A DNA stretch of 64,000 nucleotides, taken from IMG/VR virus record IMGVR_UViG_3300028888_000054; one strand, given 5' to 3'. The DNA is from a virus. Lineage: Duplodnaviria > Caudoviricetes. This document shows, piece after piece, positions 1-64,000 of this stretch. The notes beneath the pieces are model-generated. The model was not told where the DNA came from, searched no databases, and saw only the letters and a list, made by a program, of their open reading frames with translations. The number at the start of each line of letters is the position of its first letter. The stretch's first letter is position 1. The position numbers were made by a program, and so were the translations under genes.

Positions 1-11
1 AAGTGCACCTA

Positions 12-65
12 TTTTGCGGGGTTGCAAACATTACACAAGGCTTTTGCGGGGTTGCAAACATTACA
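12..65. repeat. 24-bp direct repeat x2 (TTTTGCGGGGTTGCAAACATTACA, period 30) followed by an extremely AT-rich tract
   Basis: Identical copies at 12-35 and 42-65; A/T runs and short palindromes follow through ~230. Confidence 0.85.
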
Positions 66-409
66 TCGTTATATTTTATTTTTTTGGGGTTTAATACGCA
101 TTTTGACGTTATTATAACACATATTATTTAGTATATATATATTATAAAAAAATAAAAAAAGGACTACCTTCGATTTCTCGAAAAATAGTCCTAAAAAATA
201 ATTTTTTTAATAAAAAAATAATTTTTTTAGTAAAAAAACAAAAAAATAAAAAGCATCATTAACGGAAAAGTTATATAAAACTTTTTCCAATAAAAATCTG
301 GACTTATATAAATAAAATCCCAACCAGTTTTAAAAGATATATACTCCAGCAGCTTTAAAAGCAAAAAAAATAAAAACCAACCAAAAACACTAAGAAATAT
401 AAAACTCAA

Positions 410-982
410 CTATACTTTTCCTTCTATACTTGGCTTTTTTGGTGTAATTTTTTCCCAAGGGAAAGTAGTTTCCCCTGGTTTGTAATCAAGAAGATGGCAA
501 ACAAAATAAGAAGAGTCAAGTTCTTTATTCCAAAGAATATAATCATTATTTACATTAAGCAAGAAACGATTATCATCCTTGTTTTCCATAACTCTAATTA
601 TATTATCTCCAACACCTATATTTGCAAGTCGCTGAAGTTTGTTATATTTTAACAACTCTGTCAAAACCATCTTCTCGGCTTTACCAAATGCAGAAGTAAC
701 ATTTTTAGCTGATGATTTTGTTTCTTCAACTATTGCTTTTTTTGCGGCTTCGCCTTCTTCAATTTCAAAGTTATCAAACTTTACCATTTCAATGTTGTTT
801 GCTTTGCAAAAGTCTTTGAATGTCACTCCTTTTGCTTTTAAGGAGTATCTTCGATTATACTCATCAAGCGTCATTCCTTTTGCAACATACATTGATTTGG
901 CATTTACTTTTACCGCTAAAAATTTTTCATTATCTTTTGTTAAGATAGCACCAACAAAAACATTATCTGCACTTGCTTTCAT
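410..982 (-). CDS. hypothetical phage protein
   Basis: 190-aa ORF translationally coupled to the upstream gene. Confidence 0.6.
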   Translation of the reverse strand: MKASADNVFVGAILTKDNEKFLAVKVNAKSMYVAKGMTLDEYNRRYSLKAKGVTFKDFCKANNIEMVKFDNFEIEEGEAAKKAIVEETKSSAKNVTSAFGKAEKMVLTELLKYNKLQRLANIGVGDNIIRVMENKDDNRFLLNVNNDYILWNKELDSSYFVCHLLDYKPGETTFPWEKITPKKPSIEGKV

Positions 983-3425
983 TATGCCTCTCTTACTGAA
1001 ATTTCAGCGGCATTCTGAATACAACTCCAAATTTTTGGGAGATTGTCAAAGAAATGAACATTCATTCTCAAAATGTTCATATTTGTAATTGGTGAAAGTT
1101 TTGCAATTATCAAATCATTACTTGTCTGACTAATAATTTTCAAAGCCTTTGCTTCAAAGTCAAGTGCTTCCTCCTCTTTAAGATTTGGAATTTCACCATT
1201 TGCTCCTTTAATAAGAACATCTACAATTTCTTTAATTTCCTTTGGCTCCATTTAGAACCCTTCCTTTTTTATATAAGATTTACTCCCATACGGGAATAAT
1301 TTATTATACTACTTTTTCTTTTTTTTGTCAACCTTTGCTTTAGGTTTAGGTGGCGTCTTTGGCGGAAGCAATTCTTTTTCTTCCAACTTGTTTGGCGTAA
1401 TCATATAAAAACCATCTGGAAACTCTTTTTCTTTATCTGAACCTAAATGCTGTTTTGCCGCTGCGGCATCTTCATACTCACCCAAAAACTGATTGACTTT
1501 GTATCTCTTGCAAGAAAAGCCAACTTCTTCTCTTTTTCTTTCAATTGTTTCATAAACATAATAAGCATACATCATATTAATTTTCTCCTACAAAATATAA
1601 AATTGGTGTTATAACTAATCTTGTTAGAAGTTTAGAAAATTCCCACAAAAACCAAAATGGTGAAACTACAAACATAAAAGCAAAGAAGCCCCAAGAGAAA
1701 CTTTCGCTACTCCAATAACTTCTATGAGTTGTAACAACATAATCTTCATCATCAAAACCCCAGCTTCTAACTGTATCTTTAAAAGTCCAAGCTGGTTCTT
1801 TTTTTGCAAGTTTTCTATTTACAAATCTTAAAACAGAATTTATAAACAAAAACACATAACAAGCAACTGCGTATAAAATTAAAATCAAAAAAATCATAGT
1901 TATCTCCTTTTTGCATAAACAACTAATGTTTCTTTGTCTGTCTTTTCTTTCCAATAAGAAGCATAAGTTTTTATACCGAACTTGTATTTGTCTTTATCAA
2001 GATTTTCTCTTAATGTATCAAGAATCTCTTCAGCTGCTGAATTTACATTTATACATTCAACAATCCAGTTTTCGTTCTCATCAACATTAAAATTGATTAC
2101 TCTTTTGTCTGTTATAAATTTCTTAGGTAGTAGTCCCATGTTTTACCTCATTTAGTTTTATAAATTGTAATTTTCTGTCAACTTTTTTTTGAAACTCTTC
2201 CAGTTCTTTCTCAACTTTTAAGTTTAACCATTTACCAAAAGCAGCAACTACAACTTCGTAATCTTCTAATATAATTATTACCTGCTCTTTTTCCAAGGTT
2301 TTCCCAAAGTTGTTAATTGCATAACGATAATCAATTTCATATTTCGTTTTTGATAAATCCAAAAATTTTTTAAAGTTTTCATTGTATTGTATCCAAGGAT
2401 CTGCTATTGTTCCCTTTGCTTCAACAATAGCATTGTGCTTTTCTGCCTTGTTTACTTTTTCAAGCCACTCTTTAAATCCTGCTCTCTCTTTCTCTTTCTC
2501 TTGTCTTTCTTGTTTTGCACAAAGCATTATTAAACCTATAAGTAAGCCTACAACTATAGAGAAAATTAAAATATAAAAGCCAATAAAAATATAATAACCC
2601 ATTACCAAACCGTCCACTCATTTACAAACCTTGGCGGCTCATCCATGATTTCTTCTATTTTTAAAATTATTTCTTTATTCGTTTCAAACCAATCGTTTAT
2701 TTCTGCTAATTTATTTCCTTCACAATTTTTACCGAAAAGTAGCACGAAAGCATCTGCTTCATCACAATAAAAATTGCCTGTAAGTGTTAAACTAAAAGGT
2801 AAACCAAGTTGTTTTTGGATAATATCATTCATATCATCAACTTGATCGCCTTGCCAAAATGAAAAATCTTCAGGGCCTTTTATATTAAAAACTTCTTTAA
2901 GAACCTGACAGAATTTATCCTCATTTTCTTCATTTATTTCCCAGCCAAAAACTGCACTTGAACCGTAGTCTATTCCCATTATTTTCCTCCATAATATTTT
3001 TCAATTGCATCTGCCAAATCTTTAGCCTCTTTTTCAGTAAGCAAAGCAGGGTTCTGAATGATTGGTTCTACATTACAAATCTTGTTAAGATTAATTGTAA
3101 AATGACACTTTCCGTCTTTTCCCATACAATTACAACAATCTTCTCTTGCTGGTGAAGCTGGACAATCATAGCCTTTACACTCGGCAATAGCTTCAACAGT
3201 GCCGTCACTTCTCATAGAACGAGGCTCTAATTTTCCATTTACAAATTCTTCGACAAGTTTGCAAATGTCAAAATTTTCAAGATTATCTGGATAATAAATT
3301 CTGACAAAATTGTTAAGCTCTTCTTCTGAAATTTCATAAGAATTTGATTTATCCTCCAAAGAGTAAAAATAAATAACTGAAATTACAAATGCGTAAGATA
3401 ACACGATTCCTAAAATAATTTCCAT
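982..3425 (-). CDS. run of small hypothetical phage genes (982-1251, 1309-1575, 1577-~1897, 1900-2139, 2123-~2602, 2602-2979, 2979-3425), several with N-terminal TM segments
   Basis: Abutting or overlapping minus-strand ORFs with SD-like sequences; no recognisable family. Confidence 0.55.
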
Positions 3426-3486
3426 AGGAACCTCCTTTTAAGATTTTCTTGAATTATTTTAACATTTAAATAAAATTTTGTAAACC

Positions 3487-4209
3487 CTACTCAGCTTCTG
3501 CTTCTAACAGCATTTCTTCTATAATAGCTGGCCAACTTCTTCTATCGAATCTTTCAACACCAACTTTATCTCTCATAAAATGTTTTATTATTGAAATTAC
3601 ATCAAAATTTGTTTCGTCTGAACAATATTCAACTTCCAAATAAACATCTGAACCATTTACTGAAACAAGTTCACAATGAAGAAACTTTCCTTCTTCTTCA
3701 GCATAGAAAGAAACTGAATTTTTATCTTTTCTAAAGTAAGGTTTGAAATTTGTCATATCAACAAATTTCATAAAAGCGATTGTGGTATTTACAGGGAGTT
3801 CACCTTCAAACTCTTCATTCTTTTCATAATCACCAATTGTTTTCTTTTCTTTTACTGTCAAAACAACTTGTGTCTCAGGCTGTTTTATCGAAGGACTTAA
3901 AAAGTCTATACTGTATCCACGAAGCAAATTCACAACCTGAGTTGCAATACTATTCCAAACAACGGGATCTTTTTCATTAAGGTAATCAACAAAAGGAGAA
4001 GAAACAGATATAACATCTTTAAGCTCATATTTTTGTTCTTCTCTTGTTCTTACAATCTTTTCTGGTTTTCTTGGCGCAATTCCACCAAAAGAATAATATG
4101 TATCATTCTTTATAAGAAATTCACTATGTCTTGGATTAAGTGGTAAATATTCACGAAGAAGATTCGCTATCTGTGCATGTGTTACTTTCGCTTTCAGTTC
4201 GTATTCCAT
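3487..4209 (-). CDS. CYTH-like (triphosphate tunnel metalloenzyme) protein
   Basis: N-terminal ExExK motif (MEYELKAKV), later YLEVE and C-terminal RRSW, as in CYTH/class IV adenylate cyclase family. Confidence 0.55.
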   Translation of the reverse strand: MEYELKAKVTHAQIANLLREYLPLNPRHSEFLIKNDTYYSFGGIAPRKPEKIVRTREEQKYELKDVISVSSPFVDYLNEKDPVVWNSIATQVVNLLRGYSIDFLSPSIKQPETQVVLTVKEKKTIGDYEKNEEFEGELPVNTTIAFMKFVDMTNFKPYFRKDKNSVSFYAEEEGKFLHCELVSVNGSDVYLEVEYCSDETNFDVISIIKHFMRDKVGVERFDRRSWPAIIEEMLLEAEAE

Positions 4210-4966
4210 TTTTAGTCTCCTTAACTCTCTTTACTGCTATATTATAATAATTTTCATCTTTTTCGATTCCGATAAACTCTCTACTTTCTAGAGCAGCCGC
4301 TACGCCCGTACTTCCACTTCCCATGGTTGGATCAAGGACTGTGTCGCCCTCGTCTGTATACGTCCTAATCAAATATCTAAGTAATTCAACTGGCTTTTGT
4401 GTTGGATGAAAATGCTCTTTATCGTGCTTAAACTCTAAAACGTTTACAGGGAGTCTTTCACCCTTGTTATCAATTTCTTTTTGTTTTAGGTTGCATCTAA
4501 CAACCGATGAAGCTCCACGATTTCCTAAGCCTTTTGACTTATAAGGTTTTCCTTCTGTCATCTGCGGATTATACTTCATGTTTCCTTTTGGAGAGTATGA
4601 ACACGCTTTCTTTCCAAAAACACAAATATCTTCTGTACATTTTCCTGGTTGATAGCGTTGATTAAGAAAATTTGTGCATCTAGTTTTTTTCCAAATCCAA
4701 TTATATTTATACATTTCAAGATTTGACAAAATTAACTGAGATGTAAAAGGCTGCTGTGCAAAACCAACAATTGCTCCGTCTGGCTTTAAAATTCTTTTAA
4801 GCTCTGGCCATAATTTATCAAAAGGGATAACATTATCCCAACTGCAAGCTGTAGTATTCTTAACGGTTCCAAAAGGTAAATCCATCAACACTAATTGTAC
4901 AGATTCGTCAGGAACACTTTTTAATTCTTCAAGGCAATCGCCATTACATAAAACATAATCAGACAT
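4151..4966 (-). CDS. beta-class N4-C/N6-A DNA methyltransferase
   Basis: GDCLEEL, DLPFG (DPPY variant), HPTQKP, VLDPTMGSGSTG. Confidence 0.9.
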   Translation of the reverse strand: MSDYVLCNGDCLEELKSVPDESVQLVLMDLPFGTVKNTTACSWDNVIPFDKLWPELKRILKPDGAIVGFAQQPFTSQLILSNLEMYKYNWIWKKTRCTNFLNQRYQPGKCTEDICVFGKKACSYSPKGNMKYNPQMTEGKPYKSKGLGNRGASSVVRCNLKQKEIDNKGERLPVNVLEFKHDKEHFHPTQKPVELLRYLIRTYTDEGDTVLDPTMGSGSTGVAAALESREFIGIEKDENYYNIAVKRVKETKNGIRTESESNTCTDSESSS

Positions 4967-6793
4967 TTTTTATAATATCCTCATTTTTAAATTTGGTTTC
5001 AAGTTCTTTTACCATATCATAAAGTTTTTCAACACAATTGGGGCAGTAATGTGGAAATCTCCAGTCCCCATCATAATCACAAGCGTAAGCATTTATATGA
5101 TCATTTTCTATAAATTCTTCCGAAGGGTCATATTCTCTTCCGCAATGTTTACATATCTCCTTCGCCATCTTCTTCCTCTTCGTAATCATCCATTACTTCG
5201 TCTTCTGTGTAAGTATCTTTTACTTCAAATTCTTCAAACACATAAGCTTCGTTATCATTCGGATAACCATAACATTTTTTTGCAACTTCTTTTGTGCAAA
5301 CACAAATAACATCTGGCTCACCTTCCATCCAAGCATCACAACTGTGAACTACTATTACATCCATATTTACTCCTTTAAATAATCACTCAAATTTGAAACT
5401 TTCTTTAATTTCTTTTTTGGCGCGGCAAATAGAGTTTTTGGTCTTGTATCTCTTTCGCACTCTATCATCATTTCATATTCTCGATCATCAAAAGCAACAC
5501 CAGCTGCAGTAAACATTCCATTATCTACAAGTATAACTGGAAGCTCATCTTTTTCAAGAAAAGACTCAAAATTTGGAACAAACTTTTCGGACCATATCTC
5601 GCAAATAAGTCTTCCATTTTTTGCGAGCCACTCTTCTTTTGTTTCTTTTTTTGGATTTACATATACTCCCATGTTAATCTCCATAAAAATTACAGTTTTG
5701 AACCGCAGTTAAAATTTTATTAATTGCTACTTTGCAATCTGGCTCTAAATCACTATTTACAACAGCAAGTTCTAAATTATTAATGTTGCCAACTTCTTCT
5801 TCAAGAAAAGCGAAACTTGCAAATACTTTATCGCTGCTCAAACTCATATTTACTTGTTTAATCACTATACATCTCCTTAAAATCAATTTCATCATTGTCA
5901 AATTTATTACAAAACTCTTCGTAAAGATCTTGGATTTCTTCTTCTGTTGGATCCTCGCCAAGTTCTATTTTTCTTTCAAGAACTTCACTTAGCATATCAT
6001 CATCGGAAGAAATAAAATCAAATGCCTCTTCTTTAAAATCGCTAAAAGCATCTACATAATCGTTATGAAATTTACAGAGGTCAAATTCTAAGGCCCAAGT
6101 ATCAATTTCACCACACCAACAAACTTGACCACAAACAACATCATCTCCGTAATTAAACGAATGTATTCCGAAAAATCTGTCTTCGTTATCATTCAACGAA
6201 ATTACTAAATACACATTCCTCTCACTTTTTAGTTTTTCTACCATTTTGCTCTTTCTCATCTTGTTCCTCCAAGTATTTAAAACATTCTTCCATTTCTATA
6301 AAACACGGATCAGTTTCCCATTCCGTTATTTCTGATAATTTTTTTTGTTTCGGTTTTTCTTCTGCCACCACCTCTTCCTTTGGTGGCTCTTCTACTTTCT
6401 TTTTTCTTGGCATAATTTAATTATATCATAAAACAAAAAACCCGTCAATACTGACGGGTAATAAAATTATTCTTCTTCTCCTGACCAAGCCGCAACGCCA
6501 TCTGTTGGTATTACGTTTCCTTGATTATTAAACTTTTCTCGAAGCTTTCGATTTCTTTCTTCAAGCTCCGCATCAATTTCCGCTTGCGTTGGCGGTTGCT
6601 CATAAAGTTTATCAAGGGCGCTAGTGTCGCTATAATCTTTCTTTGGTTTTACATTACTTCCTGTTTTTGGTGGCCCTTCTTTTTTGTCGAAAAACTCAAC
6701 ATCAAAATAATTATTTGAAATAGAAATTTTTGAAATATTATCTCTCTTTAAAATTTCTTTAATTTCATCTTTTAATTCTTTCAGATAACCCAT
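4959..6793 (-). CDS. run of small acidic hypothetical phage genes (4959-5189, 5149-5364, 5367-~5672, 5858-6259, 6222-6413, 6467-6793)
   Basis: Tightly packed minus-strand ORFs; 4959-5189 has CxxC...CxxC. Confidence 0.5.
6420..6459 (-). promoter_or_regulatory. terminator hairpin whose 3' arm is the -35 box of a sigma70-type promoter; leaderless start at 6413
   Basis: Minus strand: ACCCGTCAG-TA-TTGACGGGT-TTTTT; TTGACG-N17-TATAAT-N6-ATG. Confidence 0.75.
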
Positions 6794-6802
6794 ACTTACT
6801 CC

Positions 6803-7453
6803 TTAATCATTTAAGAATTTTAATGCTTCACCTTTAACAAGCCAAGCGACTCCACAACCCGTAAGGGCTATAAGCTCTGCAATCCAATCTGTGTTAGGTG
6901 GCATCTTAACAAATTGTTTTAATACTAGAAGTATACAAGCCACAATAACTGTGCTCGCACAAACTCTATAAATTATATTTCTCTTTTTCTTTCCTGGTGT
7001 TACTTCATTACCACCAAGAGTAAACAAAAACATTTCATTAATAAAAAAACCTAAGAAAGCAAGTAAAGCCAAACAGTTATGAATGTTACCCGATACTTCC
7101 GATGTTAAACCAAACAAACCAACTCTTGCTCCAATTGCTGCCATTCCTTCATTATGACAAGGAACCAACAATAACCCAAGCAACCCAATTCCACTCATAA
7201 GGTTTACAATTCTATCTCTCCAATCATATCCCGCGTAAGTGCAGAAAAAGAAAGAGGAAACTGAAATTATAAACGCCATAACCATCATCGAATTAGCATA
7301 GTAAGTATCGCTTATCGAATACCACCAACCCTCTGGATTATATTTCCAGCCAATCAAACCAAACAAAACTGACAAAGGCGCAAGAGCAAGAACCATAACA
7401 CCCATTACTCTTCTCTGCCAAATATACTGATTTTTTTCAATGTTATCTCTCAT
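6803..7453 (-). CDS. multi-pass membrane protein (DUF998-like)
   Basis: About 6 hydrophobic segments, SISDTYY motif, conserved His and Glu positions. Confidence 0.55.
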   Translation of the reverse strand: MRDNIEKNQYIWQRRVMGVMVLALAPLSVLFGLIGWKYNPEGWWYSISDTYYANSMMVMAFIISVSSFFFCTYAGYDWRDRIVNLMSGIGLLGLLLVPCHNEGMAAIGARVGLFGLTSEVSGNIHNCLALLAFLGFFINEMFLFTLGGNEVTPGKKKRNIIYRVCASTVIVACILLVLKQFVKMPPNTDWIAELIALTGCGVAWLVKGEALKFLND

Positions 7454-7458
7454 TTAAT

Positions 7459-9051
7459 TTACACCTCTTCTAATTTATTTTCTTCAATTTTTACATTAGC
7501 TCCGCTTGTGGCAAGCATAACACCAACAACAGAATTAGCATTTTTTAGAGCTTCTGTCTGAACCTTTAACGGCTCAATGATACCCATATCATATGCTTCA
7601 CCATATTCTCTTGTTTTTGCGTTGTAAGCTAAACCTTTTTCGATACAGTTGTTGTAAATAACATCGCCGTTTTCACCAGCATTTTTCGCAATCTGTTTTA
7701 ATGGTGCCTTTAAAGCTTCTTTAATAATCTTAGCTCCACGTCTCATATCTTCTGTTGGATAGTCTTCATCATTAATTGACAAGTCTTCTCCAATTCTTGC
7801 GTAGTTAATTCCTGCTCCTTCAACAATACCACTTTCAAGAGCTGCCCTTACCGCACAAATTGCATCATCGGCTCTGTCTTTTATTTCCTTTGCCTCTGTT
7901 TCTGTTGGTGCACCAATCTTAATTGTTACCGCAGAACCAGTAAAACGTGCAATGCGTTTCTCCATATTTTCTTTGTCTTTTGTAGACTTCAAATTTTCTT
8001 TCTGATTTTTAAGTGTTTCAACATAAGCATCAATAATTTTCTGCTCGCCCTTTCCGCCAATGATTGTTGTCTCTATTTTTGTAACTTTAACAGTTTTTGC
8101 TTCTCCTAAAAATTCTGGTCCGCAATCTTTTAATTCGGCTCCAGTTGCATCTGTGATAAGGGTAGCTCCAGTAATTGTGGAAATGTCGTTTAACCAATCA
8201 AGTTTTGTTGAAGCATAGCCTGGGCATTTTGTTGCGGCAACCTGAATGTTTCCACTAAGCAGGTTGAGAACAATGATATTCAAAGCCTCGCCCTGAAGTT
8301 CATCACAAACAATAAACAATGGTTTCTTTTGCTCTGCAGCGGCTTCCAAGAATGGAACAATTTCATCTGCTAATGAAATCTTTTTATCTGTTAAAAGAAT
8401 CAAAGCGTCTTCAAAATTTACTTCCATTTTGTCTTTATTGTTTACAAAATAAGGAGACAGCCATCCACTTCCAAAAGTAAAACCATTACTCTCTTCAATT
8501 TCTATTTCTGTTCCGCGAGTTGTTTCTGCATGAACTACACCATCTTTACCAGCAATTTCAAAACCTTTAGCGACAAACCCTCCAAGAACTTCATCATTGT
8601 TTGCTGAAATAGTTGCAACCTTTTCGATGTCACTTTGTGTTTTAAGTTCTGTTTTAGTTTGTTTAAGCTTCTCAATAACAAAAGAAACTGCTCTATCCAT
8701 ACCACGTTTAAGCTCAATTGGCTGACAACCAGCCTCAATTGCTTTATAACCGTCTTTTAACATTTCGTAGCCAAATACAACAGTTGTGCTAGTTCCATCA
8801 CCAGCATTTTCATTTGTTTTTAGAGCAGCCTCTCTAACAACAGAAGCTCCAAGATTTTCTGCTGGATCTTTAAGCTCTATATCTTTTGCAACTGATACAC
8901 CGTCTTTTGTAATGTTTGGTGTATTATATCCAACTGTAGCAAAAAAACGACCACAAGGACCAAGTGTAGAGCCAACAGCTTTTGCCATTTTTTCAGCACC
9001 TGCCAACCATTTTTTTCTTAAATCTTCATCAAAATATATTTCTTTCTTCAT
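7459..9051 (-). CDS. groEL: phage-encoded GroEL/Cpn60 chaperonin
   Basis: STLGP, ITKDGVSVA, AGDGTSTT, GIVEGAG; no C-terminal GGM tail. Confidence 0.95.
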   Translation of the reverse strand: MKKEIYFDEDLRKKWLAGAEKMAKAVGSTLGPCGRFFATVGYNTPNITKDGVSVAKDIELKDPAENLGASVVREAALKTNENAGDGTSTTVVFGYEMLKDGYKAIEAGCQPIELKRGMDRAVSFVIEKLKQTKTELKTQSDIEKVATISANNDEVLGGFVAKGFEIAGKDGVVHAETTRGTEIEIEESNGFTFGSGWLSPYFVNNKDKMEVNFEDALILLTDKKISLADEIVPFLEAAAEQKKPLFIVCDELQGEALNIIVLNLLSGNIQVAATKCPGYASTKLDWLNDISTITGATLITDATGAELKDCGPEFLGEAKTVKVTKIETTIIGGKGEQKIIDAYVETLKNQKENLKSTKDKENMEKRIARFTGSAVTIKIGAPTETEAKEIKDRADDAICAVRAALESGIVEGAGINYARIGEDLSINDEDYPTEDMRRGAKIIKEALKAPLKQIAKNAGENGDVIYNNCIEKGLAYNAKTREYGEAYDMGIIEPLKVQTEALKNANSVVGVMLATSGANVKIEENKLEEV

Positions 9052-9098
9052 AATATACCATTATAAAAATTAATGGGCTTTTGTCAAGCCCATTATAA

Positions 9099-10421
9099 TT
9101 AATCTCCAAGAGCCTCAGACATTTCTTGTTCAAGACTTGTTGCCATATCTTCAAAAGAATTTCCATCTTCTTCGCCAACGTCTTCGGTAAACTCTGTTAA
9201 GTCTCCCTTACCCAAGGCGGCTGCTTTTCGTTCTTGTCTCATTCTTTCCTCGGCTTCATCAAGCAAAGGTTGAAGTTTATCTATGTATTCTTCTTCGTGT
9301 TCTGCAAAAACTTTTAAAAAGTCTTTCTTAAAGAAAGGAGTATCTATAACACCAGGAACAACATATCTGTTTCCTGACTTTTCTGCAAGTTTAAAATCTA
9401 TAAGAAGCTTTAACATTCCTGAGTTTCTAACTGGCCCATAAGCCAAATCAAGAATAAACCAACAGTTTCTTCCCTCTGTTCCAAAACGAGATTTCGTAGC
9501 TGTTGCTCTAATAATCTTCATAGAATTACCAAGAGAAGTTTTTCTTCTTTCTTTTTCCTTGTCCTCTGTTGCTGTATCTATTTCTTCCGAAGAAGCCATT
9601 TCTTGAAGTTTTAGATTTAAAGACGGATTATAAATAACAGACTGACCACCAGCCATTACCCAAGGATCATACTGATTACCAATGTTTGTATAAACCTTAG
9701 ACGCAAGCAATACTGTCGCTCCGATTTCATTAAGCTCATCGTCGAGAGCAAACAAGTTGTTTAGCAATTTACCTGTAAGTCCCATATCCTGAACACCATC
9801 TACCTTTGTTCTGAAAGGCTTCATGTTAGAAATAGAGTCAACGATAATAAGAATCTTTTCTTTAGACCCTCGATATTTCATAGCATAAACTAATTTTTTC
9901 AAATAACAAAGAAGTCCACGAACATAAGTATATTTTTCTGTTACTAATTTAGAAGGAACATCTCTATCGTTTATCGCTTCCATTTTATCAGGATTATCAT
10001 TTGCAACCCTATAAGAATCAAGAGTAGAAATGTTTACATATCTTACTCTATCAAGCGGCGCATCAACAAACTTAAACAAGCCTAAACCTGTTCCTCCACC
10101 TTCGGAATCGATAAGGACAATTCTATCAAACTGATAAAAATCTACATTATTCCACTGCTTTGCCCTTGAAGCTACGGCAGGCATTAAAGATTTACCTGTT
10201 CCCGAAAGTCCCCAAAGATTAGAAATTCTTCCACCAGGATAACCACCTCTAAGTTTCTTTGAACAAAGGTAGTTAAGAGCCCAGTTTCCAGTATCTACAT
10301 AATAATCAACAGTATCGTCAACTTTTGATAAATCCTGCATTTCTGTAAATTCTTGCTCAATAATCGAATCAAAAACTGATACATTTTCTGCCACTTCTTT
10401 TTCTTTCTTTTTGGCTGCCAT
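9099..10421 (-). CDS. uvsX: UvsX/RecA-like recombinase
   Basis: DTGNWALN, Walker A GLSGTGKS, IIVDS, AGG, KSRF. Confidence 0.88.
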   Translation of the reverse strand: MAAKKKEKEVAENVSVFDSIIEQEFTEMQDLSKVDDTVDYYVDTGNWALNYLCSKKLRGGYPGGRISNLWGLSGTGKSLMPAVASRAKQWNNVDFYQFDRIVLIDSEGGGTGLGLFKFVDAPLDRVRYVNISTLDSYRVANDNPDKMEAINDRDVPSKLVTEKYTYVRGLLCYLKKLVYAMKYRGSKEKILIIVDSISNMKPFRTKVDGVQDMGLTGKLLNNLFALDDELNEIGATVLLASKVYTNIGNQYDPWVMAGGQSVIYNPSLNLKLQEMASSEEIDTATEDKEKERRKTSLGNSMKIIRATATKSRFGTEGRNCWFILDLAYGPVRNSGMLKLLIDFKLAEKSGNRYVVPGVIDTPFFKKDFLKVFAEHEEEYIDKLQPLLDEAEERMRQERKAAALGKGDLTEFTEDVGEEDGNSFEDMATSLEQEMSEALGD

Positions 10422-10723
10422 TAATTGCTCCTTACACTAACTTCCGAAGAAGTCATTTTAGCTCCACCGTTTATTTTTTGAGCGTTTTTTTCTTGAGGTT
10501 TTTTTTCTTTTTTTGAAACTTTTAAAACTTCCCCATTTTCCATTTCGATTTTTGCATCTTTATCAAGATAAATTTTATTTTCATCTGGCTTACCATGAAT
10601 AAGCTCAACAACAAAATCAAAAACTGCTTTAATTAAAGCATAAGCAAATAGCATAAAAATAAAAGCTCCAACAAGCGCCCAAAACGGATGACTAAATACA
10701 AAATTATTTAAAAAATTTTCCAT
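10421..10723 (-). CDS. small membrane-anchored hypothetical protein
   Basis: N-terminal hydrophobic helix. Confidence 0.5.
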   Translation of the reverse strand: MENFLNNFVFSHPFWALVGAFIFMLFAYALIKAVFDFVVELIHGKPDENKIYLDKDAKIEMENGEVLKVSKKEKKPQEKNAQKINGGAKMTSSEVSVRSN

Positions 10724-10733
10724 AAAATCTCCA

Positions 10734-10764
10734 AAAATAAGGTAGGGACAAATATGTCCCTACC
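10734..10764 (-). terminator. intrinsic terminator after the SSB gene
   Basis: GGTAGGGACA-loop-TGTCCCTACC stem followed by a T-rich tract on the minus strand. Confidence 0.7.
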
Positions 10765-10770
10765 GTTTAA

Positions 10771-11667
10771 TTAAATCGAATTAAGAAGAGCGTCTATATC
10801 TTCACCATCATCTGCAGGTTCGTCTTCTGCTTCAACTGCTTTTGCTGGTTTTGAGCCATAAATTGCATCATCCATTTCGTCAAAACTTGAAGCTGTAGTT
10901 TCTTTTTCAAGATCGTCTTCTGAAGAACCGCCGCTCATGTATTCTTTCAATACTTTTGTAAGTTCTTCGGCTGTTTCAAACTCAACGAGCTGTTTATATT
11001 CCATTTTTGGAAGTTCAGCTAAAAGTGCTTTCAATTTTGTAGCATCATTAAATACAGGAGTCGAATTTCCTGAGAACATAGAACCATCATATTTTGTCTG
11101 TTTCTTCTGTCCTTTCTTATTAATAGAAAAATCTCTACCTGTTTTCAAGTCAAGAGGATTTCCATATTCACCACTTTCAACAGCAGCCATAATCATTTCA
11201 CGAATTCCTTTTCCGAACTCATAGAACTCTGGCTTCCATTCGATGTCCTCTTCTTTATCATTCTTGTTTCCGCGAACGATAACACGAGAAACATAGCGTT
11301 CCTTAGCGCGAAGCTCTCCTGCCATTTTCCAAGCTGGATCTGGGTGATCTCTGTCGCCATTTGAGGCTTTGTAAAGTTGTTTTGATTTCTGACAGAATGG
11401 ACATGTTTCAGCCTGGTGAACATTTCCGTCTTTGTCTGTAAGTGTTTGTTCCAAGCACATATAAGGACGTCCATTAACATAATGAACCATGTGCTTCTGA
11501 TAGAATAGACTTTCACCAAAATTCTTTAATTTTGGAAGGAATCTGATTTTTGTAATTCCTTCTTTTTTTGGTGACCAATACTTAGATGAGTACTTTCCAG
11601 CTTCATCTTCCTGTTTCATAGCATCCAACATAGATGCTACATCATCGTTTCCAAACTCGATTTCCAT
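10771..11667 (-). CDS. T4 gp32-like single-stranded DNA-binding protein
   Basis: IRFLP, H...C...CPFC zinc site, FGK, GRDF, acidic tail DDGEDIDALLNSI. Confidence 0.88.
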   Translation of the reverse strand: MEIEFGNDDVASMLDAMKQEDEAGKYSSKYWSPKKEGITKIRFLPKLKNFGESLFYQKHMVHYVNGRPYMCLEQTLTDKDGNVHQAETCPFCQKSKQLYKASNGDRDHPDPAWKMAGELRAKERYVSRVIVRGNKNDKEEDIEWKPEFYEFGKGIREMIMAAVESGEYGNPLDLKTGRDFSINKKGQKKQTKYDGSMFSGNSTPVFNDATKLKALLAELPKMEYKQLVEFETAEELTKVLKEYMSGGSSEDDLEKETTASSFDEMDDAIYGSKPAKAVEAEDEPADDGEDIDALLNSI

Positions 11668-11782
11668 TTATATCTCCTTACGATGCTTTAATGCTCTAAT
11701 GCCCTACGGCGACCTGCTGCATCGTTATTTCCTTTATTATAGCAAGTTTGTTTTTTATGTCAATACTTAACTTGTTTGCTTT

Positions 11783-12385
11783 TTAAAGCCATTTGACGAT
11801 TGTATCGCCTTTATAACCTTTCTCCCATACATACTGACAATAGCAGATTGCGCTTGAACTTCCATCATCTACTCCGTCTTTCCAACAATTTACTCTTTCT
11901 GAATTTACTAATACAAATTTTGGTGGATGTTTTTCAAACAGTTTTTTTCTTGATTTTCCTTCAAGAAACTGAACTCTTAATAAGAATATAAGTTTATCAC
12001 CGTCTTTCATTAAGTCAAGTGCTTTTTCAACGGAAGCCTGGGCAAGTTTGTAAGGAGGATTACTTATAATAGCATCTGAACCATTTCTCATTTCTGTTTC
12101 TTTAAAAAAATCAATTCCTGTATCGCCAAACCCTCTATCAATTAAATCTGAATTTGCTACAACATTAAATCCATTTTCTTCTAAAACTTTTGTTATAGCT
12201 CCGTTTCCGCAAAAACTTTCCCAAATTTTCCAATTTTTACAATCTGGGTAATTTTCTTCTAACCACTTAACTAATTTTTTTGTTGCTGCAGGATCTGTCG
12301 AGTAAAAACCATTAGGCTCTTGAAATTTTTGACTCCCGTTTTTAGTCCCAAGAGTAACTAGCACCCCATGTGTTTTATTATCCAT
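11783..12385 (-). CDS. DNA adenine methyltransferase (small phage type)
   Basis: FYST, WESFCGNG (motif I), ISNPPY (motif IV). Confidence 0.8.
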   Translation of the reverse strand: MDNKTHGVLVTLGTKNGSQKFQEPNGFYSTDPAATKKLVKWLEENYPDCKNWKIWESFCGNGAITKVLEENGFNVVANSDLIDRGFGDTGIDFFKETEMRNGSDAIISNPPYKLAQASVEKALDLMKDGDKLIFLLRVQFLEGKSRKKLFEKHPPKFVLVNSERVNCWKDGVDDGSSSAICYCQYVWEKGYKGDTIVKWL

Positions 12386-13286
12386 TACTTATTTCCTCCT
12401 TTAAAATTTTTTCTATATTAGAAAAATCTAAATATGAAATTTCTAACTCTCTAATACCATTTTTCTTACAAAATTGCCTTTTAACTTCATCTTTTTCTTT
12501 TCTAAGAGAAAGTCCTTCTAAACCTCCCCAACCGTCGACAACATTATAATGCTGTTCTCCTTGATACTCAATTAAAAGATTTTTAGACGGAACATAAAAA
12601 TCAAAAGGTAACTTTTTTTTATATTTGCAGTCTTCGAACTTAAACTGAGCAAAATAATCTTTACCTTCTTTATATCCATTTTTAGCAAACCAATGTCTTA
12701 TTCTTTTTTCGCCAGCCGACTCTCTGCATTTAGGGCATCCATGTTTTTTTAGATGTATTCTTGGTTCCTGCTCGAAAACACCATGCTTAGGGCAAATAAT
12801 TTTTATTTTTGTATTTGCATTTTTATAATCTACTAAACTATAATTATATTTATCGTCATGAACTTCTTTTGCCTTTTTAATAAACTCTTCGGTAGTTGGC
12901 TTATATTTTTTTGCACATTTTGGACATCCTTGCTTTTGCCCTAAGTGTCTATGAACAGTTTGCTCAAAAACTCCATGAACTGAACAAATTATTTTTATTT
13001 TTTCTTCCGTTAGGTATTTTTTTTCTAAATCAACTAAACTGTAATCATATTTATCACCATGAAGTTTTTTTGCTTGTTTTACAATTTCTTCTCCCTTTTT
13101 TGAACTTTTACATCTTTTACATCCGCAGCCAGCTAAATGATGGTGTGGAGTTTGTAAAAAATAAATTTTACAATTTTTACAAAAAATAGTTAATTTATTT
13201 TCATAACCCACATAAACAGTTTTGCTATAATCATATTTATCACCATGAATTTCTTTTGCTCTTTTAATAAATTCTTCCGTTGTCAT
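12378..13286 (-). mobile_element. free-standing homing endonuclease (DUF723-type Zn repeats + PD-(D/E)XK/Vsr-like C-terminus)
   Basis: Repeats TTEEFIK.AKE.HGDKYDYS...CPKHG.F.Q...H...GCPKC; C-terminal LPFDFY...IEYQGEQHY. Confidence 0.8.
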
Positions 13287-13400
13287 ATAATTAACTTATT
13301 TAAATTGCATAAAAATCATCTTTTTGTCTATTAACAGTTGAGCCATTGTTTGTTCCTAAAGTTGTTAAAACATTATGAGTTCCCTTTTTCATCTTTTCTC

Positions 13401-14245
13401 CTAAAAAATTAAATCATCGGGCATTAATTCTGCCAATACTTCTTTTGTTATATCTTTTTCTTGAAAAACTTCTTCTTCTCCCATCATAGAACCATCTTCA
13501 CCAGACCACATTTTTGCCCAGATCTTTCCATTTTGAATGGAAAAATCTACACAATCCCAGCCTTCTGCTCTTTTGTTAGCTATGTTAATAATGAAGTCTT
13601 TTAAGGTTTTATATTTTTTTAATGCTGATTTAAACTCACTCTTTGTCATACATTTAATTTTACCACTTTCGTTGGCTTTGTCAAGATTTCATCAATTTCT
13701 TTTTCGGTTATTTCTCCCTCTAAGACTTTATCTATATCCTCTTTTATATTTTTTTCTTGCAGCTCTCTTTCAAGATCCTTGTTTGTAATTTCAAGATTTT
13801 CACATTTTGTATTTAATCTGTCGATTTCTTCTTCTTGTGCTTTAAGAGCTATTTTGGTCTTTTCAGAAGCTTTATGTAAAAGTTTTTTAAGATCTTCCTC
13901 TGTGTATTTTTTATCAGAATTATTTTTTTCATTATACATATGAGCAAGTTTAGCATAAATGGAATCTACTCTTTCTAGTTCTGCCTTTAATCTATCACAC
14001 TCCAAATCTGCGTCGGTGAAATCATTACTGAACTCTTCACATCTTGTTCTTAATTCAGCTATTGTTTCGGCGTCTTTTAAACGTTCTTCGTTTAATTCTT
14101 TCCAAGCTTCAATCCATCCTTCAGTTTCACAAACTTCTTGTGGATTTTCTTCAGCTTGTTCTTTCCAATAATCGCGTTCTTCTTTTAATTTCTGAATTGC
14201 TTGTTTAAAAAAATCAAGTTTGTCTAATACTTCTTTTTCTGTCAT
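13401..14245 (-). CDS. two hypothetical proteins (13401-13649; 13646-14245 coiled coil)
   Basis: ORF track, ATGA overlap. Confidence 0.55.
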
Positions 14246-14257
14246 TTAAGCATCTCC

Positions 14258-15046
14258 TCAATAAAAAAGTCCCTTACTTCTTTCATTTATTCTTTGCCTT
14301 ATACTATCTAAATACTTTTCTTCTTTTTCTTTTTGTTCTTTTATAATTTTTTGCTTGTTTAATTTTTTTATAACATTTTTTAACTCTTCATTTGTTAAGG
14401 TAATAATTCTTCGTCTTAAAAGATGAAAAATTTCTTCTTCTGTCTTTTCTGCAAAATATGCTGCACTTCTAATTATATAATCTTGCTCTTGTTGTTTTAT
14501 TTCTTTAATTTCTGAACTTTTTTCAAAATCTTCTTTACTGTTATATATCGCAACCATATCACAACTTTTACCAAGATTAAAAATTGCAACAGATGGGGAT
14601 TTAATTTGTAGAGCAGAAAAATTACATAAGGAACTATTTTTTAATTCTTCATATCTACTTTCATCAATTTCGGAATTAAAATAACCATCATATCCCATAG
14701 ATTTTATTGCATTTATTAAATTTTGTCTATCTTCGCCCAAAACATGTAACCAATCATTATTTTTTAAAATCTCAAAATACTTTAAATACTTTGACATTTT
14801 GTGTTCTTGACAAAATTTTCTTAAATTTCCTTCATCCGTTTTAGAACGCATATTAAATATATTAGCAGTATCTTTTAGTCTATAAACCTCTACAATTCCA
14901 CTTAGCCCAAAAGAGTAAGCCAGAGCATATATTAATCTCGTGGTTAAATAAGTTTCTTTATAAAACTTAGAACTCTTATCGTTATCTGCTAAACCACGGT
15001 AATAAAGTCTATTTTTATTTGTATATTTTTGCTCGCTAATTAGCAC
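14258..15046 (-). CDS. ADP-ribosyltransferase-like protein (ART-PolyVal-like)
   Basis: LYYRG, YLT...ALAY, GYDGY..SE, VAIFN motif succession. Confidence 0.5.
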   Translation of the reverse strand: MLISEQKYTNKNRLYYRGLADNDKSSKFYKETYLTTRLIYALAYSFGLSGIVEVYRLKDTANIFNMRSKTDEGNLRKFCQEHKMSKYLKYFEILKNNDWLHVLGEDRQNLINAIKSMGYDGYFNSEIDESRYEELKNSSLCNFSALQIKSPSVAIFNLGKSCDMVAIYNSKEDFEKSSEIKEIKQQEQDYIIRSAAYFAEKTEEEIFHLLRRRIITLTNEELKNVIKKLNKQKIIKEQKEKEEKYLDSIRQRINERSKGLFY

Positions 15047-16595
15047 TTAGCATCTCCTCGATTTCTCTTACTGAATCATCTACTTTGCTACTAAACTCTT
15101 TTTCTTTCTTTTCTACTTTTTGTTTTGGAGCTATACTCTTTTTCTTTTCTTGTTTTTTATACTCTTCAAGGGTTTCTGGTATATCACTAATTATTTTATT
15201 TTCTTCTACTTTTGCATTAAATTCTTCAACACTAAGAACACCTTTTGAAACATATTTGCGATTAATTTTATACATTATGCTTTCAATGTCTAAATCTTCA
15301 TCAAAATTATATTTTTCAAAAACTTTTCTTGTAATCATTGGTTTTGGCGTAAAAGCATAAATTAACAACTCTACCAATAAACCTGAAAACAAAATAAACG
15401 CCATAATCATTATTTCTGTTGATCCAAAAGAAGAAACGCCTTTCTTTTTTGAAACGTTTTCAAGTGTTGTTTTTGCACTGAAAGCATTATCAATAGCTGG
15501 TCCTAGTAAAACGAAAATCTTTGCAGATTCACCAACATCACCTGTATCGTTTTCATAAGCGGCTTTTAAATCTTTCAATGTTGTTAAAGCAAGGCTTGGG
15601 TTATCTTCACTAAACTCCACCATCTCTCCGCCCATTGCGTCAGGCCATTTAAATCTTCCTTGTAGATTTCTAATAGCAATTACCATTGCTTCTTTTGTTT
15701 GTGAGTCTAAAAGCAATAAATCATCTTTCGAAGTATTTTTGTTTAATGTTTCAATTTCGTTTTTTATTTGCTGAGCTAAAACCGCTTCAGAAGTTATATT
15801 TCTAATTTGGTTAATAGAAAGATTTCTACCAGCGGCTTTTACTCTTGTCTGAACTAAGGAGTTTTGCTTATCCCAATACTCATCAGGAATAATTTCTACA
15901 CCATTCCATTCAATAATTTCTTTTGAAGAAAAAGCCACACCAGTTTCCTCAAACTTTGCTCTTTCGGCACGATACTCTTCAATAATAGGCCAAATTTTAG
16001 CTGCGTCTTCTTGAGCTTTTTTGGTAGAAGTTGTTCCAATTGCCGCAGAAGAATAAATAATTTCTCGTTGCTGAGATTGTCCAATAGAATTAGCATTAAT
16101 TAATTCAGCTAATGCAGCAATTTCATCATTTGCTTTTTTAATTTCATTCTGATTTTTTCTGATTCCATCACCTACTGAAACTACTGACAAGCTCATAGCA
16201 GTAAGCAAAGAAATAGATATACAAAGAGCATGCAATGATTTCCAAAAGCGCCTTGGTTTTTTTAATTTACCCCAGCAAGTTATACCAAGTGCTTTAAAAT
16301 GTGAAATTAATTCATCAATCTGAGCAACACGCATTGCACACCAGGCTTTTCCAAAAATAATTACCACAGACATTAATCCTAAAACTAATCCTGCAGGAAC
16401 AACTTTAAATCCAAATATAGAATATAAAGCTACTGACAATCCGGAAAAGAAAACAATGTCAATAAATCCAGATTCAGCAGTTGCAACTAAAAAGGTTTTT
16501 CTTTCTCCTTTTTCTTGAACAGTGTCATCTTTAATTACTTTCTTTTTTGAATTAATTTTTTCTTTTAGATTTTCATAAATTTCATTAAGTTTCAT
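15036..16595 (-). CDS. membrane protein with large coiled-coil domain
   Basis: 3 N-terminal TM segments, long helical region, one C-terminal TM; own TTGACT-N16-TATAAT-N6-ATG promoter. Confidence 0.6.
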   Translation of the reverse strand: MKLNEIYENLKEKINSKKKVIKDDTVQEKGERKTFLVATAESGFIDIVFFSGLSVALYSIFGFKVVPAGLVLGLMSVVIIFGKAWCAMRVAQIDELISHFKALGITCWGKLKKPRRFWKSLHALCISISLLTAMSLSVVSVGDGIRKNQNEIKKANDEIAALAELINANSIGQSQQREIIYSSAAIGTTSTKKAQEDAAKIWPIIEEYRAERAKFEETGVAFSSKEIIEWNGVEIIPDEYWDKQNSLVQTRVKAAGRNLSINQIRNITSEAVLAQQIKNEIETLNKNTSKDDLLLLDSQTKEAMVIAIRNLQGRFKWPDAMGGEMVEFSEDNPSLALTTLKDLKAAYENDTGDVGESAKIFVLLGPAIDNAFSAKTTLENVSKKKGVSSFGSTEIMIMAFILFSGLLVELLIYAFTPKPMITRKVFEKYNFDEDLDIESIMYKINRKYVSKGVLSVEEFNAKVEENKIISDIPETLEEYKKQEKKKSIAPKQKVEKKEKEFSSKVDDSVREIEEMLSAN

Positions 16596-16666
16596 AATTG
16601 TATTATATCCTGTTTTTTTAAAAAGTCAAATAAAATCTGTAACTACTAATAGTATTATGTAGAGCG

Positions 16667-16748
16667 GACAATTTTGTCGCAGCACGCGACAATTTTGTCT
16701 GGACGGTATGCAAAAAATATGCAGTTTTCAATTGAAAACTGCATATTT
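16667..16748. repeat. paired GACAATTTTGTC boxes plus a perfect 34-bp palindrome
   Basis: GACAATTTTGTC at 16667-16678 and 16688-16699; AAATATGCAGTTTTCAA|TTGAAAACTGCATATTT at 16715-16748. Confidence 0.85.
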
Positions 16749-16753
16749 ATACA

Positions 16754-17599
16754 TTATTCACTTTTTTCTATTTTATCCTTTCTTAAATCTTCATATTTTT
16801 TTAGCTTTTCCTCATACTTCATCTTGTCCATAATCATTTTATAAAGTAAATTGTTTATACTTCCATTTGCTCTTGTTTTTACATCTATAATTAAATCAGT
16901 AGGATTATTTCCTTGAAAAGCTTGCCATCTAAAAGATTTAAGCATTTGATGAGCAACATTAATTGCATCTAAATCAGCTTTTAATTCTGTTTCTTTTTGA
17001 GCAATTAATTCTTTTATTTCTGCTTCATTAATACCATCATCTTTTGTAGCATTCTTTAAATAATCAAGTTCTACTTTATCAGCTTCATATTCTTGAATTC
17101 TATCATCAACACCCGATAAGAAGAATTTAGCAATTTCCATAACATAATTAAAAGGAATATGCTTTTTTAATTCTTCTTTATTCTGTTTTTTTACCCAAGT
17201 GTCTTTAAGAACATCGTAAGCATTTTCTGATTCTGTTACATCTTTTAAATCACTTGTTAAATAATAATTGATTGGATGTTCTTTTAGTAATTGTCCGTTT
17301 GGTAAAAGTTTCCAAATTTGTTTAATTTTTGCTGGATCTATATCTGTTTCAATACTTACATCTATATCTGAGGTATTTGTATATTGCCAGCCAACAGAGG
17401 ATCCAATAATATGAATACTTCTAACGTGTTCTTCATAAGGATAACCCATTTTTTCTAGCCATTTATAAATAGGATCAAGAATTTGATTTTTTACTTTTGT
17501 TTGCAATACTTGATAATCTGGCCCAATAAACAAGTCTTTACATCTTGTTTCTTGAACAGGATCTAAAATTGATTCAAAAAGTGGTTTTGTTATTTGCAT
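16754..17599 (-). CDS. Pol-beta superfamily nucleotidyltransferase
   Basis: IIGS...Y..TSDIDV signature, then PINYY. Confidence 0.7.
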   Translation of the reverse strand: MQITKPLFESILDPVQETRCKDLFIGPDYQVLQTKVKNQILDPIYKWLEKMGYPYEEHVRSIHIIGSSVGWQYTNTSDIDVSIETDIDPAKIKQIWKLLPNGQLLKEHPINYYLTSDLKDVTESENAYDVLKDTWVKKQNKEELKKHIPFNYVMEIAKFFLSGVDDRIQEYEADKVELDYLKNATKDDGINEAEIKELIAQKETELKADLDAINVAHQMLKSFRWQAFQGNNPTDLIIDVKTRANGSINNLLYKMIMDKMKYEEKLKKYEDLRKDKIEKSE

Positions 17600-17614
17600 A
17601 AAATTTCCTCAACA

Positions 17615-18073
17615 TTAACTTTTTTCTGGAGTCCACTCTAAATCAAATCCTTTTTTGACAAAACCGTTTCTTAAAAAATGTCTTTCATATTCCTCTATGC
17701 ATGGAACAGTTATGTTTTTGAAGTGTCTAAATTTAACAAAACGTTTTAAATAATCTAAAATTTCTTTTGTTTTTCCTTGACGTCTAAAAATCTTATTTAC
17801 TTCAAGGTGTGTAAGAGCGAGTTCGTTGTTTGCATTTTGAAAAAATTGCGCTACGCCAATTACATCTATATGATCTCCGTTTAATTGAGCCAAAAAATAC
17901 CAATTATCTCTGTCTGTAAAGCTTTCAGTTTTTTCATAAGCCCAAGGAAATGAACTTTTAAGAATTAAACCTCTGTTATTTAAATCATTAAAATCAATTG
18001 GTATTGCTTTAATAGGAAAATTGTTTTCAAGTAAGTCTTGAATTTGCTTATCATTTTTATTTTCTATGGCCAT
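17615..18073 (-). CDS. GNAT-family acetyltransferase
   Basis: LEVNKIFRRQGKT acetyl-CoA motif A; F.RNGF. Confidence 0.7.
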   Translation of the reverse strand: MAIENKNDKQIQDLLENNFPIKAIPIDFNDLNNRGLILKSSFPWAYEKTESFTDRDNWYFLAQLNGDHIDVIGVAQFFQNANNELALTHLEVNKIFRRQGKTKEILDYLKRFVKFRHFKNITVPCIEEYERHFLRNGFVKKGFDLEWTPEKS

Positions 18074-19864
18074 CTTCTTCTCACCTTTATTTCTTTTTGT
18101 TCTTGCTGCTTTTTTAAAAGTTCTTTATATAAAGAGTCAAACTCATATTTTTCTGCGGGGCAGCCATCTTCGGGATTAGATAACATATAACAATCCCAAA
18201 GCTGGTTTTGATAGTATTTACAACTATAGCAATAAGGACAAGAGAAACATTTAATTATTACTGATTTAATTTCATCCACCTATTTATCTTTAAATAGATA
18301 AAGCCATCTCTCTCTCATCTTTTGCTTTTTGATAATCTTGTATCAATTTTGCAGATACTTCGCAATTCTTTATTACCTTTACAAGTAAAGAATTTAAATC
18401 CTCTGTTAATTTTTCACTCCCCTCTAATTCTCTTTGAACTTCCTCAACCACCCAATTAAGTTTCCTTATGATTTTTTCGTCTTCCACAGCTACTCCTGTT
18501 TTGTTAACTCTATTTGGGGCAAAATCTCACTTAATAATTCAAAATTCCAAAAATAACCTTTTTCATCTTCGCCAACGTATTGCTTACCGCAAAGGTGATT
18601 TTTCCCAAGCCAACTATTGTCTGTCGTAAATAAATAAATATATTCAGCAAATATATCGTTGTCTACTTTATTAAGATAGTCATCAATCGAATCATAATGA
18701 TAAGATTTTGGCTCATCCTCATAGCCTTTTTCATCAAGAACATAAGAACCACTTCCGCGAGCAATGAGTGCATCTACTTTTTCTTTTGTGTCAAAGTTTT
18801 CAAGTAAATCTTTTCCGAGTCCATCAAAATAACTATCAAAATGATTATAAATTGCATCTACTGAACCATCTTCGTTTAATCTTCCAACATATCCTCTTGT
18901 GCTCATCTTCCATCATCCTCCATCATTTTTTCTATAAAACTATCATAACCAATTAGCAACTCTTGAGTTGCTTCTTTTAATTCTTCTTCAGTTTCAGAGG
19001 CTTCTATTTTATAGAAGCACTCTTCCCATTTTTTTGTTTGCATATAAGCATACCAATATGGTCTATGCATAATTATTCCTCAACCCAAATAGCAAGACGC
19101 TTGTCAAGAATTCTTTTATATTCTTTCATAACTCTTAGTTGTTTAGAAAGTAATTTCTTTTGCTCGTTAGACAATGAATCTAAAAGTTTTTTATGTGCTT
19201 CCCAATTTTCAGATCTTACTTTTCCAAGAAGGTTTTCGAGTTTCGTAATTTTTTCTTCAAGTTCGTTTCTTTCTTCTTTTACTCTATCTTTTGCAGTTGT
19301 TAATTTTGTTTCTTCCATATTTTCTCCTTTTATTTTTTAATAATCCCAAGGTAATGAAGTTGTTGGAAGATTTTCAAGACACTCATCGGTATCAATATGA
19401 TGGCATTTATAATAATTAAAATTATTATAATAATTTCTTTCAACTTCTCTCACAACATCACCTATCGCATTTCCCTCTTCTTCTTTAAATTTTTTTATGT
19501 CTACCAACTTAAACGAAGGTCTTTTATTTAAAAAACCTTTTGGAATAATTTCGTTAAGTTCGTAAACAATTTTATTATAAAGATCAAGAAGGGCATAAAC
19601 TACATTTCGGTATCTTCTAGCCATCAACTTGTCTGCTGAAATCATTTTTGATTTTTCTTCAGCAAGTTTATAAAATTCTTCTTTTTCTTTTTCGAGTTTG
19701 TCCTTTTCTCTTTGCAACTCTCTTGGTTCTTCTGCTAATCTCCAAGTTTGTTTCTTTAAATGTTCCATGCAGTCTTTACAGATAATTCTTTTATCCTCAA
19801 GAGTTTTATGGTCATCTGCGCAGCCACCGCAAAAATCACAAGTGTATGTATATTTTATTCCCAT
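18064..19864 (-). CDS. run of small hypothetical phage genes (18064-18279, 18290-18487, 18490-18906, 19073-19318, 19337-19864)
   Basis: 18490 begins MSTRG...YNHFDSY (common phage family); 19073 resembles crAss001_48-like helical proteins; 19337 has a Zn ribbon. Confidence 0.55.
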
Positions 19865-19873
19865 ACCCTTTCC

Positions 19874-21553
19874 TTAAAGTGATTGCAACAGTTCTGTATA
19901 AGAAATGATTTTTGTTCCATTCTTTATTGCTTTCTGCAGTTTAGAAGAGCCAGAATTTGGATCGGCGCAAGCCAAATAATCCAAATCTTTTGTTACTGAA
20001 TCTTTTACATCATATTTACCCTGACATTTTTCCGTAAGTTCTTTTCTCGTAAAACCGGAGCAACTTCCGGTAAAACAAATTGTTGGCATACTCATTTTTT
20101 TACCTCCACCATTATTTTCTTCTTCTATTGTAACATAAACGCTTTCAAAAGTAAAGTATTGTCTTAAAGCAATAATTTCTTCTTTGTTTTTATTAAAGAA
20201 ATTTATATACGCATCGGCAATTTCTTCACCGATACCTTTAAAACTTGTTATTTCTTCTTTTGCCTTACAAGAAAGAAGCATCAAGTCGTCAAGAGTTTTG
20301 TTTCCAAAAAGCAAGAAACGTTTTTCATCAAGCATTGGTTCATCAAATATAGCCAAAAACTTTGCGGCAGAAATTTGCTTACCCATAACGTCTCTCATTT
20401 GAGTATAAACCTTTTCTCCGTTTACACCACCTGCATATTTATTTAATACTTTCTTGTCGTCGTTTTTACACATTTCTAAGAAATCTTCAATTGTAATTCC
20501 AGCATCTTCAAGCTTTGAAACAAATGAATCTCCCGCACCTTTAATTCCAAAGACTTTAAACATTTTCTTAAAACGATGACCAACTTTTCTTGGACAAGTT
20601 TTTGTAACACACTCTGGAACTCCTGAGTCGTTAACAACAATTGATCCACCACAAACAGGACAAACAGTTGGAACTGTAAAAGCGTTTTTCTTTGGGCTTA
20701 TTACCAAATCAACCTGTGGGATAATAAGACCATGCTTTGAAATTATAACTTCTGCGCCTTCATAAATACCAAGAGAGTTCATAATGTTTACATTAGCCAA
20801 CGATGCTTTTTCAACAGTTGTTCCTTCAAGCTCTACTGGTTTTACATAAGCAACTGGTGCTAAGTATCTTCCGCAAATCTGCCAATCAATTTTATTAACA
20901 ACAGTTCTTGCACTTTGAAGGTTTGGTTTAAAAGCGACGTTATTTAATGGAGTATGTCGCATCAAATCATTTTTATCTACTTTATTTTGTTTAATTACAA
21001 TTCCGTCGCAAGGAATTTCACCATTTGGATCAAGATTATTCTTCCATTCAATAAGCTCTTTAAGAGATGGGTTTGCTCTCCATTCTGGAACCTGGAAACC
21101 GTTATCCATTAAGAACTGTAATTTATCTACTTCTGTTTTGTCTACAATGTTGTCATCATCGAAAACATCATAAGCAATAAAAACAAGTTTATCCATATCT
21201 TTTCCATCAAGACGTTTTACAATCCCAGCACATTGATTTCTTGGATTTTTTCCGTCAGGAAAATATTTGTTAAATGTAGAGCGAAGCATAGCAACTTCTC
21301 CACGAATCTTTCCGTTAAAAGGTGTGTTTAGTGTATGAAGAACATTAGGAATTTTTGAAATGTTTGTAGTTGTATCTTCGCCATATTCACCGTCGCCACG
21401 AGAAATCGTTTGGCAAATTTCCCCACTTTTATAAACAAGCAATTGCCCGCAATTATGAACCAAAATTCCATTAGCAAAATAGTTTAAATTTTTTGTTCCT
21501 ATATCATATTTTTTAGAATTATTTGTTATTTTTGTTATTTTTGTTATTTTCAT
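19874..21553 (-). CDS. ligA: NAD-dependent DNA ligase C-terminal part, preceded by a 34-aa split intein C-fragment (21452-21553)
   Basis: MKITKIT...YDI...NYFANGILVHN|C, then SRGDG..GED, RGE, NPRN, DGIVIK, AFK, OB, CPVC, HhH and BRCT; GGAGG SD before ATG at 21553. Confidence 0.93.
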   Translation of the reverse strand: MKITKITKITNNSKKYDIGTKNLNYFANGILVHNCGQLLVYKSGEICQTISRGDGEYGEDTTTNISKIPNVLHTLNTPFNGKIRGEVAMLRSTFNKYFPDGKNPRNQCAGIVKRLDGKDMDKLVFIAYDVFDDDNIVDKTEVDKLQFLMDNGFQVPEWRANPSLKELIEWKNNLDPNGEIPCDGIVIKQNKVDKNDLMRHTPLNNVAFKPNLQSARTVVNKIDWQICGRYLAPVAYVKPVELEGTTVEKASLANVNIMNSLGIYEGAEVIISKHGLIIPQVDLVISPKKNAFTVPTVCPVCGGSIVVNDSGVPECVTKTCPRKVGHRFKKMFKVFGIKGAGDSFVSKLEDAGITIEDFLEMCKNDDKKVLNKYAGGVNGEKVYTQMRDVMGKQISAAKFLAIFDEPMLDEKRFLLFGNKTLDDLMLLSCKAKEEITSFKGIGEEIADAYINFFNKNKEEIIALRQYFTFESVYVTIEEENNGGGKKMSMPTICFTGSCSGFTRKELTEKCQGKYDVKDSVTKDLDYLACADPNSGSSKLQKAIKNGTKIISYTELLQSL

Positions 21554-22541
21554 ACATTTCCTCCAAGATAAGATCATTTATGTTATCAACAATTTCTCCA
21601 TCCGCCTTTGCATGTTTGTTTTTTAAAACATCTTTTTCCCAAATAGTAATTATATTATACCCCATATTTTTTGCATTGTCAATTTTCTCTTTATCAAAAA
21701 GCCAGATGTCTGAAACTTTTTTTTCTTCTCCAAAAAACGGAATAGTATCTTCCTCGTTATAAATAGATGGATTTGCGTGCCAATAATCTCCATTTACCTC
21801 AACTAGCAAATTTAGTTCTTTTATATAAATGTCATATAAAAAAATTTTTCTACTTGTTGCTTTTTCTAAATTAGGCAAACATAATTGTGTTTCAATACTC
21901 CAGCCATAATCTAAAAGCCTCTTTGCTACGTTTTTTTCTAAGTTGGAAACACAGGAACTATTTTTATTTCTTATGCTTTTTTCTAACCAAGTTTTTCTAT
22001 CGTCATCGGAAAGACTATCCCATCTCTCTTTTAGTTTTTTACTTATAAGCTCCCCACGTGTTAAACCATATTTTTTTAGCCAAACGTCTTCACTGTTAAT
22101 TTTTTTCTTTACTTCTTCAAGCTGAAAAACGTTATCTACACCATATTTTTCTTTTACTGTTTTGTTTCTTTTTAGGTATATTTTGGATTTTTTTCCTAAT
22201 ACATTCGTATCCCCATATTTTTTTAGACACGTTGCTTTTATTTTTTCATTTCTTTCTTTTAAAGAAGCCGATTCTTTTAGAGTCCTTGGTTTTATTTTAA
22301 AAATTTCATACAATTTTAAAGTTTGTTCAAATTGTAAACCATATTTTTCTTTAAAGTCTGTAAGAGACATTGTCTCACTTTCTTTTGGAAAAGAATTTAA
22401 AATTTCTGGGACGTTTTTTTCATATATGTCCTTTAAAGATTCTGAATAAGTTTTATTATGCTTACTCTTTAAATGTGATGACAAACCTCTACCGCTTTTC
22501 ATTATTTTTTCACAATAAGGGCATTTTGTAAATAATTCCAT
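21519..22541 (-). mobile_element. free-standing Vsr/DUF559-like homing endonuclease between the two ligase halves
   Basis: N-terminal C2H2 finger, KYG repeats, C-terminal YDIY...VEVNGDYWH...IWE. Confidence 0.82.
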
Positions 22542-22555
22542 AAATCACTATCGAA

Positions 22556-23152
22556 TTAAAAATCGTTATCTATCTTTAATTCGTCTCCTATTTTTAACTT
22601 ATTTAAAGCTCTAAAGCATTTAAATTCTGGTAGATAAAATTTATGGTTTTCTGTCGCTATAATTTTTATTCCGTTTTCAAGTTCTAATTCATACCATTCA
22701 AAATCATTATCATTAATCATAAAGCTGTCAATTGGAACCAATTCAATTTCATTCTTTTCAAAATTAAATGTTTTTATCTTACATTTTATTTTTTCTTCTA
22801 CGATTTTGCCAATCGGGAGTTTCCCCAAATCTGTGTCCAAAATTGTTTCATAGTCAAGACATCCGTCAATTTTTAACTCAGCAAGAATGTCATTATGAGA
22901 ATGTTTATCCCACCAAGCATTCATCTCTTCTTCGCTATTGCATTTATCAAGAGTTCCCATAGTGATAGGAAGTTTTATTTTTTGAGTAACACCTTTTATA
23001 TCTGAGCCAATCGGCCCTTTTAGAAGCTCTGAATCTGGTTGCTCTGTTTTTAATTTTGCAATAAGCAAATCATAATCTTCATCACTGATAAGCTCATTAC
23101 CCTGATAGTAATTATCTGCAAAATTTTTAATTTTTTCTTCTAATTCTGTCAT
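22556..23152 (-). CDS. ligA: NAD-dependent DNA ligase N-terminal part fused to a split intein N-fragment (22556-22861)
   Basis: YY.G..LISDEDYD, MGTLDK, catalytic ELKIDG, then intein block A CLDYET and block B ATENHKF. Confidence 0.93.
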   Translation of the reverse strand: MTELEEKIKNFADNYYQGNELISDEDYDLLIAKLKTEQPDSELLKGPIGSDIKGVTQKIKLPITMGTLDKCNSEEEMNAWWDKHSHNDILAELKIDGCLDYETILDTDLGKLPIGKIVEEKIKCKIKTFNFEKNEIELVPIDSFMINDNDFEWYELELENGIKIIATENHKFYLPEFKCFRALNKLKIGDELKIDNDF

Positions 23153-23154
23153 AT

Positions 23155-23586
23155 TTACTCCTCTGAAAAATCTTTTACAAACTTTACACCATTTGGTGGC
23201 ATATGCGATAAATAAAAATTTCCAAAATCTAAAAAGCCATATTTTTTATTTTGGAAAATGCCTGAAGCACTAAAACTAGCATACATTGGAAGCCCTGCTT
23301 GCAAAAGGTCTTTCGCAATTTGCCCATTTGCATTATCTAAAAAATCAACATCAACAAAAACCTGCTTAGTGTCTTCATCATATTCAATGTCTTGAACTAC
23401 ACCAGCAGCTTCTTCTATAAAGTTTGGGTCACCACCTTCTCTAAATAAAAACTTACGATCACTTTCTTCCATAAGTCTTTCCCTGTATGCTTCTGTCGCC
23501 TTTTCCAAAACACTTGCTGGAATAATTCTTCCGTCTTTATCTGGAACTTCTGCTACAGCGGCTAATAATTTTTTATATTCCATCAT
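23155..23586 (-). CDS. T4 gp21-like prohead protease paralog, catalytic His/Ser motifs degenerate
   Basis: AEVPDKDGRIIPASVLEKA ~ gp21 AEVVNRNKRLYPKRILEKA; GGDP replaces LNHP; ASFSASG replaces VSSRG. Confidence 0.6.
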   Translation of the reverse strand: MMEYKKLLAAVAEVPDKDGRIIPASVLEKATEAYRERLMEESDRKFLFREGGDPNFIEEAAGVVQDIEYDEDTKQVFVDVDFLDNANGQIAKDLLQAGLPMYASFSASGIFQNKKYGFLDFGNFYLSHMPPNGVKFVKDFSEE

Positions 23587-24177
23587 ATATATATGTAAAA
23601 AACAACCTCCATTTTAAATTTAATTTTAAAAGCTGAAACGCTTCTGTTATTATTCTAGTTAATTGGTCTGTGTTATGATACAACAACAAACGATCTTTGA
23701 TTGAACTAATAGCCTCAATGTCTTTTTCCAATCTGTCGTCTGAAAAATCTTCTGCATTAAAATGTGCTTCTATATCAAAATCTACTCTATGTTCAGTTAT
23801 ATTTATTTTTGCTAGTAAAACATTTTCTTGTTCCATAATAAAAAACCTGAGTTAATTATAACTCAGGTTTTTTAAAATGTCAATTATGCCTCTTGGAATT
23901 CATAATCATCTTCAAGGTTCTTACTTGATTTTCTTATAACTCCGCCACGAGCGCCACGTTCAGCATATATATCAAGTAGATCGCAAAGGTTCGTAAATGC
24001 AACCATTGTTTTGCCGACATATAAAGCCATTTGATTAAATGACTCTGCTTTTTCTTGCTCGCTCATTGGCGAAGAACAAATTTCCTCCATTGCATTTAAA
24101 TAACCAGCGATGTTGTTTGCTACTTCTTTTGATTTTGTTATTTTTTCAAGTTCATCTTTTGTAAATGGTGTTGGCAT
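23573..24177 (-). CDS. two hypothetical proteins (23573-23836, 23884-24177)
   Basis: ORF track. Confidence 0.5.
23840..23883 (-). promoter_or_regulatory. sigma70-type promoter with the -10 box at the apex of an inverted repeat
   Basis: TTGACA-N17-TATAAT within AAAAAACCTGAGT-TATAAT-TAACTCAGGTTTTTT. Confidence 0.7.
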
Positions 24178-24181
24178 TTTA

Positions 24182-25702
24182 TTAACTCCTTTTTTCTTCT
24201 TTTGCTAATTTTTTTCCAAGTTCCTGCATTTTCATTCCGACCTCTGCTCTCACTTCTGAAATAGACATCTTATCCCAATTAATTTTAAAATAAACGGTGT
24301 CATTGCTTTCTCCGTTTCTGTTTTTATCAGTTTTTATACGATATAAACCTTCAGTGTGTTCTTTGTTTGTGTATTTTTCTTCAGCGGTTTGTTCTATTAT
24401 TAATACATAATCTGCAGTATCCAAAACACCACGAGATTCTGAAATGTTTTTCGAAGATACAACTGCTTTTGAACCACCACTATCTCCCATGGCGTCACGA
24501 TTTAACTGAACTGCAGATATAACAGGGCAATTCATTATAACCGCTAAATTTCTTAATTCCTCAGCAACAGTTTTATAGTATTTATAAGTATCAGAAGAAT
24601 CTTTTGTTTTGTCGTTTGTAGATGTAATCATTACATAATCTACAATGATTAAATCTGGAACCCAATCTTCATATGTTTTTAAATCCATAAGAAGTGTGGC
24701 CATGTCTTCAGAAGAAACAGTATTTGCAGTTTTTGCAAAAATTCTAATGTCTCCGTTGCATTGGTTTATTTTATTAAAAGCATCTTGCTCGTCCATATCT
24801 AGCAAGTCTTTTGTTCCAATTTCAAAAATGTTTTTGTAAATTCTAGCAGATAAACGTTTAGCGTTTACCTCAAAAGAAAATAAAGCAATTTTTTTATTTT
24901 CAGCAAAGTTATCAACCGCAAAATGCTGTAACCAAGTTGTCTTACCTGCGCCAGGAACACCCGCAACAAACCCAATTTCACCAGGCTGAATTCTTCCAAA
25001 CTTATTATCAAGACTCGGAGAACCCCAAGTGCATCCAGAAAAAGAATTCTGTGTTTCTTTTATCATTCCAAATGTCAACGGTATATTTTTAATAGAAACA
25101 CCCAAATCTTTATCAAGGTTTACATTTACAGCATCTGACATAATTTTTGAAAGATTTGAATAGTTTCCTTTACTTATTTCCTTTTGGCATTTTGCTGCTG
25201 CTTCTATAGCTCTTTCGTTTCTTATAAAGTTTACAGTTACATCTTTTATATAGTCTTCTGAAAATTTTGAATAATCTATTGTTTGAAGTTCGTTAAAAAG
25301 TTTTTTAACTCCCTCTTGTGTAAAAATGTCATCAATTTTTGTTTCTATCTCTGAAAAAATAACTTCCTCTGATGGCATTTTTTTATACTTTTCAGAATAC
25401 TCAAAACAAGTATTTACAATAAATTGTAATTTTTTATTTGTAAAGTAAGAATCTTTTTCCCAATTTTTTGTTGTTAGGTATTGAGCTAATTTTAAAAAGG
25501 TTGACCTGTCTTGATAAAAATAACCAACAACCATTTTTTCAAGAGTCTCTGAAGAAAACGTTAAGTAAACTTTTTTATCTGGAATTTCTATTGCTTTTTC
25601 TGTTTGGTTTGAAGTTTCATTAATAACATCTTGCTTCTCTTCCTCTTGCGGAGCCGCGGTAATGTTATCATACTGTGCTAATAATTCATCAATTTCATTC
25701 AT
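24182..25702 (-). CDS. replicative DnaB/gp41-type helicase
   Basis: Walker A GVPGAGKT, FSFE, IIVDY, SAVQLNR, ISES, KNRNG. Confidence 0.92.
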   Translation of the reverse strand: MNEIDELLAQYDNITAAPQEEEKQDVINETSNQTEKAIEIPDKKVYLTFSSETLEKMVVGYFYQDRSTFLKLAQYLTTKNWEKDSYFTNKKLQFIVNTCFEYSEKYKKMPSEEVIFSEIETKIDDIFTQEGVKKLFNELQTIDYSKFSEDYIKDVTVNFIRNERAIEAAAKCQKEISKGNYSNLSKIMSDAVNVNLDKDLGVSIKNIPLTFGMIKETQNSFSGCTWGSPSLDNKFGRIQPGEIGFVAGVPGAGKTTWLQHFAVDNFAENKKIALFSFEVNAKRLSARIYKNIFEIGTKDLLDMDEQDAFNKINQCNGDIRIFAKTANTVSSEDMATLLMDLKTYEDWVPDLIIVDYVMITSTNDKTKDSSDTYKYYKTVAEELRNLAVIMNCPVISAVQLNRDAMGDSGGSKAVVSSKNISESRGVLDTADYVLIIEQTAEEKYTNKEHTEGLYRIKTDKNRNGESNDTVYFKINWDKMSISEVRAEVGMKMQELGKKLAKEEKRS

Positions 25703-26012
25703 ATTTTTAAATTATATATTTTCTTTTTTGTTTGTCAATTCTTTTACAGTATCAGTTAACTCATTAACTGCTCCAATTAAACCTTTTAACAGCTCTTCTG
25801 TTAAAGAAGTATCTTTTTCAGACTCCTCTTTATCGAGGTCTTCTCTAAGGCAGAAATCGCAAAGAATTGTAATATATCCAGTGTTGTTAGATCTTACCAT
25901 TTCCATTCTATCCAAATAGAAATCTGGATGATTCTCTAACCAAGCATTCATATCTTCTTTTACATCATAAATATTATCACCAGAAAAAGCCTCAATACGG
26001 TCACAAGGTTTT

Positions 26013-26618
26013 TTATTCGCCATTATTTTCCTCCTCAAAAAAGAAATTATTTGGAAGTTCATTTAAGAATTCTTTAAACCAATAACATTCCCAACCATTA
26101 TGAGTAAAAATTGGGTCTAAACCAAAACCCCAATGTTTTTGATAGTCTTCCATAAATTCTTTTTTTACATAAATAATACGCTCGTGAAAATTATATTTTA
26201 CGATTAGCATTGGCTGCTTTCCAACCGACTCTGCATCGTATTCTGCCTGTTTCATCCAAGAGTGCAAATCAGAACTTTCATTAAACAAATCCCAAAAACT
26301 TGCTTCTGCATAAGCCTTATGTTCAATTGTAAACTTGAAATCTTCTCTCGAACAATAAACATCGCCAACAAACACTAAATTCTGACTTTTATTTAATTCT
26401 TCTTTTCTATAAAAATTAGAGCCCCCGACAAACGCGCCACTTGAAGGACTTCGATGAAAGTTTGTAAAAGAAAATCTTTCATCAAGAATTTTTCGAACCT
26501 CATTTTCAGCCGAGTTACCTTTCCTCTTAGAATTTATTCCTTTCTTTCTTTTTGTCTTTTGAGTTTTTATAGTTGTTTCAACTTCTGTTAAAAATTCGTC
26601 TTCTAAATTATTTTCCAT
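26013..26618 (-). CDS. Holliday junction resolvase-like PD-(D/E)XK nuclease
   Basis: SKRKGNSAE, SGA, GDV, IEHK, W.QA pattern. Confidence 0.7.
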   Translation of the reverse strand: MENNLEDEFLTEVETTIKTQKTKRKKGINSKRKGNSAENEVRKILDERFSFTNFHRSPSSGAFVGGSNFYRKEELNKSQNLVFVGDVYCSREDFKFTIEHKAYAEASFWDLFNESSDLHSWMKQAEYDAESVGKQPMLIVKYNFHERIIYVKKEFMEDYQKHWGFGLDPIFTHNGWECYWFKEFLNELPNNFFFEEENNGE

Positions 26619-26708
26619 AATCTACCTCTGTTTTTATTATAAATTGTTTTAAAAAGTTGTCAATAAAAAAGGCAGCTTTTTAGGCTGCCAATAGTGAGAA
26701 AATTATTT

Positions 26709-28748
26709 TTATTTCAGCAATTCATACTGAAACAATTTATCCTTAATATATTTATCGTAAAACTCTTTTAAATCTTCTTTAAATGAAGTTATTTGGGCAT
26801 CAAGTCTTGGGTTGCGTTTCTGCATAAGAGTTTGTCCTTTCTTATTTTTAACGTCAGTTGGGTCATCTAAATTTAAATCATTAATGATTTGTGCTAAACC
26901 ATACTTCCAATTAGCGTTATATTCTTTACACTTCTTTGCTTCATTTAAAACATTATCCCAAGAACGCTTCAAGGCAAGCCTGTGTGGTTGTTTTAAATCG
27001 ACAATTTGATCTGCTTTTGAGTTTTGCGATAAAGCCATTTCGTTTTGAGAGGCACCAGACCAACACTTATTCTTATCAGTCAAGCAACACCAAATAAAAC
27101 AATCTTCAAGAAATTCGTTATCGTTTTGATAAGCGGTTCCACCATCTCCACTTTTCATAATTACTTCTTTTTCTGTATAATCTTTACAAGTATAACAGTT
27201 AGCTGCAAAGAGGGGTAATGCTTGTTTGATGTTATTAGTTCCAAGTATTTTTGTTTTTAGATGTCCTTTTGGTATTATATTGCCCAAAGTTCCGTGTTTA
27301 AAATCTGGTGTTCCACTATAATCATGAAACTTACAAATTTCGTTATTGTCATCACTAAAAGAAGAAAACAAAGACCCTTTACTTATTTTCTTGATTAAAG
27401 AATTTTCAAGTTGCCAGCTATCATTAGTTGCATCTTCATTCTTCCAGGACATTATAGATATACCACCCTCGGTAGCATGAAAATCTGTCCTATTTACAAT
27501 AATTCCTTCGTTAAATTTTTTATTAATCAATCCTTGACTTTTGAAGTATTTAACTGGACTATAAACTACATAATGATCAAAGAAGTATTTAAAACCGCTC
27601 CAAATAAATTTGTTAGCAAGATCGTTGCTTGCAGTTCCTTTCGCTTCCTTCTTCATTTCTTTTGTTATATAGTTTTCGTAAGAGCCTTTCTGCGTTTTGC
27701 CGCTTCTTGTGGCTTCGGCTTGTGGTTCTCCATACGGTGGATTTTCCAAGCCAATAACTACTAATTTCTTTCCTTTCGCTTCAGTTTCTTTTCTTACTTC
27801 TTCAATTTTATCAGCAAGTTCTTTATTAAAACCTTCGCTTAAAGCATCGCCTGCAGGCATACAGCCTTCATCATCTATTGTTTCGTCGGCTGGCAAAATT
27901 GCTTTTACACGTCCTTCATAAAGACCTTTTAGAGTAGTTTTCTCAGCATAAACAATTGTGTTTAAAATACAATGACTGAGTTCGTCATCGGTCATAAATT
28001 TTTCAAGATTTCCAGTTCCAGCGCATCTATCAACAATAACATAATCCTCGTCATCATTTAAATTATTAATTATGTTTCTTATATAATTAGTAGATTTCTC
28101 AACAGCGTAATCGGGTGTAAAGAAAGCTCCAAGTCTTTTCTTCAAAGCAGTGCTTCCAAGACAATCAAGAAGTTTTCTTTCCATGTTTCCATCTGCTTGC
28201 CAGGTATAAGGTTTTATATTTAAAACTTTTGGATTAGCAAGTTCTGCAATAAAATCATCCTTGCTCTTTCTGCCCATTCCCTTTGCTGAAAAGAAAGCAT
28301 CATTGTAAGAAACAATAGAAGTTTCATCTATCCAGCCTTTTTGGGTTGTTGTATCTTTTAACCAAGAATCAGCACTACTTGTAAAATTATTTAAATCGAC
28401 TGTTAAATCAAGATTTTCTTGTATAACTGCTTTTGAAAAATCTTCTTCTTCCAAATCAAAAACTGTATACTTTTGCGCAGCAGTCATAATATATACACCA
28501 TACTTTGGTATTTCTAAACCTTTGGCGTTGTATGATTTTACATACCTTTTCATTTGTTCAAAAACATCTTTGTTTGTTTTCGCAATAACTTTAAATTCTA
28601 CCAAAGAGCCCTTTAAACCAGTTTTTGGATCAAGTATGATTCTTCCGTCTGTATTACAAGAATAATCAATTGTTCCTTCTGGGTAGCCAATTTCATTATA
28701 AAACGCTCTCATAGCGTCAAGTTCTACTGGGTATTCATAATATCTCAT
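26709..28748 (-). CDS. Type IIG-like fused endonuclease-methyltransferase
   Basis: N-terminal TDG...VEFK; GAFFTP, DRCAGTGNL, ENPPY; C-terminal TRD-like region. Confidence 0.72.
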   Translation of the reverse strand: MRYYEYPVELDAMRAFYNEIGYPEGTIDYSCNTDGRIILDPKTGLKGSLVEFKVIAKTNKDVFEQMKRYVKSYNAKGLEIPKYGVYIMTAAQKYTVFDLEEEDFSKAVIQENLDLTVDLNNFTSSADSWLKDTTTQKGWIDETSIVSYNDAFFSAKGMGRKSKDDFIAELANPKVLNIKPYTWQADGNMERKLLDCLGSTALKKRLGAFFTPDYAVEKSTNYIRNIINNLNDDEDYVIVDRCAGTGNLEKFMTDDELSHCILNTIVYAEKTTLKGLYEGRVKAILPADETIDDEGCMPAGDALSEGFNKELADKIEEVRKETEAKGKKLVVIGLENPPYGEPQAEATRSGKTQKGSYENYITKEMKKEAKGTASNDLANKFIWSGFKYFFDHYVVYSPVKYFKSQGLINKKFNEGIIVNRTDFHATEGGISIMSWKNEDATNDSWQLENSLIKKISKGSLFSSFSDDNNEICKFHDYSGTPDFKHGTLGNIIPKGHLKTKILGTNNIKQALPLFAANCYTCKDYTEKEVIMKSGDGGTAYQNDNEFLEDCFIWCCLTDKNKCWSGASQNEMALSQNSKADQIVDLKQPHRLALKRSWDNVLNEAKKCKEYNANWKYGLAQIINDLNLDDPTDVKNKKGQTLMQKRNPRLDAQITSFKEDLKEFYDKYIKDKLFQYELLK

Positions 28749-28800
28749 TTTAATTTCCTCACTAAAAAAATTATACTTTAAAACTTATTTTTTGTAAAGT

Positions 28801-29244
28801 CTAATTATAGTTTCCTCTCAGTCTGTTTAATTGTCCAACAAACTCTCTTTCTGTCAAGACTGTCTCAGTTATTTTATTCTTACCCATTGAGTGTGTAAGA
28901 ACGCAGCCAAGACTTGCTCTCAATGCTTTTTGAAAGCCTTCGTTTTCAAAAAGACAATTGTAAGCCTTTGTTATTAAATCTTGGTATTCTTGCGAATCTC
29001 TTTTTATTTCTTGTCCTTGCCAGTATAGAGTTTGTGTTCTCCACCACTTCTTTTTCTTTCCTTTAAATTTTGCTTGTTTACCAACCATCTTACAAACTTC
29101 TTTTTGCATATCTGGATTGTTAAACTTTAAGGACTGCAAAAAGCCCTCCATCGAATTGCACTGTATTCCGTCAATCTCAAAAGGGTGTGGAGCGAAATTA
29201 CTTAATGCAGAAGAGGGCCAGCCTGTTCCACTTCCAATATCCAT
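28801..29244 (-). CDS. NADAR family ADP-ribose hydrolase (T4 30.3-like)
   Basis: LSNFAPHPFEIDG...SMEGFLQSLK, LYWQG, LTH.MG, TVLTE.EF. Confidence 0.85.
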   Translation of the reverse strand: MDIGSGTGWPSSALSNFAPHPFEIDGIQCNSMEGFLQSLKFNNPDMQKEVCKMVGKQAKFKGKKKKWWRTQTLYWQGQEIKRDSQEYQDLITKAYNCLFENEGFQKALRASLGCVLTHSMGKNKITETVLTEREFVGQLNRLRGNYN

Positions 29245-29259
29245 ATTTTATTTTACTCC

Positions 29260-29754
29260 CTAAGCATAATCTTCAAAATCTTGCTTTATTTCTTCTTTCA
29301 TTCTATCAATTGTTTCAGCAAAAAAATCATCACTCTGTAAAAACTCTTCGCCAAGAGCTTCAAGAATTTCTTTTATTGCCTGCTTTTTGCCATCATTAAA
29401 AGCAAAAGCCTCAAACTCAAAGTCTGTCCAGTCTCCCGGATATTTATCTTTAATATAATCTGTTCCTACCATTTATTGTTCCTCTCTTTCAAGATCTTCA
29501 TGGTCAACTTTTTTTATTAGTTCAAAATCATCCCATTCAAATTTGTCATGATCATATCTAACACTTGGTCTTCTTCCACAAGGAAGAACAATATAAACTT
29601 CGTTCGACCTTTCGCTTTTAAATGCTAATGCTTTATTTTCTTCCGAAAAATTTTCTACTTCAATTGAAACTTCTTTTGGGTAACCTCTATCAAGCCAATA
29701 GGCAGTATTATCTGAAATTTGTATCGTTTTATCTTTAAATTTATACTTTAACAT
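29260..29754 (-). CDS. two small hypothetical proteins (29260-29472, 29473-29754)
   Basis: ORF track. Confidence 0.5.
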
Positions 29755-30202
29755 TCCAACTCCTTAATTTTATATTTATATAATCTTTTTCTATTGGCTT
29801 AATTTCTCTGCCAAAGTTTATTTGAATATTTTCATTATAATATTTATTATAAAGTTTGTCATTAGCTACATCATAATAAATAGCGCTGTTTGAAAGCAAC
29901 CATGTTTCCTGAACTTCCTCAAAAGTTTTACAAGGAATAATATGATCTTCTAATTTCCAAAGGTCAATTTCTTTCTCTTTATATTTAATTCTAAGCCCGC
30001 CATACATATTAACATTTAATATATACTTTTCATTAATGGTGTTAATATCAAAATTTTCGTTAACAATAATATCAATATCTTCGTAGTGGTCTTTTATTCC
30101 AAAAATGTATTTTACAACTCCGCCACACAACAAAATATTTTTATTATCAAAAGGCAATTGCTCTAAAACTTCTTTAAGCCTAAAAACATTTATTTCCGCC
30201 AT
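29741..30202 (-). CDS. minimal nucleotidyltransferase (CCA/poly(A) polymerase head-like)
   Basis: LLCGGVVK...DIDII, EIDLW; probable start MAEINV at 30202 rather than 30343. Confidence 0.6.
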   Translation of the reverse strand: MAEINVFRLKEVLEQLPFDNKNILLCGGVVKYIFGIKDHYEDIDIIVNENFDINTINEKYILNVNMYGGLRIKYKEKEIDLWKLEDHIIPCKTFEEVQETWLLSNSAIYYDVANDKLYNKYYNENIQINFGREIKPIEKDYINIKLRSWNVKV

Positions 30203-30734
30203 TTTTCTTTCTCTCCTTTTTCGGTTTGTTAAGTTTTTCCATAATAATTTGTTTTGGTAAGAAGTTATAGCAATAATAAGAACTACTAAAAGTAGGGCTT
30301 CCCATTCCTTTACCATTATGGATAAATTCCATTCTTTTATCAAACATTAAAAGTTGCAAATCTTTTCCCTCAAAAACTCTGGATGGGCCTCCGTCATTCA
30401 GCCAAGTATTTGACATTATCAAAGCAAATGGTTTATTAAAGCTCAAGGCTCTTTCAAAGATTTTTGCTTTGTTTGTAAATGGCGGGTTGCTTACAATACA
30501 ATCCCATTCTTCTTCAGGCTCGTAAGTATAAAAATCCTGCCCGTCTTTTATATGACTTCTAATTACTTTATGAGTTTTAGAAATTTGTTTTACAAACTCA
30601 CTTTCTTCTGTATCAAAAGGACACCAAACAACAGCGTTTTCGGGAATGTATTTTAAGATTGGTTCTACACCATAGGCTGGTGTATAACACTCATCATTCT
30701 TTCCTTCACTGTATAAAATTTCTCCACTATTCAT
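30180..30734 (-). CDS. small DNA adenine methyltransferase
   Basis: DECYTP, VWCPFD, GQDF, VSNPPF. Confidence 0.8.
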   Translation of the reverse strand: MNSGEILYSEGKNDECYTPAYGVEPILKYIPENAVVWCPFDTEESEFVKQISKTHKVIRSHIKDGQDFYTYEPEEEWDCIVSNPPFTNKAKIFERALSFNKPFALIMSNTWLNDGGPSRVFEGKDLQLLMFDKRMEFIHNGKGMGSPTFSSSYYCYNFLPKQIIMEKLNKPKKERKKNGGNKCF

Positions 30735-31301
30735 TTACTCTCCTTAATAAAAACGTCTTATTTTAAGTTCTATAAGACTATCACCATATTTTTTTCTTAT
30801 TTTATTTTCTTCTTTAAAAACCAATTTTTCAAATTCTACAATATTTGTTTTCATATAATTTGTTTTAATTTCAACAGTTTCTTTAAAATAAGAATGAGTT
30901 AAAATCTGTTTCGTAGTTCTAAAAAAGATTTCTGCTATTACCATGTCCTCTCCAAAATTTCTCCACTATTCATTACTTTCTCCAAAATCTTCTACATATT
31001 TTCCATAGTCATCGACAAAATCTTTGAATCTATAAGAAATTTCCGCTCTATTAAATTCACTACACTCTTGCGATACAACATCTGTAACTTCTACTTCATT
31101 AAAGATCTTTGAAGTTCCATCGTCATAACTAATTGTCATTTTTTTAGTTTCATTGTCGTAATTGACTTTTGTAATTTTACGCTGCGCTTTTAGTTCCTCG
31201 TCATTCACAAAATCTTCGATCGTTCTTACTGTTCCAATAAGACTGTCATATACTTTTTGCAAGTCTTTAAAGTCTGTTGAATATTTTACCATTCTTCCCA
31301 T

Positions 31302-32189
31302 TTAAATTCTCTCTAATATTTTTTCTATATACTCTTTTTTGAAATTCCACTTTCCGAATTCTATTTGCTGAACTATTTCATCTGCAGTGAAGCCAAGGCA
31401 GCCCAAATAAGAAACTGCACTTGCGGCTTCTTGATAAGAAAGAGTTCCATCGTTTTGAGCCAAAGCCCAAGCCCTTTGCCATTGTTCCTTTTCTTGACTG
31501 CTCTCTGGCATAGAAGCAAGTTCGTCTATAATCAAGCTGTTCTTTGGATCTCTGTCCACTTTATGTCTTTCTCTATATAAGTCATGCAGTTTTCTTTCTG
31601 CTTTTTCAATTTCCCAGCCTTGATCAAAAATTGTAGAATCAAAAACTATTGAGTCATCTTCAAACAAAAGTTTTTGCAATACTGTTTTGCCACCTTTTAT
31701 TCTAACACCGTTTGGCTTTCTTGTAAGTCTCGATGGGTTTGCACAAGCCTTATCTGCTACCCCTGCAAAAAACTTGTCGTTCAACTTTCCCCATAGCCAT
31801 TTATAATGCTCTATATTTTCTGGGTCTTCATTAATTGTTATTCGACAATGCAAAGACTTATTTCCACTAAAAACTATTCTGTTTAAAATTTTCTTATTTT
31901 TCAAAAAAGACGCTCTTTCAATTTGCTCTTTTAAAGTGGAATTGTCGCACTCAAAAATAAAATTTCTCATAGAAGAAACATTTATATCTTTTCTTGTTCT
32001 TAGTCTTTTTATCAACTGCTCTTTTGTTGCTTTTTTTTCATCAATTTCCATTTCTTCCGCAAAACTTGTTATTTTTAATGGATTTAAACACTCAAACTGA
32101 TAAGCTTCTGTTTTTGGTGTAGAACAAAACACCCCCGAAGAAAACTCATCTTTATATATTGCGTTTGGTAAATCAACAAAATTTTTCAT
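31302..32189 (-). CDS. archaeo-eukaryotic primase (prim-pol)-like protein
   Basis: FIFECD, VFSGNKSLH, D...NPSRLTRKPN. Confidence 0.7.
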   Translation of the reverse strand: MKNFVDLPNAIYKDEFSSGVFCSTPKTEAYQFECLNPLKITSFAEEMEIDEKKATKEQLIKRLRTRKDINVSSMRNFIFECDNSTLKEQIERASFLKNKKILNRIVFSGNKSLHCRITINEDPENIEHYKWLWGKLNDKFFAGVADKACANPSRLTRKPNGVRIKGGKTVLQKLLFEDDSIVFDSTIFDQGWEIEKAERKLHDLYRERHKVDRDPKNSLIIDELASMPESSQEKEQWQRAWALAQNDGTLSYQEAASAVSYLGCLGFTADEIVQQIEFGKWNFKKEYIEKILERI

Positions 32190-32214
32190 CTTAGATAAAT
32201 TTTACAACATAAAA

Positions 32215-32297
32215 TAAAAAAAGTCAACACTGTAAGATGTTGACTTTTTTAAGGAGGCCGAGAATGAGTGAAAATTTAAAATCTTCTCATCCATTCT
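32215..32297 (-). ncRNA. candidate small RNA with exposed anti-SD CCUCCUU
   Basis: Lies between an AAGTTAA motif (32301-32307) and a terminator (32216-32250); the plus strand reads AAGGAGG-N6-ATG. Confidence 0.3.
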
Positions 32298-32305
32298 TGA
32301 TTAAC

Positions 32306-32755
32306 TTATGTTATTACCTCATCTATACTTTGGAAAATTGGGCAATTCTTTATACCGCCAGAATCATAATGCTTTTTCTTTTCTACGCAATATAAAAAAT
32401 CACCTTCTTTTTTACATTTGTTGCAATATACACAACCCTTAAATGGTGGTAAATAAAATTCACAATTGATAATTATTGAAGAGCTATCAAATTGTCCAAA
32501 ATTATTTGTATAAATCATTACGATTTTGTCTTCATATTCTACTCTTTTTTGGAAAGAACTGCTGCTCAAAAGCTCTTTATCTATAAGTTTTTCTAGTTTT
32601 CGTTTTAAACAAAATCTTTGATCATAAGCATATTTTAAATACTTTTTATTTGTTGTTTTAAATGAAAAAACTTGCTCAACTATATCTTCTTTTAGGTTAT
32701 ATGTTATACTTACAAAAAATGGTATTTTCTTTGCTATTTTTAATTTTGTTGCCAT
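32306..32755 (-). CDS. hypothetical protein with C-terminal Cys cluster
   Basis: Start MATKL 6 nt after TATAAT; CVYC..C...C...C. Confidence 0.55.
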   Translation of the reverse strand: MATKLKIAKKIPFFVSITYNLKEDIVEQVFSFKTTNKKYLKYAYDQRFCLKRKLEKLIDKELLSSSSFQKRVEYEDKIVMIYTNNFGQFDSSSIIINCEFYLPPFKGCVYCNKCKKEGDFLYCVEKKKHYDSGGIKNCPIFQSIDEVIT

Positions 32756-32789
32756 AACTCTATTATACACATATTTAAAAAAAAGTCAA

Positions 32790-32816
32790 TAAAAAAGGCT
32801 ACCATTTCTGGTAGCC
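32790..32816 (-). terminator. intrinsic terminator directly followed by a TTGACT -35 box
   Basis: GGCTACCA-GAAA-TGGTAGCC-TTTTTT-A-TTGACT; nearly the same stem occurs at 48620-48649. Confidence 0.8.
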
Positions 32817-32993
32817 CAAGAGGTAAAATATGACAATCTTAAAGATAGTCTGGGCGATGCTCACCCACAACTTCTTTTCCAAATGTTTCATTTTGATACT
32901 GCTGATCGTAATTTCTAAATATATTTAAAAGACTTTCAAGCAGTTCGTTTGTCTTTTTTTGTTCTTGTATTAGAACTTTTAATAACTCTTCCA

Positions 32994-33293
32994 TTAAGAA
33001 TCCTCTTCTACGTCTACTTCCTCTTCGGAATCCTCTTCAGCGTCACCACTTCTAATGTTTTCCATTGCTGCCCAAATGTCTTCTTCCTCTTCAGCAGCTC
33101 CATTATAGTATTTTTGCATAAGTTTGAAAAGTTTTCCAACTTGACCAATTTTACAATCAAGAATGTCTTTTACGGATTCTTTGGCTGCTTTCTCAGCTTC
33201 TGCAAGTTCTTTCTTTTCGTCTTGAAGCTCCAACCAAGCACTAAACTGTGCCTTTACTTTTTTCTTATCTTCTGCGCTTAAATTATAATTCAT
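32994..33293 (-). CDS. possible DsbA-like dsDNA-binding protein
   Basis: Size, helical pattern and position near RNase H as in T4. Confidence 0.4.
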   Translation of the reverse strand: MNYNLSAEDKKKVKAQFSAWLELQDEKKELAEAEKAAKESVKDILDCKIGQVGKLFKLMQKYYNGAAEEEEDIWAAMENIRSGDAEEDSEEEVDVEEDS

Positions 33294-33599
33294 TATTTAC
33301 CCTCTTTTGTTTTATTTTCTTTACACTTATCCATCTGCTGACGCATATAAGCAGCATACTGCTGAATTGCTTGCTGCATCATTACAGAGCCAGTTTCATC
33401 CTGATAAAGGCGATTTTGAGCAAGTTTTTTTACAGGATTAAAAAGCTGTAAGTGTCCATCGCTACAAGCAACTAATCCAGTTTCAGACTCTCTTCTCATT
33501 TTCTTTAGCATTTTTCCGCTAATTTCATCTCTTCTTCTTTCTCTCTTTTCTCTACTTTTTCTTCCCATATTTTTATTTTACTCCTATTTGTATTTTTTG

Positions 33600-34547
33600 T
33601 CAATCATTAAGTAAAGCCATAATTTCATCTTCAGCAGAAATTTCGTTGTCGCCATTAAGCATCATACTTATTTCACCCGAAACTGAAGCCCATTCATCCA
33701 AACATTTTCTAAGCGCGTGTTCAAAGAAAAAAGCTTCAACACCCTGCGAATTAAATTCGTGATAATCTTCCTTTTCAAATTCTTCTATTATTTTATCGTG
33801 ATATTCTTTTGGGTATCTACGCAAATCAACAATGTCAAGAATTGTTTCATAAAGTGTTGCATTATCACCCTTTCCCATAATTTTAGCCCATTCTGTTTTA
33901 TCTGTCAACATCTTTTCGAATGTTTTTCCGCCAACTCTTGGCAAACCTTTAATGTTATCAGAGGTATCGCCAACAATAGCTTTTTCAACAATAATGTTTT
34001 TATTATAATTTTCAGCAGTTGTAACTGCCACACATTTTGAGTTAGTTTGGCTCATTGGATTATAAACAGAAACACCGTCAAAGAAACCACAAATCTGCGT
34101 AAGGTCTTTATCTGACGAAACAATATTAACCTGCTCATCTTTAGAAGTAAAATACTCAGTGAGTTTATAGATTACATCATCACCTTCGCAATTTTCTACT
34201 TCCATTACTTTACAATGAAAGTTTTTAAGTAAATCTTTATAATCATTTATAAGCGGCCCAACTAAAGCATAGTTAGGATCTTCTTTTGAAGCCGCTCTGT
34301 TCTCCTTATAAAGCGGATACTTTTGTTTTCTCCAAGCAGTAGAATGCTTACCTTCAAAACAAAAAATCAAATCTTTATAGGCGGTTAAATAATCTTTTGA
34401 TTTCTTAAATAACATATGATAGAAAAGCCCCAAATCTTCTTTTTTTATTACATAATTAAGATCGTGGTTTTTTTCCTGCATCATTCTTTTAAACGCGCCC
34501 CAAGTTATAAAAAATAGGTTACTACCATCAACTAAACATACTTGCAT
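33600..34547 (-). CDS. rnh: T4 RNase H-like 5'-3' exonuclease/flap endonuclease
   Basis: LVDGSN, WRK..YPLYKENR, EGDD, SSDKDL.Q, GDTSDNIKG. Confidence 0.92.
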   Translation of the reverse strand: MQVCLVDGSNLFFITWGAFKRMMQEKNHDLNYVIKKEDLGLFYHMLFKKSKDYLTAYKDLIFCFEGKHSTAWRKQKYPLYKENRAASKEDPNYALVGPLINDYKDLLKNFHCKVMEVENCEGDDVIYKLTEYFTSKDEQVNIVSSDKDLTQICGFFDGVSVYNPMSQTNSKCVAVTTAENYNKNIIVEKAIVGDTSDNIKGLPRVGGKTFEKMLTDKTEWAKIMGKGDNATLYETILDIVDLRRYPKEYHDKIIEEFEKEDYHEFNSQGVEAFFFEHALRKCLDEWASVSGEISMMLNGDNEISAEDEIMALLND

Positions 34548-36253
34548 TATACCTCCATAAAATCATCTTCTAGTTTTTCTTTTATTTTATCTAAAAGTTT
34601 TTCATATTTTTTTATTATAGATTGTTCTTTATTAAAGTCAATAAGCATACCGTTCTTTTTTGCAAACTCCATAAAAGATTTAGAAAAACAATACACGCAT
34701 AAATCAATACTGTCTTCCGCATAAGAATTTACAACTCTATTGCTTAAAATTGGATTATTTAACACATCGGCGATTTTTCTTCCGTTAAGAAAAACAAAAA
34801 AAAGTTTAACTCTCTCAATCAAATCTTTATAAAACGTATCTTTTATTTTAATACTTTCAACTTTATTTCTTTCATAAGCTTTCCAAGCTGCGCTAGAAAC
34901 AATTTGCGGCGGATACGGAAAATCTACATTATAGTCAATACTATATTTTACACTTAGATCTATAAATTTTTTATAATTAAAGCTCTCATCTAGTTTATGC
35001 TCTTCTATAAGTTTTTTAAAATACTTTAAATTTTTTGGTAAAAATTTATTTTCATATTGCCAGCCGAATAATTTTTTTATTTCATCTTCGTGAAGCACGA
35101 CATCTGGGTCTATATGCCTTTTGATATAATAATTAAAAAAATAATAACTACTTATCTTGTAAGCTAAGTCTTCCATTTTTCACATCCTCTTCTATAAGCT
35201 TTTTATGCGCATTATATATTTTTTCGATTTCTTTCCAATTTACTGTTTTGGCAAAATGTTTTGTAAAGCACAAAATGTTAGGATTTTCATTCCCATTCAT
35301 TGGCCCAACCCCGCACTGTTCAAACTGACGAAAATTGGCGGCCCAATCGTATGTTTTTCTTAATTTTTCGTCAATACCCATAACTGGGCAAGTTTCACAA
35401 TTATCACATTTACTCATATAATAAATTATATAATTATATAATTTATTGTCAATAAAAAAAGCGGTGCATTTCTACACCGCCAAGGATATATATAAACAAA
35501 ATGGTGTTATAAGGTAAACGAATTAGCTACCGTTCATTTACCGCCATTAAGAGCTCTACTGGTTTGCTGTTTGTCCAACGCCAGGCTGGCTTGCCATCTG
35601 ACCAGTTGCCATTTGTTGCTGAGGCTGTTGAACTTGCTGAGGCTGCTGAGCCTGTTGAATTTGCTGAGCCTGTTGAGCCTGCATTGCTTCTGTTTGTTTT
35701 TGTTTTAATTGCTGAGCAACTAATTGCTGAAATGACTGAAATGGCTTCAATAAATCTGGGTTATTTTTTAAGCTCATTGCAGTTTGCTCGTTTTGCTTGT
35801 TTAATTTGTCTAAGTTTTGAATTTCTTTTGCTATAAGTGTTGGATCCAAAGCTTCATTTACCAATTGTTTCAATGTCATATTATATCTCTCCATATCCTA
35901 GCTGGACCCGTAAGTCCAAAAGCATTTAGTATATTTTTTGCTTCCGCAGAAGTTAAAAATCTTTCATCTTCAATTATCTTTTCTTCGTTGTTTTCATCGT
36001 TTTCAATTACATCTTTGTCGGTTCCGTCATATTCTGAATCATCCTTTTCTAACTCTGGGCTTGGTTCTGACTCAACAATTGGTTCTTCAATAATTCTGTC
36101 TTCTGGAAGTTTGTCAAAGTCAAAATCATCAAACTCGTAAAAACACTCGTTCCCCTCGCTATCTATACAGCGAATCAAACCGTCATCTGTTTTAGATAAC
36201 GGTGTTACAAGAGAACCATTTAATAAATCTGACAATTCGTTATATTTAAACAT
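34547..36253 (-). CDS. hypothetical proteins (34547-35176, 35148-35417, 35556-~35879 Gln-rich, 35876-36253)
   Basis: ORF track; the 35556 ORF has a QQAQQ low-complexity tail. Confidence 0.5.
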
Positions 36254-37406
36254 TGTTTTTTCTATAAATACTTGCTAAAATTTGCATACAGCGTGCCCAC
36301 TCACCCTCTGTCATTATCTTTGGAAACTTATATGTCTTTCCATTAATCTTTATATTAACAGGGCCATAGTTTACACCTTTATAGCTGATCCAGCCGCTAT
36401 TATTTTGAGCTTTTCTATTTTGCTCAGCTTCCCAGCCCGCAGCATCTTTGTAATCTTCTGGGCAAGGTCTTTTTATATATGGAGCAATCAAACCTTTAAT
36501 ATGATCACCTCTAATAACAGCGATATATCTTGTTTCATCTGGTCTATCTTTATAATTAGATTTAAATTTTCTAGAAGTATTTTGAACATCTGTGATTTGA
36601 TGTAATTGTGTTCCTCCATTTCTTTCTACGGATTTAAAAGTAACAAAAGTTTTAGCACCATTGTCTGTTACAAACCAGAAGTCATTACTTTTTGAAAGCT
36701 CGTTAAGGTTAAACCTTCTAGCATCTGAACGATTTACAATTTTGTTTGCTCCGTCGCTTTTTTCTTGATAAACTTCTGGCATATTTTTTACCAAAATATT
36801 GTAATCTTTGGCAGAAACAGTAACGTAATTACCTTGAGCACCATATGTGTTTCTTTCGCCCGTCATTTTTTCAGCTTCTTTGTAGCCTAATTTATTAAGG
36901 TATTCTTTTGTTCTTTTTTCCGTTAATCTCTCTTCTGTATTTTGCTGCCAAGGTTTAATAGCCAAAGACTTAATCATTACTTTCTTCCATCTTTCTGGAA
37001 TTTCTGGTCCTTTTCCATGTATAGCCGCACTAAAATTTCTTAGATCGGCATTTGTAGGATTAAAATCTTTTGAAATGTTTTTGTGTAAAAAATTTTCAAC
37101 ACTCTTTTTAAAGTTTTCGTCGGTACTTGTAATTTTTTCTATATTATCATCTTCTGTCTTTTTTCTCTCAGATTCTAGTTCTTCTTCTGTTTTTTGATGT
37201 ATTAAATCTGATTTTGTGTTATAACGATACAAATCTTTTTTTAAAATTTTAGCCTTTTGAACATCTTCTGGCTTTGCGCCTGCCCTTTCACCTTTTTTTA
37301 TGGCTTTTAAATCTCTTCTATAATTAGCCTCCCTTTCAGGGTCTCTCTTGAGCATTGTTGCTAAATTTACTTCTGATAATATATATTCTACTTCATTAAA
37401 GTCCAT
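36246..37406 (-). CDS. putative restriction-like PD-(D/E)XK nuclease with N-terminal extension
   Basis: SNDFWF...VTFKSVERNGGTQLHQ; directly downstream of an MTase. Confidence 0.4.
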   Translation of the reverse strand: MDFNEVEYILSEVNLATMLKRDPEREANYRRDLKAIKKGERAGAKPEDVQKAKILKKDLYRYNTKSDLIHQKTEEELESERKKTEDDNIEKITSTDENFKKSVENFLHKNISKDFNPTNADLRNFSAAIHGKGPEIPERWKKVMIKSLAIKPWQQNTEERLTEKRTKEYLNKLGYKEAEKMTGERNTYGAQGNYVTVSAKDYNILVKNMPEVYQEKSDGANKIVNRSDARRFNLNELSKSNDFWFVTDNGAKTFVTFKSVERNGGTQLHQITDVQNTSRKFKSNYKDRPDETRYIAVIRGDHIKGLIAPYIKRPCPEDYKDAAGWEAEQNRKAQNNSGWISYKGVNYGPVNIKINGKTYKFPKIMTEGEWARCMQILASIYRKNNV

Positions 37407-37415
37407 GTAATTAAC

Positions 37416-38390
37416 TTATGAGATTTTTAATAACATTGTGCATATTTTATAAACATCATCTAAAGAAATTCGTTTTCTACCATGATCTCTATAATTAGTA
37501 AAAATCAAATCTCCATAAAAGTATCTGTTTCCATCTACAAAAGCATTAAACTCATTTACTAATTTTATTTGTTGTTCTGGGGTTAAATCCTTTTCGCATT
37601 TTAAAGTAGCAAAAATTCTGTCATTCTTTTGCCCCTTATAAACATATCCTGGTTTATATTCTAGGCCAAAATGTTTGGTTCGAGTATCTAAACATCTAAC
37701 GTAAATATTAGTATTTGCTGGCTCGTCACCAATCACGCGCGAAAATATAGATTTAGTTCTTTTAAAGAAATCAAAAATTTCCCCACCAATCCTATAGCCA
37801 TATTTTCCATTTAAGCTGATTGGTATTTTATTACCGTTTCCCCCATTATTAAAAACAACTATACTGTTATCTTCCTGCTTGCCTTTTTTAAAATGAAAAG
37901 AACAAACATTGTAAGTAGTGTTTTTAAATACTTGATATGTAAAATAGTTTACATAATCCACATGATACTGAGAAAAGAATTTTTCTCTTACTTCTCTTGT
38001 TGCTTCGTCTGTAAAAAAATTAAGTGGGATAATTAAAATTCCTTCTTCACAGCCCATTATGCTTAATATAGAAGCTTTATACAAATCATCGGTTTGATAC
38101 TTATCAAAAATTTCTTTAAATTGATCTGTTTTATTTTTTGCCAAATAAGGTGGATTTGTAATTACAACTTTACCTGTATAATCAATTGGATTTAATAAAC
38201 TATCTCTATACTTTACTCTTGGGTCTTTTACATCTATATCGTAAAGTTCCCAATTTGTGTTTGGGGAGTATTCAAAAAGATCGCAAGCGCCCGCAAAAGG
38301 GTCTACTGCCTCTTGCGGGTAAAAATCTATCCCTTGTAAAATTTCTTTATAGTTTTCTGTAAAATGCTGCGTTTTTTTTAAATCACTCAT
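37416..38390 (-). CDS. gamma-class N6-adenine DNA methyltransferase
   Basis: QHFT, VDPFAG, YDID, ITNPPY, DDLYK. Confidence 0.85.
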   Translation of the reverse strand: MSDLKKTQHFTENYKEILQGIDFYPQEAVDPFAGACDLFEYSPNTNWELYDIDVKDPRVKYRDSLLNPIDYTGKVVITNPPYLAKNKTDQFKEIFDKYQTDDLYKASILSIMGCEEGILIIPLNFFTDEATREVREKFFSQYHVDYVNYFTYQVFKNTTYNVCSFHFKKGKQEDNSIVVFNNGGNGNKIPISLNGKYGYRIGGEIFDFFKRTKSIFSRVIGDEPANTNIYVRCLDTRTKHFGLEYKPGYVYKGQKNDRIFATLKCEKDLTPEQQIKLVNEFNAFVDGNRYFYGDLIFTNYRDHGRKRISLDDVYKICTMLLKIS

Positions 38391-38876
38391 TGCTAAACTT
38401 CCTATTTAGAAATGCCTGAACAGCGTTCCAAGAAGTTTCGGCTGGAAAGTGAAGAATTTCTACAATAGAGCATCTTTCGGTAATAATAATTGTTAACCCT
38501 TTTGTTCCTTTTTCATAACCGAAAACGTCAAACTCTGGTGTCATTGTAAATTCTATATAATTGTCTTCATTATTTATTTCTGAGTATGAAACTGTTTCCG
38601 TATTGTAGGCCACATCTTCATCCAATTTATATCCCTGAATTTTAAACTGAGATAAATCAGCAAAACCAATTGTTTCAACATCTACTCCTACCATAATTAT
38701 CTCCTAAAAATGATCTACAAATTCTTGATTTATTTTTTCAAGAAACTCTTCTAAAATCTTATAATCATAAAACTGCAATCTTAGTTCTACTTGTCCAGCG
38801 CCTTCTTCCACTGCAGACAGTATATCAACTTTATCGTCACATTCTTCACTTGTCAGGAAATTTAACGCATCTTTTG

Positions 38877-39347
38877 TCATGGGTGTTCCGCCTCTCCAAA
38901 CACTGGTTTTATGTAATAAATATGATCACTTGGCGCAGCCATAGGTTGCTCACTGATTAAGGGTGGAAGCTTAATTATAGGAATAGTATATTTCTTTAAA
39001 GATTTTTCTTGTTCCTTTTTCTCTTGTTTAAAAACTTCTACATTTCGTTCTTCTTCGAAATCTTCAGCATAACCTTCTTCAAAGTCTTCTACATAGTGCC
39101 CATCATATTCTCTTATAATTTCTTGAACTTCTTGTTCTTGTTGTTCTTCTTTCAAAAAACTATCAGCAACATCTCCAAAAAGAGGGCCCTTTTTTACCAT
39201 TTCTTGATAAGAGTTTTCAAGCATTTGTGCAGTGTTAAATCTTTCTATGTCATTATCAATGTCTTTTGTGAGCCAAGACCATCTTGCCTTTATTTTATCT
39301 ACTTGAGATTGCTGTGCTGTATCTACCTCTCTTTTAGTCATCTCCAA
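38877..39347 (-). CDS. truncated paralog of the major capsid protein N-terminus
   Basis: RWSWLTKDIDNDIERFNTAQMLENSY vs capsid RWSWITEDIEDAETRLNTQLVLENSY; ISEQPMAAPSDHIYYI vs VSVQPIQQPTGVIYYI. Confidence 0.8.
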   Translation of the reverse strand: MEMTKREVDTAQQSQVDKIKARWSWLTKDIDNDIERFNTAQMLENSYQEMVKKGPLFGDVADSFLKEEQQEQEVQEIIREYDGHYVEDFEEGYAEDFEEERNVEVFKQEKKEQEKSLKKYTIPIIKLPPLISEQPMAAPSDHIYYIKPVFGEAEHP

Positions 39348-39774
39348 AATCCTTTACATAGTGCTGCCCTGGATCGAGCTCTTTATCTTCTGGTTCTAGT
39401 GCTTGCGACATAACTGGAGAAGAAGTATAATATACTGGATTTACCCCATACATCCCCGTCTGGGCAGAATTACGGCATGCCCACATAAATGAAGACGCAA
39501 CTTGCGGATCAAAAAAGCGTATTCGAACTTCAGCTGCTTGCATATTAGGGTCGTATCCTGCAGCCTCTATGTTACAACTTTCAAGCATCCATGAGTTTGG
39601 ATTATTTAATAAAACTTCTGCAATATTTTGACTACTGAGCGTCATTGCTTGCTGCTGCACTTGTGCCCTAAGATTAGACATATCTGCTAAATAATCTTGA
39701 TAAACACCGATACTTGACGTAAGTTCTATATTATTTCTTTTTAAAGCTTCTATAACTTTTTGCGAAATCCCCAC
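39334..39774 (-). CDS. hypothetical protein
   Basis: GTG start coupled to the stop of dnaE part 3. Confidence 0.5.
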   Translation of the reverse strand: MGISQKVIEALKRNNIELTSSIGVYQDYLADMSNLRAQVQQQAMTLSSQNIAEVLLNNPNSWMLESCNIEAAGYDPNMQAAEVRIRFFDPQVASSFMWACRNSAQTGMYGVNPVYYTSSPVMSQALEPEDKELDPGQHYVKDFGDD

Positions 39775-41300
39775 TAATTACTCCTTGGCTGGTATCTAAC
39801 AAGCATCGCCCTAATAGTATCTGGATTTGTAACCCAGTTTCTACTTCCAAACAAAATACCACCATTATCATCTGGATAAACTTTCATAAGATAAAAACCC
39901 GTCAAAAGTTTTTCCTTTATATGTTCATAGTATGACGCAAAGCAAGGAATTGTCAACTCCTCTCCGTTGCAATCTTCAGCAGTTATAAAAACCATCATCT
40001 TTCCATTCTTCTGCTGATGACATCTTAAATCTTTTACATGAACAAATACATAAGCAGATGCCTTATCTTCTTCACGAATTTCATTAAAATCTCTTAAACA
40101 CTTATTAAGAGATTTTAATTTTTCAATTTTTGCAACCATATCATCTGAGAATACTCCGTGAAAGAAACTACCACTAAGATAATTCTTTTCCATTTCCATA
40201 TATTCTTCATTTGAGGTCTTACCATCTAAATAATGATCTTCTACACATTTTTCCCAAACTTCTCTAAGTTTGTCTGGATTTTTGCTTGTCTTTTTATCAA
40301 CATAAAATTGCTCTGTGATTTTAAGATACTTTTTTCTTTCACCTTCAGGTATTAAATCATCAAAAGCACCACCACCAATTAAAGCAAGAGTGATTCTCTT
40401 ATTAACCTTAGTTCCAAGAGTTTTAATTATAAAATCAATAATACTCTTATAACCACCTTCTCTATGTTCTATAATGTTCTTTGCTGGTTCTTCACCAACA
40501 CCTTTAATTTCATTAAGCCCAAATCTTATTTCTTTTTCAGAAATTGGAGTAAAGTGAAGATTAGAACTATTTACATCAGGTGGCAAAATTTTAAAACCAT
40601 TTTTTTGAGCAGATTTAATAGAATCTTTTATAACATCATTTTTTGTTGCGTCATATGTTAAAGATGCAGCCCAAAAATATGGTTTAAAATAACGAGACAT
40701 ATAAAGAGTCTCACAAGCAACATAAGTATATGCGGCGGCGTGAGATTTATTAAAAGAATAAGCTGACAAAGTAATAAGATCTGCAGTAAACTCATCAATT
40801 TCCGCAGTTGTTAATTTACTCTTCGCTTCTTCTTTAATTGTATTAACCAATTTATCCCAAGCGTCCAAATCTTCTTGCTTTTTATTTGCCTTACCGAGTT
40901 TCTTCAAAAGTCCACGCGCGTAATTACCCTTTATTTTTCCATTTGAGAGATCTTCTACGAGTTTCATAATCTCCTCTTGGAAGAGGATACAGCCATGAGA
41001 ATCTTTCAAGAATTTAGATATAGGCTCTGGATACTTTGATCCTTCCGTTCCGTTTGCCACGAAGTCGTCAAACGAGAACGAAGAACCTGGTCTCGACAAA
41101 GCATTTAAACAAGTGAGTTCGTCAAAGTTTTGAGGAATTGCTCTCTGAATCATACCAGATGCAGTATTACCTGAAAACTGAAATATATTCGCTTGACTCT
41201 CATTTACTTGTTGGTATAACTGTTTATCTTCATAAGACATTCCATAATATAAAAATTCTTTTAATTCTTGCTTACTGACATTTTCTTGTAAAATTTTCAT
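39774..41300 (-). CDS. dnaE: DNA polymerase III alpha (family C), part 3: fingers, HhH, OB
   Basis: IFQF, LNALSRPG, ILFQEEIM, YSFNKSHAAAY, PPDVN.S, FGLNEIKGVG; ATG at 41300 preceded by AGGGGT. Confidence 0.9.
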   Translation of the reverse strand: MKILQENVSKQELKEFLYYGMSYEDKQLYQQVNESQANIFQFSGNTASGMIQRAIPQNFDELTCLNALSRPGSSFSFDDFVANGTEGSKYPEPISKFLKDSHGCILFQEEIMKLVEDLSNGKIKGNYARGLLKKLGKANKKQEDLDAWDKLVNTIKEEAKSKLTTAEIDEFTADLITLSAYSFNKSHAAAYTYVACETLYMSRYFKPYFWAASLTYDATKNDVIKDSIKSAQKNGFKILPPDVNSSNLHFTPISEKEIRFGLNEIKGVGEEPAKNIIEHREGGYKSIIDFIIKTLGTKVNKRITLALIGGGAFDDLIPEGERKKYLKITEQFYVDKKTSKNPDKLREVWEKCVEDHYLDGKTSNEEYMEMEKNYLSGSFFHGVFSDDMVAKIEKLKSLNKCLRDFNEIREEDKASAYVFVHVKDLRCHQQKNGKMMVFITAEDCNGEELTIPCFASYYEHIKEKLLTGFYLMKVYPDDNGGILFGSRNWVTNPDTIRAMLVRYQPRSN

Positions 41301-41307
41301 GATTAAA

Positions 41308-42180
41308 TTATACCCCTGAAGCTTTATTTTGTAAATATGATTTTGATACAATTTTTACAATCCCATCGTCGTCTTCAATCTTTACAAGCTCTTCATCTAC
41401 AGATTCTACAGCATTTGAAATTACTTCCAAAACTGTAATTGCCAAAAAGTCATACTTAATTACTCCAAGTTCATCCAACTCTGTGTTTCCACCATTTTCT
41501 ACAAACGCAGATGCTACTCCATCCTTTGTATGAACAACTGGAATATATTCCCAAACTGGTTTATCCATAATAAGACATCCACCTGCGTGCTGACCAACCT
41601 GACGCACCTGTCCTATAATTTTTGGAGTAAAGTCCAAATATGCTTTATTTCTCTCGTAAGTTTCATAAAGAACTGGATGATTTTCTGCATACATTTTCAT
41701 ATTTTCTTCAAAGCTCAACTCTTCATCAAGTTCCTTACAGAAATCATTACTCTCTTTAAATGGCACTTCACACTTTCTGAGAATATCCTTAATTGCAGAA
41801 GCTAAACCAACTGTTCCATAAGCCGCTACGCCCATTACTCTTTCGGGGCCATACTTTTCAATAAGCATTTGCTTTGCAGCTTCTTTTGCTTTTGGCTCGA
41901 AGTCTGTATCAATATCCAAACCACCAGAACCGCCACGTTTAATCTGAACAATTTCAAGAGGCTTTGATAAATCTACTTTGTCTGTTTTACCCAAAAAGAA
42001 CGGAAGAACATATCTATCATCGCATCTTTTTTTTGAATTTAAAATTTCATCAGCTATATTTATTTTTTCATCTTCTAATAACCACTTTGCTCTTCTTAGC
42101 TCTTTAAGAGCACGATCTTTATATTCTGGATACTCTTTTATTTTTTGAGCAACTAATTTCTTTAAATCTTCAAAAGTCAT
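41308..42180 (-). CDS. dnaE: DNA polymerase III alpha, part 2: catalytic palm/thumb
   Basis: LDIDTDF, EKYG, RQVGQHAGG, IKYDFL. Confidence 0.9.
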   Translation of the reverse strand: MTFEDLKKLVAQKIKEYPEYKDRALKELRRAKWLLEDEKINIADEILNSKKRCDDRYVLPFFLGKTDKVDLSKPLEIVQIKRGGSGGLDIDTDFEPKAKEAAKQMLIEKYGPERVMGVAAYGTVGLASAIKDILRKCEVPFKESNDFCKELDEELSFEENMKMYAENHPVLYETYERNKAYLDFTPKIIGQVRQVGQHAGGCLIMDKPVWEYIPVVHTKDGVASAFVENGGNTELDELGVIKYDFLAITVLEVISNAVESVDEELVKIEDDDGIVKIVSKSYLQNKASGV

Positions 42181-43124
42181 AAATTTTCCTCTAAAATTTC
42201 TTCTATAATTTTATAATCCCAATAAGGAATTGTCAATAATTTTATTTTTTTATTTTTTGCAAAACACTTTTTTATATCATCTCTTTCTTTTTGCTCTAAC
42301 AGATTTTTATTACCGCCAAAATAATCTATCGGTTTATAATGTTGCACACCTTGATACTCAATTAAAAGATTTTTGGAAGGAATGTAAAAGTCAAATGGTA
42401 ATGGTTTTTGGGCTTTTCCGCAACAATCTTTGAAAATAAATTCTTGATTATAACTTATTCTTTTTGCTTCTAAGTAGACTCTAATTTTTCTTTCACCTTT
42501 ACTTTCTCTGCATTTTGGGCAACTGTTATTCTGGTTTTCAGAAATATGATGCATTGGTGTTTGAAAAAAACTTCCGTGTTTTGGGCAAATAATTTCTATT
42601 TTTGTATGATTATTTATATAATTTACTTTTGAGTAATCATATCTATCACCATGAATTTCTTTTGCTTTTTTAACAAACTCTTCTGTTGTTAATCTTCTTT
42701 TTAAGGATCTATCATCTTGAGCGCATTTTGGACACTTATCTCCGCTTAAATGATTTGTTGGTGTTTGAAAAAAACTTCCATGTTTTGGACAAATAATTTC
42801 TATTTTTGTTTTTGCATTTATATAATTTACTTTTGAATAATCATATTTATCTCCATGAACTTCTTTTGCTTTTTTAACAAACTCTTCTGTTGTTAATCTT
42901 TGCTTTTCCCCTTTTTCTTTAAGTTTTTGTTTTCCACAGTCTGGGCACCCTTGTCCTCTAAAATGCTGTCCAGGAGTCTGTTTAAAAGAACCATGTTTTG
43001 GACAAATAATTTCTATTTTTGTTTGATAATTAACATAATTAACCATTGAATAATCATATTTATCACCATGAACTTCTTTTGCTTTTTTAATAAATTCTTC
43101 TGTTGTTAATTTTTTAGTAGTCAT
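42177..43124 (-). mobile_element. free-standing homing endonuclease (DUF723-type repeats x3) inside the dnaE locus
   Basis: Three LTTEEF.KKAKE.HGD.YDYS...CPKHGSF.QTP..H repeats; LPFDFY...IEYQGVQHY. Confidence 0.82.
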
Positions 43125-43162
43125 ATATTTATCTTGTTACCGATCGAACTTTTATAACAAAT

Positions 43163-44410
43163 TTATCTCTCGTTAAAATAATCATATTTTACACTCACTA
43201 ATCTTTCAGAAGATACAAACCTTTCAAACAATAATCCAAGTTTAATTGGATCAATTACCCAAGAAGTAATTCCAAGACAAGCACAAGTCAAACTTCCACC
43301 TGCAGAACCGCGCCCACTTCCAAGCATATACTCCTGCTGTTTTGCCCAATTAATTACAGAAGACAAATTCAACAAATAACGATAAGCACCCTTCTTTAAA
43401 AGAGTCTCAAGTTCTAGTTCAAGTCTGTCCTTATATTCTTGTGGACAATCATCATAATCACAACCAAAATGCTTTGCCAGTCCTTCTTTTGCAAGTTTTA
43501 CAAAATCTTCTTCCTCATCAAAAGAGAATCTTGGCAACTTCATACCTGTCCCCAAAGGAATAACAAAATTGCACTTTTCTGCAATCTTATCTGAATTTGC
43601 ACACCATTCTTCTATTTGTTCATCTGTGTATCCATAATTCCAACCCTTGTTAAACTGCTTGAAATCATCTACGCTCTGATAGAACAATGATTTACACTTG
43701 TATGTATCATCTCCTTCTGAATCTTCATCTTTTCTAAGATTGAAAATAAATCTCTGAGTTTGCGCACCTTCTCTTGTTGCATAATGCACGTCGCCCGTAA
43801 TTACAACGGGAACGTTATATTTTTCTGCAATTTTTATAATCCAATCATTATATTTCTTTTGGTCTTCTACAAGTTCGTTTAACTGAATTTCGGCATAAAA
43901 GTTTTCGCCAAACTCATCAACAAATCTTTTAAAATAAGCTTCTGCTTTTTCTTCATTGCCTGCAAGAACGCATTGAGAGAATATAGATGCCAAACAAGCC
44001 GAGCCTACAATTATCCCTTCTTTGTATTGAAACAATTCTTCAAATGTATTTCTTGGTTTATAATAAAAGTGATCTTCATCAATGTTTGAGATATAATTCA
44101 AATGACAAAGATTTTTCCAACCAGTTTCATTAGAAGCCAAAAGAATAATATGATTATAATGAGTTCTCTTTCTTTTCTTACCTTCCATTGTTACCAATTC
44201 TTCTACAAGATATCCTTCCATTCCGAGAATTGGTTTTACACCTTTTGAAATTGCATACTGTTGAAATTTAAAAAGTCCAGACATCATTCCGTGGTCTGTT
44301 AAGGCAAGCGCTTTATGCCCATTATTTACTGCCTGATCTACTAATTCTGTTACTGAAGATACAGCGTCATAAAATGACCCCTCTTTACTATGAACATGTA
44401 AATGAACCAT
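43163..44410 (-). CDS. dnaE: DNA polymerase III alpha, part 1: PHP domain to GS motif
   Basis: HLHVHS, TDHG, G.E, H, SACL, GDVHY, GSGRGSAGGSL, LLFERF; start MVHLH at 44410 after GAGGTG. Confidence 0.92.
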   Translation of the reverse strand: MVHLHVHSKEGSFYDAVSSVTELVDQAVNNGHKALALTDHGMMSGLFKFQQYAISKGVKPILGMEGYLVEELVTMEGKKRKRTHYNHIILLASNETGWKNLCHLNYISNIDEDHFYYKPRNTFEELFQYKEGIIVGSACLASIFSQCVLAGNEEKAEAYFKRFVDEFGENFYAEIQLNELVEDQKKYNDWIIKIAEKYNVPVVITGDVHYATREGAQTQRFIFNLRKDEDSEGDDTYKCKSLFYQSVDDFKQFNKGWNYGYTDEQIEEWCANSDKIAEKCNFVIPLGTGMKLPRFSFDEEEDFVKLAKEGLAKHFGCDYDDCPQEYKDRLELELETLLKKGAYRYLLNLSSVINWAKQQEYMLGSGRGSAGGSLTCACLGITSWVIDPIKLGLLFERFVSSERLVSVKYDYFNER

Positions 44411-44432
44411 CTTTTCACCTCTTTTTCTTTTA

Positions 44433-44476
44433 ATTATACCACAAATAAAAAAAGCAGTCAAGACTGACTGCTTTTT
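44433..44476 (-). promoter_or_regulatory. terminator hairpin whose 3' arm is the -35 box of the dnaE promoter
   Basis: AAAAAGCAGTCAG-TC-TTGACTGCTTTTTTT; TTGACT-N17-TATAAT. Confidence 0.78.
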
Positions 44477-44495
44477 GAGTTCTTATGTTACGGCG

Positions 44496-44906
44496 TTATT
44501 CGTCAAGGAACGGTTTTCGCCATTTTGCTGCTGGTTTTACAGTAAACCAAGTTGGCTTTACAATTTCTATTGTTGCCTCATTAGTGCTACCAAGATTTCC
44601 TGCTATAGCAGGACATAAATAAAGATCTATTCCATTACTCTTAAACTTTTTTAAAGTTTCCACAAACTCATCAAGAACAGTAACATCCGCATAAAGCGAA
44701 TCGCCTTCAACATGGAAATTTGTAATTGTGCCAACCAAATGTTCAATATCGGCATCATCTTTAAAACCATCATCTGGCACATTATCAACTAATGGAACAA
44801 TATAATCTCTATTTTCTTTTTCAAACTCTTTTAAAGTTTTTAAAGAATAATAATATCCATTTGCATTTACAATATCAGCTCTTAAAAATTCAACTGTCTT
44901 TTTCAT
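44496..44906 (-). CDS. second gp21-like prohead protease paralog, degenerate
   Basis: FLRADIVNANGYYYS, VGTITNFHVEGDSLYADVTVLD; no HP or SSRG. Confidence 0.55.
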   Translation of the reverse strand: MKKTVEFLRADIVNANGYYYSLKTLKEFEKENRDYIVPLVDNVPDDGFKDDADIEHLVGTITNFHVEGDSLYADVTVLDEFVETLKKFKSNGIDLYLCPAIAGNLGSTNEATIEIVKPTWFTVKPAAKWRKPFLDE

Positions 44907-45401
44907 TCTATTTCTCCTTTTTCTTTAAGTCTATCTATTTCTTTTTTAAAAGAAGGTGAGTTGTTATAGAAGTAATCAAACACCTCATCTTCTGGTATAG
45001 CCTCTAATTGTTTTAAACAATTATCAAGAATTTGTAAACTTTCTTCTTTTGTCATTTTTCAACCTCGTCAAACGATTCTACATATTTAAACATTTTCTTT
45101 GGTATAAGTTTTTCAAGTGAAAAAAATGTCCAAGCTTCGGGTTCACTACATTCAGTTCCTGAAACTTGCTTCCAACCTGATAAATCTGGCTCTTTTTCCA
45201 TAATAAAATCATTTTCATTTTCCCAAGCGTCAGTTTCTCGGTAAAATACCTCTGTATGCCCAATATAAGTAAAACCAATCTCGCCTCTGTCATTTCTTAC
45301 AGTAAGCTCTATAATATATTGCCTATAAACACCTTTATTTTCGTTTCCTATGCTGTCATAAGGAACTTCGTGCTTTGGAACAAAGTATTTTGCTTCCATT
45401 T

Positions 45402-45713
45402 TTAATCCTTAAATTTTGCAATGTCTTCTTTTGTTACTCCAAGATTTACAAGCAACAAATTAAGATATCCCATAGCATCAACTATATCATTAACGCGCGG
45501 TTGCTTATCAGGACAATTCTTAATTCTTGAAAGTTTATCATCAAGTCTTTGATAAATTCCATTAAGAGCTGGTGTATCTGGCCCCATAAATCTTGCAAAT
45601 AAACCAAGTGGCTGAGAACCAATATTACCATACTGAGCGTTTTTATATAACAAAAGATCTTGAACTCCCTCTGTTATTTCTACTATTTTATCCTGCACTT
45701 TTTCAAACTCCAT
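45402..45713 (-). CDS. DUF1599-like / nucleotide-modification-associated all-alpha protein
   Basis: KNAQYGN...RLDDKLSRIKN...DAMGY. Confidence 0.6.
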   Translation of the reverse strand: MEFEKVQDKIVEITEGVQDLLLYKNAQYGNIGSQPLGLFARFMGPDTPALNGIYQRLDDKLSRIKNCPDKQPRVNDIVDAMGYLNLLLVNLGVTKEDIAKFKD

Positions 45714-45740
45714 TTAATTCCTCCATTAACTGTTTCTAAG

Positions 45741-46112
45741 TTATTTTCGCTCATTCACAACTCCTATCAATGGGTATGAAACATCGTCTGAGCAGTCGCA
45801 TTCCCAGTCTATTAAATAAACTCTTTCAAATTTTTCATTAAGTTTTTCAAAGACTGTCTGAATGTCTTTAAAATAATTAAGCCATTCTCCGCTACCATTT
45901 CTTCCCATATGACACTCAATAACCCAATACTTATTCTGATACTCATTTGGTATTTCTTCACCAAACCCGTTTGCTACTACTTCGGCAATTGTGTCAACCC
46001 AAAATCTGTCTTCTTTATCTATTTCATTAAAGCAATCTTTAATCTTTTTGATAAAATCCTCATCTTCAACTTTTAACCAAGTTTCATTATATTTGTTTTC
46101 TATCTTTTCCAT
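45741..46112 (-). CDS. hypothetical protein, leaderless
   Basis: TTGACA-N17-TATAAT-N6-ATG. Confidence 0.55.
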   Translation of the reverse strand: MEKIENKYNETWLKVEDEDFIKKIKDCFNEIDKEDRFWVDTIAEVVANGFGEEIPNEYQNKYWVIECHMGRNGSGEWLNYFKDIQTVFEKLNEKFERVYLIDWECDCSDDVSYPLIGVVNERK

Positions 46113-46217
46113 AAGCAAATTATATATAAATATATAAAATTTGTCAAGAACAAATTTTGCTTAAATCTATTTTTTTCGCATGTATTCAAGATAAAATTAA
46201 ACGGAGGTTTTAGTTTA

Positions 46218-47042
46218 ATGGCAGCAGATAAAAGCAAAAAACTTTCGCTTCTTAATGAAGAACTTGACGAAGAATCAGCAACATACATTCAAGAGTCAAT
46301 TGAAAACTGGAAAGAGGGTGTTATGGCCCAGCTTCAAGAAGAAGTAGAAAGAGCAAAAGCAGACAAACTAGAAGAACTGGAAGAGCTTAATCTTAGATAC
46401 CGTGAGCAGTTGGCAGAAGAATATTCTGACAAACTTACAACAGCTCTTGCAGAACTTAAAGAAAGTGTTAAAGCTGATGCTACCGCTAGCGTATTGAAAA
46501 ACAACCCAGAATTAAAAATTCTTGAACAAATTAAAGATTTGGTAGCCCCACTTCTTGATGAAAACTTCAGAGAAAATTCTTATTCTGATACAATCGCTCA
46601 ATTAGCGGAAGAAAACGCAGCTTTAAGAAGAGAACAGGAAATTACAGAGGGCGCACAAGTACTTGCTGAACTTCTTGCACCATATGCAGACACAACTCAA
46701 AAGTTGGTTCTCTCTATGATTAAAGAAGGTAGCCCAGAAGAGGTAACTGAACAATTCTATAGTATTATGGAATCGCTACAAGACGTTTTTGGTGAAGCTG
46801 AAGACGGCGACGATAACGGAGATGACGGCGACGACGATGACGACGCTAAGAAATCAAAGAAAAACGGCGACGACGATGACGATGACGAAAACGGTGACGA
46901 TGATGACGACGAAGACGGAGAAGATGATGACCTTGGTGAGTCTTTCTTAGACGAAGGATTCTATGGTGATGACGATGACGATGTAGAGAATGACAAAGAT
47001 TTCTCTAAAATCAAAAACATTATGAAGTCTTATATAAAATAA
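46218..47042 (+). CDS. prohead core/scaffold protein (gp22-like) with Asp-rich tail
   Basis: Acidic coiled coil directly upstream of the capsid gene, many L/I-x-E sites, C-terminal MKSYIK, GGAGG SD. Confidence 0.75.
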   Translation: MAADKSKKLSLLNEELDEESATYIQESIENWKEGVMAQLQEEVERAKADKLEELEELNLRYREQLAEEYSDKLTTALAELKESVKADATASVLKNNPELKILEQIKDLVAPLLDENFRENSYSDTIAQLAEENAALRREQEITEGAQVLAELLAPYADTTQKLVLSMIKEGSPEEVTEQFYSIMESLQDVFGEAEDGDDNGDDGDDDDDAKKSKKNGDDDDDDENGDDDDDEDGEDDDLGESFLDEGFYGDDDDDVENDKDFSKIKNIMKSYIK

Positions 47043-47061
47043 TTAGGAGGAAGATATATAA

Positions 47062-48555
47062 ATGCTTACAAATAATTTAGTTGATAAAGCGCGTTTTGAA
47101 GAGCAGCTTAACGACCGTTGGTCTTGGATCACAGAAGACATCGAAGATGCCGAAACAAGACTTAATACTCAATTGGTTCTTGAAAACTCATATAGATATA
47201 TGATTCAAGAAGGTTCTATTGCACGCAACTGGCTTGAAAATAACATTCTTTCAGAAGAAGTTATCGAAGAAGCGCCACAGATGAGAGGAGCAGTTGGTGA
47301 TTATGTAATCCCTAAAGTAATGTTCCCAATCATCAGACGTGTTATGCCAGAACTTATTGCTAACAAATTGGTTTCAGTTCAGCCAATTCAGCAGCCAACT
47401 GGTGTAATTTACTACATCAATTACGACTACTCAAATGACAAGGGAACTATCAAAGCAGGCAACGAATTCTCTGGTGCACCACAGCAGACAACTCCAGCTT
47501 TCGCTACATGGTACTCTTCAGAAAAAATTGGACCTTTTGTTGCAAAAACAGATAAATCTACTGGTGTAGTTGACTTCGGTGCACAAACTGGTATCACAAA
47601 CTTCTTGGGAACAAACCCAGCTGAATATAAAATTAAACGTTTCGAAGTTTACAACAGAACAACAGGTAAAGCAATCGCTACTGTTTATGGTGGAAGCAAA
47701 GATAACGTAACATTTGACCCTGCAACTGGTGCTATTACAGTAACAGTTCCAGCATCAGCATTCTTCGGCGACGAAGATAATGAATTTGAAGCATTCTTGG
47801 TATACGATCAGGAAGGAACTTCAAAGATTCCAGAGATGGAATTCCACATCGACCACATGAACGTTGAGACAACTGAACGTAAATTGAAGGTTAGATGGAC
47901 TAAAGAAGCTGAACAGGATATGATGGCTTATCACAAGATCGACGTAGAACAGGAGCTTGTAAAAGTTGCTTCTATTCAGACAAACTACGAAGTAGACCGT
48001 GAAGTTATCAGATTCATTGATGATCATATCATCTCTGACCTTTCTCAGATTCACAACTGGACAGACGACGCAGCAACTACAGGTAATAATACACAGGGTA
48101 ACTACCTTGATAGACACCGCTGCTTGGCACAGAAACTTTATGCTGCTTGTACAAAAGTAGCTACATTCAACCACCTTGGACCATGTGATTGGGCAGTTGT
48201 ATCTCCAAAGATTGCAGCAGTTCTTCAGATGCTCCCAGACTGGAAAGCAGGTGAAATCGCTAGTGGTAAATCAACTTACTACAATGCTGGTACACTCGGA
48301 AACGGTTCTTTGGCAATCTACGTTGATCCAAACAGATGCGGTGCTCAAGAAGACGAAATCACTCTTGGATACAAATCTAAGGATTCAACATACGGTGCTG
48401 GTGTAGTTTACTCACCATACGCTAACTGGATGTCAGGAACAGTTGTTAACCCAGACAACTTCAACAACGTAAGAGGATTCTTCAACAGATATGCTATTTC
48501 TATGGCACCTCGTGGAGAATACAACTACGCAAGAGTTAGAATTAACAACTTGTAA
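47062..48555 (+). CDS. major capsid protein (T4 gp23-like)
   Basis: PIIRRVMPELIA..LVSVQP..QPTG, IPEM.F, RKLK..WT.EAEQD..A.H.ID.EQEL, E.DRE, GYK, YSPY, F..RY; strongly biased codons. Confidence 0.95.
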   Translation: MLTNNLVDKARFEEQLNDRWSWITEDIEDAETRLNTQLVLENSYRYMIQEGSIARNWLENNILSEEVIEEAPQMRGAVGDYVIPKVMFPIIRRVMPELIANKLVSVQPIQQPTGVIYYINYDYSNDKGTIKAGNEFSGAPQQTTPAFATWYSSEKIGPFVAKTDKSTGVVDFGAQTGITNFLGTNPAEYKIKRFEVYNRTTGKAIATVYGGSKDNVTFDPATGAITVTVPASAFFGDEDNEFEAFLVYDQEGTSKIPEMEFHIDHMNVETTERKLKVRWTKEAEQDMMAYHKIDVEQELVKVASIQTNYEVDREVIRFIDDHIISDLSQIHNWTDDAATTGNNTQGNYLDRHRCLAQKLYAACTKVATFNHLGPCDWAVVSPKIAAVLQMLPDWKAGEIASGKSTYYNAGTLGNGSLAIYVDPNRCGAQEDEITLGYKSKDSTYGAGVVYSPYANWMSGTVVNPDNFNNVRGFFNRYAISMAPRGEYNYARVRINNL

Positions 48556-48581
48556 TAGATTAGCCGTCTAAGCGGCTTCAA

Positions 48582-48612
48582 ACCCCGTTCTTTTTGAACG
48601 GGGTATTTTTTT
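48582..48612 (+). terminator. capsid gene terminator
   Basis: ACCCCGTTC-TTTTT-GAACGGGGT-ATTTTTTT. Confidence 0.8.
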
Positions 48613-48619
48613 GTCAAAT

Positions 48620-48649
48620 AAAAAAGGCTACCAATTTGGTAGCCTTTTT
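48620..48649 (-). terminator. flagellin gene terminator
   Basis: AAAAAAGGCTACCAA-T-TTGGTAGCCTTTTT, bidirectional appearance. Confidence 0.8.
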
Positions 48650-48694
48650 GCTTTTCTCCTTTCTATGGCGAGAACCCCTCCGAAGTCGCCGTTT

Positions 48695-49543
48695 CTATTT
48701 TAACAACGCTAATACATTTTGTGATTGAGAATTTGCTTGTGACAACATAGCCACAGATGACTGTGAAAGAATCTGCTGCTTTGTATACTCTACCATTTCA
48801 GTAGCCATATCTGCATCTCTCACTCTTGATTCTGCAGCTTGTGTGTTTTCTGCTGCTATGTTAATACCTTTCTGAGCCATCTCCATTCTGTTCTGATAAG
48901 CGCCAAGATCTGCTCTCTGCTTATTTACATTCTTTAAAGCTTCGTCAAGAGTTGTAATTGTTACATTTGCCTCGTCAGGTGATGAAATAGAAATCTGATT
49001 ATCTTCACCCTGGACACCTTTCAACCCAAGAGCTGAAGCTGTCATTGTTCCAATATAAGCACGAATGTTTTGGTCAACATTTGCACCAACCTGGAATTGC
49101 ATTATACCATCAGACTCTCTTGAAAATCTACCAGTCAAAAGGTTCATTCCGTTAAACTGAGCAGAAGAAGCAATTCTATCTACTTCAGCAACAAGCTGAG
49201 AAACTTCTACCTGAATCTGCATTCTGTCTTCATCTGAGTATACACCATTTGAAGCCTGAACTGCAAGTTCGCGAATTCTCTGAAGAACATCAGTTGTTTC
49301 TGCAAGATAACCTTCTGCTACCTGAACAAAAGAAACTGCATCGCCAATGTTTCTTGAAGCTTGACTAAGACCTCTAATTTGAGATCTCATTTTTTCAGAT
49401 ACAGCTAAGCCAGAAGCATCATCTCCTGCTTTGTTAATTCTTTCACCGCTTGAAAGTTTTGCCATTGAGTTCTGTAAGTTTGCTGCATTAATTCCTTCTT
49501 GGCGACTAGCAAACAAACTTGCCATATTGTTATTTATTACCAT
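48695..49543 (-). CDS. flaB: flagellin, spirochete FlaB-type (282 aa, no D2/D3)
   Basis: [83 protein letters not shown]. Confidence 0.97.
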
Positions 49544-49547
49544 AGAC

Positions 49548-49563
49548 TACCCCTCCTTGGGTA
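49548..49563 (-). promoter_or_regulatory. CsrA-type hairpin with the SD in an AAGGAG hexaloop
   Basis: Minus strand TACCC-AAGGAG-GGGTA-GTCT-ATG. Confidence 0.6.
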
Positions 49564-49569
49564 TAAAAA

Positions 49570-49597
49570 ATATCGACAGATTTCTCTGCCGACTTTA
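49570..49597 (-). promoter_or_regulatory. sigma28 (FliA/SigD)-like promoter overlapping a GAAA-loop hairpin
   Basis: TAAA-N16-GTCGATAT vs consensus TAAA-N15/16-GCCGATA(A/T). Confidence 0.6.
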
Positions 49598-49604
49598 ATT
49601 TAAC

Positions 49605-50141
49605 TTAGATTAAATCTTCTCTTCCAATGAACGTCAAAGCCTTTGCACGGTTCTTGTGAATCTTATCATAATTAGGATATGACAATTTGCTTGTTCCACG
49701 AGTGTGAGAATAAATCTCTGGGAAGAAATAGCATCTTGATCTGATGTAGAAGAAGTTCCACAAATCCAAATCTTTATTTTTTATGGCTCTTCCGTCCTTT
49801 CCTTCCTTGCGGGCGATAGCATCTTTCAATGCCTCTGCAACACCAACGATTGGCACATCGTCATCTTTGTTTGACTTGTAAACAGAGCCGATAAACACTT
49901 CTCCGTCTTCGCCCTTAATCGCTACCAATGTTCCGCGTGGCTTTGTTCTTTCAAGCTGGAGTCTTCCGTTTCCAACTTCCTTTCCAATGAACCCGTCACG
50001 AATTCTCAAAGAAATGAAACCGTTGTTTCCATGCTCCTTTCTAAATTCATCAACGAACTTCTGTGCTTCATCTCGTGCCTTATTACGAGCTTCTCTTTTC
50101 TCTGCTGCTCTCTTCTTAGCAGCTTCTTCAAATTTATTCAT
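49605..50141 (-). CDS. hypothetical basic protein
   Basis: 178-aa ORF with strong SD (AAGGAG) and capsid-like codon bias. Confidence 0.65.
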   Translation of the reverse strand: MNKFEEAAKKRAAEKREARNKARDEAQKFVDEFRKEHGNNGFISLRIRDGFIGKEVGNGRLQLERTKPRGTLVAIKGEDGEVFIGSVYKSNKDDDVPIVGVAEALKDAIARKEGKDGRAIKNKDLDLWNFFYIRSRCYFFPEIYSHTRGTSKLSYPNYDKIHKNRAKALTFIGREDLI

Positions 50142-50155
50142 CTTTTTCTCCTTTC

Positions 50156-51454
50156 TTAAAAATTATAAGACATTATCGCGTTTTTGTCAATCTTACTAAC
50201 AACTTCTAAAAAATCTTCTTCTCGCTTTCGCTCCTCTGCAGACTTTCCAGAATATACTACCCTTGGACACCATTTATACTCACATTTATCAGCTTGCTTA
50301 AAATGGTCAAACTGTTCAATACCATAATTTGCCGCCTTACATAAGTTTTGTAAAGTTAACATAGCTCCAACTGGCGGATTTTTACCATTAAATAAATCCT
50401 CGTAAAACTTTATAACATTTCTTGCACTTTCCCAAAAGTTCCAATCCTTGTGTTTGTGAATAGTTGGTGGCGCATCAAAACCTACAAACTCTTCATAAAA
50501 TAATAAATCAGGGCCTATTATAGAATAGGCTGCTTTATCACCATTTTTATATGTTCCCATACCAAATGTAGAATATCCCTGCTCATGCTCCCAAGGCATA
50601 TCACTCAAAGAATTTATATAAACTTCAAAATCTTCTCTGATTGAAGATCCAGGTTTATAAATTCTTGTTGCAGCAACATTAAAATGATCCTCTAATGTGT
50701 GCTCTGGATTCTCCCAAAGTGTATAAAAATCATTTACAGCTTTATAAATTTTTCTATAAACGGGATAGCCGTTAAAATCATCTCTATTGTATTTATTTTG
50801 ATACAATACAGAAATTGTAATTTCGTCGGGGTCTTCCCCTAAAATCTCAAAATCTTTCCTTAAAACATTTTCCCAGCCATCTTCTGTTGACCAGTATGTT
50901 ATTAGATCTGCAGCAACATTTATTCCTAATGTTTTTGCTAAACTCATACATTTGAAAGCGTTTTCATAATCTGGAATCAGTCTTCCATTTGCTTTTAAAA
51001 TACTTTCATCAAATGTTTGAAAACAAAATATAGCAGTTGTAAAATTATATTTTGCTAAAACTCTAATAAAATCTTCTGTTATTAAAGCTGGGTGAAGTTC
51101 TATAAGCTTTCTTGCTTTAAGAATATAATCAGGCATACTTTTCAAGTATTTTTCAAATTTTTCTGCAGAAAGATAGTTTGGCGTTCCACCACCAAAAGAA
51201 ACGAGTTTTATGTCTTGTTTACTTAAAATACTATCATACCGTTTAAAAAGTTTTGGCATATATTTAAAATAAAAATCTTCAACTTCTTCTTCTGTATGGT
51301 TTTTCTTTGGGCAACCCTTATGACAGCAAAAAAGGCAATTATCATAAGTTTTGCAAAACGGATTATGTAAATAAACAACAACTGGTCTATCATTCTTTTC
51401 CCATAATTGTTTATAACTAAACAAATCTACTATATTATCACTAAACTCTAACAT
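50156..51454 (-). CDS. HemN/HemW-like radical SAM enzyme
   Basis: VYLHNPFCKTYDNCLFC (Cx5Cx2C), SFGGGTP, IELHP, QTFD. Confidence 0.8.
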   Translation of the reverse strand: MLEFSDNIVDLFSYKQLWEKNDRPVVVYLHNPFCKTYDNCLFCCHKGCPKKNHTEEEVEDFYFKYMPKLFKRYDSILSKQDIKLVSFGGGTPNYLSAEKFEKYLKSMPDYILKARKLIELHPALITEDFIRVLAKYNFTTAIFCFQTFDESILKANGRLIPDYENAFKCMSLAKTLGINVAADLITYWSTEDGWENVLRKDFEILGEDPDEITISVLYQNKYNRDDFNGYPVYRKIYKAVNDFYTLWENPEHTLEDHFNVAATRIYKPGSSIREDFEVYINSLSDMPWEHEQGYSTFGMGTYKNGDKAAYSIIGPDLLFYEEFVGFDAPPTIHKHKDWNFWESARNVIKFYEDLFNGKNPPVGAMLTLQNLCKAANYGIEQFDHFKQADKCEYKWCPRVVYSGKSAEERKREEDFLEVVSKIDKNAIMSYNF

Positions 51455-52350
51455 TAATATCTATCTCTATCATCTAATTCAAAAAGTGCACTTGGAAAGA
51501 ACATCCAAAGGTGTTCTGGCTTAGCATTTTCCCCAAATTCTATATCCACATTAACAATAATACCTTTAACTTCAACATCTTCAACCGTTAATCCTTCAAC
51601 ACTATCAGACATTTTTATATTTTCACCTTTCACATCGAAGTTTACTAAATTTGATAGTATATCGTTCATCTTACCAAGCATAACAGAACCAAATATTTGC
51701 TTTTGCAAGATATTAAATCTTTTAACCTCTGTTGGTGTTTTATCTTGAAAAAGCAACTGATATCCACCTGATGACATTGCAATACAAATTGTTTTGTTGT
51801 TCTCTTTAATCCCTCTATACTTTGCCGAACCACATAAGCAAATATTAGGAAGTTTAGAACCCCACTCTATAAAATTTCCAAGTTCTATTCCACTCATTCT
51901 AAATTTTACATCTTGAATGCCGAATGCTGTAAAAATGTCTGTTAAGGCATAACAAATATGCTGTACTTCCTGCACTGCTTGCTTTGTTATTTTCATTTCT
52001 TCTACTTCTTCTTCCATATCTATTTCACCTCTTCTTTTTAATTCCTTCCAATCATCATAATCTATTGGCTTTTCTTTAATATAGTCATATTGGCAATTAC
52101 AAATAATTTCTGCCATCACTTTTTTAAAATTTGGTAAATCTTTAGGTTTAAGAGTTTTTTCAACATGCCCAATTTCTTTGGTTTTTCCTTCGATTATAAA
52201 ATCAATTGTTCCATCTTGATCAATTCCAAAAAGTCTATCTTGATAATTATGTCTTACCGCTGGATCAACATCTTTTACACTTTCTTGATTTATTAAGCAT
52301 AAAGCATACCAACTATGTAAACCTTTGTCTGTTGTAAATAACGTAACCAT
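51454..52350 (-). CDS. hypothetical protein co-transcribed with the radical SAM gene
   Basis: TTGACA-N17-TATAAT-N6-ATG places the start at 52350. Confidence 0.6.
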   Translation of the reverse strand: MVTLFTTDKGLHSWYALCLINQESVKDVDPAVRHNYQDRLFGIDQDGTIDFIIEGKTKEIGHVEKTLKPKDLPNFKKVMAEIICNCQYDYIKEKPIDYDDWKELKRRGEIDMEEEVEEMKITKQAVQEVQHICYALTDIFTAFGIQDVKFRMSGIELGNFIEWGSKLPNICLCGSAKYRGIKENNKTICIAMSSGGYQLLFQDKTPTEVKRFNILQKQIFGSVMLGKMNDILSNLVNFDVKGENIKMSDSVEGLTVEDVEVKGIIVNVDIEFGENAKPEHLWMFFPSALFELDDRDRY

Positions 52351-52586
52351 AATTAAATTATAAACAGAAATCGTAATTTTGTCAATCAAATAAAAAAGCC
52401 GCTTCTGCGAAGCGGCTTGAAACTATTGCCATAGCCCTGGAGGATCTTCTATATCAATTTCGTTTTGTTTTGAAATAATATATACTCCGTCTTCTCTAAC
52501 TAATATATCTTCAACATTTTTTATTTCTTTCTGGGCATCGCCAGAATGTGCGATGTTTTGCAATTTGTCACATAACTCTGCTACCG

Positions 52587-53090
52587 TCATTTAGTCTCCG
52601 TTGCTGTTCCTGTTGAAGCCCCGTAACCTTTATCACCGCGCTCTGTTTCTCTATCTTCCCAAGTTACTTCTTCAGTAAACGGAATAAGAGTAGGAATAAG
52701 CTGCGCGATTTTTGCACCTTTCTTGATAACAATTTTCTTAAACATATTATTATTTCTAATTACAACTCCAACATTTCCAGTATATTCTATATCTACAACT
52801 CCCGCCTTTGTAGACAACTTCAATTTATAAGCATTTCCGCTTGTGTCTTTTACAAGAGCATAAGCGTTCCAACCTGCTGGTGGTGTCATCTGAATAGCTA
52901 AACCAGTCTTAATAAGCACTGTTTGATGTGCTCTAATTACTAAATCTTCATCAGAAAACAAGTCAAAGCCCGCGTCTGTTTCATGAGCTTTTTTTGGTAT
53001 AATAGCGGTTGGTGAAAGCTTCTTCCACGCTACTTTTACTACTGTCTTTTTAGGTGTTTTTGGTTTCCTTGAATTACTTGTTTCTGCCAT
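52587..53090 (-). CDS. dut: trimeric dUTPase
   Basis: DAGFDL, TGLAI, GVVDIEYTG, KIAQL, RGDKGYGAS. Confidence 0.93.
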   Translation of the reverse strand: MAETSNSRKPKTPKKTVVKVAWKKLSPTAIIPKKAHETDAGFDLFSDEDLVIRAHQTVLIKTGLAIQMTPPAGWNAYALVKDTSGNAYKLKLSTKAGVVDIEYTGNVGVVIRNNNMFKKIVIKKGAKIAQLIPTLIPFTEEVTWEDRETERGDKGYGASTGTATETK

Positions 53091-53355
53091 TACTCTTTTG
53101 CCTCTTTAATTCCTTTTTCATTAAAAATCTTTCTAAGAGAGTCAATTGCTTCCCCCATCATTTTAGAAGCCTCTTCTACTGTTGGGGCTTCTGTTGTAAC
53201 ATCCATTTGACCTGCGCCCTTAGCAGTCTGTTTAAAATTAAGTCTAGCCCTTGTATTAGGAACATTTACATTTTCTTCCATAACTTTTCTCCTTTCTTGA
53301 TTAAATTATACATATGCCAATAAATTATGTCAAGTTAATTATATTGGAGACTTAA

Positions 53356-56214
53356 ATGAAAAGTTTTAAAGATTTTTGTAAAGAACAAGTGATTGAAGAA
53401 GCAACCCTTGCAGCTGCAGTTGAACAAGCAAAAGAAGAGGGAGATTTAGAGCCAATTAATAAAAAAATAAAAGAAATAGAAAAAATACAAAACAGCTGTG
53501 AAGATCCAGACAAGAAACAAAGCCTAGAGAATGCTTTAAAAAAATTCAAAGAAATACTTAGCAAATTTCAAAAAAAATTTTCTATTGTTACAGAAGCTGA
53601 ACCAGCCCAGGAGCAAGACGATGATGATCAAGAAGATGACTATAAAGAACTTTGGGCCAATGCAGAAGAAAGAGCAAAAGAAGTTGATGATGCAGTAAAA
53701 AGCATAAACATAATTATTAGTAAAGATAATGACAATATAACAAACGACAATGCTCGCTATGCTACTAATAAATTACTTAAAGACCTTTTAGGCATTTTAA
53801 ATGGGGACACTAGCACTTTGTCAAAAGCTGCTAATTTTATTAATATCGCTGCAAAATCAAAAGGCGAACCTAAGGCTCTAACCCTAAAAGAACTTGTAAG
53901 TTGTTTTAACACAGCAAAAAAAGAAGGGGTAAGTTCAGCCTCTTTAACAAGTAAAGATATAGCATCTCCAAAATTTAAAACTGGTTTAATAGTTGGCCTT
54001 GGTATTTTACTTCTAAAAAAACACGCGGGCTCACCAGATTTTACAATTCAAGGAATGGCAAAAGATTCTGAATATGCTGGAGATAAAGTGCTTGGGGAAG
54101 TTTCTAATTCTTTTTCTAATATAAACATAGATAATAGCCTAAAAGAAAAAATTGGCTTACAAGACATTAGCAAAAGTGATACTTTTATTAAAGCTGTTGA
54201 AACTTTTGTTGATAAGCTTTTTGAAGGAAAGCTTGTTAATAGCAAACTAGCGAATACTGAAAACATTAGTAAAACTAACCCAAAAGTGGAACCAGACGAA
54301 ACTAGCCAAAGTAAAACTAATCCCGAAAACATTAGTAAAGCTGATCCTGAAGAAAAATCTAGTGAAATTAGTAAAGCTGATCCTGAAGAAAAATCTAGTG
54401 AAATTAGTAAAGCTGATCCTGAAGAAAAATCTAGTGAAACTAGTTCAAACGAAAACAAAAATTATAAACTTTTTTCATTAAACTCAAAATCTTCACCAGA
54501 AGAAATAAACAATGCAGTTAAAGAATTTTTTGGAGACGGAGATAAAAGTAAACTGGAGCATTTCTTAACAAAAGTAGAAATGCAAAAATCTGAAAACGTT
54601 GCAGTTGGACAAGAAAGAAAAGATTACAACCTGGAAAACTTAGCAAAATACAAAAGAGACCACGAAGATGTTGAAGATAATGGCAATAATGTTTCTGAAA
54701 ATTATGTGCTAAATACATTATATAACAATCCACTTATTTATGAAGGATTTAAAAATTTTGTAAGAAACGTTCATAGCAACCTGCCAACTGTTGGTAGATT
54801 TAAAGTCGGCAATTATAAATCATCTGAAAAGTCTTGGGAAGCTTGTATTTCAAGAATGAAAGAGGCTCAAGCTGAATACGAAAAAAAAGCAGTTGCTATT
54901 TCTGGAAAAGCAACAAGCCCTAATTGTTCTATACCTCAAAAACATTCTCTTTTAACAAAATTAAAATCACTTGCGGGCGAATACAATATTCATTTAAATG
55001 GTATTTTTGAGCAATGCAAGAAAAGAAATGGCTACAATGCAATCGGCTCAGCAATTCATGATGCAAAAAGTGGTTGGTATAAACAACAAATTGATAAGTT
55101 TGAAAAATCAAAAGATACAAACGCTTACAGAGAAAAGCTAATCTCAAAAGAAAACATCAAGAAAGCAATTTCTAATTTATCTACCGAAGAACTTGACAAA
55201 ATAACAAGTATGGGTGGTATAAAAAACAAATATTTATTTGCCTATGGAATTTTAAGTGTTGCCAAAAACAACAGAAAAGGTTTATTTGAAAGAGATATTG
55301 TAAACGGCAAAGGTAATGTAGAAAAAGGTTTAAAAAATATATTGGATAATAACACCGAGGCTTTTGGTGTAGATGCAGACACAAACCTTTATGATTTTGC
55401 TGATATGCTTTTCAACAGCAATAAAGATATTCAAAAGTGGGTTGAGGAAAACAGTAAACAATATGAAACAAGATTAAGAATAGATCCACTTTCTGATGAA
55501 CTAAGACTTCTGCAATCACAAGGAAAAGCTTGGCTAGAAAAAACCTCACAGCAACAACGCTCTGGTGCAGACTTTAAAAAAGAGTTTGGAATTAATGAAT
55601 CAGTATCAAGCATTTCTTTTAAAGAATTTTGTGTTCTTTACGAAGCTGAACAAACAGAACAGCCAACGCAAAGTCAAGGACAAGGTCAACCTACTCCAGA
55701 ACCACTGTGCAAAAATGATAAAGATAAAAGCATATTAGCAACTTTATTTTTGATTAATAACAACTCAAGTGATACAGCCAGAGAAGCTGCAGCTAAATAC
55801 TTAGCAAGCAAAAATGAAGACAAAAAGGGATATACTGTAAACGATTACTTAACAGCAGCAAAAACTTATAGAGAAGATAATGCTAGCGATAATACATACG
55901 TAGACCTTTGTAATTTCTTTAACAAACTTTTAACTTCTCCTGGAAATAATGGTCAGCCACAACAGCCAGTTCAAGCAACACAGGGCCAACAACCACAACA
56001 ACCACAACAAACTGGGGCTAGTCAACCTAATATAAATGATATATCAACACAAAATGACGATAGTGAAACTGGTGCAGGTGTTGAACCTGCCGATAACAAT
56101 TATTCTGTTGCAACTCCGCAAGCAACAGTAACAACTGGTGCAGTTGGGGATTGCAAAATACCAGATAGGTTATATAGAAAAATAATAAGAAGAAAAATTA
56201 ATTCATTTGTATAA
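53356..56214 (+). CDS. large putative internal virion protein
   Basis: Plus strand like the capsid gene; N-terminal MKSFKDFCKEQVIEEA resembles T4 capsid-targeting leaders; internal SFKEFCVLYEA. Confidence 0.55.
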   Translation: MKSFKDFCKEQVIEEATLAAAVEQAKEEGDLEPINKKIKEIEKIQNSCEDPDKKQSLENALKKFKEILSKFQKKFSIVTEAEPAQEQDDDDQEDDYKELWANAEERAKEVDDAVKSINIIISKDNDNITNDNARYATNKLLKDLLGILNGDTSTLSKAANFINIAAKSKGEPKALTLKELVSCFNTAKKEGVSSASLTSKDIASPKFKTGLIVGLGILLLKKHAGSPDFTIQGMAKDSEYAGDKVLGEVSNSFSNINIDNSLKEKIGLQDISKSDTFIKAVETFVDKLFEGKLVNSKLANTENISKTNPKVEPDETSQSKTNPENISKADPEEKSSEISKADPEEKSSEISKADPEEKSSETSSNENKNYKLFSLNSKSSPEEINNAVKEFFGDGDKSKLEHFLTKVEMQKSENVAVGQERKDYNLENLAKYKRDHEDVEDNGNNVSENYVLNTLYNNPLIYEGFKNFVRNVHSNLPTVGRFKVGNYKSSEKSWEACISRMKEAQAEYEKKAVAISGKATSPNCSIPQKHSLLTKLKSLAGEYNIHLNGIFEQCKKRNGYNAIGSAIHDAKSGWYKQQIDKFEKSKDTNAYREKLISKENIKKAISNLSTEELDKITSMGGIKNKYLFAYGILSVAKNNRKGLFERDIVNGKGNVEKGLKNILDNNTEAFGVDADTNLYDFADMLFNSNKDIQKWVEENSKQYETRLRIDPLSDELRLLQSQGKAWLEKTSQQQRSGADFKKEFGINESVSSISFKEFCVLYEAEQTEQPTQSQGQGQPTPEPLCKNDKDKSILATLFLINNNSSDTAREAAAKYLASKNEDKKGYTVNDYLTAAKTYREDNASDNTYVDLCNFFNKLLTSPGNNGQPQQPVQATQGQQPQQPQQTGASQPNINDISTQNDDSETGAGVEPADNNYSVATPQATVTTGAVGDCKIPDRLYRKIIRRKINSFV
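54331..54438 (+). repeat. 36-bp tandem repeat x3 (ISKADPEEKSSE)
   Basis: ATTAGTAAAGCTGATCCTGAAGAAAAATCTAGTGAA, three exact copies. Confidence 0.95.
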
Positions 56215-56244
56215 AAAATAAGCCACCCGATCGGGTGGCTTTTA
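56213..56244. terminator. bidirectional terminator between convergent genes
   Basis: AAGCCACCCGATCGGGTGGCTT flanked by A and T runs. Confidence 0.8.
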
Positions 56245-56270
56245 TTATGCGCGGGTGAAATTATTACATC

Positions 56271-58436
56271 TTATTTCATCACCGTAAATCCATTTTCATC
56301 TGTTTTTATTTCTATAACTTCCTGAATGCTTTCCTTAACTGTTGGGTTATGGCTAACTACATAAACTCTAGCGTCCTCCGCAACATCTTCAAGAATTGAT
56401 ATCGCTGCTTTTATACCAAACTCATCCAAACCATTATCAAGCAACTCATCTACTATTAATAATCCAGACTGATTAGAGAAGAATACTCTACTCAAGCCAA
56501 ATAAAGCAAAAGCTGCTGCTATTTCCATTCTTGTTTTCTGTCCGCGACTAAATGAAGCAAATGTTATTTTCTCTCCGTCGCACTTTATTGTCTCTACCAA
56601 GTCTTTATCAAACTCTACTTCAATTTTTCTATCGTTAAAGAAGAAAGGAAGATATTGGTTAATCTTTTCATTGAAAACTGGAATCATTTCACCAATAAAG
56701 AACTTTTTAAAGCCATTCGATTTGTTAGAACAACATTCCTTGAGATACTCATAATGTCTCTTTTCATACTCGATTTCTTCCAAAGATTTTTTTGTTTCTT
56801 CTGTCTTTGTTTTAAGCACCTCAATATCTGCTTTAAGTTTTTCAACATAATCTTTATTGTAAACAGACTTAACACTTCCATTTACCGCAGTAATAATTAA
56901 GTTATTGTCTGTTTTAATCTTTGCAAGTTCTGCCAACTTATCACCGATAGAATCAATATACTCTTCTGTATATTTAGGAAGATCAAGTTTGGCTTTCTTT
57001 TCTTTAAGCTCTGTAATTTCAACAAGAAGCTCTTCCTGCTTTTTGCGGTTTTCTTCGTATGTTTTATCAAACTCAGTCTTATGTTTCAAAGCATTCAAAT
57101 ACTTCTCATGAACAACATCGGAATTAGAAACAAAGTTCTTGTCGAGATTTTCTCTAATCATATTTACGTCAGCAAGAAGAGTGTCATAAGTGTCTTTAAA
57201 CTCTGTAAGATTTACCTTTTCTTCTTCGAGCTGCTTATCAAAATCTTTAATATCTTCTTCAAGTTCTTTGATTTTCTTTTCGATAATCTCTCTCTTTCTA
57301 GCAGTTTCCTCAGCATCCATTTCGTGTCCACAATATGGACAAATTGCTTCTTTTACTTTTGCCATATCTTCATTCTGCTTTTTAAGTTCCTTTTCAGAAG
57401 TTTCCTTTTGAGATTTTAAACTTCTTACTTTTTCCATTGAGCCATCAAGCTGAACTTTTGATTTTTCAATTCCACCCTCTCTTGTTTTAATTGTTTCAAG
57501 ATCTATTTTATATTTCTCTTCTTTCTTTTTATTTTCGTCAAAATCAAAATCGCCATATTTAACCAATAATTCTGACTCTTCTTTTGGGAAAGTGTTCATA
57601 GAGTTCAGTTCATCGTGAAGTCTTTTCTTTTCCTTGATTTGTTTTTCATACTCTTCATTTAAAGTAGTATTAGAAAGTTTTGCTTTTTCAGCGGCAACAT
57701 CTATAAACTCAAGTTCTTTTTCTTCAGCTTCAGCTTCTTCTATTTTTTTCTGAGCTTCTTCTTTTTGTTGTTTTAATTCGAGTAATTTTTCTTTTGCTTG
57801 CTTGCTATAATTATCAAGGTTTTCTTGAGCAGATTCTTCTTTTGTTTTACTTTCTGTATATCTAACTCTAGCTTCTTCTTCGCTCTTTTCTAATTCTTTT
57901 ATAATCTTTCTTGTTTCTTCATAAAAGAAAGATATTTCTTTCAGGCTTAAAATATTTTCAAATATGCTAAGCCTGTCTGCATTATTCGCCTTAAAGAAAT
58001 CCGCATAAAATTCTGAAGAAAATACCGTAGAGTTTACAAAAGCCACATAAGGCATTCCGAAATAATCTATTATTAATTCGTTTGTGTCAGAAATGTTTTT
58101 GCAAGAAATATCTTTATCACCTTTAAATAAATAAACTTTATTTTCATGAGTTGTATGTTCACGATACCTCAAAACCTTATAAACTTCATCATCATCGCCA
58201 ACAAACTCTACAGAAACTTTACAATCTTTTCCAATTTTTCTGTTAACAACGTCGGCTACTTTTTCCTGTCTTGTTTTACCATAAAGAGCAAACAGCATTG
58301 CTTCTATAATTGTGGATTTACCAACACCGTTTTTTCCAGAAATGTTTGTAATTCCATTTCCAGATAAATCAATTACTGTTTCTTGAGGACCATAACTAAA
58401 AAAGTTTTTAATACTTACAGATTTTATATACTTCAT
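56271..58436 (-). CDS. SbcC/Rad50-like recombination ATPase (gp46)
   Basis: KNFFSYG, GKNGVGKST, CPYCG zinc hook, FSRGQ, LIVDE, VVSH. Confidence 0.95.
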   Translation of the reverse strand: MKYIKSVSIKNFFSYGPQETVIDLSGNGITNISGKNGVGKSTIIEAMLFALYGKTRQEKVADVVNRKIGKDCKVSVEFVGDDDEVYKVLRYREHTTHENKVYLFKGDKDISCKNISDTNELIIDYFGMPYVAFVNSTVFSSEFYADFFKANNADRLSIFENILSLKEISFFYEETRKIIKELEKSEEEARVRYTESKTKEESAQENLDNYSKQAKEKLLELKQQKEEAQKKIEEAEAEEKELEFIDVAAEKAKLSNTTLNEEYEKQIKEKKRLHDELNSMNTFPKEESELLVKYGDFDFDENKKKEEKYKIDLETIKTREGGIEKSKVQLDGSMEKVRSLKSQKETSEKELKKQNEDMAKVKEAICPYCGHEMDAEETARKREIIEKKIKELEEDIKDFDKQLEEEKVNLTEFKDTYDTLLADVNMIRENLDKNFVSNSDVVHEKYLNALKHKTEFDKTYEENRKKQEELLVEITELKEKKAKLDLPKYTEEYIDSIGDKLAELAKIKTDNNLIITAVNGSVKSVYNKDYVEKLKADIEVLKTKTEETKKSLEEIEYEKRHYEYLKECCSNKSNGFKKFFIGEMIPVFNEKINQYLPFFFNDRKIEVEFDKDLVETIKCDGEKITFASFSRGQKTRMEIAAAFALFGLSRVFFSNQSGLLIVDELLDNGLDEFGIKAAISILEDVAEDARVYVVSHNPTVKESIQEVIEIKTDENGFTVMK

Positions 58437-58439
58437 TTA

Positions 58440-59429
58440 TTACCCCTTCTTTACTCTCTTTAAAACTTCCTTAAAACATTCAAGAAGTTTTTCATTATTT
58501 ATATCAGACTTTTTAGTTTCTTTCAAGTATTTTACCATACTTACTGCAACACCTTCGTTTGCATCAATCTTTGAACGAATGGAAGTATCTGCTGTTTCAT
58601 TTTTTACAAACTTTGCGTTAACTTCTACCGCTCCTTTTGCTATCATTATATCACGAAGTTTTACAAAGTTTTCAATTTTAGAATCAATAATAACATCTAC
58701 TATATTATTTTTATATTCTATTGAACTATCAGTTAATGCGTCAGATAGCGACACTTCCAAATAATCTGGAGCATCTTTATATTCAACTAACTCATAATCT
58801 GTTCCGTCAATAACGCAGAAATAATGTTCATGATTTGAAGCTTCATCTCTTCTAGTTGCATACTGAGAGCCTGGAAAAACAAATTTTCCTTTTTCTTGCT
58901 TTTTATGCAAATGGCCGCTAACAACTAAATCATAATGTTCAAAACTGTCTTCTATAAATGTTTTATCTTCGCATTTTTTATATGGATTAAAATAAAACCC
59001 TTCTACTTCTAGGTGAGTAAATAAAACTTGTCCTTTGTTTGGTAAATCTGATAGGTTCTGAGTATACGATAAGAAATCATAATCCACACCACCGATATTA
59101 ATTGTTTCTGATTTTTTTACAAAATGAGCAAAAGCCTTAAAAGACTCTAGCAGAGTATCACCATCATCGTTCATTTTGTCGTGATTGCCGCTAAAAACAA
59201 TAAGTTCTATACCCGCCTCTTTAATTTCATAAAGTTTATTAAAAAACGGCATAAACATTTGGTTTCTTATGTTGTTAGATGTATCAAATAAGTCACCACC
59301 CAAAACAACATATTTAATGTTATACTCTTTACAATACTTTTCAATATAATCTAAAAAATTAAGACATTCCGTTAGTCTTATTAAATCTTTGTTAAGGTGT
59401 AAATCACTAATAAAAATTATTTTTTCCAT
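58440..59429 (-). CDS. SbcD/Mre11-like nuclease (gp47)
   Basis: SDLH, GGDLFD, GNHD, FTH, SGHLH, PGS. Confidence 0.93.
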   Translation of the reverse strand: MEKIIFISDLHLNKDLIRLTECLNFLDYIEKYCKEYNIKYVVLGGDLFDTSNNIRNQMFMPFFNKLYEIKEAGIELIVFSGNHDKMNDDGDTLLESFKAFAHFVKKSETINIGGVDYDFLSYTQNLSDLPNKGQVLFTHLEVEGFYFNPYKKCEDKTFIEDSFEHYDLVVSGHLHKKQEKGKFVFPGSQYATRRDEASNHEHYFCVIDGTDYELVEYKDAPDYLEVSLSDALTDSSIEYKNNIVDVIIDSKIENFVKLRDIMIAKGAVEVNAKFVKNETADTSIRSKIDANEGVAVSMVKYLKETKKSDINNEKLLECFKEVLKRVKKG

Positions 59430-60147
59430 ATATCTCCTTCAAAAGTATTTTTTCTATATCTTTATTTTCTTTAAAATTAATCCTTACAAGCCTTATTTTA
59501 TTTTCTTCGCAAAATCTATTTTTAATTTTATCGTTAAACTGTATTTTTGTCAAGTTTTCTTCTTTAAACTTTGGATAAAAATGCTGAGATCCATCATATT
59601 CTATTAATAAATTTTTTTCTGGCAAATAAAAGTCAAACGGCAACTCTCTTTTATTTTTACATTTTTTAAACTTTTGTTCTCTCTTATATTTTATATTATT
59701 TTTCACTAAAAAGGCTTCTATTTCTCTAACCCCTTTACTATCTTTTTGTTCCGCTATGCATTTTGGGCAATCTTGACCCCTTAAATGATTATTAGCTTCT
59801 TGAAAAAAATCTCCATGCAAAGGACAAACTATATTTATAACCTCGTGAAGGTTATTGAAGCTTACTTTTGAGTAGTCATATTTAATTTTATGATTATTTT
59901 TACTTCTTTCTATAAAATTTTCTAACGAAAGTTTTTTCTTTATACCATTTTTTGTTTTCCCGCATTCTGGACATCCTTGTCCTGTTAAATGCGCTCTTGG
60001 CTGTTGTTCAAATACCCCATGAATTGGGCAAATAATTTTTACTTTTGTAGAAGCATTTTTATATTCTGTTGAACCGTAGTCATATTTATCATCGTGAACA
60101 ACTCTTGCTTTTTCGATAAAAATTTCTGTGGTTACTTTTTTAGGCAT
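59407..60147 (-). mobile_element. free-standing homing endonuclease (DUF723-type repeats x2)
   Basis: H.DKYDY...CPIHG.F.Q...H..GQGCP.C; LPFDFY...IEYDGSQH. Confidence 0.8.
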
Positions 60148-60155
60148 AATGTGTT

Positions 60156-60218
60156 CTCCTTGTTAGCCCCATTGTGACGTCGGCCAACAAGGAGCCGATT
60201 CGAGAGCTAATCGAATCG
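60156..60218 (-). promoter_or_regulatory. RBS-sequestering hairpin upstream of the homing endonuclease, plus a second hairpin
   Basis: Minus strand CTCCTTGTTGGCC...GGCTAACAAGGAG pairs over the SD; CGATTCGA...TCGAATCG lies upstream. Confidence 0.7.
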
Positions 60219-60260
60219 TTTTAACATATTTAACTTATGTAAAAGGATAACTCCGACTTG

Positions 60261-60770
60261 TTATTCTGTCAAGAATGCCAAACTTCCATCCGGAACGATG
60301 TCCCATAATGAGTATTGTTCTATTTCACTTTTTGATACTTTTGCTTTTTGTCTTTTACAGTTTATTATAAAATCTGGTTTTAAATTTTTCAATGTCCAAC
60401 ACTTTTTAAATTCGTTGTCCCAATACTTATAAAATGTATAACAACGACGTGGTATGTGAAAAGTAACTCCCCATAAATCCCCATAATTTTCAAACGTCAT
60501 GCCATCTTTAAATTCTGACTGTAAGTGGTTTTTTAATTCTTCTTTAGAATAGCCAAGGATTTCAGACCACCTAAATGGCCCATTGTGTTTTAGACAATAG
60601 CGTATATTTTGCTTTATGTTTTTATCTATATTTGAGACTTTTTGCTTTTTTTTCTTTCTGGATAGACAAGATTTGCAAACAGATTTGTGACCATCTTTTT
60701 TGCTTTTGTCTTTATGAAACTCACTTAAAAACTTTTCTTGCCCGCATCTTTTACATCTTTTCTTTTCCAT
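60261..60770 (-). CDS. Zn-finger + degenerate HNH-like endonuclease
   Basis: CKRC...CKSC; LGYS...L..HL...F..GMTFENYG..W, with HIDH replaced by VTFH. Confidence 0.6.
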   Translation of the reverse strand: MEKKRCKRCGQEKFLSEFHKDKSKKDGHKSVCKSCLSRKKKKQKVSNIDKNIKQNIRYCLKHNGPFRWSEILGYSKEELKNHLQSEFKDGMTFENYGDLWGVTFHIPRRCYTFYKYWDNEFKKCWTLKNLKPDFIINCKRQKAKVSKSEIEQYSLWDIVPDGSLAFLTE

Positions 60771-60771
60771 T

Positions 60772-61584
60772 TTAGCTGTTATAGTAGCTAACCATTAAAT
60801 CAACCATTTCACCTTTAAGGTTCGGAAATTTAATTTTAAGCTCTGCTCTAAATTTTTCTTCTTTTTCTTCTATTATGCTTTCTATTTCTTTTTTAAGATT
60901 TTTATATTTTTGGGCTGTTAATTCTATTACTTCGTCCGCTATTTTTTTTACCCTCAAACAACACTCTTCTTCTATTTCTTCGATTATATCTTTTCTTAAA
61001 TGCTGTATGTGTTTTTCTAAAATTGATTTTGAAGAACTATAACAATCCTCACCGATTGTTTTAATTTCTATTTCTGTTTTGTTTTCAAAGTTATCTGCTC
61101 TAATTGCCGAACAGATTATATCTTTTGTTTTTTCTTTTATTTGCTCTGTTAAAAAACCATAAATTATTATTTGATAATTGTCTTCTTGGGTTAGTTCTTT
61201 TTTTGTTTCCTTAAGAAGGCTTCCATATTTTATTTGGTATTCGTTTACGCTATTATCTATTCTTGTGGAAGCATATCTGATACACTCTATAATCACTTCT
61301 TGAGTTAATTTATCTATTTCTTTCGAAACACCAGTCTTCCAGCTTATTATAGAATTACTCAAAAAAACCGCATTTGCTAATATATCTCTTTCTAACTCTT
61401 CTTTATTTATTTTTTCTTTTTTTCCTGCGTTAAATTTAAAACCATCTTTCCCAACTTCTGCTTCAACTCCGTTTCCACTTTTTGTTGCTTTTACTATCAA
61501 CACTACTATCGAGATAGCCATTACAATAAAAACACTTATAACTATTATTGCTATAGTGGGATGGTTATCGAAAAAATTCCACAT
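60772..61584 (-). CDS. single-TM membrane protein
   Basis: N-terminal hydrophobic helix, then a helical domain. Confidence 0.55.
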   Translation of the reverse strand: MWNFFDNHPTIAIIVISVFIVMAISIVVLIVKATKSGNGVEAEVGKDGFKFNAGKKEKINKEELERDILANAVFLSNSIISWKTGVSKEIDKLTQEVIIECIRYASTRIDNSVNEYQIKYGSLLKETKKELTQEDNYQIIIYGFLTEQIKEKTKDIICSAIRADNFENKTEIEIKTIGEDCYSSSKSILEKHIQHLRKDIIEEIEEECCLRVKKIADEVIELTAQKYKNLKKEIESIIEEKEEKFRAELKIKFPNLKGEMVDLMVSYYNS

Positions 61585-61686
61585 GATAATTTACCTCTAC
61601 TAAATTAACTTATTTTAAATACAAAAAAGCCAGCTATTAGCTGGCTTAAACTTTTTTTAATAGACTTTCTTAACTTTTTATTTACT

Positions 61687-62148
61687 TTATTTAATTTCTA
61701 CTTTTTTTATTTTATTTTCTACTTTTTTATCTTTTGCAGGGATGATTATTGTAAGGACTCCTTCTTTAAACTCAGCAGTAGTCTTATCGAAATCAAAAAT
61801 ATCTTCTGGCACAAAATACTTATAAGAAAACTCTGATCTTTTAAATGTATCAACCAAAATTTTTGCAGTTGATCTTTTCTTTTCATCATAAGAATTTAAA
61901 TAGTCGTCGAATTCTTTTCTTAATTTTTTACCATATTGATCTGTAGTAGAAAGAATTAAACAATCTTTACCAAAAGAAATGTCTAAATCTTCTTTTGAAT
62001 AACCAGCAAGGGCAAACTTAAATGTTACTTTGTTTTCTCTTTTTACTACTCTTACTGGTGGGAAAGAAGGAACTGAATACTTGTCGATACCAGTAAACAG
62101 TTTCTCATCAAACAGTTTTGTCATTTCATCAAACAAATCATTAATCAT
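61687..62148 (-). CDS. small heat-shock protein (Hsp20)
   Basis: FPP, ALAGYSKEDLDI, AEFKEGVLTIIIP, KKVEIK. Confidence 0.88.
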   Translation of the reverse strand: MINDLFDEMTKLFDEKLFTGIDKYSVPSFPPVRVVKRENKVTFKFALAGYSKEDLDISFGKDCLILSTTDQYGKKLRKEFDDYLNSYDEKKRSTAKILVDTFKRSEFSYKYFVPEDIFDFDKTTAEFKEGVLTIIIPAKDKKVENKIKKVEIK

Positions 62149-62185
62149 TTATATCTCCTTGCCTAACCCCTGACTTTACAGGCAA

Positions 62186-62929
62186 TTAGGACTTAAATTT
62201 CAGAAACATTCCTACTGTTTTATCAAAGTTAACTTTCTTTTTCCAAGATTCGTCTTTTGCCATTGTAGTCGCTGCTGCTGTTAAAGAGGCAACATATATT
62301 GGTTTTACAGAAACAACTACAGAGTTTGAAACTTTATCATATCTATAATCAAAAAGATTTAAAGAATCAAGATTTAAATGTTTTTTTGAAATTTCTTCTA
62401 TAATTCCAAAGACGTTGCTTCTTAATTGGCTGCTTTGTTTTAACATTTTTTTAAAATGTTCAGCGATATATTTTCCATATACCATCTCCATACCATAAAG
62501 TAATACCATTTGTGGTAATTGTCTTCCAAATCTGTAAGATCTAGACATACTCAAAAAATTATCATAAGGTTTACAGTTTTTCAAGCCATCTTTTAGCCAA
62601 TCATCTATGCAAAAAGAAAATCTTGATTTGGTATTATCAAAACTCTCCAATTTGATATATGCTCTATCACTTGGTTTTACCCAGGTTTGTAATTTTGATT
62701 TTAATACACTCTGTTCAACTCTTAAAACCCCTCTTCTTGGAGAATTGTCAAAACACATGTTATTAAATATAAAATAATAGTCATCTCCATTTATGCCGCT
62801 ACTTATAAGCATTGGGTTTATAGCAAAATTAACCGAAGGCTTTGCAGAAATTTCTGTATCTACCCTTCCGCTCAAACCTTTTAATGGATAGCTAAACATA
62901 GTATTACTCATTGTTTCTTTCCTTATCAT
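62186..62929 (-). CDS. hypothetical protein
   Basis: ORF track. Confidence 0.55.
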   Translation of the reverse strand: MIRKETMSNTMFSYPLKGLSGRVDTEISAKPSVNFAINPMLISSGINGDDYYFIFNNMCFDNSPRRGVLRVEQSVLKSKLQTWVKPSDRAYIKLESFDNTKSRFSFCIDDWLKDGLKNCKPYDNFLSMSRSYRFGRQLPQMVLLYGMEMVYGKYIAEHFKKMLKQSSQLRSNVFGIIEEISKKHLNLDSLNLFDYRYDKVSNSVVVSVKPIYVASLTAAATTMAKDESWKKKVNFDKTVGMFLKFKS

Positions 62930-63998
62930 TTATAATTTTTAAAAGTTTTGATTTTGCTTTATCTATATCATAATTAAACTTACTTAATTCTGATACACCA
63001 TACATTTTTGTAAAATCATCTATTACATCTTCTAGCTCGCCGTAATCAGAGGAAGCTTGTGTTTTTCCTGTATACTCCGTATTTTCAATTTTGTCAATAA
63101 TAGCATTTACTTTATTAATGCTAACCTTTGTAGCCGAAGAACCGTTCTTAGGATCTATTTTTTTCATTAATTTTTTATATTTTTCTTCAATCCTTCCGCT
63201 TATTTTTTTGCCAGCGATAGCATTTTTTACTTTTTCTTTTTGGGCTTCCAACTCTTTCATTGAAACATATTCTTTTTCTAATGAAGAATCTATTAGGTTT
63301 TCTATATCTTCTAGGTTTTCTTCACTTTTTTTGATACCTACAGTTTCTTTTTTCTGATGATTGTCTTTTACATCTTTAAATATATTTTCAGAATTTTTAA
63401 ACTCTTTTACTGTTAAGAAATTATTAAACAATCTATATTTTTTACACAAAGCAACATCTTCTTCTGACATTAGTTTTTTTAGCTTTGATTCAAACCGTTT
63501 TAATAGTTTATCTATTTCTTTTTCGGCTTCTATAATTTTGTCAGTTTTTTTATAATACTTTGTTTCTATAAAATCTTCTGGTTTAATTTTTAAATACCAA
63601 TCATTAATGTCTCCAGAATACATTACGCCAGTTGATTTTAATCCCCATATTTTACTTTCATATTGGTTAAGTTCAACTGTTCCTTTTATAGAAATATAAT
63701 TATCAAACTTTTCTTCATAGATTTTTTTAGCAGCTGCTACGGCATCTTTTAAAACCTTTTCGTAGTATTGTCTAAACTCAGACTTTAAAACGTTTGATTT
63801 CATTTTGTTTATTTCTTCTCTTCTTAATTGATATAAAGCAAAAGCATTTTTAAAAGATCCGTGATGGTCTCCAGTATCGCCATTTTTTATTCCTTTTACT
63901 GCAGATATACCCTGCTCTCTAAGCTTATCGATTCTAAATCTTATTTGTTCTCTACTTTCATACCTTGCAGTTCTTCCAGCACCACCAACTTTTATATC
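62904..63998 (-). CDS. hypothetical protein, 5' end outside the window
   Basis: The frame stays open from the window edge (DIKVGGAGRT...) into the 63803 ORF. Confidence 0.6.
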   Translation of the reverse strand, partial: DIKVGGAGRTARYESREQIRFRIDKLREQGISAVKGIKNGDTGDHHGSFKNAFALYQLRREEINKMKSNVLKSEFRQYYEKVLKDAVAAAKKIYEEKFDNYISIKGTVELNQYESKIWGLKSTGVMYSGDINDWYLKIKPEDFIETKYYKKTDKIIEAEKEIDKLLKRFESKLKKLMSEEDVALCKKYRLFNNFLTVKEFKNSENIFKDVKDNHQKKETVGIKKSEENLEDIENLIDSSLEKEYVSMKELEAQKEKVKNAIAGKKISGRIEEKYKKLMKKIDPKNGSSATKVSINKVNAIIDKIENTEYTGKTQASSDYGELEDVIDDFTKMYGVSELSKFNYDIDKAKSKLLKIINDKERNNE

Positions 63999-64000
63999 TT

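Follow-up and report, generated by a model that had tools for sequence, protein, structure and literature searches.

A small gene of an uncultured T4-like phage encodes a stand-alone copy of the capsid protein N-terminal extension with an acidic peptide shared by other phage proteins

The window analyzed here is the whole 64,000-nucleotide stretch of DNA from IMG/VR virus record IMGVR_UViG_3300028888_000054. It comes from a large uncultured T4-like phage whose lineage is known from metagenomes alone; the nearest capsid proteins of isolated phages are ~25% identical. An open reading frame at positions 38877-39347 of the minus strand was confirmed. It had been described in an earlier note as 156 aa long; the frame exists, but the TTG codon at 39347 is an alternative start, and the likelier one, the downstream ATG at 39341, gives a protein of 154 aa. 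This ATG is preceded by AAAGGA 8 nt upstream, and the predicted protein, hereafter referred to as S, begins with MTKREVDT. The start of S overlaps the stop of an upstream 146-aa gene by 8 nt, while its own stop codon and the start codon of the following gene overlap in ATGA. The features of the locus, and those elsewhere that bear on it, are collected in Table 1.

Table 1. Position and basis of assignment of the features discussed in the text (positions are those of the window unless a locus is named)
Feature	Position	Strand	Basis or remark
S gene, capsid N-terminus copy, 154 aa	38877..39341	-	likely start ATG 39341; database entry P0004
S module 1, propeptide-like helical hairpin, residues 3-51, RWSWLT...NT..LENSYQEM	39189..39335	-	AlphaFold2 and shuffles
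S module 2, acidic core YDGHYVEDFEEGYAEDFEEERNVEVFK, tandem [YF]V/A-E-D-F motif	39027..39107	-	invariant columns, 11 orthologues
S module 3, N-arm-like, YTIPIIK..PPL..S.QP...P.DHIYYIKPVF	38898..38990	-	shuffles and hhalign
Upstream 146-aa gene, tail GQHYVKDFGDD	39334..39774	-	tail invariant in homologues
Downstream 58-aa gene, ends ...QEFVDHF-COOH	38704..38880	-	L006 orthologue ends ...QEYVETF-COOH
111-aa protein, ends ...RFKDFVDDYGKYVEDFGESNE	30966..31301	-	tail kept in IMG/VR orthologue L007
143-aa protein, ends ...KFVKDFSEE	23155..23586	-	tail kept in IMG/VR orthologue L008
115-aa protein, ends ...KYVESFDEVEK	45052..45399	-	occupies slot of relative's T gene
Acidic scaffold-like protein directly upstream of MCP	46218..47042	+	position and composition only
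MCP, gp23-type major capsid protein	47062..48555	+	Pfam Gp23 8.8e-56; PHROG major head protein
MCP residues 1-127, part copied by S	47062-47442	+	alignment
952-aa protein, starts MKSFKDFCKEQVIEE|ATL	53356..56214	+	T4-type capsid-targeting sequence, then VIEE|A site
T family, 94 aa, MYVETFLAE and capsid propeptide hairpin	L004:2895-3179	+	also P0022, P0050

The earlier note had aligned the frame by eye with about the first 120 residues of the phage's own capsid protein (MCP). This alignment is highly significant: BLASTP paired ORF residues 3-147 with MCP residues 2-120 (E 4e-12), and the whole ORF scored z=15 in comparison with 1000 shuffles. When parts of S were compared with MCP separately (1000 shuffles), residues 1-60 matched MCP 2-53 with z=17 and residues 115-154 matched MCP 85-119, in colinear position, with z=5.8; the middle part was without similarity. 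An hhalign comparison of the S and MCP families returned a probability of 99.1% (E 1.5e-18, columns 14-148 against 13-126), and P0018, a divergent member of the S family, matched the window MCP with E 3e-17 over 133 residues. By both BLASTP and hhalign, S is homologous to the propeptide and N-arm of the capsid proteins of this clade. S is colinear with MCP residues 2-127 and, as had been pointed out, ends before the rest of the HK97 fold, at the place where the E-loop and body would begin; the HK97-fold body of Pfam PF07068 (E-loop, P and A domains) was not matched, S stopping at about MCP residue 127. The acidic insertion, ~32 aa in S, does lie at the inferred MCP cleavage junction (...EVIEE|APQ). 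The gene was also correctly placed on the strand opposite to the capsid gene, ~8 kb away from it and downstream of the third piece of dnaE. No second full capsid paralogue was found in the window. Searches of Pfam, PHROGs, PDB profiles and the ESM Atlas gave no match for S, and the scaffold-like protein was without a family match in Pfam and PHROGs. A resemblance of the S segment VFGEAE to the scaffold was not significant (E 0.19), and the segment is not conserved across orthologues.

Three modules can be distinguished in S. Residues 3-51 were modeled by AlphaFold2 with the family alignment as a two-helix hairpin with pLDDT of 86-93, and the positions RW.W..(D)I, NT and LENSY..M of this hairpin are conserved alike in MCPs and in the small proteins. 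Everything beyond residue 55 was modeled as disordered. The second module, predicted disordered with pLDDT below 50, stands in place of the MCP cleavage junction and N-fist; it can be written as YDGHYVEDFEEGYAEDFEEERNVE.FK and comprises a tandem GHYVEDFEE/GYAEDFEE. The third module is the counterpart of MCP residues 85-127 and of T4 gp23 residues ~93-127, and itself gives a weak match to T4 gp23 97-146. Docking of the acidic motif on the hairpin was not seen in the AlphaFold2 model. The N-terminal regions of T4 gp23 are disordered inside the prohead and move out only on expansion (PMC9958956). What S reproduces is therefore the interior-facing extension of the capsid protein and nothing else.

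About 20 intact relatives of S (counted as clusters), 38-70% identical, are present in metagenomes. A word-indexed search found ten relatives with 51-68% identity, and an exhaustive profile search added the divergent members P0018 (135 aa) and P0040 (113 aa) as well as forms that lack the first helix. The columns of the acidic core are invariant across 11 orthologues and form the most conserved part of S; the divergent members keep GHYVEDFDEGQYVEDFE, and P0014, P0019 and P0020 are without the first hairpin helix, with the acidic core kept. The acidic stretch is thus not the mere insertion that it had been taken for, but the invariant core of the S family. Among the relatives, P0010 carries an in-frame deletion of the second helix together with a short duplication (IKLPPLTS), P0021 and P0013 are apparently one S gene split by a frameshift, and P0042 has a changed stop codon that adds 5 residues. 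GenBank phages yielded no DNA or protein match for S, for the 146-aa protein or for the T protein described below. Scans of IMG/VR, metagenome contigs and GTDB genomes with the S alignment returned nothing; four related loci (L004 and L006-L008) were recovered by single-protein scans, while the 115-aa protein used as such a query recovered no locus.

On a tree of the hairpin region S forms one group (support 94/96), and S together with T stands apart from the N-termini of MCPs (support 88/91). The separation of S from the capsid N-termini implies that the copy is old and has not been homogenized with the capsid gene of each phage. Relatives of MCP are far more numerous (>344 clusters against ~20 for S), which marks S as an accessory rather than a core gene. 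In one IMG/VR relative, L006, the order dnaE part 3 - (HNH) - 146-aa gene - S - 56-aa gene - 122-aa gene - methyltransferase - 384-aa gene was found, with the gene order and the same overlaps kept as in the window. For S in this one distant pair of loci dN was 0.49 and dS 2.2, the latter saturated, with a ratio of ~0.22. The operon neighbors gave dN of 0.03-0.25 and ratios of 0.09-0.33 in the same comparison. S is the fastest-evolving gene of the operon, yet not a neutral one. The significant alignment, the existence of orthologues and the purifying selection, estimated from this distant syntenic orthologue, support the view of the earlier note that S is a retained, functional stand-alone copy of the capsid N-terminus.

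Besides S, at least five small proteins of the phage carry the acidic motif, including the products of both flanking genes (Table 1). In the window open frames the pattern [YF]V[EKD]xF occurs 12 times against 3.8 expected, and seven occurrences lie no more than 8 residues from the C-terminus against 0.4 expected, a number reached in none of 1000 shuffles. The pattern was defined post hoc; independent support is provided by the invariance of tails in homologues and by their retention in loci L006, L007 and L008. The seven tail matches comprise five real genes, with the motif 0-5 residues from the C-terminus, and two antisense frames. The tail of the 146-aa protein is unchanged in all 26 homologues examined, whose remaining sequence is 53-99% identical. 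These homologues and those of S were found on contigs of the same six sizes (30547, 36284, 40612, 8815, 34833 and 6010 bp), and the 146-aa gene adjoins S in L006 too; the two genes are linked in relatives. The fold of the 146-aa protein was poorly modeled (mean pLDDT 55) and had no Foldseek match. The 111-aa protein links the two forms of the peptide by having RFKDF immediately next to KYVEDF. A PIP-box or beta-clamp reading of QHYVKDF was considered and rejected, since the Q is not common to the other tails. Judged by sequence, the five acidic tails look like a docking peptide for one common partner. That the acidic stretch is the most conserved part of S, and that it is shared with the tails of other proteins, is new here.

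S belongs to an operon with dnaE and a methyltransferase gene behind a σ70-like promoter, with a terminator at 35481-35460. This arrangement suggests that S is expressed early or middle rather than late. A copy of the candidate late-promoter motif AAGWTAA, AAGATAA, is present at 39383-39389 (minus strand), 42 nt upstream of the S start and within the 146-aa gene. With 52 copies against 71 in shuffles, the motif is less frequent in the window than expected by chance, so this copy says nothing about the timing of S. The earlier note had also drawn attention to the occurrence of a capsid-derived gene in a replication region. The position is as described, but there is nothing unusual about it, since the scaffold and MCP genes themselves form a two-gene island among genes for GroEL, UvsX, SSB, a helicase, a three-piece DnaE, dUTPase and SbcCD. 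The phage GroEL-type chaperonin is encoded at 7459-9051 on the minus strand (phrog_5725, E 2e-133), no co-chaperonin being identified in the window, and may be relevant to the folding of the gp23-type capsid protein.

Three copies of one HNH homing-endonuclease family (phrog_559) are present at 12378-13286, 42177-43124 and 59407-60147, all on the minus strand. The second of them splits dnaE parts 1 and 2 of the window (41308-44461), which in L004 are one 709-aa ORF (3816-5945); in L006 an HNH gene lies between dnaE part 3 and the 146-aa gene instead. From these comparisons with L004 and L006, the insertions are mobile and recent. A 136-aa gene at 44496-44906 is conserved beside dnaE in L004.

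Neither a prohead protease nor a portal gene was found in the window. Two genes considered as degenerate prohead proteases (23155-23586 and 44496-44906, both on the minus strand) received no support from Pfam, PHROGs or a PDB sequence search. T4 gp67, gp68, gp20, gp21 and gp22 gave no usable match to the window, the only hit of gp21 being at 23553-23485 with E 0.25. Cleavage motifs of the [VI]IEE type ([VI]I[ER]E) are common in the window, and the IIRE/IIEE site in S, though compatible with processing, is for that reason uninformative.

The acidic peptide of S resembles the leader of another protein of the phage, of 952 aa. This protein starts with MKSFKDF...VIEE|A, much as T4 IPI starts with MKTFKEF, and VIEE|A also occurs in MCP. 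Similar starts are found in T4 IPII and IPIII (both MKTYQEFIAE) and in T4 gp61.1 (MKTFKEFIKE). In T4, targeting sequences bring proteins into the prohead core, residues 4 and 7, two aromatics, being critical (PMC9026906). The likeness between the acidic peptide and the T4 leader is short; there is one extra residue between the aromatics, and the peptide is C-terminal or internal where the leader is N-terminal. The 952-aa protein had no PHROG match and is a candidate packaged polyprotein. It also contains an internal SFKEFCVLYE|AE, encoded at 55618-55629.

In close relatives of the phage a second kind of small protein, T, combines a peptide of the same type with the capsid propeptide hairpin (Table 1). 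It is 63% identical to the capsid protein of its own phage (E 1e-18), and its gene lies 2 kb from the capsid gene; the family occurs on contigs of up to 200 kb. The window has no copy of T, and the slot that T occupies in the relative is taken by the gene of the 115-aa tail-bearing protein.

A parallel exists in T4 itself. Gene 61.1 (54 aa, uncharacterized, located between primase gene 61 and 61.2) is, like S, a small stand-alone ORF among replication genes, and, again like S, its product resembles part of the N-terminus of its own phage's gp23 combined with a targeting-type peptide: MKTFKEFIKE is joined to a copy of gp23 residues 57-93 (E 6e-9). The two proteins have no detectable sequence similarity to each other (BLASTP E 1.0). 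They also differ in what is copied: only the cleavage junction and N-fist in gp61.1, but the propeptide hairpin and N-arm in S, where other sequence stands in for the junction and N-fist; the targeting-type peptide is N-terminal in gp61.1 and internal in S. In a literature search gp61.1 was named in no title or abstract. S, T and gp61.1 are all separate small ORFs with significant similarity to the N-terminus of their own phage's capsid protein, and each of these three unrelated mini-genes joins part of the capsid N-terminal extension to what appears to be a docking-type peptide.

Comparison can also be made with the established small proteins of the T4 head. The internal proteins IPI, IPII and IPIII, to which S may be likened, are small accessory proteins of low conservation whose genes lie outside the head module; an aromatic-x-acidic-aromatic peptide directs them to the prohead core and is followed by an (L/I)xE site (PMC9026906), and it is the 952-aa protein of the window that has such a leader. 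Unlike the IPs, S has no N-terminal MKT[YF][QK]EF with (L/I)xE, but has the internal tandem YVEDF/YAEDF and a capsid-derived segment that the IPs are without. T4 gp67, the acidic internal peptide precursor, and gp68 are small, partly very acidic components of the scaffold core that are cut by the head protease (PMC9026906, PMC9958956). Their genes lie inside the head cluster between portal and protease, whereas S lies downstream of dnaE, and their acidity comes from long D/E runs, that of S from a defined aromatic motif. In tblastn searches neither gp67 nor gp68 hit the S gene; gp67 found nothing, and gp68 gave no more than a chance match in another place (E 2.6). The N-terminal propeptide (delta region) of gp23-type/HK97-type capsid proteins is homologous to module 1 of S, with the same positions conserved. 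In S this propeptide stands as a gene product of its own and lacks the shell-forming body. In every case described so far, to our knowledge, the propeptide is an integral part of the capsid protein. Reuse of an interaction segment has a precedent in SaPI CpmB, a small satellite protein that reuses such a segment of a head-assembly protein to bind its partner. Mimics of the CpmB type are encoded by a parasite and copy the scaffold, while S is the phage's own and copies the capsid N-terminus.

We consider S to be most probably, at about 40%, an accessory protein of the prohead interior, either a passenger or a linker between shell and core. Its three building blocks are the hairpin of the capsid propeptide, the tandem acidic [YF]V-E-D-F peptide, which lies where the capsid protein is cut at maturation, and the capsid N-arm segment. 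With the hairpin and N-arm, S would occupy, beneath the shell, the contact sites of the capsid N-terminal extension on the scaffold core and/or neighboring subunits. The acidic peptide would dock on a partner shared with the five or more small proteins that have a C-terminal copy; the resemblance of the peptide to the phage's T4-type capsid-targeting sequence makes the prohead core the most likely partner. The prohead protease would trim or remove S, and S would be a longer analogue of the gene 61.1 product and of the small core and internal proteins of T4. The [YF]V[EKD]xF peptide shared among proteins and its pairing with pieces of the capsid N-terminus make the evidence lean to head assembly rather than to a decoy, which was one of three roles suggested in the earlier note, next to a regulator of head assembly or of the prohead protease and a factor interfering with related phages. 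Several observations sit less easily with a prohead-interior protein: the operon with its σ70-like promoter, dnaE and methyltransferase (yet T4 internal-protein genes are also dispersed beyond the head module), the different placement and spacing of the peptide relative to the T4 leader, the commonness of the cleavage-type motif, the AlphaFold2 model in which the motif is not docked on the hairpin, the small number of S clusters relative to MCP clusters, and the failure to find protease and portal genes in the window.

A wider proposal, tentative and in our estimate rather improbable, would extend the prohead-interior reading to T4-like phages from T4 to uncultured jumbo phages, which would have repeatedly evolved mini-genes combining a core-docking peptide with a piece of the capsid extension, as in S, T and gene 61.1. 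In the present lineage the acidic peptide [YF]V[EKD]xF would act as a new capsid-loading signal, independent of position though mostly C-terminal, and mark a whole set of small proteins that are packaged and possibly injected. S would then serve as an adaptor tying the marked proteins, or the core, to the shell.

Among the alternatives, the best placed, though unlikely, is that S is an assembly brake or regulator made before the capsid protein, together with the replication genes, and is not a head component. It would occupy the sites on scaffold, chaperonin or protease that are meant for the capsid N-terminal extension and so delay or shape assembly; in a variant, S would titrate the protease as a competing substrate, like T4 Inh. 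The operon context behind a σ70-like promoter and the phage's own GroEL agree with such a role, and S copies exactly the interaction-prone extension and nothing of the shell-forming body. The conservation of the same hairpin positions in S and MCPs implies a shared partner, but S evolves faster than its neighbors while the MCP hairpin is highly conserved, and a brake leaves the acidic peptide in five other unrelated small proteins unexplained.

Another explanation is that the shared tails dock on a replication or transcription hub such as the sliding clamp, where S would tether its propeptide-like module; the function of S would then not be head assembly as such. We regard this explanation, next in order, as improbable. 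The tail-bearing genes are all among replication genes, and a motif at the extreme C-terminus in an acidic context recalls the clamp-binding tails of T4 gp43 and gp55. These tails are of the SLDFLF type (SLDFLFG, SLDFLYEAND), however, and have only the DF dipeptide in common with the motif. In two motif-bearing families, S and T, the peptide is fused to capsid-derived segments, its RFKDF variant matches the phage's own capsid-targeting-type leader, and a clamp gene was not identified in the window.

A bolder reading makes S a decoy that is produced early and aimed at host sensors of the capsid N-terminus; it would present this segment so as to soak up a sensor or co-factor before the real capsid protein appears. 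In T4 the Gol region, gp23 residues 93-122, activates the Lit protease through EF-Tu, and module 3 spans the counterpart of this region. The probably early expression of S beside a DNA methyltransferase gene, its fast evolution, as in an arms race, and its patchy presence among relatives would also fit. We nevertheless think a decoy quite unlikely. The most conserved part of S is not capsid-derived, and it is kept in the three relatives that lack the first hairpin helix; a mimic of an activating region should set off a Lit-type system rather than block it. The presumed host, Treponema, is not known to have a sensor of this kind. Avs-type sensors studied so far recognize the conserved core fold of the capsid protein and not its extensions (PMC13581612).

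The remaining possibility, that S is a non-functional remnant of a partial duplication of the capsid gene, is essentially excluded: the in-frame deletion in P0010, the apparent frameshift split of P0021 and P0013 and the highest dN of the operon would suit it, but intact ORFs with an invariant core persist in ~20 clusters, S forms a clade separate from MCPs, synteny and translational coupling are conserved in L006, and dN/dS is ~0.2 in that comparison, with saturated dS.

As a decoy, S would be the first case of a phage-encoded capsid N-terminus mimic that acts against immunity. T4 gene 61.1, so far unstudied, gains a family context. If the prohead-interior reading of S is true, the peptide would be a sequence signature for packaged or injected proteins in uncultured jumbo phages and a natural handle for C-terminal loading of cargo into T4-type heads. 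It would also mean that a capsid propeptide can act as a separate protein, which would bear on how the shell is coupled to the core in large prolate or high-T-number heads.

Follow-up and report, generated by a model that had tools for sequence, protein, structure and literature searches.

The window analyzed here, a stretch of 64,000 nucleotides (64 kb) from the IMG/VR virus record IMGVR_UViG_3300028888_000054, contains a gene, flaB-P, that encodes an intact 282-residue flagellin and lies tail-to-tail with a gp23-type major capsid gene (Table 1), as the original prediction had described. The 139-bp spacer between the two genes holds one terminator per strand, and the capsid gene identifies the DNA as phage. 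The window also carries a large replication module, no integrase turned up in the 28 window ORFs scanned, and the phage is apparently a virulent, large or jumbo T4-like phage. Its genome measures about 190 kb in all, of which the window represents 64 kb. The heptamer AAGTTAA was considered as a late motif and rejected; it occurs 19 times against 36 expected and is absent upstream of the capsid/scaffold operon.

Table 1. Features of the flaB-P locus, in window coordinates.
Feature	Coordinates	Strand	Basis
gp23-type major capsid gene, convergent neighbor	47062..48555	+	Pfam Gp23 (8.8e-56), phrog_138
Intrinsic terminator of the capsid gene	48582..48613	+	Terminator scan
Intrinsic terminator of flaB-P, GGCTACCA AAT TGGTAGCC and T-run, then TTGACA	48614..48649	-	Terminator scan
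flaB-P, intact D0/D1-only flagellin of FlaB3 type, 282 aa	48695..49543	-	Pfam, PDB matches, tree, dN/dS
Shine-Dalgarno AAGGAGG, 8 nt before ATG	49552..49558	-	Sequence
Terminator-like hairpin and T-run ending the upstream gene	49562..49593	-	Terminator scan
Sigma28-type promoter, TAAA-N16-GTCGATAT	49570..49597	-	Motif search, relatives compared
178-aa ORF of no known family, upstream neighbor of flaB-P	49605..50141	-	ORF list, Pfam/PHROG searches

The flagellin-capsid junction is not chimeric, since it is present in several independent assemblies. An identical flaB-P protein is encoded by two JGI contigs, ENA and Logan contigs contain the same junction at 94% identity, and two IMG/VR contigs with a 96% identical capsid gene have a flagellin in the same position. 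These independent assemblies refute an artefact, whether a chimera or host sequence fused to a phage contig, to the point where its probability is negligible; it is further contradicted by the lack of any cellular gene more than 77% identical, by a third-position GC content (GC3) that matches the phage, and by a terminator module common to another locus of the same phage. This module, the flaB-P terminator, duplicates one at 32797-32816: the stem GGCTACC...GGTAGCC followed by TTTTTTATT(T)GAC was matched twice in the 64-kb window (48626 and 32797) with none expected, which bears out the near identity of the two stems noticed originally. On the other side of flaB-P, the 178-residue ORF has its own sigma70-type promoter (50190-50162) and is kept upstream of the flagellin gene in loci L003 and L010.

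By the Pfam criterion flaB-P is a bacterial flagellin, in that both terminal helical domains are complete and score above the curated cut-offs. Flagellin_N (4.8e-43; 147 bits against a cut-off of 26.6) covers residues 3-139 and profile positions 1-137 of 139, and Flagellin_C (2.5e-25; 89 bits against 23) covers residues 197-281 and positions 2-86 of 86; Pfam finds no outer domain within the 282 residues. The protein also matches phrog_16088, listed under 'unknown function' (2.9e-53). Its closest solved relatives are a 285-residue flagellin chain (9pil, 382.8 bits) and Treponema denticola FlaB3 (10pp_A, PDB 10PP, 382 bits), with lower scores for FlaB1 (10pl, 373 bits) and 9pim (363 bits). Both its D0/D1-only length (about 280-286 aa in the FlaB3 orthogroup) and its greater similarity to FlaB3 than to FlaB1 or FlaB2 place it in that orthogroup, and the motif strings first quoted as FlaB-like are all present and align with the T. 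denticola FlaB chains. When the glycosylation and contact sites listed in PMC13439194 were transferred by alignment, all four FlaB3 glycosylation sites were found to be kept (S115, S126, T137, and T167, which is T166 here), as were all of the filament contact residues checked (Q88, R91, E92, D106, R219, E221, and R240). Glycosylation of flaB-P at these four sites is predicted from their conservation. Identity to host FlaB3 over the full length is 72-77%, and there is about an even chance that flaB-P is a functional copy, adapted to the phage, of the FlaB3-type core flagellin in the periplasmic flagella of Treponema.

In the phylogenetic tree all 22 phage and metagenome rows form a single flagellin clade (support 100/95) that is sister to 21 of the 22 Treponema FlaB3-type genes (96/92), and the phage flagellins group with Treponema paralogue A, the FlaB3 type (100/99). 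With one genome per GTDB species, the closest cellular genes are no more than 77% identical to flaB-P. More than eight different contexts were examined for members of the clade, and every one is phage-like, including all those of proteins 84-94% identical to flaB-P. Elsewhere in the clade the flagellin adjoins genes for anaerobic ribonucleotide reductase, topoisomerase I, PTH2, or STAS-domain proteins. Capsid adjacency was rejected as a functional clue on these grounds, other carriers placing the gene in quite different neighborhoods, and is best regarded as incidental. More distant relatives of the window capsid lineage are without any flagellin, which shows the gene to be dispensable for that lineage.

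The flagellin has also spread between phages. The window phage and a complete 386-kb phage have capsid proteins only 21-26% identical and flagellins 84% identical, a discrepancy that indicates horizontal transfer. The family is large, with at least 120 clusters at ≥84% identity (one such cluster in 60 blocks of the collection). Individual copies can degenerate or diverge: the 386-kb phage has a 1-nt frameshift in its own flagellin copy, and in a phage whose capsid gene is 96% identical the flagellin allele at the corresponding position has diverged strongly (64% identical, on a branch of 1.17 substitutions per site), with changes at residues invariant otherwise. The phylogeny suggests one old capture of a Treponema flaB3-like gene, after which the lineage would have been restricted to phages and exchanged, as a small cassette, among jumbo and mega phages that are only distantly related. 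Judging only from gene phylogeny, GC content, and promoter type, the host of the window phage is probably a gut or rumen Treponema; a CRISPR-spacer search of 301 Treponema genomes against 19.6 kb of the window returned only short matches at chance level. The same search turned up a few phage-like contigs binned into Treponema MAGs, with about 74% nucleotide identity in the capsid region, a finding that does not prove the host.

Selection on the phage copies is purifying, with dN/dS values of 0.06-0.16 (around 0.1) compared with 0.09 among host orthologues. The AT-rich codon usage remarked on at the outset was confirmed, the GC3 of flaB-P (0.25) falling inside the 0.21-0.39 span of the other phage genes tested, and flagellin GC3 tracks the composition of each carrier phage. 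Taken together, the phage-only clade, dN/dS near 0.1, phage-like GC3, and shared terminator module establish flaB-P as a long-resident, selected phage gene, in keeping with the initial view that it is domesticated and not a contaminant. The phage clade has some 19 fixed substitutions, and these cluster in D0-N (residues 11-26, including Y11F and L16E) and in ND1 (residues 67-76, including QNG to GDA at 67-69 and changes at 73, 75, and 76). Such clustering could mean altered function and not simple supply of subunits.

A sigma28-type promoter lies directly upstream of flaB-P. Within 64 kb the motif has three matches against 0.95 expected, of which the flaB-P one is the sole intergenic match; its sequence agrees with the class III (sigma28/FliA) consensus TAAA-N15/16-GCCGATAA, and the closest relatives L002 and L007 have a perfect -10 element, GCCGATAA. 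Of 16 distinct regions upstream of phage flaB genes, 6 carry the strict motif, and these represent three lineages (the window class, L094/L095, and L098); the TTAA variant of L010 and L100 is left out of this count. Among 150 host genes of the flaB3 and flaB1 types, none has the motif upstream. The flaB-P promoter matches that of the host flaB2-type genes, CTAAA-N16-CCGA(T/C)A. In T. denticola PflaB2 has been mapped and is sigma28-dependent, whereas flaB3 is sigma70-dependent (PMC9481697); flaB-P departs from the cellular setting, a tandem flaB1-flaB3 under sigma70 control, by being a single gene with a sigma28-type promoter. The hairpin that ends the upstream gene overlaps this promoter, its stem having a G-U pair in the window and G-C in L002 and L007, and should insulate flaB-P from read-through.

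A small hairpin, UACCC-AAGGAG-GGGUA, has the flaB-P Shine-Dalgarno sequence in its loop and resembles the second CsrA-type hairpin of host flaB leaders, although the likeness is one of architecture only, the fold (-6.4 kcal/mol) being no better than shuffled sequence. The first CsrA-type hairpin is missing from the window leader. The full two-hairpin leader with two GGA motifs is present in L099, L100, L104, and L013 and in host flaB1-type genes, and elsewhere in the clade phage lineages show either or both of a similar promoter and a CsrA-type leader. The idea that the gene is wired into host flagellar regulation is thus upheld at the sequence level, the promoter being of the Treponema flaB2 type and recurring in unrelated phage contexts.

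As had been observed, no other flagellar genes lie nearby. Neither tblastn nor an HMM built from phage FlaA-like proteins detected a FlaA-like gene in the 64-kb window, and no FliW, CsrA, or FliS gene was found in the 64-kb window, the phage loci, or four IMG/VR records. In seven other phage context classes a homologue of the FlaA sheath protein does lie no more than 4 kb from flaB; Pfam FlaA matches two of these homologues (3.4e-10 and 1.2e-8), and BLAST and HMM searches connect the others. The 386-kb phage encodes a sigma factor of the general sigma70 family and not of the FliA type. In T. bryantii, fliW-csrA is located about 6 kb from flaB3-flaB1.

The reading we favor, at a probability of roughly 50%, is that flaB-P supplies filament subunits by means of host sigma28, FliS, and the host flagellar export apparatus. 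Host RNA polymerase with sigma28 (FliA) would transcribe the gene from its promoter, with the terminator hairpin shielding it from the upstream phage operon. The product would be chaperoned by host FliS, exported by the host flagellar type III apparatus, and glycosylated by host enzymes at the four FlaB3 sites. It may then polymerize at the distal end of the periplasmic filaments, a placement suggested by the FlaB3 paralogue, which makes up the unsheathed distal part of the filament and joins it late (PMC13439194). The phage would thereby set the supply or make-up of filaments, and hence the motility of the infected cell, during a long jumbo-phage infection, and this control would persist even if sigma70-driven expression of host flaB3, flaB1, and flaA drops. 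We infer that flaB-P is expressed, exported, and incorporated, and that this benefits the phage. Among the three roles originally suggested, incorporation into host filaments is the best supported, by the residues kept and by flaA in sister phages. Several considerations count against supply of subunits: filaments are stable, so that the need of an infected cell for new flagellin is not obvious; the window phage lineage is without a FlaA-like gene (64-kb window) and without the first CsrA-type hairpin; and the clustered substitutions, the dispensability of the gene in the capsid lineage, and the frameshifted copy of the 386-kb phage weigh in the same direction.

The second of the suggested roles, that cytoplasmic flaB-P binds host FliW and so frees CsrA to repress translation of host flagellin (and possibly other) mRNAs, turning resources to the phage with filament incorporation secondary, appears unlikely. 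T. bryantii encodes fliW-csrA and the phages examined encode no FliW, CsrA, or FliS. N233 and its surrounding segment are invariant in the phage flagellins, and N233 is equivalent (aligned by hand) to N255 of Bacillus subtilis Hag, a residue needed for FliW binding. A predicted complex of flaB-P with a Treponema FliW scored 0.78, the best of 3 controls scoring 0.00; 58 of 80 solved complexes attained this mark, as did 2 of 110 mismatched pairs. The model runs agreed in at least 49% of contacts, with partner pLDDT of at least 83 and a predicted interface centered on residue 233, but the pass may only reflect likeness to a similar, already studied flagellin-FliW complex. The window leader, with its Shine-Dalgarno hairpin only, may also allow the flaB-P mRNA to escape CsrA. 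Of the 19 phage-specific substitutions, nine fall where FliW protects the flagellin of B. subtilis (PMC6070490), an enrichment at p=0.023; an altered FliW face was nevertheless rejected as a main argument, the enrichment being modest and not reproduced by the modelled interface, outside which the clusters at 11-26 and 67-76 are predicted to lie. Self-limiting copies would defeat titration, yet L099, L100, L104, and L013 have the full two-hairpin leader, and a sheath gene such as flaA, found in seven context classes, would be of no use to it. Moreover, the N-terminal 72 residues suffice for FliW binding in B. subtilis (PMC6070490), yet purifying selection extends across the whole of flaB-P, glycosylation and polymerization residues included. 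Titration of FliW has the conserved N233 and the modelled binding in its favor, and is weakened by the CsrA-type leaders and FlaA partners of other phages.

The clustered substitutions in D0-N and ND1 would suit a subunit that co-polymerizes and changes filament shape or stability or caps growth, so that motility is reduced or redirected, for example keeping the cell among susceptible neighbors. The divergent 64% allele at the same locus indicates that phage flagellin can drift towards new properties. We nonetheless consider an altered or poison subunit improbable: the inter-subunit contact residues checked and the four FlaB3 glycosylation sites are kept in the window allele, dN/dS is as low as in host genes, and FlaA alongside FlaB in other phages suggests building of filaments and not blocking. 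A role outside host flagella is very improbable. Adjacency to the capsid and scaffold genes might suggest a virion component, but flaB-P is on the strand opposite the capsid operon with its own sigma28-type promoter, other phages place the flagellin away from structural genes, and full-length identity of 72-77% to host FlaB3 marks it as a flagellin and not a re-purposed fiber. The remaining suggestion, modulation of animal TLR5 signaling, found no support; the TLR5-epitope segment is retained, but this segment is also needed for polymerization into filaments, so its retention is uninformative, and spirochete flagella are periplasmic.

Cellular FlaB3 of T. denticola, a minor core flagellin of the periplasmic flagellum (PMC13439194, PMC9481697), shares with flaB-P the D0/D1-only architecture, a length of about 282-285 aa, and the glycosylation and contact residues. 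It differs in that flaB-P is phage-encoded, no more than 77% identical, and part of a separate sister clade with some 19 clade-specific substitutions, and stands alone behind a flaB2-like sigma28-type promoter whereas the host copy is in a flaB1-flaB3 tandem. The closest published precedent is FliC-P of the Enterobacter phage FR-phi, a prophage flagellin paired with the RNA-guided repressor TldR and presented by its authors as the first known example of a prophage-encoded flagellin (PMC13418256, bioRxiv 10.1101/2023.11.30.569447). Like flaB-P it is phage-borne with an intact D0/D1 core, and it replaces or supplements the host flagellin; benefits shown for the lysogen are motility and lower TLR5 activation (PMC13418256). 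FliC-P, however, belongs to a temperate lambda-like enterobacterial prophage and to external flagella, has large divergent outer domains (D2-D4) where flaB-P has none, and relies on TldR with its guide RNA for the silencing of host fliC, whereas flaB-P seems to be controlled via host sigma28 (and, in relatives, CsrA). A scan of the flaB neighbors and of 28 window ORFs revealed no TnpB, OrfB, or TldR. Auxiliary genes that large virulent phages have captured from their hosts, cyanophage psbA among them, also show purifying selection, phage clades, and exchange between phages, and presumably sustain a host function; unlike psbA, flaB-P encodes not a metabolic or photosynthetic protein but a subunit of a secreted, self-assembling motility organelle, and its product would need the export apparatus, chaperone, and glycosylation of the host. 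INPHARED contains twelve phage records with flagellin-like sequence, all unannotated and at most 54% identical to flaB-P (at most 44% over the full length); these derive from Bacillus, Listeria, enterobacterial, or unassigned fecal contigs, and none falls in the Treponema FlaB3 clade. The literature holds almost nothing on Treponema phages. The description of the locus as an undescribed system thus needs qualifying, a prophage flagellin having been published, and holds insofar as the present case differs (no TldR found, virulent-looking, periplasmic): descriptions of phage-encoded flagellin are apparently confined to temperate enterobacterial prophages with TldR, and the present case adds an apparently virulent jumbo phage with a flagellin for a periplasmic organelle.

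The periplasmic flagellum is out of reach of flagellotropic phages and of TLR5, so the explanations offered for FliC-P, immune evasion and receptor change, do not carry over, and flaB-P points instead to phage control of infected-cell motility or of flagellin homeostasis. With slightly less than even confidence, we propose that the jumbo and mega phages infecting gut and rumen Treponema have in common a 'periplasmic-flagellum kit' that evolved in phages, always with FlaB, often with FlaA, and with host class III signals (a sigma28 promoter, a CsrA leader). The kit would be swapped as a cassette between unrelated lineages and would rebuild or sustain the internal flagella and steer the swimming of the infected cell, the window representing a FlaB-only T4-like version. 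The finding raises the question of why phages took FlaB3 of all paralogues, and this abundant, exchanged family with its host signals offers a workable system for studying viral use of sigma28, FliW-CsrA, and flagellar export.

The flagellin gene (flaB-P) encodes a 282-residue protein spanned end to end by Pfam Flagellin_N (4.8e-43) and Flagellin_C (2.5e-25); only a short loop region lies between them, and flaB-P is therefore a D0/D1-only flagellin. It faces a gp23-type major capsid gene, which is preceded by an acidic scaffold-like gene, across a 139-bp spacer containing one intrinsic terminator for each strand. The flaB-P terminator stem and following bases, GGCTACC..GGTAGCC TTTTTTATT(T)GAC, have one further copy in the window, at 32797 (0 expected by chance). 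Every checkable detail of the original description proved correct. The TTGACT of the 32797 module is the -35 of a sigma70-type promoter serving the next gene; no gene follows the 48626 module on its strand. Profile searches of the scanned ORFs identify the remainder of the window as a large-phage replication module with genes for a GroEL-like chaperonin, UvsX-like recombinase, NAD-dependent DNA ligase and DnaB-like helicase, along with SbcC, SbcD, flap endonuclease, dUTPase and methylase genes. GC content is ∼32% along the entire length, and a search of the window for tRNA genes found none.

Coordinates of features in the window and in other loci (L numbers)
Feature	Location	Strand	Remark
flaB-P	window 48695..49543	-	
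gp23-type major capsid gene	window 47062..48555		convergent with flaB-P; Pfam Gp23, 8.8e-56
GroEL-like chaperonin	window 7459-9051	-	phrog_5725, 2.1e-133
Family C DNA polymerase alpha subunit, three ORFs	window 39774-44461	-	
Polymerase PHP and N-terminal part	window 43163-44461	-	
Polymerase middle part	window 41308-42180	-	
Polymerase C-terminal part	window 39774-41351	-	
Zinc-finger/DUF723 endonuclease-like ORF	window 42177-43124		separates polymerase N-terminal and middle ORFs
Paralogous ORF	window 12378-13286		
Duplicated terminator module	window 32797-32816, 48626-48644		identical 8-bp stem and T-run, then TTGAC
AAGTTAA, examples	window 49600-49606, 53332-53338, 37411-37417		
Interval lacking the 130-aa ORF	window 49544-49606		
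FlaA-like genes	L100:6961-7773, L099:7501-8331, L105:8705-9538, L012:9359-10201, L135:7933-8793, L096:~9819-10607, L008:~11805-12548		
Different flagellin allele	L151:3887-4714, L152:4657-5484	-	IMG/VR
Frameshifted flagellin	L096:6001-6845		complete 386-kb IMG/VR phage
Second, unrelated flagellin	L104:6001-6813		142-kb IMG/VR contig
Eukaryotic-type topoisomerase I	L135:13489-14852		Topoisom_I_N, Topoisom_I
Anaerobic ribonucleotide reductase	L135:1075-4428		split by GIY-YIG domain

A chimeric assembly was excluded, as the capsid-flagellin junction recurs in JGI, ENA, Logan and IMG/VR contigs. The identical flagellin protein is encoded by two JGI contigs, one of which also has the same upstream gene, and a 94%-identical flagellin occupies the same position in ENA and Logan contigs of other samples, flanked by the capsid gene and the 178-aa, radical-SAM and dUTPase genes. 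The flagellin is likewise tail-to-tail with the capsid gene in two IMG/VR contigs, where the latter is 96% identical to its window counterpart. The synteny, which was to be looked for in related phages, holds for near capsid relatives but not for more distant ones (39–63% identity), where no flagellin adjoins the capsid gene; none was found anywhere in five larger records of the window capsid lineage, among them one of 208 kb with an estimated completeness of 88%.

The top solved-structure matches to flaB-P are nearly equal, 9pil (a 285-aa flagellin chain, 382.8 bits) and T. denticola FlaB3 (10pp_A, 382 bits), followed by FlaB1 at 373 bits and another Treponema chain at 363 bits. Three flaB paralogues are present in Treponema genomes from rumen and gut: a tandem of FlaB1-type (upstream) and FlaB3-type (downstream) genes and a separate FlaB2-type gene. 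In a search of one genome per GTDB species, the nearest cellular genes were of FlaB3 type, from T. bryantii and related MAGs, with 71–77% identity. At least 120 clusters of a large protein database are 84–100% identical to flaB-P; all eight looked up lie on phage-like DNA, in contigs of 180–590 kb and at least eight different gene neighbourhoods, and IMG/VR holds further carriers. The FlaB phylogeny called for by the original prediction was a careful maximum-likelihood tree (57 rows, LG+C20+F+G4), in which a single clade (100/95) unites all 22 rows from phages or metagenomes and is sister to 21 of the 22 FlaB3-type genes of Treponema (96/92); jointly these groups are split from FlaB1-type and FlaB2-type genes (100/99), and a larger quick tree agrees. 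The lineage is phage-restricted among the contexts examined.

The carriers do not make up a single phage family. The window capsid protein is 21–26% identical to the gp23-like protein of the complete 386-kb carrier, while the flagellins of the same pair are 84% identical; no gp23-type capsid was matched in the complete 301-kb carrier, and most carriers have no detectable similarity to the window outside the flagellin within 6–8 kb on either side. One old capture followed by phage-to-phage transfer would be the simplest history. A second phage flagellin (L104; 270 aa, 47% identical) is unrelated, and phages have therefore captured flagellin more than once. One flagellin-carrying contig (L135) also encodes a topoisomerase I and a ribonucleotide reductase (see table).

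That the gene is domesticated and not a contaminant, as originally proposed, is borne out by this phage-only clade and by selection and composition. Pairwise dN/dS among phage copies is 0.06–0.16 (median 0.13; host FlaB3-type genes, 0.09), and comparison of the window with L003 shows stronger conservation of the flagellin (94% identity) than of the capsid protein (82%). The GC3 of flaB-P, 0.25, is within the values spanned by other genes of this phage, and elsewhere flagellin GC3 tracks the carrier's own base composition, which argues for long residence in each phage. flaB-P shares residue numbering with T. denticola FlaB through about the first 140 residues; by alignment, all four FlaB3 O-glycosylation sites (S115, S126, T137, T167) and all residues given for longitudinal and lateral contacts of the filament core are present. 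At 19 positions the phage clade shows a fixed difference, with clusters at 11–26 (D0-N) and 67–76 (ND1), plus 220 and 224. Two IMG/VR contigs (L151, L152) carry a different allele at the same locus, beside a capsid gene 96% identical to that of the window (dS 0.21). This allele is 64% identical to the window flagellin (dN 0.34, dS 1.25). Its branch, within the phage clade, measures 1.17 substitutions per site, and it differs at residues that are invariant elsewhere (G40K, E50T, R53K, Q55M, E238N, R242E); only the last ∼40 nt and the terminator are the same, indicating replacement by recombination. In L096, a 1-nt frameshift near codon 44 (GDDA, stop, frame resumes) reflects either a pseudogene or an assembly error.

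The 61-bp spacer upstream of flaB-P contains TAAA, 16 nt, GTCGATAT, and then AAGGAGG 8 nt before the ATG; its nearest relatives have a perfect -10, GCCGATAA. This sigma28 pattern has three matches in 64 kb against 0.95 expected; neither of the remaining two is in intergenic DNA, and the other strong promoters of the window are perfect sigma70 types. Host FlaB2-type genes have CTAAA-N16-CCGA(T/C)A ∼120 nt upstream, and in T. denticola the flaB2 sigma28 promoter was mapped experimentally, flaB1, flaB3 and flaA being sigma70-dependent (PMC9481697). The strict motif is absent from all 150 host FlaB3-type or FlaB1-type upstream regions and present in 6 of 16 distinct phage flaB upstream regions, which belong to the window class, L094/L095 and L098 (three lineages); a TTAA variant, not counted under the strict pattern, occurs in L010 and L100. 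The phage thus appears to have placed a FlaB3-type protein under FlaB2-type transcriptional control. The candidate promoter overlaps a hairpin and T-run predicted to terminate the upstream gene. Among strains with identical or 94%-identical flagellin, a 130-aa ORF of no known family lies between the 178-aa gene and this promoter in L002 and L003 and is missing from the window and L001, the junction falling exactly at TTAAAGTCGGC. Host FlaB1-type leaders have two predicted hairpins with AGGA or AAGGAG loops, the architecture of CsrA sites; folding predicts such leaders in phage loci L099, L100, L104 and L013, and the Shine-Dalgarno hairpin alone in the window leader. AAGTTAA, under-represented in the window (19 sites, 36 expected), has several copies just 5' of start codons and could act as a promoter or as a translation signal of the phage; it is not present upstream of the capsid operon.

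No link of flagellin to jumbo or Treponema phages was found in the literature searched. FliC-P, encoded with TldR by temperate enterobacterial phages, is in its authors' words the "first known" prophage-encoded flagellin (PMC13418256, bioRxiv 10.1101/2023.11.30.569447). flaB-P is likewise phage-encoded, but the type of phage, the host and the architecture of the flagellum are different; no TldR is among the window ORFs scanned, and the flaB-P family, a phage-restricted clade with horizontal spread, seems to rely on sigma28 and CsrA signals of the host.

The noted lack of flagellar neighbours was confirmed: no fliW, csrA or fliS was found in the window, at the phage loci or in four IMG/VR records (T. 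bryantii has fliW-csrA close to its flaB genes, with fliS at another place). Modelled together, flaB-P and Treponema FliW scored 0.78 against 0.00 for the best of three controls; 58 of 80 solved complexes attain this mark, as do 2 of 110 mismatched pairs. Agreement of contacts between runs is at least 49%, partner pLDDT is at least 83, and the interface is centred on N233, counterpart of B. subtilis Hag N255. The model supports binding, but since a similar complex is already characterised (PMC6070490), it represents likeness and not proof. Titration of FliW by flaB-P could apply to the window in particular, whose leader has lost the first CsrA-type hairpin, but it is unable to account for the whole phage clade and we consider it unlikely. 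The clade-specific substitutions and divergent L151 allele hint at an altered or poison subunit, which seems more improbable still. The proposed TLR5 signalling role, like a virion role, is unsupported. A CRISPR-spacer search yielded no host assignment.

We favor, at a probability of about one half, supply of phage flagellin to host filaments, which would fit selection on the whole protein, retention of the residues for assembly and glycosylation, FlaB3 being the paralogue chosen, control signals of class III and the presence of FlaA partners. The gene just downstream of flaB matches Pfam FlaA in L100 (3.4e-10) and L099 (1.2e-8), both above cut-off, and related signal-peptide proteins are encoded no more than 4 kb from flaB in L105, L011-13/L133/L137/L106, L135/136, L096 and L008/9. 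In all, seven context classes other than that of the window encode FlaA-like proteins of ∼245–290 aa downstream of phage flagellin, those examined beginning with a signal peptide; none was found in the window, L003/4, L010, L094/95 or L151/2. Carriage of this sheath protein argues that the FlaA-carrying phages build filament and do not merely disturb regulation. FlaB3 forms the unsheathed distal filament part and is probably added last (PMC13439194), so the paralogue taken by phages may be able to lengthen an existing filament without sheath proteins.

Follow-up and report, generated by a model that had tools for sequence, protein, structure and literature searches.

A predicted sigma-28-type promoter within a terminator-like hairpin upstream of a flagellin gene in a T4-like phage

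The DNA analyzed here, a stretch of 64,000 nt from a virus genome (hereafter the window), has a G+C content of about 31% and carries nearly all of its genes on the minus strand. One of these (48695..49543, minus strand, ATG at 49543) encodes a FlaB-type flagellin of 282 aa with complete Pfam Flagellin_N and Flagellin_C domains, and is convergent with a major capsid gene of the T4 gp23 type (47062-48555; Pfam Gp23, E = 9e-56); an SbcC-like nuclease, a dUTPase and a radical-SAM gene are its other neighbors. The flagellin shares 71-77% identity with FlaB of Treponema bryantii and of many gut and rumen Treponema MAGs, and homologs at 71-84% identity were found in IMG/VR phage contigs of 189-386 kb. 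In the phylogenetic tree, 10 of the 11 phage flagellins formed a separate clade (support 91/89), apart from three groups of host paralogs. Judging by its comparison with the related locus L113 (dN/dS = 0.10, dS = 0.44), the gene is under purifying selection. We infer that the window derives from a T4-like phage which infects gut or rumen Treponema and encodes a flagellin of its own. The INPHARED search returned no close relative of this phage, and no CsrA gene was found in the phage records searched. In a 386-kb phage contig (L003:4001-4845), the flagellin frame stops after 43 codons while tblastn aligns the full length; this span of 845 nt points to a frameshift or an assembly error.

Upstream of the flagellin gene, on the same strand, there is an ORF of 178 aa (49605..50141) with no family match and no assigned function, whose TAA stop (49607-49605) overlaps an AAGTTAA motif (49600..49606, minus strand). 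It is preceded by a perfect consensus sigma-70 promoter, TTGACA-17-TATAAT (50162..50190, minus strand, 12/12 matches), and among the upstream 7-mers of the window TTGACAA shows the strongest enrichment. A preliminary description had placed four overlapping signals in the approximately 60 nt between the two genes: AAGTTAA as a phage late motif, a sigma-28 promoter, a terminator-like hairpin, and a second hairpin presenting the Shine-Dalgarno (SD) sequence. Read on the minus strand, the four were all recovered at these positions, and the functions proposed for them fared differently.

The putative sigma-28 promoter was identified by pattern matching and consists of TAAA (49594..49597, minus strand) as the -35 element, followed after 16 nt by GTCGATAT (49570..49577, minus strand) as the -10 element. 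FliA-dependent promoters are defined by a -35 TAAA and a -10 GCCGATAA with about 15 nt between them; the window has this layout, and its -10 box matches GCCGATAA at 6 of 8 positions with CGATA intact. The single mismatch from the consensus that had been proposed applies to the B. subtilis-type GCCGATAT, and two mismatches are counted relative to GCCGATAA. The pattern TAAA-N15/16-GYCGATAW occurs once on both strands of the 64-kb window, versus 0.09 matches expected, and the single genome-wide match in a complete 301-kb relative (G005, which holds L004) lies 48 nt before its flagellin gene.

Comparison with orthologous phage leaders revealed that the box is kept in 9 of the 14 distinct ones as TAAA/TTAA-N15/16-G(C/T)CGATA(A/T), with wholly different spacers, and that it precedes flagellin in both branches of the phage flagellin clade. 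The close relatives L014/L015/L112 and L113-115 carry the perfect form, TAAA-N16-GCCGATAA. More distant promoters read TAAA-N16-GTCGATAA (L001), TAAA-N15-GCCGATAA (L002), TAAA-N16-GCCGATAA (L004/5) and TTAA-N16-GTCGATAA (L007), and their spacers and leaders are unrelated to one another. The remaining 5 of the 14 leaders have no such box; therefore, this promoter is not obligatory for the clade. In the window, two of the three leader differences from the closest relatives (C to T, and AA to A) fall in the -10 box, so that the promoter of this phage could be decaying or somewhat weakened; a T at either of these positions of the box (2 and 8) is also found in natural host or phage promoters.

The genomes of the likely hosts T. 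bryantii, Treponema sp. JC4 and T. pectinovorum encode FliA, which scored above the cut-off in all three, as well as CsrA and FliW, with fliW and csrA adjacent to each other a few kb from tandem flaB genes. The sigma-28 consensus was found in these hosts before class III flagellar genes, namely a flaB paralog (in T. bryantii, TAAA-N16-GCCGATAT) and flgF/G. Across host flaB promoters, T. denticola included, the -10 box reads GCCGATAT or CCGATAA. The same sigma-28 box and a GGA-loop SD hairpin were observed in host paralog 1. No sigma-28 box was detected within 400 nt of the host flaB paralog closest to the phage gene (72-77% identical). We considered this as evidence against host sigma-28 control and set it aside, given that the gene is the second of a tandem pair behind the sigma-28-driven paralog. 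In T. denticola, flaB2 has a sigma-28 promoter with a mapped start (-35 TTAA, -10 CCGATAA), and the authors mention preliminary data on the binding of FliA to it (PMC9481697). The conserved box, its match to host flaB promoters and the presence of FliA in the likely hosts thus support well, by comparison, the proposed control by host sigma-28, and the viral flagellin gene appears to be switched on by the motility program of the host itself. T4-like phages remodel the host RNA polymerase, which may count against an active sigma-28 holoenzyme in infected cells.

The same bases form a hairpin with a 9-bp stem, GTCGGCAGA-GAAA-TCTGTCGAT (hairpin 1; 49572..49593, minus strand), followed by A and a run of six T (49571-49565). 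Its folding energy of -12.9 kcal/mol (z = -5.8) was equaled by none of 200 shuffled sequences, and it was also flagged, together with its U-run, by the terminator scan. A stable G+C-containing hairpin directly followed by a U-run at the end of a transcription unit is the hallmark of an intrinsic terminator, and hairpin 1 with U6, which begins 11 nt past the stop codon of the 178-aa gene, has the features of one; in L113-115 the element begins 5 nt past the stop of a different gene. L014 and L113-115 carry a G-C version of the stem with an energy of -15.6 kcal/mol, in which the C of GCCGAT pairs with a G of the 5' arm; the T present in the window leaves a G-U pair, which lowers the stability to -12.9 kcal/mol. 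Hairpin 1 comprises the promoter spacer and most of the -10 box, so the spacer and the -10 box would be the two arms of the terminator, and the T6 run (49565..49570, minus strand) would be both its U-tract and the stretch from the -10 box to the predicted start site. The sequences of hairpin 1 and of the SD hairpin are nearly identical among close relatives. The suggestion that a terminator insulates flagellin from read-through is well supported by this comparison and by the perfect sigma-70 promoter upstream, and a predicted terminator and a promoter within the same 30 bases are a neat case of signal compaction.

How these elements are inherited was examined by comparing close relatives that share the 178-aa gene, whose copies in L014/L015 and L112-L115 are 97-98% identical. 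Four arrangements were observed. In the window, the 178-aa gene is followed by AAGTTAA, the hairpin with the sigma-28 box, and flagellin. In L113-115, a gene for a secreted protein of 130 aa stands between AAGTTAA and the cassette, and the hairpin, box and SD hairpin found behind it, before flagellin, are the same as in the window. In L014/L015/L112, an inserted homing endonuclease gene (phrog_655, E = 1e-39; L014:4620-5462), which has an AAGTTAA motif of its own, separates the box from a much-diverged flagellin; this flagellin forms a long branch (dN/dS = 0.27 versus the window) and its divergence is greatest at the 5' end, with both UTRs identical. Finally, L016/L116 contain no flagellin (L016:3790-3860) and keep only the 5' arm of the hairpin, joined to the distal 3' UTR at a junction in which GTCGGCAGAGAAA abuts GGAGAAAA. 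Two imperfect 12-nt direct repeats, TCGGCAGAGAAA (49592-49581, in the loop-side arm of hairpin 1) and TCGCCATAGAAA (48671-48660, in the 3' UTR), flank the segment concerned, and this junction, to judge from its position between them, is a deletion or insertion boundary that marks the ends of the cassette. From the four arrangements it follows that the -10 box, the U-run, the SD hairpin, the ORF and the proximal 3' UTR move as one unit; the hairpin element travels with the flagellin cassette whatever gene is upstream. Present or absent between conserved backbone genes and equipped with its own expression signals, the cassette has the organization of a moron. The small secreted proteins beside it matched no Pfam or PHROG family; thus a link to FlaA was not found.

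The 3' boundary of the cassette was analyzed by alignment and folding. The 3' UTR (48651..48694, minus strand) holds the GGCGA/TCGCC stem (48690-48686 with 48671-48667) and the two GGA motifs (48681-48679 and 48659-48657) to which attention had been drawn. Both are present and the GGAs are perfectly conserved, but the fold of the stem is no better than that of shuffled sequences (z = -0.23) and nothing ties these motifs to CsrA. Synonymous sites differ at 33% between the window and L113, while the leader shows 3 differences in 58 nt (P = 3e-7 against synonymous sites) and the 3' UTR with the terminator 2 differences in 81 nt (P = 5e-12). Versus L014, the ORF is 53-80% identical, and its last 40 nt and the 3' UTR are 100% identical. 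The conservation of the leader and the 3' UTR fits functional constraint, and recombination at the cassette borders could contribute to that of the UTRs as well. A bidirectional terminator common to flagellin and the convergent gp23 capsid gene (48620..48649) was identified by the terminator scan; it is retained in the flagellin-less L016 and so belongs to the phage backbone. As a separate observation, positions 48651-48694 are 100% identical in the window, L113 and L014 despite an ORF dS of 0.44 to 1.25.

The AAGTTAA motif behaved differently from the rest of the region. Across the window it is depleted (19 matches versus 36 expected), about half of its copies are intergenic, and within 60 nt upstream of genes it is approximately 7-fold enriched (5 versus 0.73); at other places in the window it takes an extended form, ATAAGTTAAT, 5-25 nt ahead of a start codon. 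Relatives that have another gene next to the 178-aa gene still carry AAGTTAA behind the latter, and the motif also precedes the endonuclease gene in L014. In T4-type late promoters, TATAAATA occupies the -10 position before late genes; a canonical copy of this box (46125-46132, plus strand) lies about 85 nt before the scaffold-like ORF and gp23 operon, and none was found within 49544-49640. For these reasons the designation of AAGTTAA as a phage late motif did not hold up, and we rejected it as a late promoter for lack of support, its sequence not being TATAAATA. It may be a phage promoter or a gene-boundary signal and, by its distribution among the relatives, is part of the phage backbone, outside the flagellin cassette. 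Two copies of ATAAGTTAAT (37411-37417 and 13291-13297, minus strand) lie 4-5 nt before an ATG that has no SD, and these starts may be leaderless or coupled.

The last element is the SD hairpin, TACCC-AAGGAG-GGGTA (49548..49563, minus strand), a candidate single CsrA site. A GGA in a hairpin loop overlapping the SD is provided here by the AAGGAG hexaloop on a 5-bp stem, a shape that RsmE and CsrA reportedly bind, and the hairpin is identical in L113-115. The SD context, CCAAGGAGG, is identical to that of host paralog 1, and analogous SD-loop hairpins were found in the host paralog-1 leaders and in phage L003, L006, L007 and L011. The proposed ANGGAN-type hexaloop is thus present, but weak by energy: it folds with -6.4 kcal/mol (z = -0.86), 36 of 200 shuffled sequences were as good, and a GGA loop closed by at least 5 pairs precedes 11 of the 88 window genes (12.5%). 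From the shuffles and this frequency, we concluded that the SD hairpin is not distinctive by itself.

CsrA dimers are said to bind two sites normally for tight repression; a further GGA 10-60 nt away, which a dimer could bridge, was looked for. No second GGA lies between the -10 box and the SD in the window, the loop of hairpin 1 being GAAA; the nearby coding region has one at 49495-49493, within flagellin codons. A second GGA site is present in host paralog 1 and in phage L004-L012. The host paralog-1 leader comprises an AGGA-loop hairpin followed by an SD hairpin, UUCC-AAGGA-GGAA; the stems differ between species with the pairing kept, including one compensatory change. Two GGA-loop hairpins were also observed in the leaders of L006, L007 and L011 (z = -4.4, -3.4 and -1.9), and weaker versions of this layout in L004, L008 and L012. 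The leaders without the first GGA hairpin are short and belong to the window, L113-115, L001 and L002; that of the window has a predicted length of about 20 nt, versus 120-190 nt in the hosts. The Rfam search gave no family at the window leader, only sub-threshold terminator look-alikes at 48.5-48.7 kb, and no match for the host or other phage leaders. CsrA-FliW control, which the preliminary description had also assigned to this gene, is supported for the phage flagellin clade as a whole, since several relatives share two GGA hairpins with the host leader and both csrA and fliW are present in the hosts; in the window itself the upstream hairpin is lost, only the SD-loop site is left, and such control may be reduced.

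Taken together, the reading that we favor, and which we regard as reasonably probable, is that these 60 bases serve as a compact region controlling a flagellin cassette of the moron type in a T4-like Treponema phage. Transcripts of the 178-aa gene would start at its perfect sigma-70 promoter and end at hairpin 1 and the U-run. The same DNA would be the host FliA promoter, with TAAA immediately 5' of the stem and a -10 box, GTCGATAT, composed of the stem's 3' arm plus the T that opens the run, and host sigma-28 RNA polymerase would start at about 49561-49564. The predicted leader of about 20 nt would then open, at its extreme 5' end, with the 5-bp hairpin showing the SD CCAAGGAGG in its loop. 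It could be regarded as a shortened form of the host and phage flaB leader, in which a GGA-loop hairpin followed by a GGA-loop SD hairpin gives a CsrA two-site layout. Whether host CsrA still acts on the window copy, probably more weakly, seems to us evenly balanced, because one SD-loop site has been kept and the first hairpin lost, and because of the parallels with CsrA in the hosts and in Borrelia.

Two alternatives concern what is left of the CsrA control. According to the first, which we consider possible though on the doubtful side, the short-leader lineage (the window, L113-115, L001 and L002) has lost the CsrA hairpin of high affinity, so that phage flagellin is made regardless of host feedback and the SD hairpin has no other task than to adjust translation or to shield the mRNA at its 5' end. 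In the phage tree the short leaders group in a single branch, and none of them has the first hairpin; moreover, hairpins located right at the 5' end are known to stabilize mRNAs. This is opposed by the GGA-in-loop geometry of the SD, which has been kept and is perfectly conserved, and by L012, a member of the same branch that still has a weak GGA hairpin. According to the second, the model of the preliminary description in full, the single SD hexaloop would impose tight CsrA-FliW feedback as in the host flaB genes, with GGA motifs of the coding sequence or the 3' UTR possibly contributing. The AAGGAG hexaloop on a G+C-rich 5-bp stem has the shape bound by RsmE and CsrA, its SD context is that of host paralog 1, the leader and 3' UTR are under strong constraint, and the hosts possess CsrA and FliW. 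Even so, we think this model rather unlikely, since the window lacks the upstream GGA hairpin held by the host leader and six phage lineages, the SD hairpin is not statistically distinctive, and the 3' UTR stem is no better than shuffles. In addition, the part of the UTR with the second GGA (GGAGAAAA...) persists in the flagellin-less L016 and may thus serve the phage backbone.

It is improbable, in our view, that the sigma-28 box is an unused relic and that flagellin is transcribed through read-through or by a polymerase under phage direction, one example being an AAGTTAA-associated promoter starting at the base of hairpin 1; the hairpin would then be a 5' stabilizer or attenuator and not a terminator. 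In favor of this, AAGTTAA(T) shows enrichment in the regions upstream of genes and is found 15-25 nt ahead of several start codons, a start 6-7 nt past it would fall on G49593, where the hairpin begins, the box is missing from five phage flagellin leaders, and two of the three window changes strike its -10 element. Against it, the box is perfect in four close relatives, conserved across a clade whose leaders are otherwise unalignable, and the sole such site in a 301-kb genome; AAGTTAA stands at this position also when the next gene is not flagellin, and the T4-type late box TATAAATA, rather than AAGTTAA, lies before the head operon.

The compact control region proposed here resembles several known systems. 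A sigma-28-type promoter of the host kind on a phage flagellin gene is already established for Enterobacter prophages with TldR, temperate phages that encode the flagellin FliC-P and this repressor (bioRxiv 10.1101/2023.11.30.569447; PMC13418256). The FliC-P promoter, like that of the window, conforms to the FliA/sigma-28 motif of its host, and the virus thereby draws on the bacterial program of flagellar transcription to make its own subunit. FliC-P is active in lysogens and is paired with an RNA-guided repressor of host fliC; in contrast, the window phage is T4-like, as judged by gp23, with no TldR evident, its predicted promoter is merged into a terminator-like hairpin, and leader elements of the CsrA type come into play. 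Furthermore, Enterobacter flagella are external and exposed to immunity and to flagellotropic phages, whereas spirochete FlaB builds periplasmic flagella. Lambdoid morons are likewise self-contained units of promoter, gene and terminator, variably present between backbone genes; the classic ones belong to temperate phages and have sigma-70 promoters, unlike this cassette, which is found in a T4-like phage and would use an alternative host sigma factor.

Among the bacterial systems, T. denticola flaB2, together with the csrA/fliW locus, resembles the window in having a sigma-28-type promoter before flaB, and CsrA sites have been reported near the flaB SDs (PMC9481697). The paralog-1 leaders of T. 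bryantii, JC4 and T. pectinovorum have the same box and two GGA-loop hairpins, the upstream one of which is missing from the window, and host flaB promoters are not embedded in a terminator hairpin as the window promoter is. CsrA-FliW control has been described for Bacillus subtilis hag and Borrelia burgdorferi flaB (Yakhnin 2007, Sze 2011, as cited in PMC12327847); both share with the window a GGA site overlapping the SD in a flagellin leader, and they have two CsrA sites with binding shown experimentally, whereas the window has one candidate site deduced from its sequence.

A FliS-FlaB-FliW/CsrA partner switch, in which cytoplasmic flagellin sequesters FliW and frees CsrA, has been demonstrated in the spirochete Borrelia (PMC12327847). 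This switch also favors the first alternative above, the loss of host feedback: if the phage copy escaped repression, it would lower the output of those host flaB genes in which the two sites remain. This raises the speculative and improbable prospect that phage flagellin with a short leader escaped CsrA, kept sigma-28 and soaks up FliW and FliS, the freed CsrA silencing host flaB. If so, flagellin should accumulate in motile infected cells and the wider CsrA regulon should shift, and a structural protein would be a regulatory decoy, instead of or besides a filament subunit.

If the compact control region operates as we propose, a virulent T4-like phage, and not prophages alone, brings a structural gene that it has acquired under the control of an alternative-sigma regulon of the host, and the host flagellar control logic, comprising sigma-28 and, in many relatives, a two-site CsrA leader, has been maintained by selection within a phage clade. 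The contribution of the window is a natural allelic series and the constraint statistics. The series, made up of alleles with two CsrA sites or one site in the leader, of one interrupted by a homing endonuclease and of one cleanly deleted, gives specific and testable predictions on flagellin homeostasis in spirochetes, and genetic tools exist in T. denticola. Two minor observations were made in the course of these comparisons. A 386-kb relative encodes a sigma-70-family protein, L134 (G004:C1:210035-210625), which scored 62 bits against FliA_WhiG, under the family cut-off. At L017-L096, about 125 nt upstream of the start of the closest-paralog flaB (for instance L033:2876-3003), there is a conserved structured leader with no Rfam match; it contains two covarying hairpins, with compensatory changes at 16 of the 19 pairs predicted, and, immediately ahead of the SD CAUGGAGGG, an invariant C-ANGAN-G loop.
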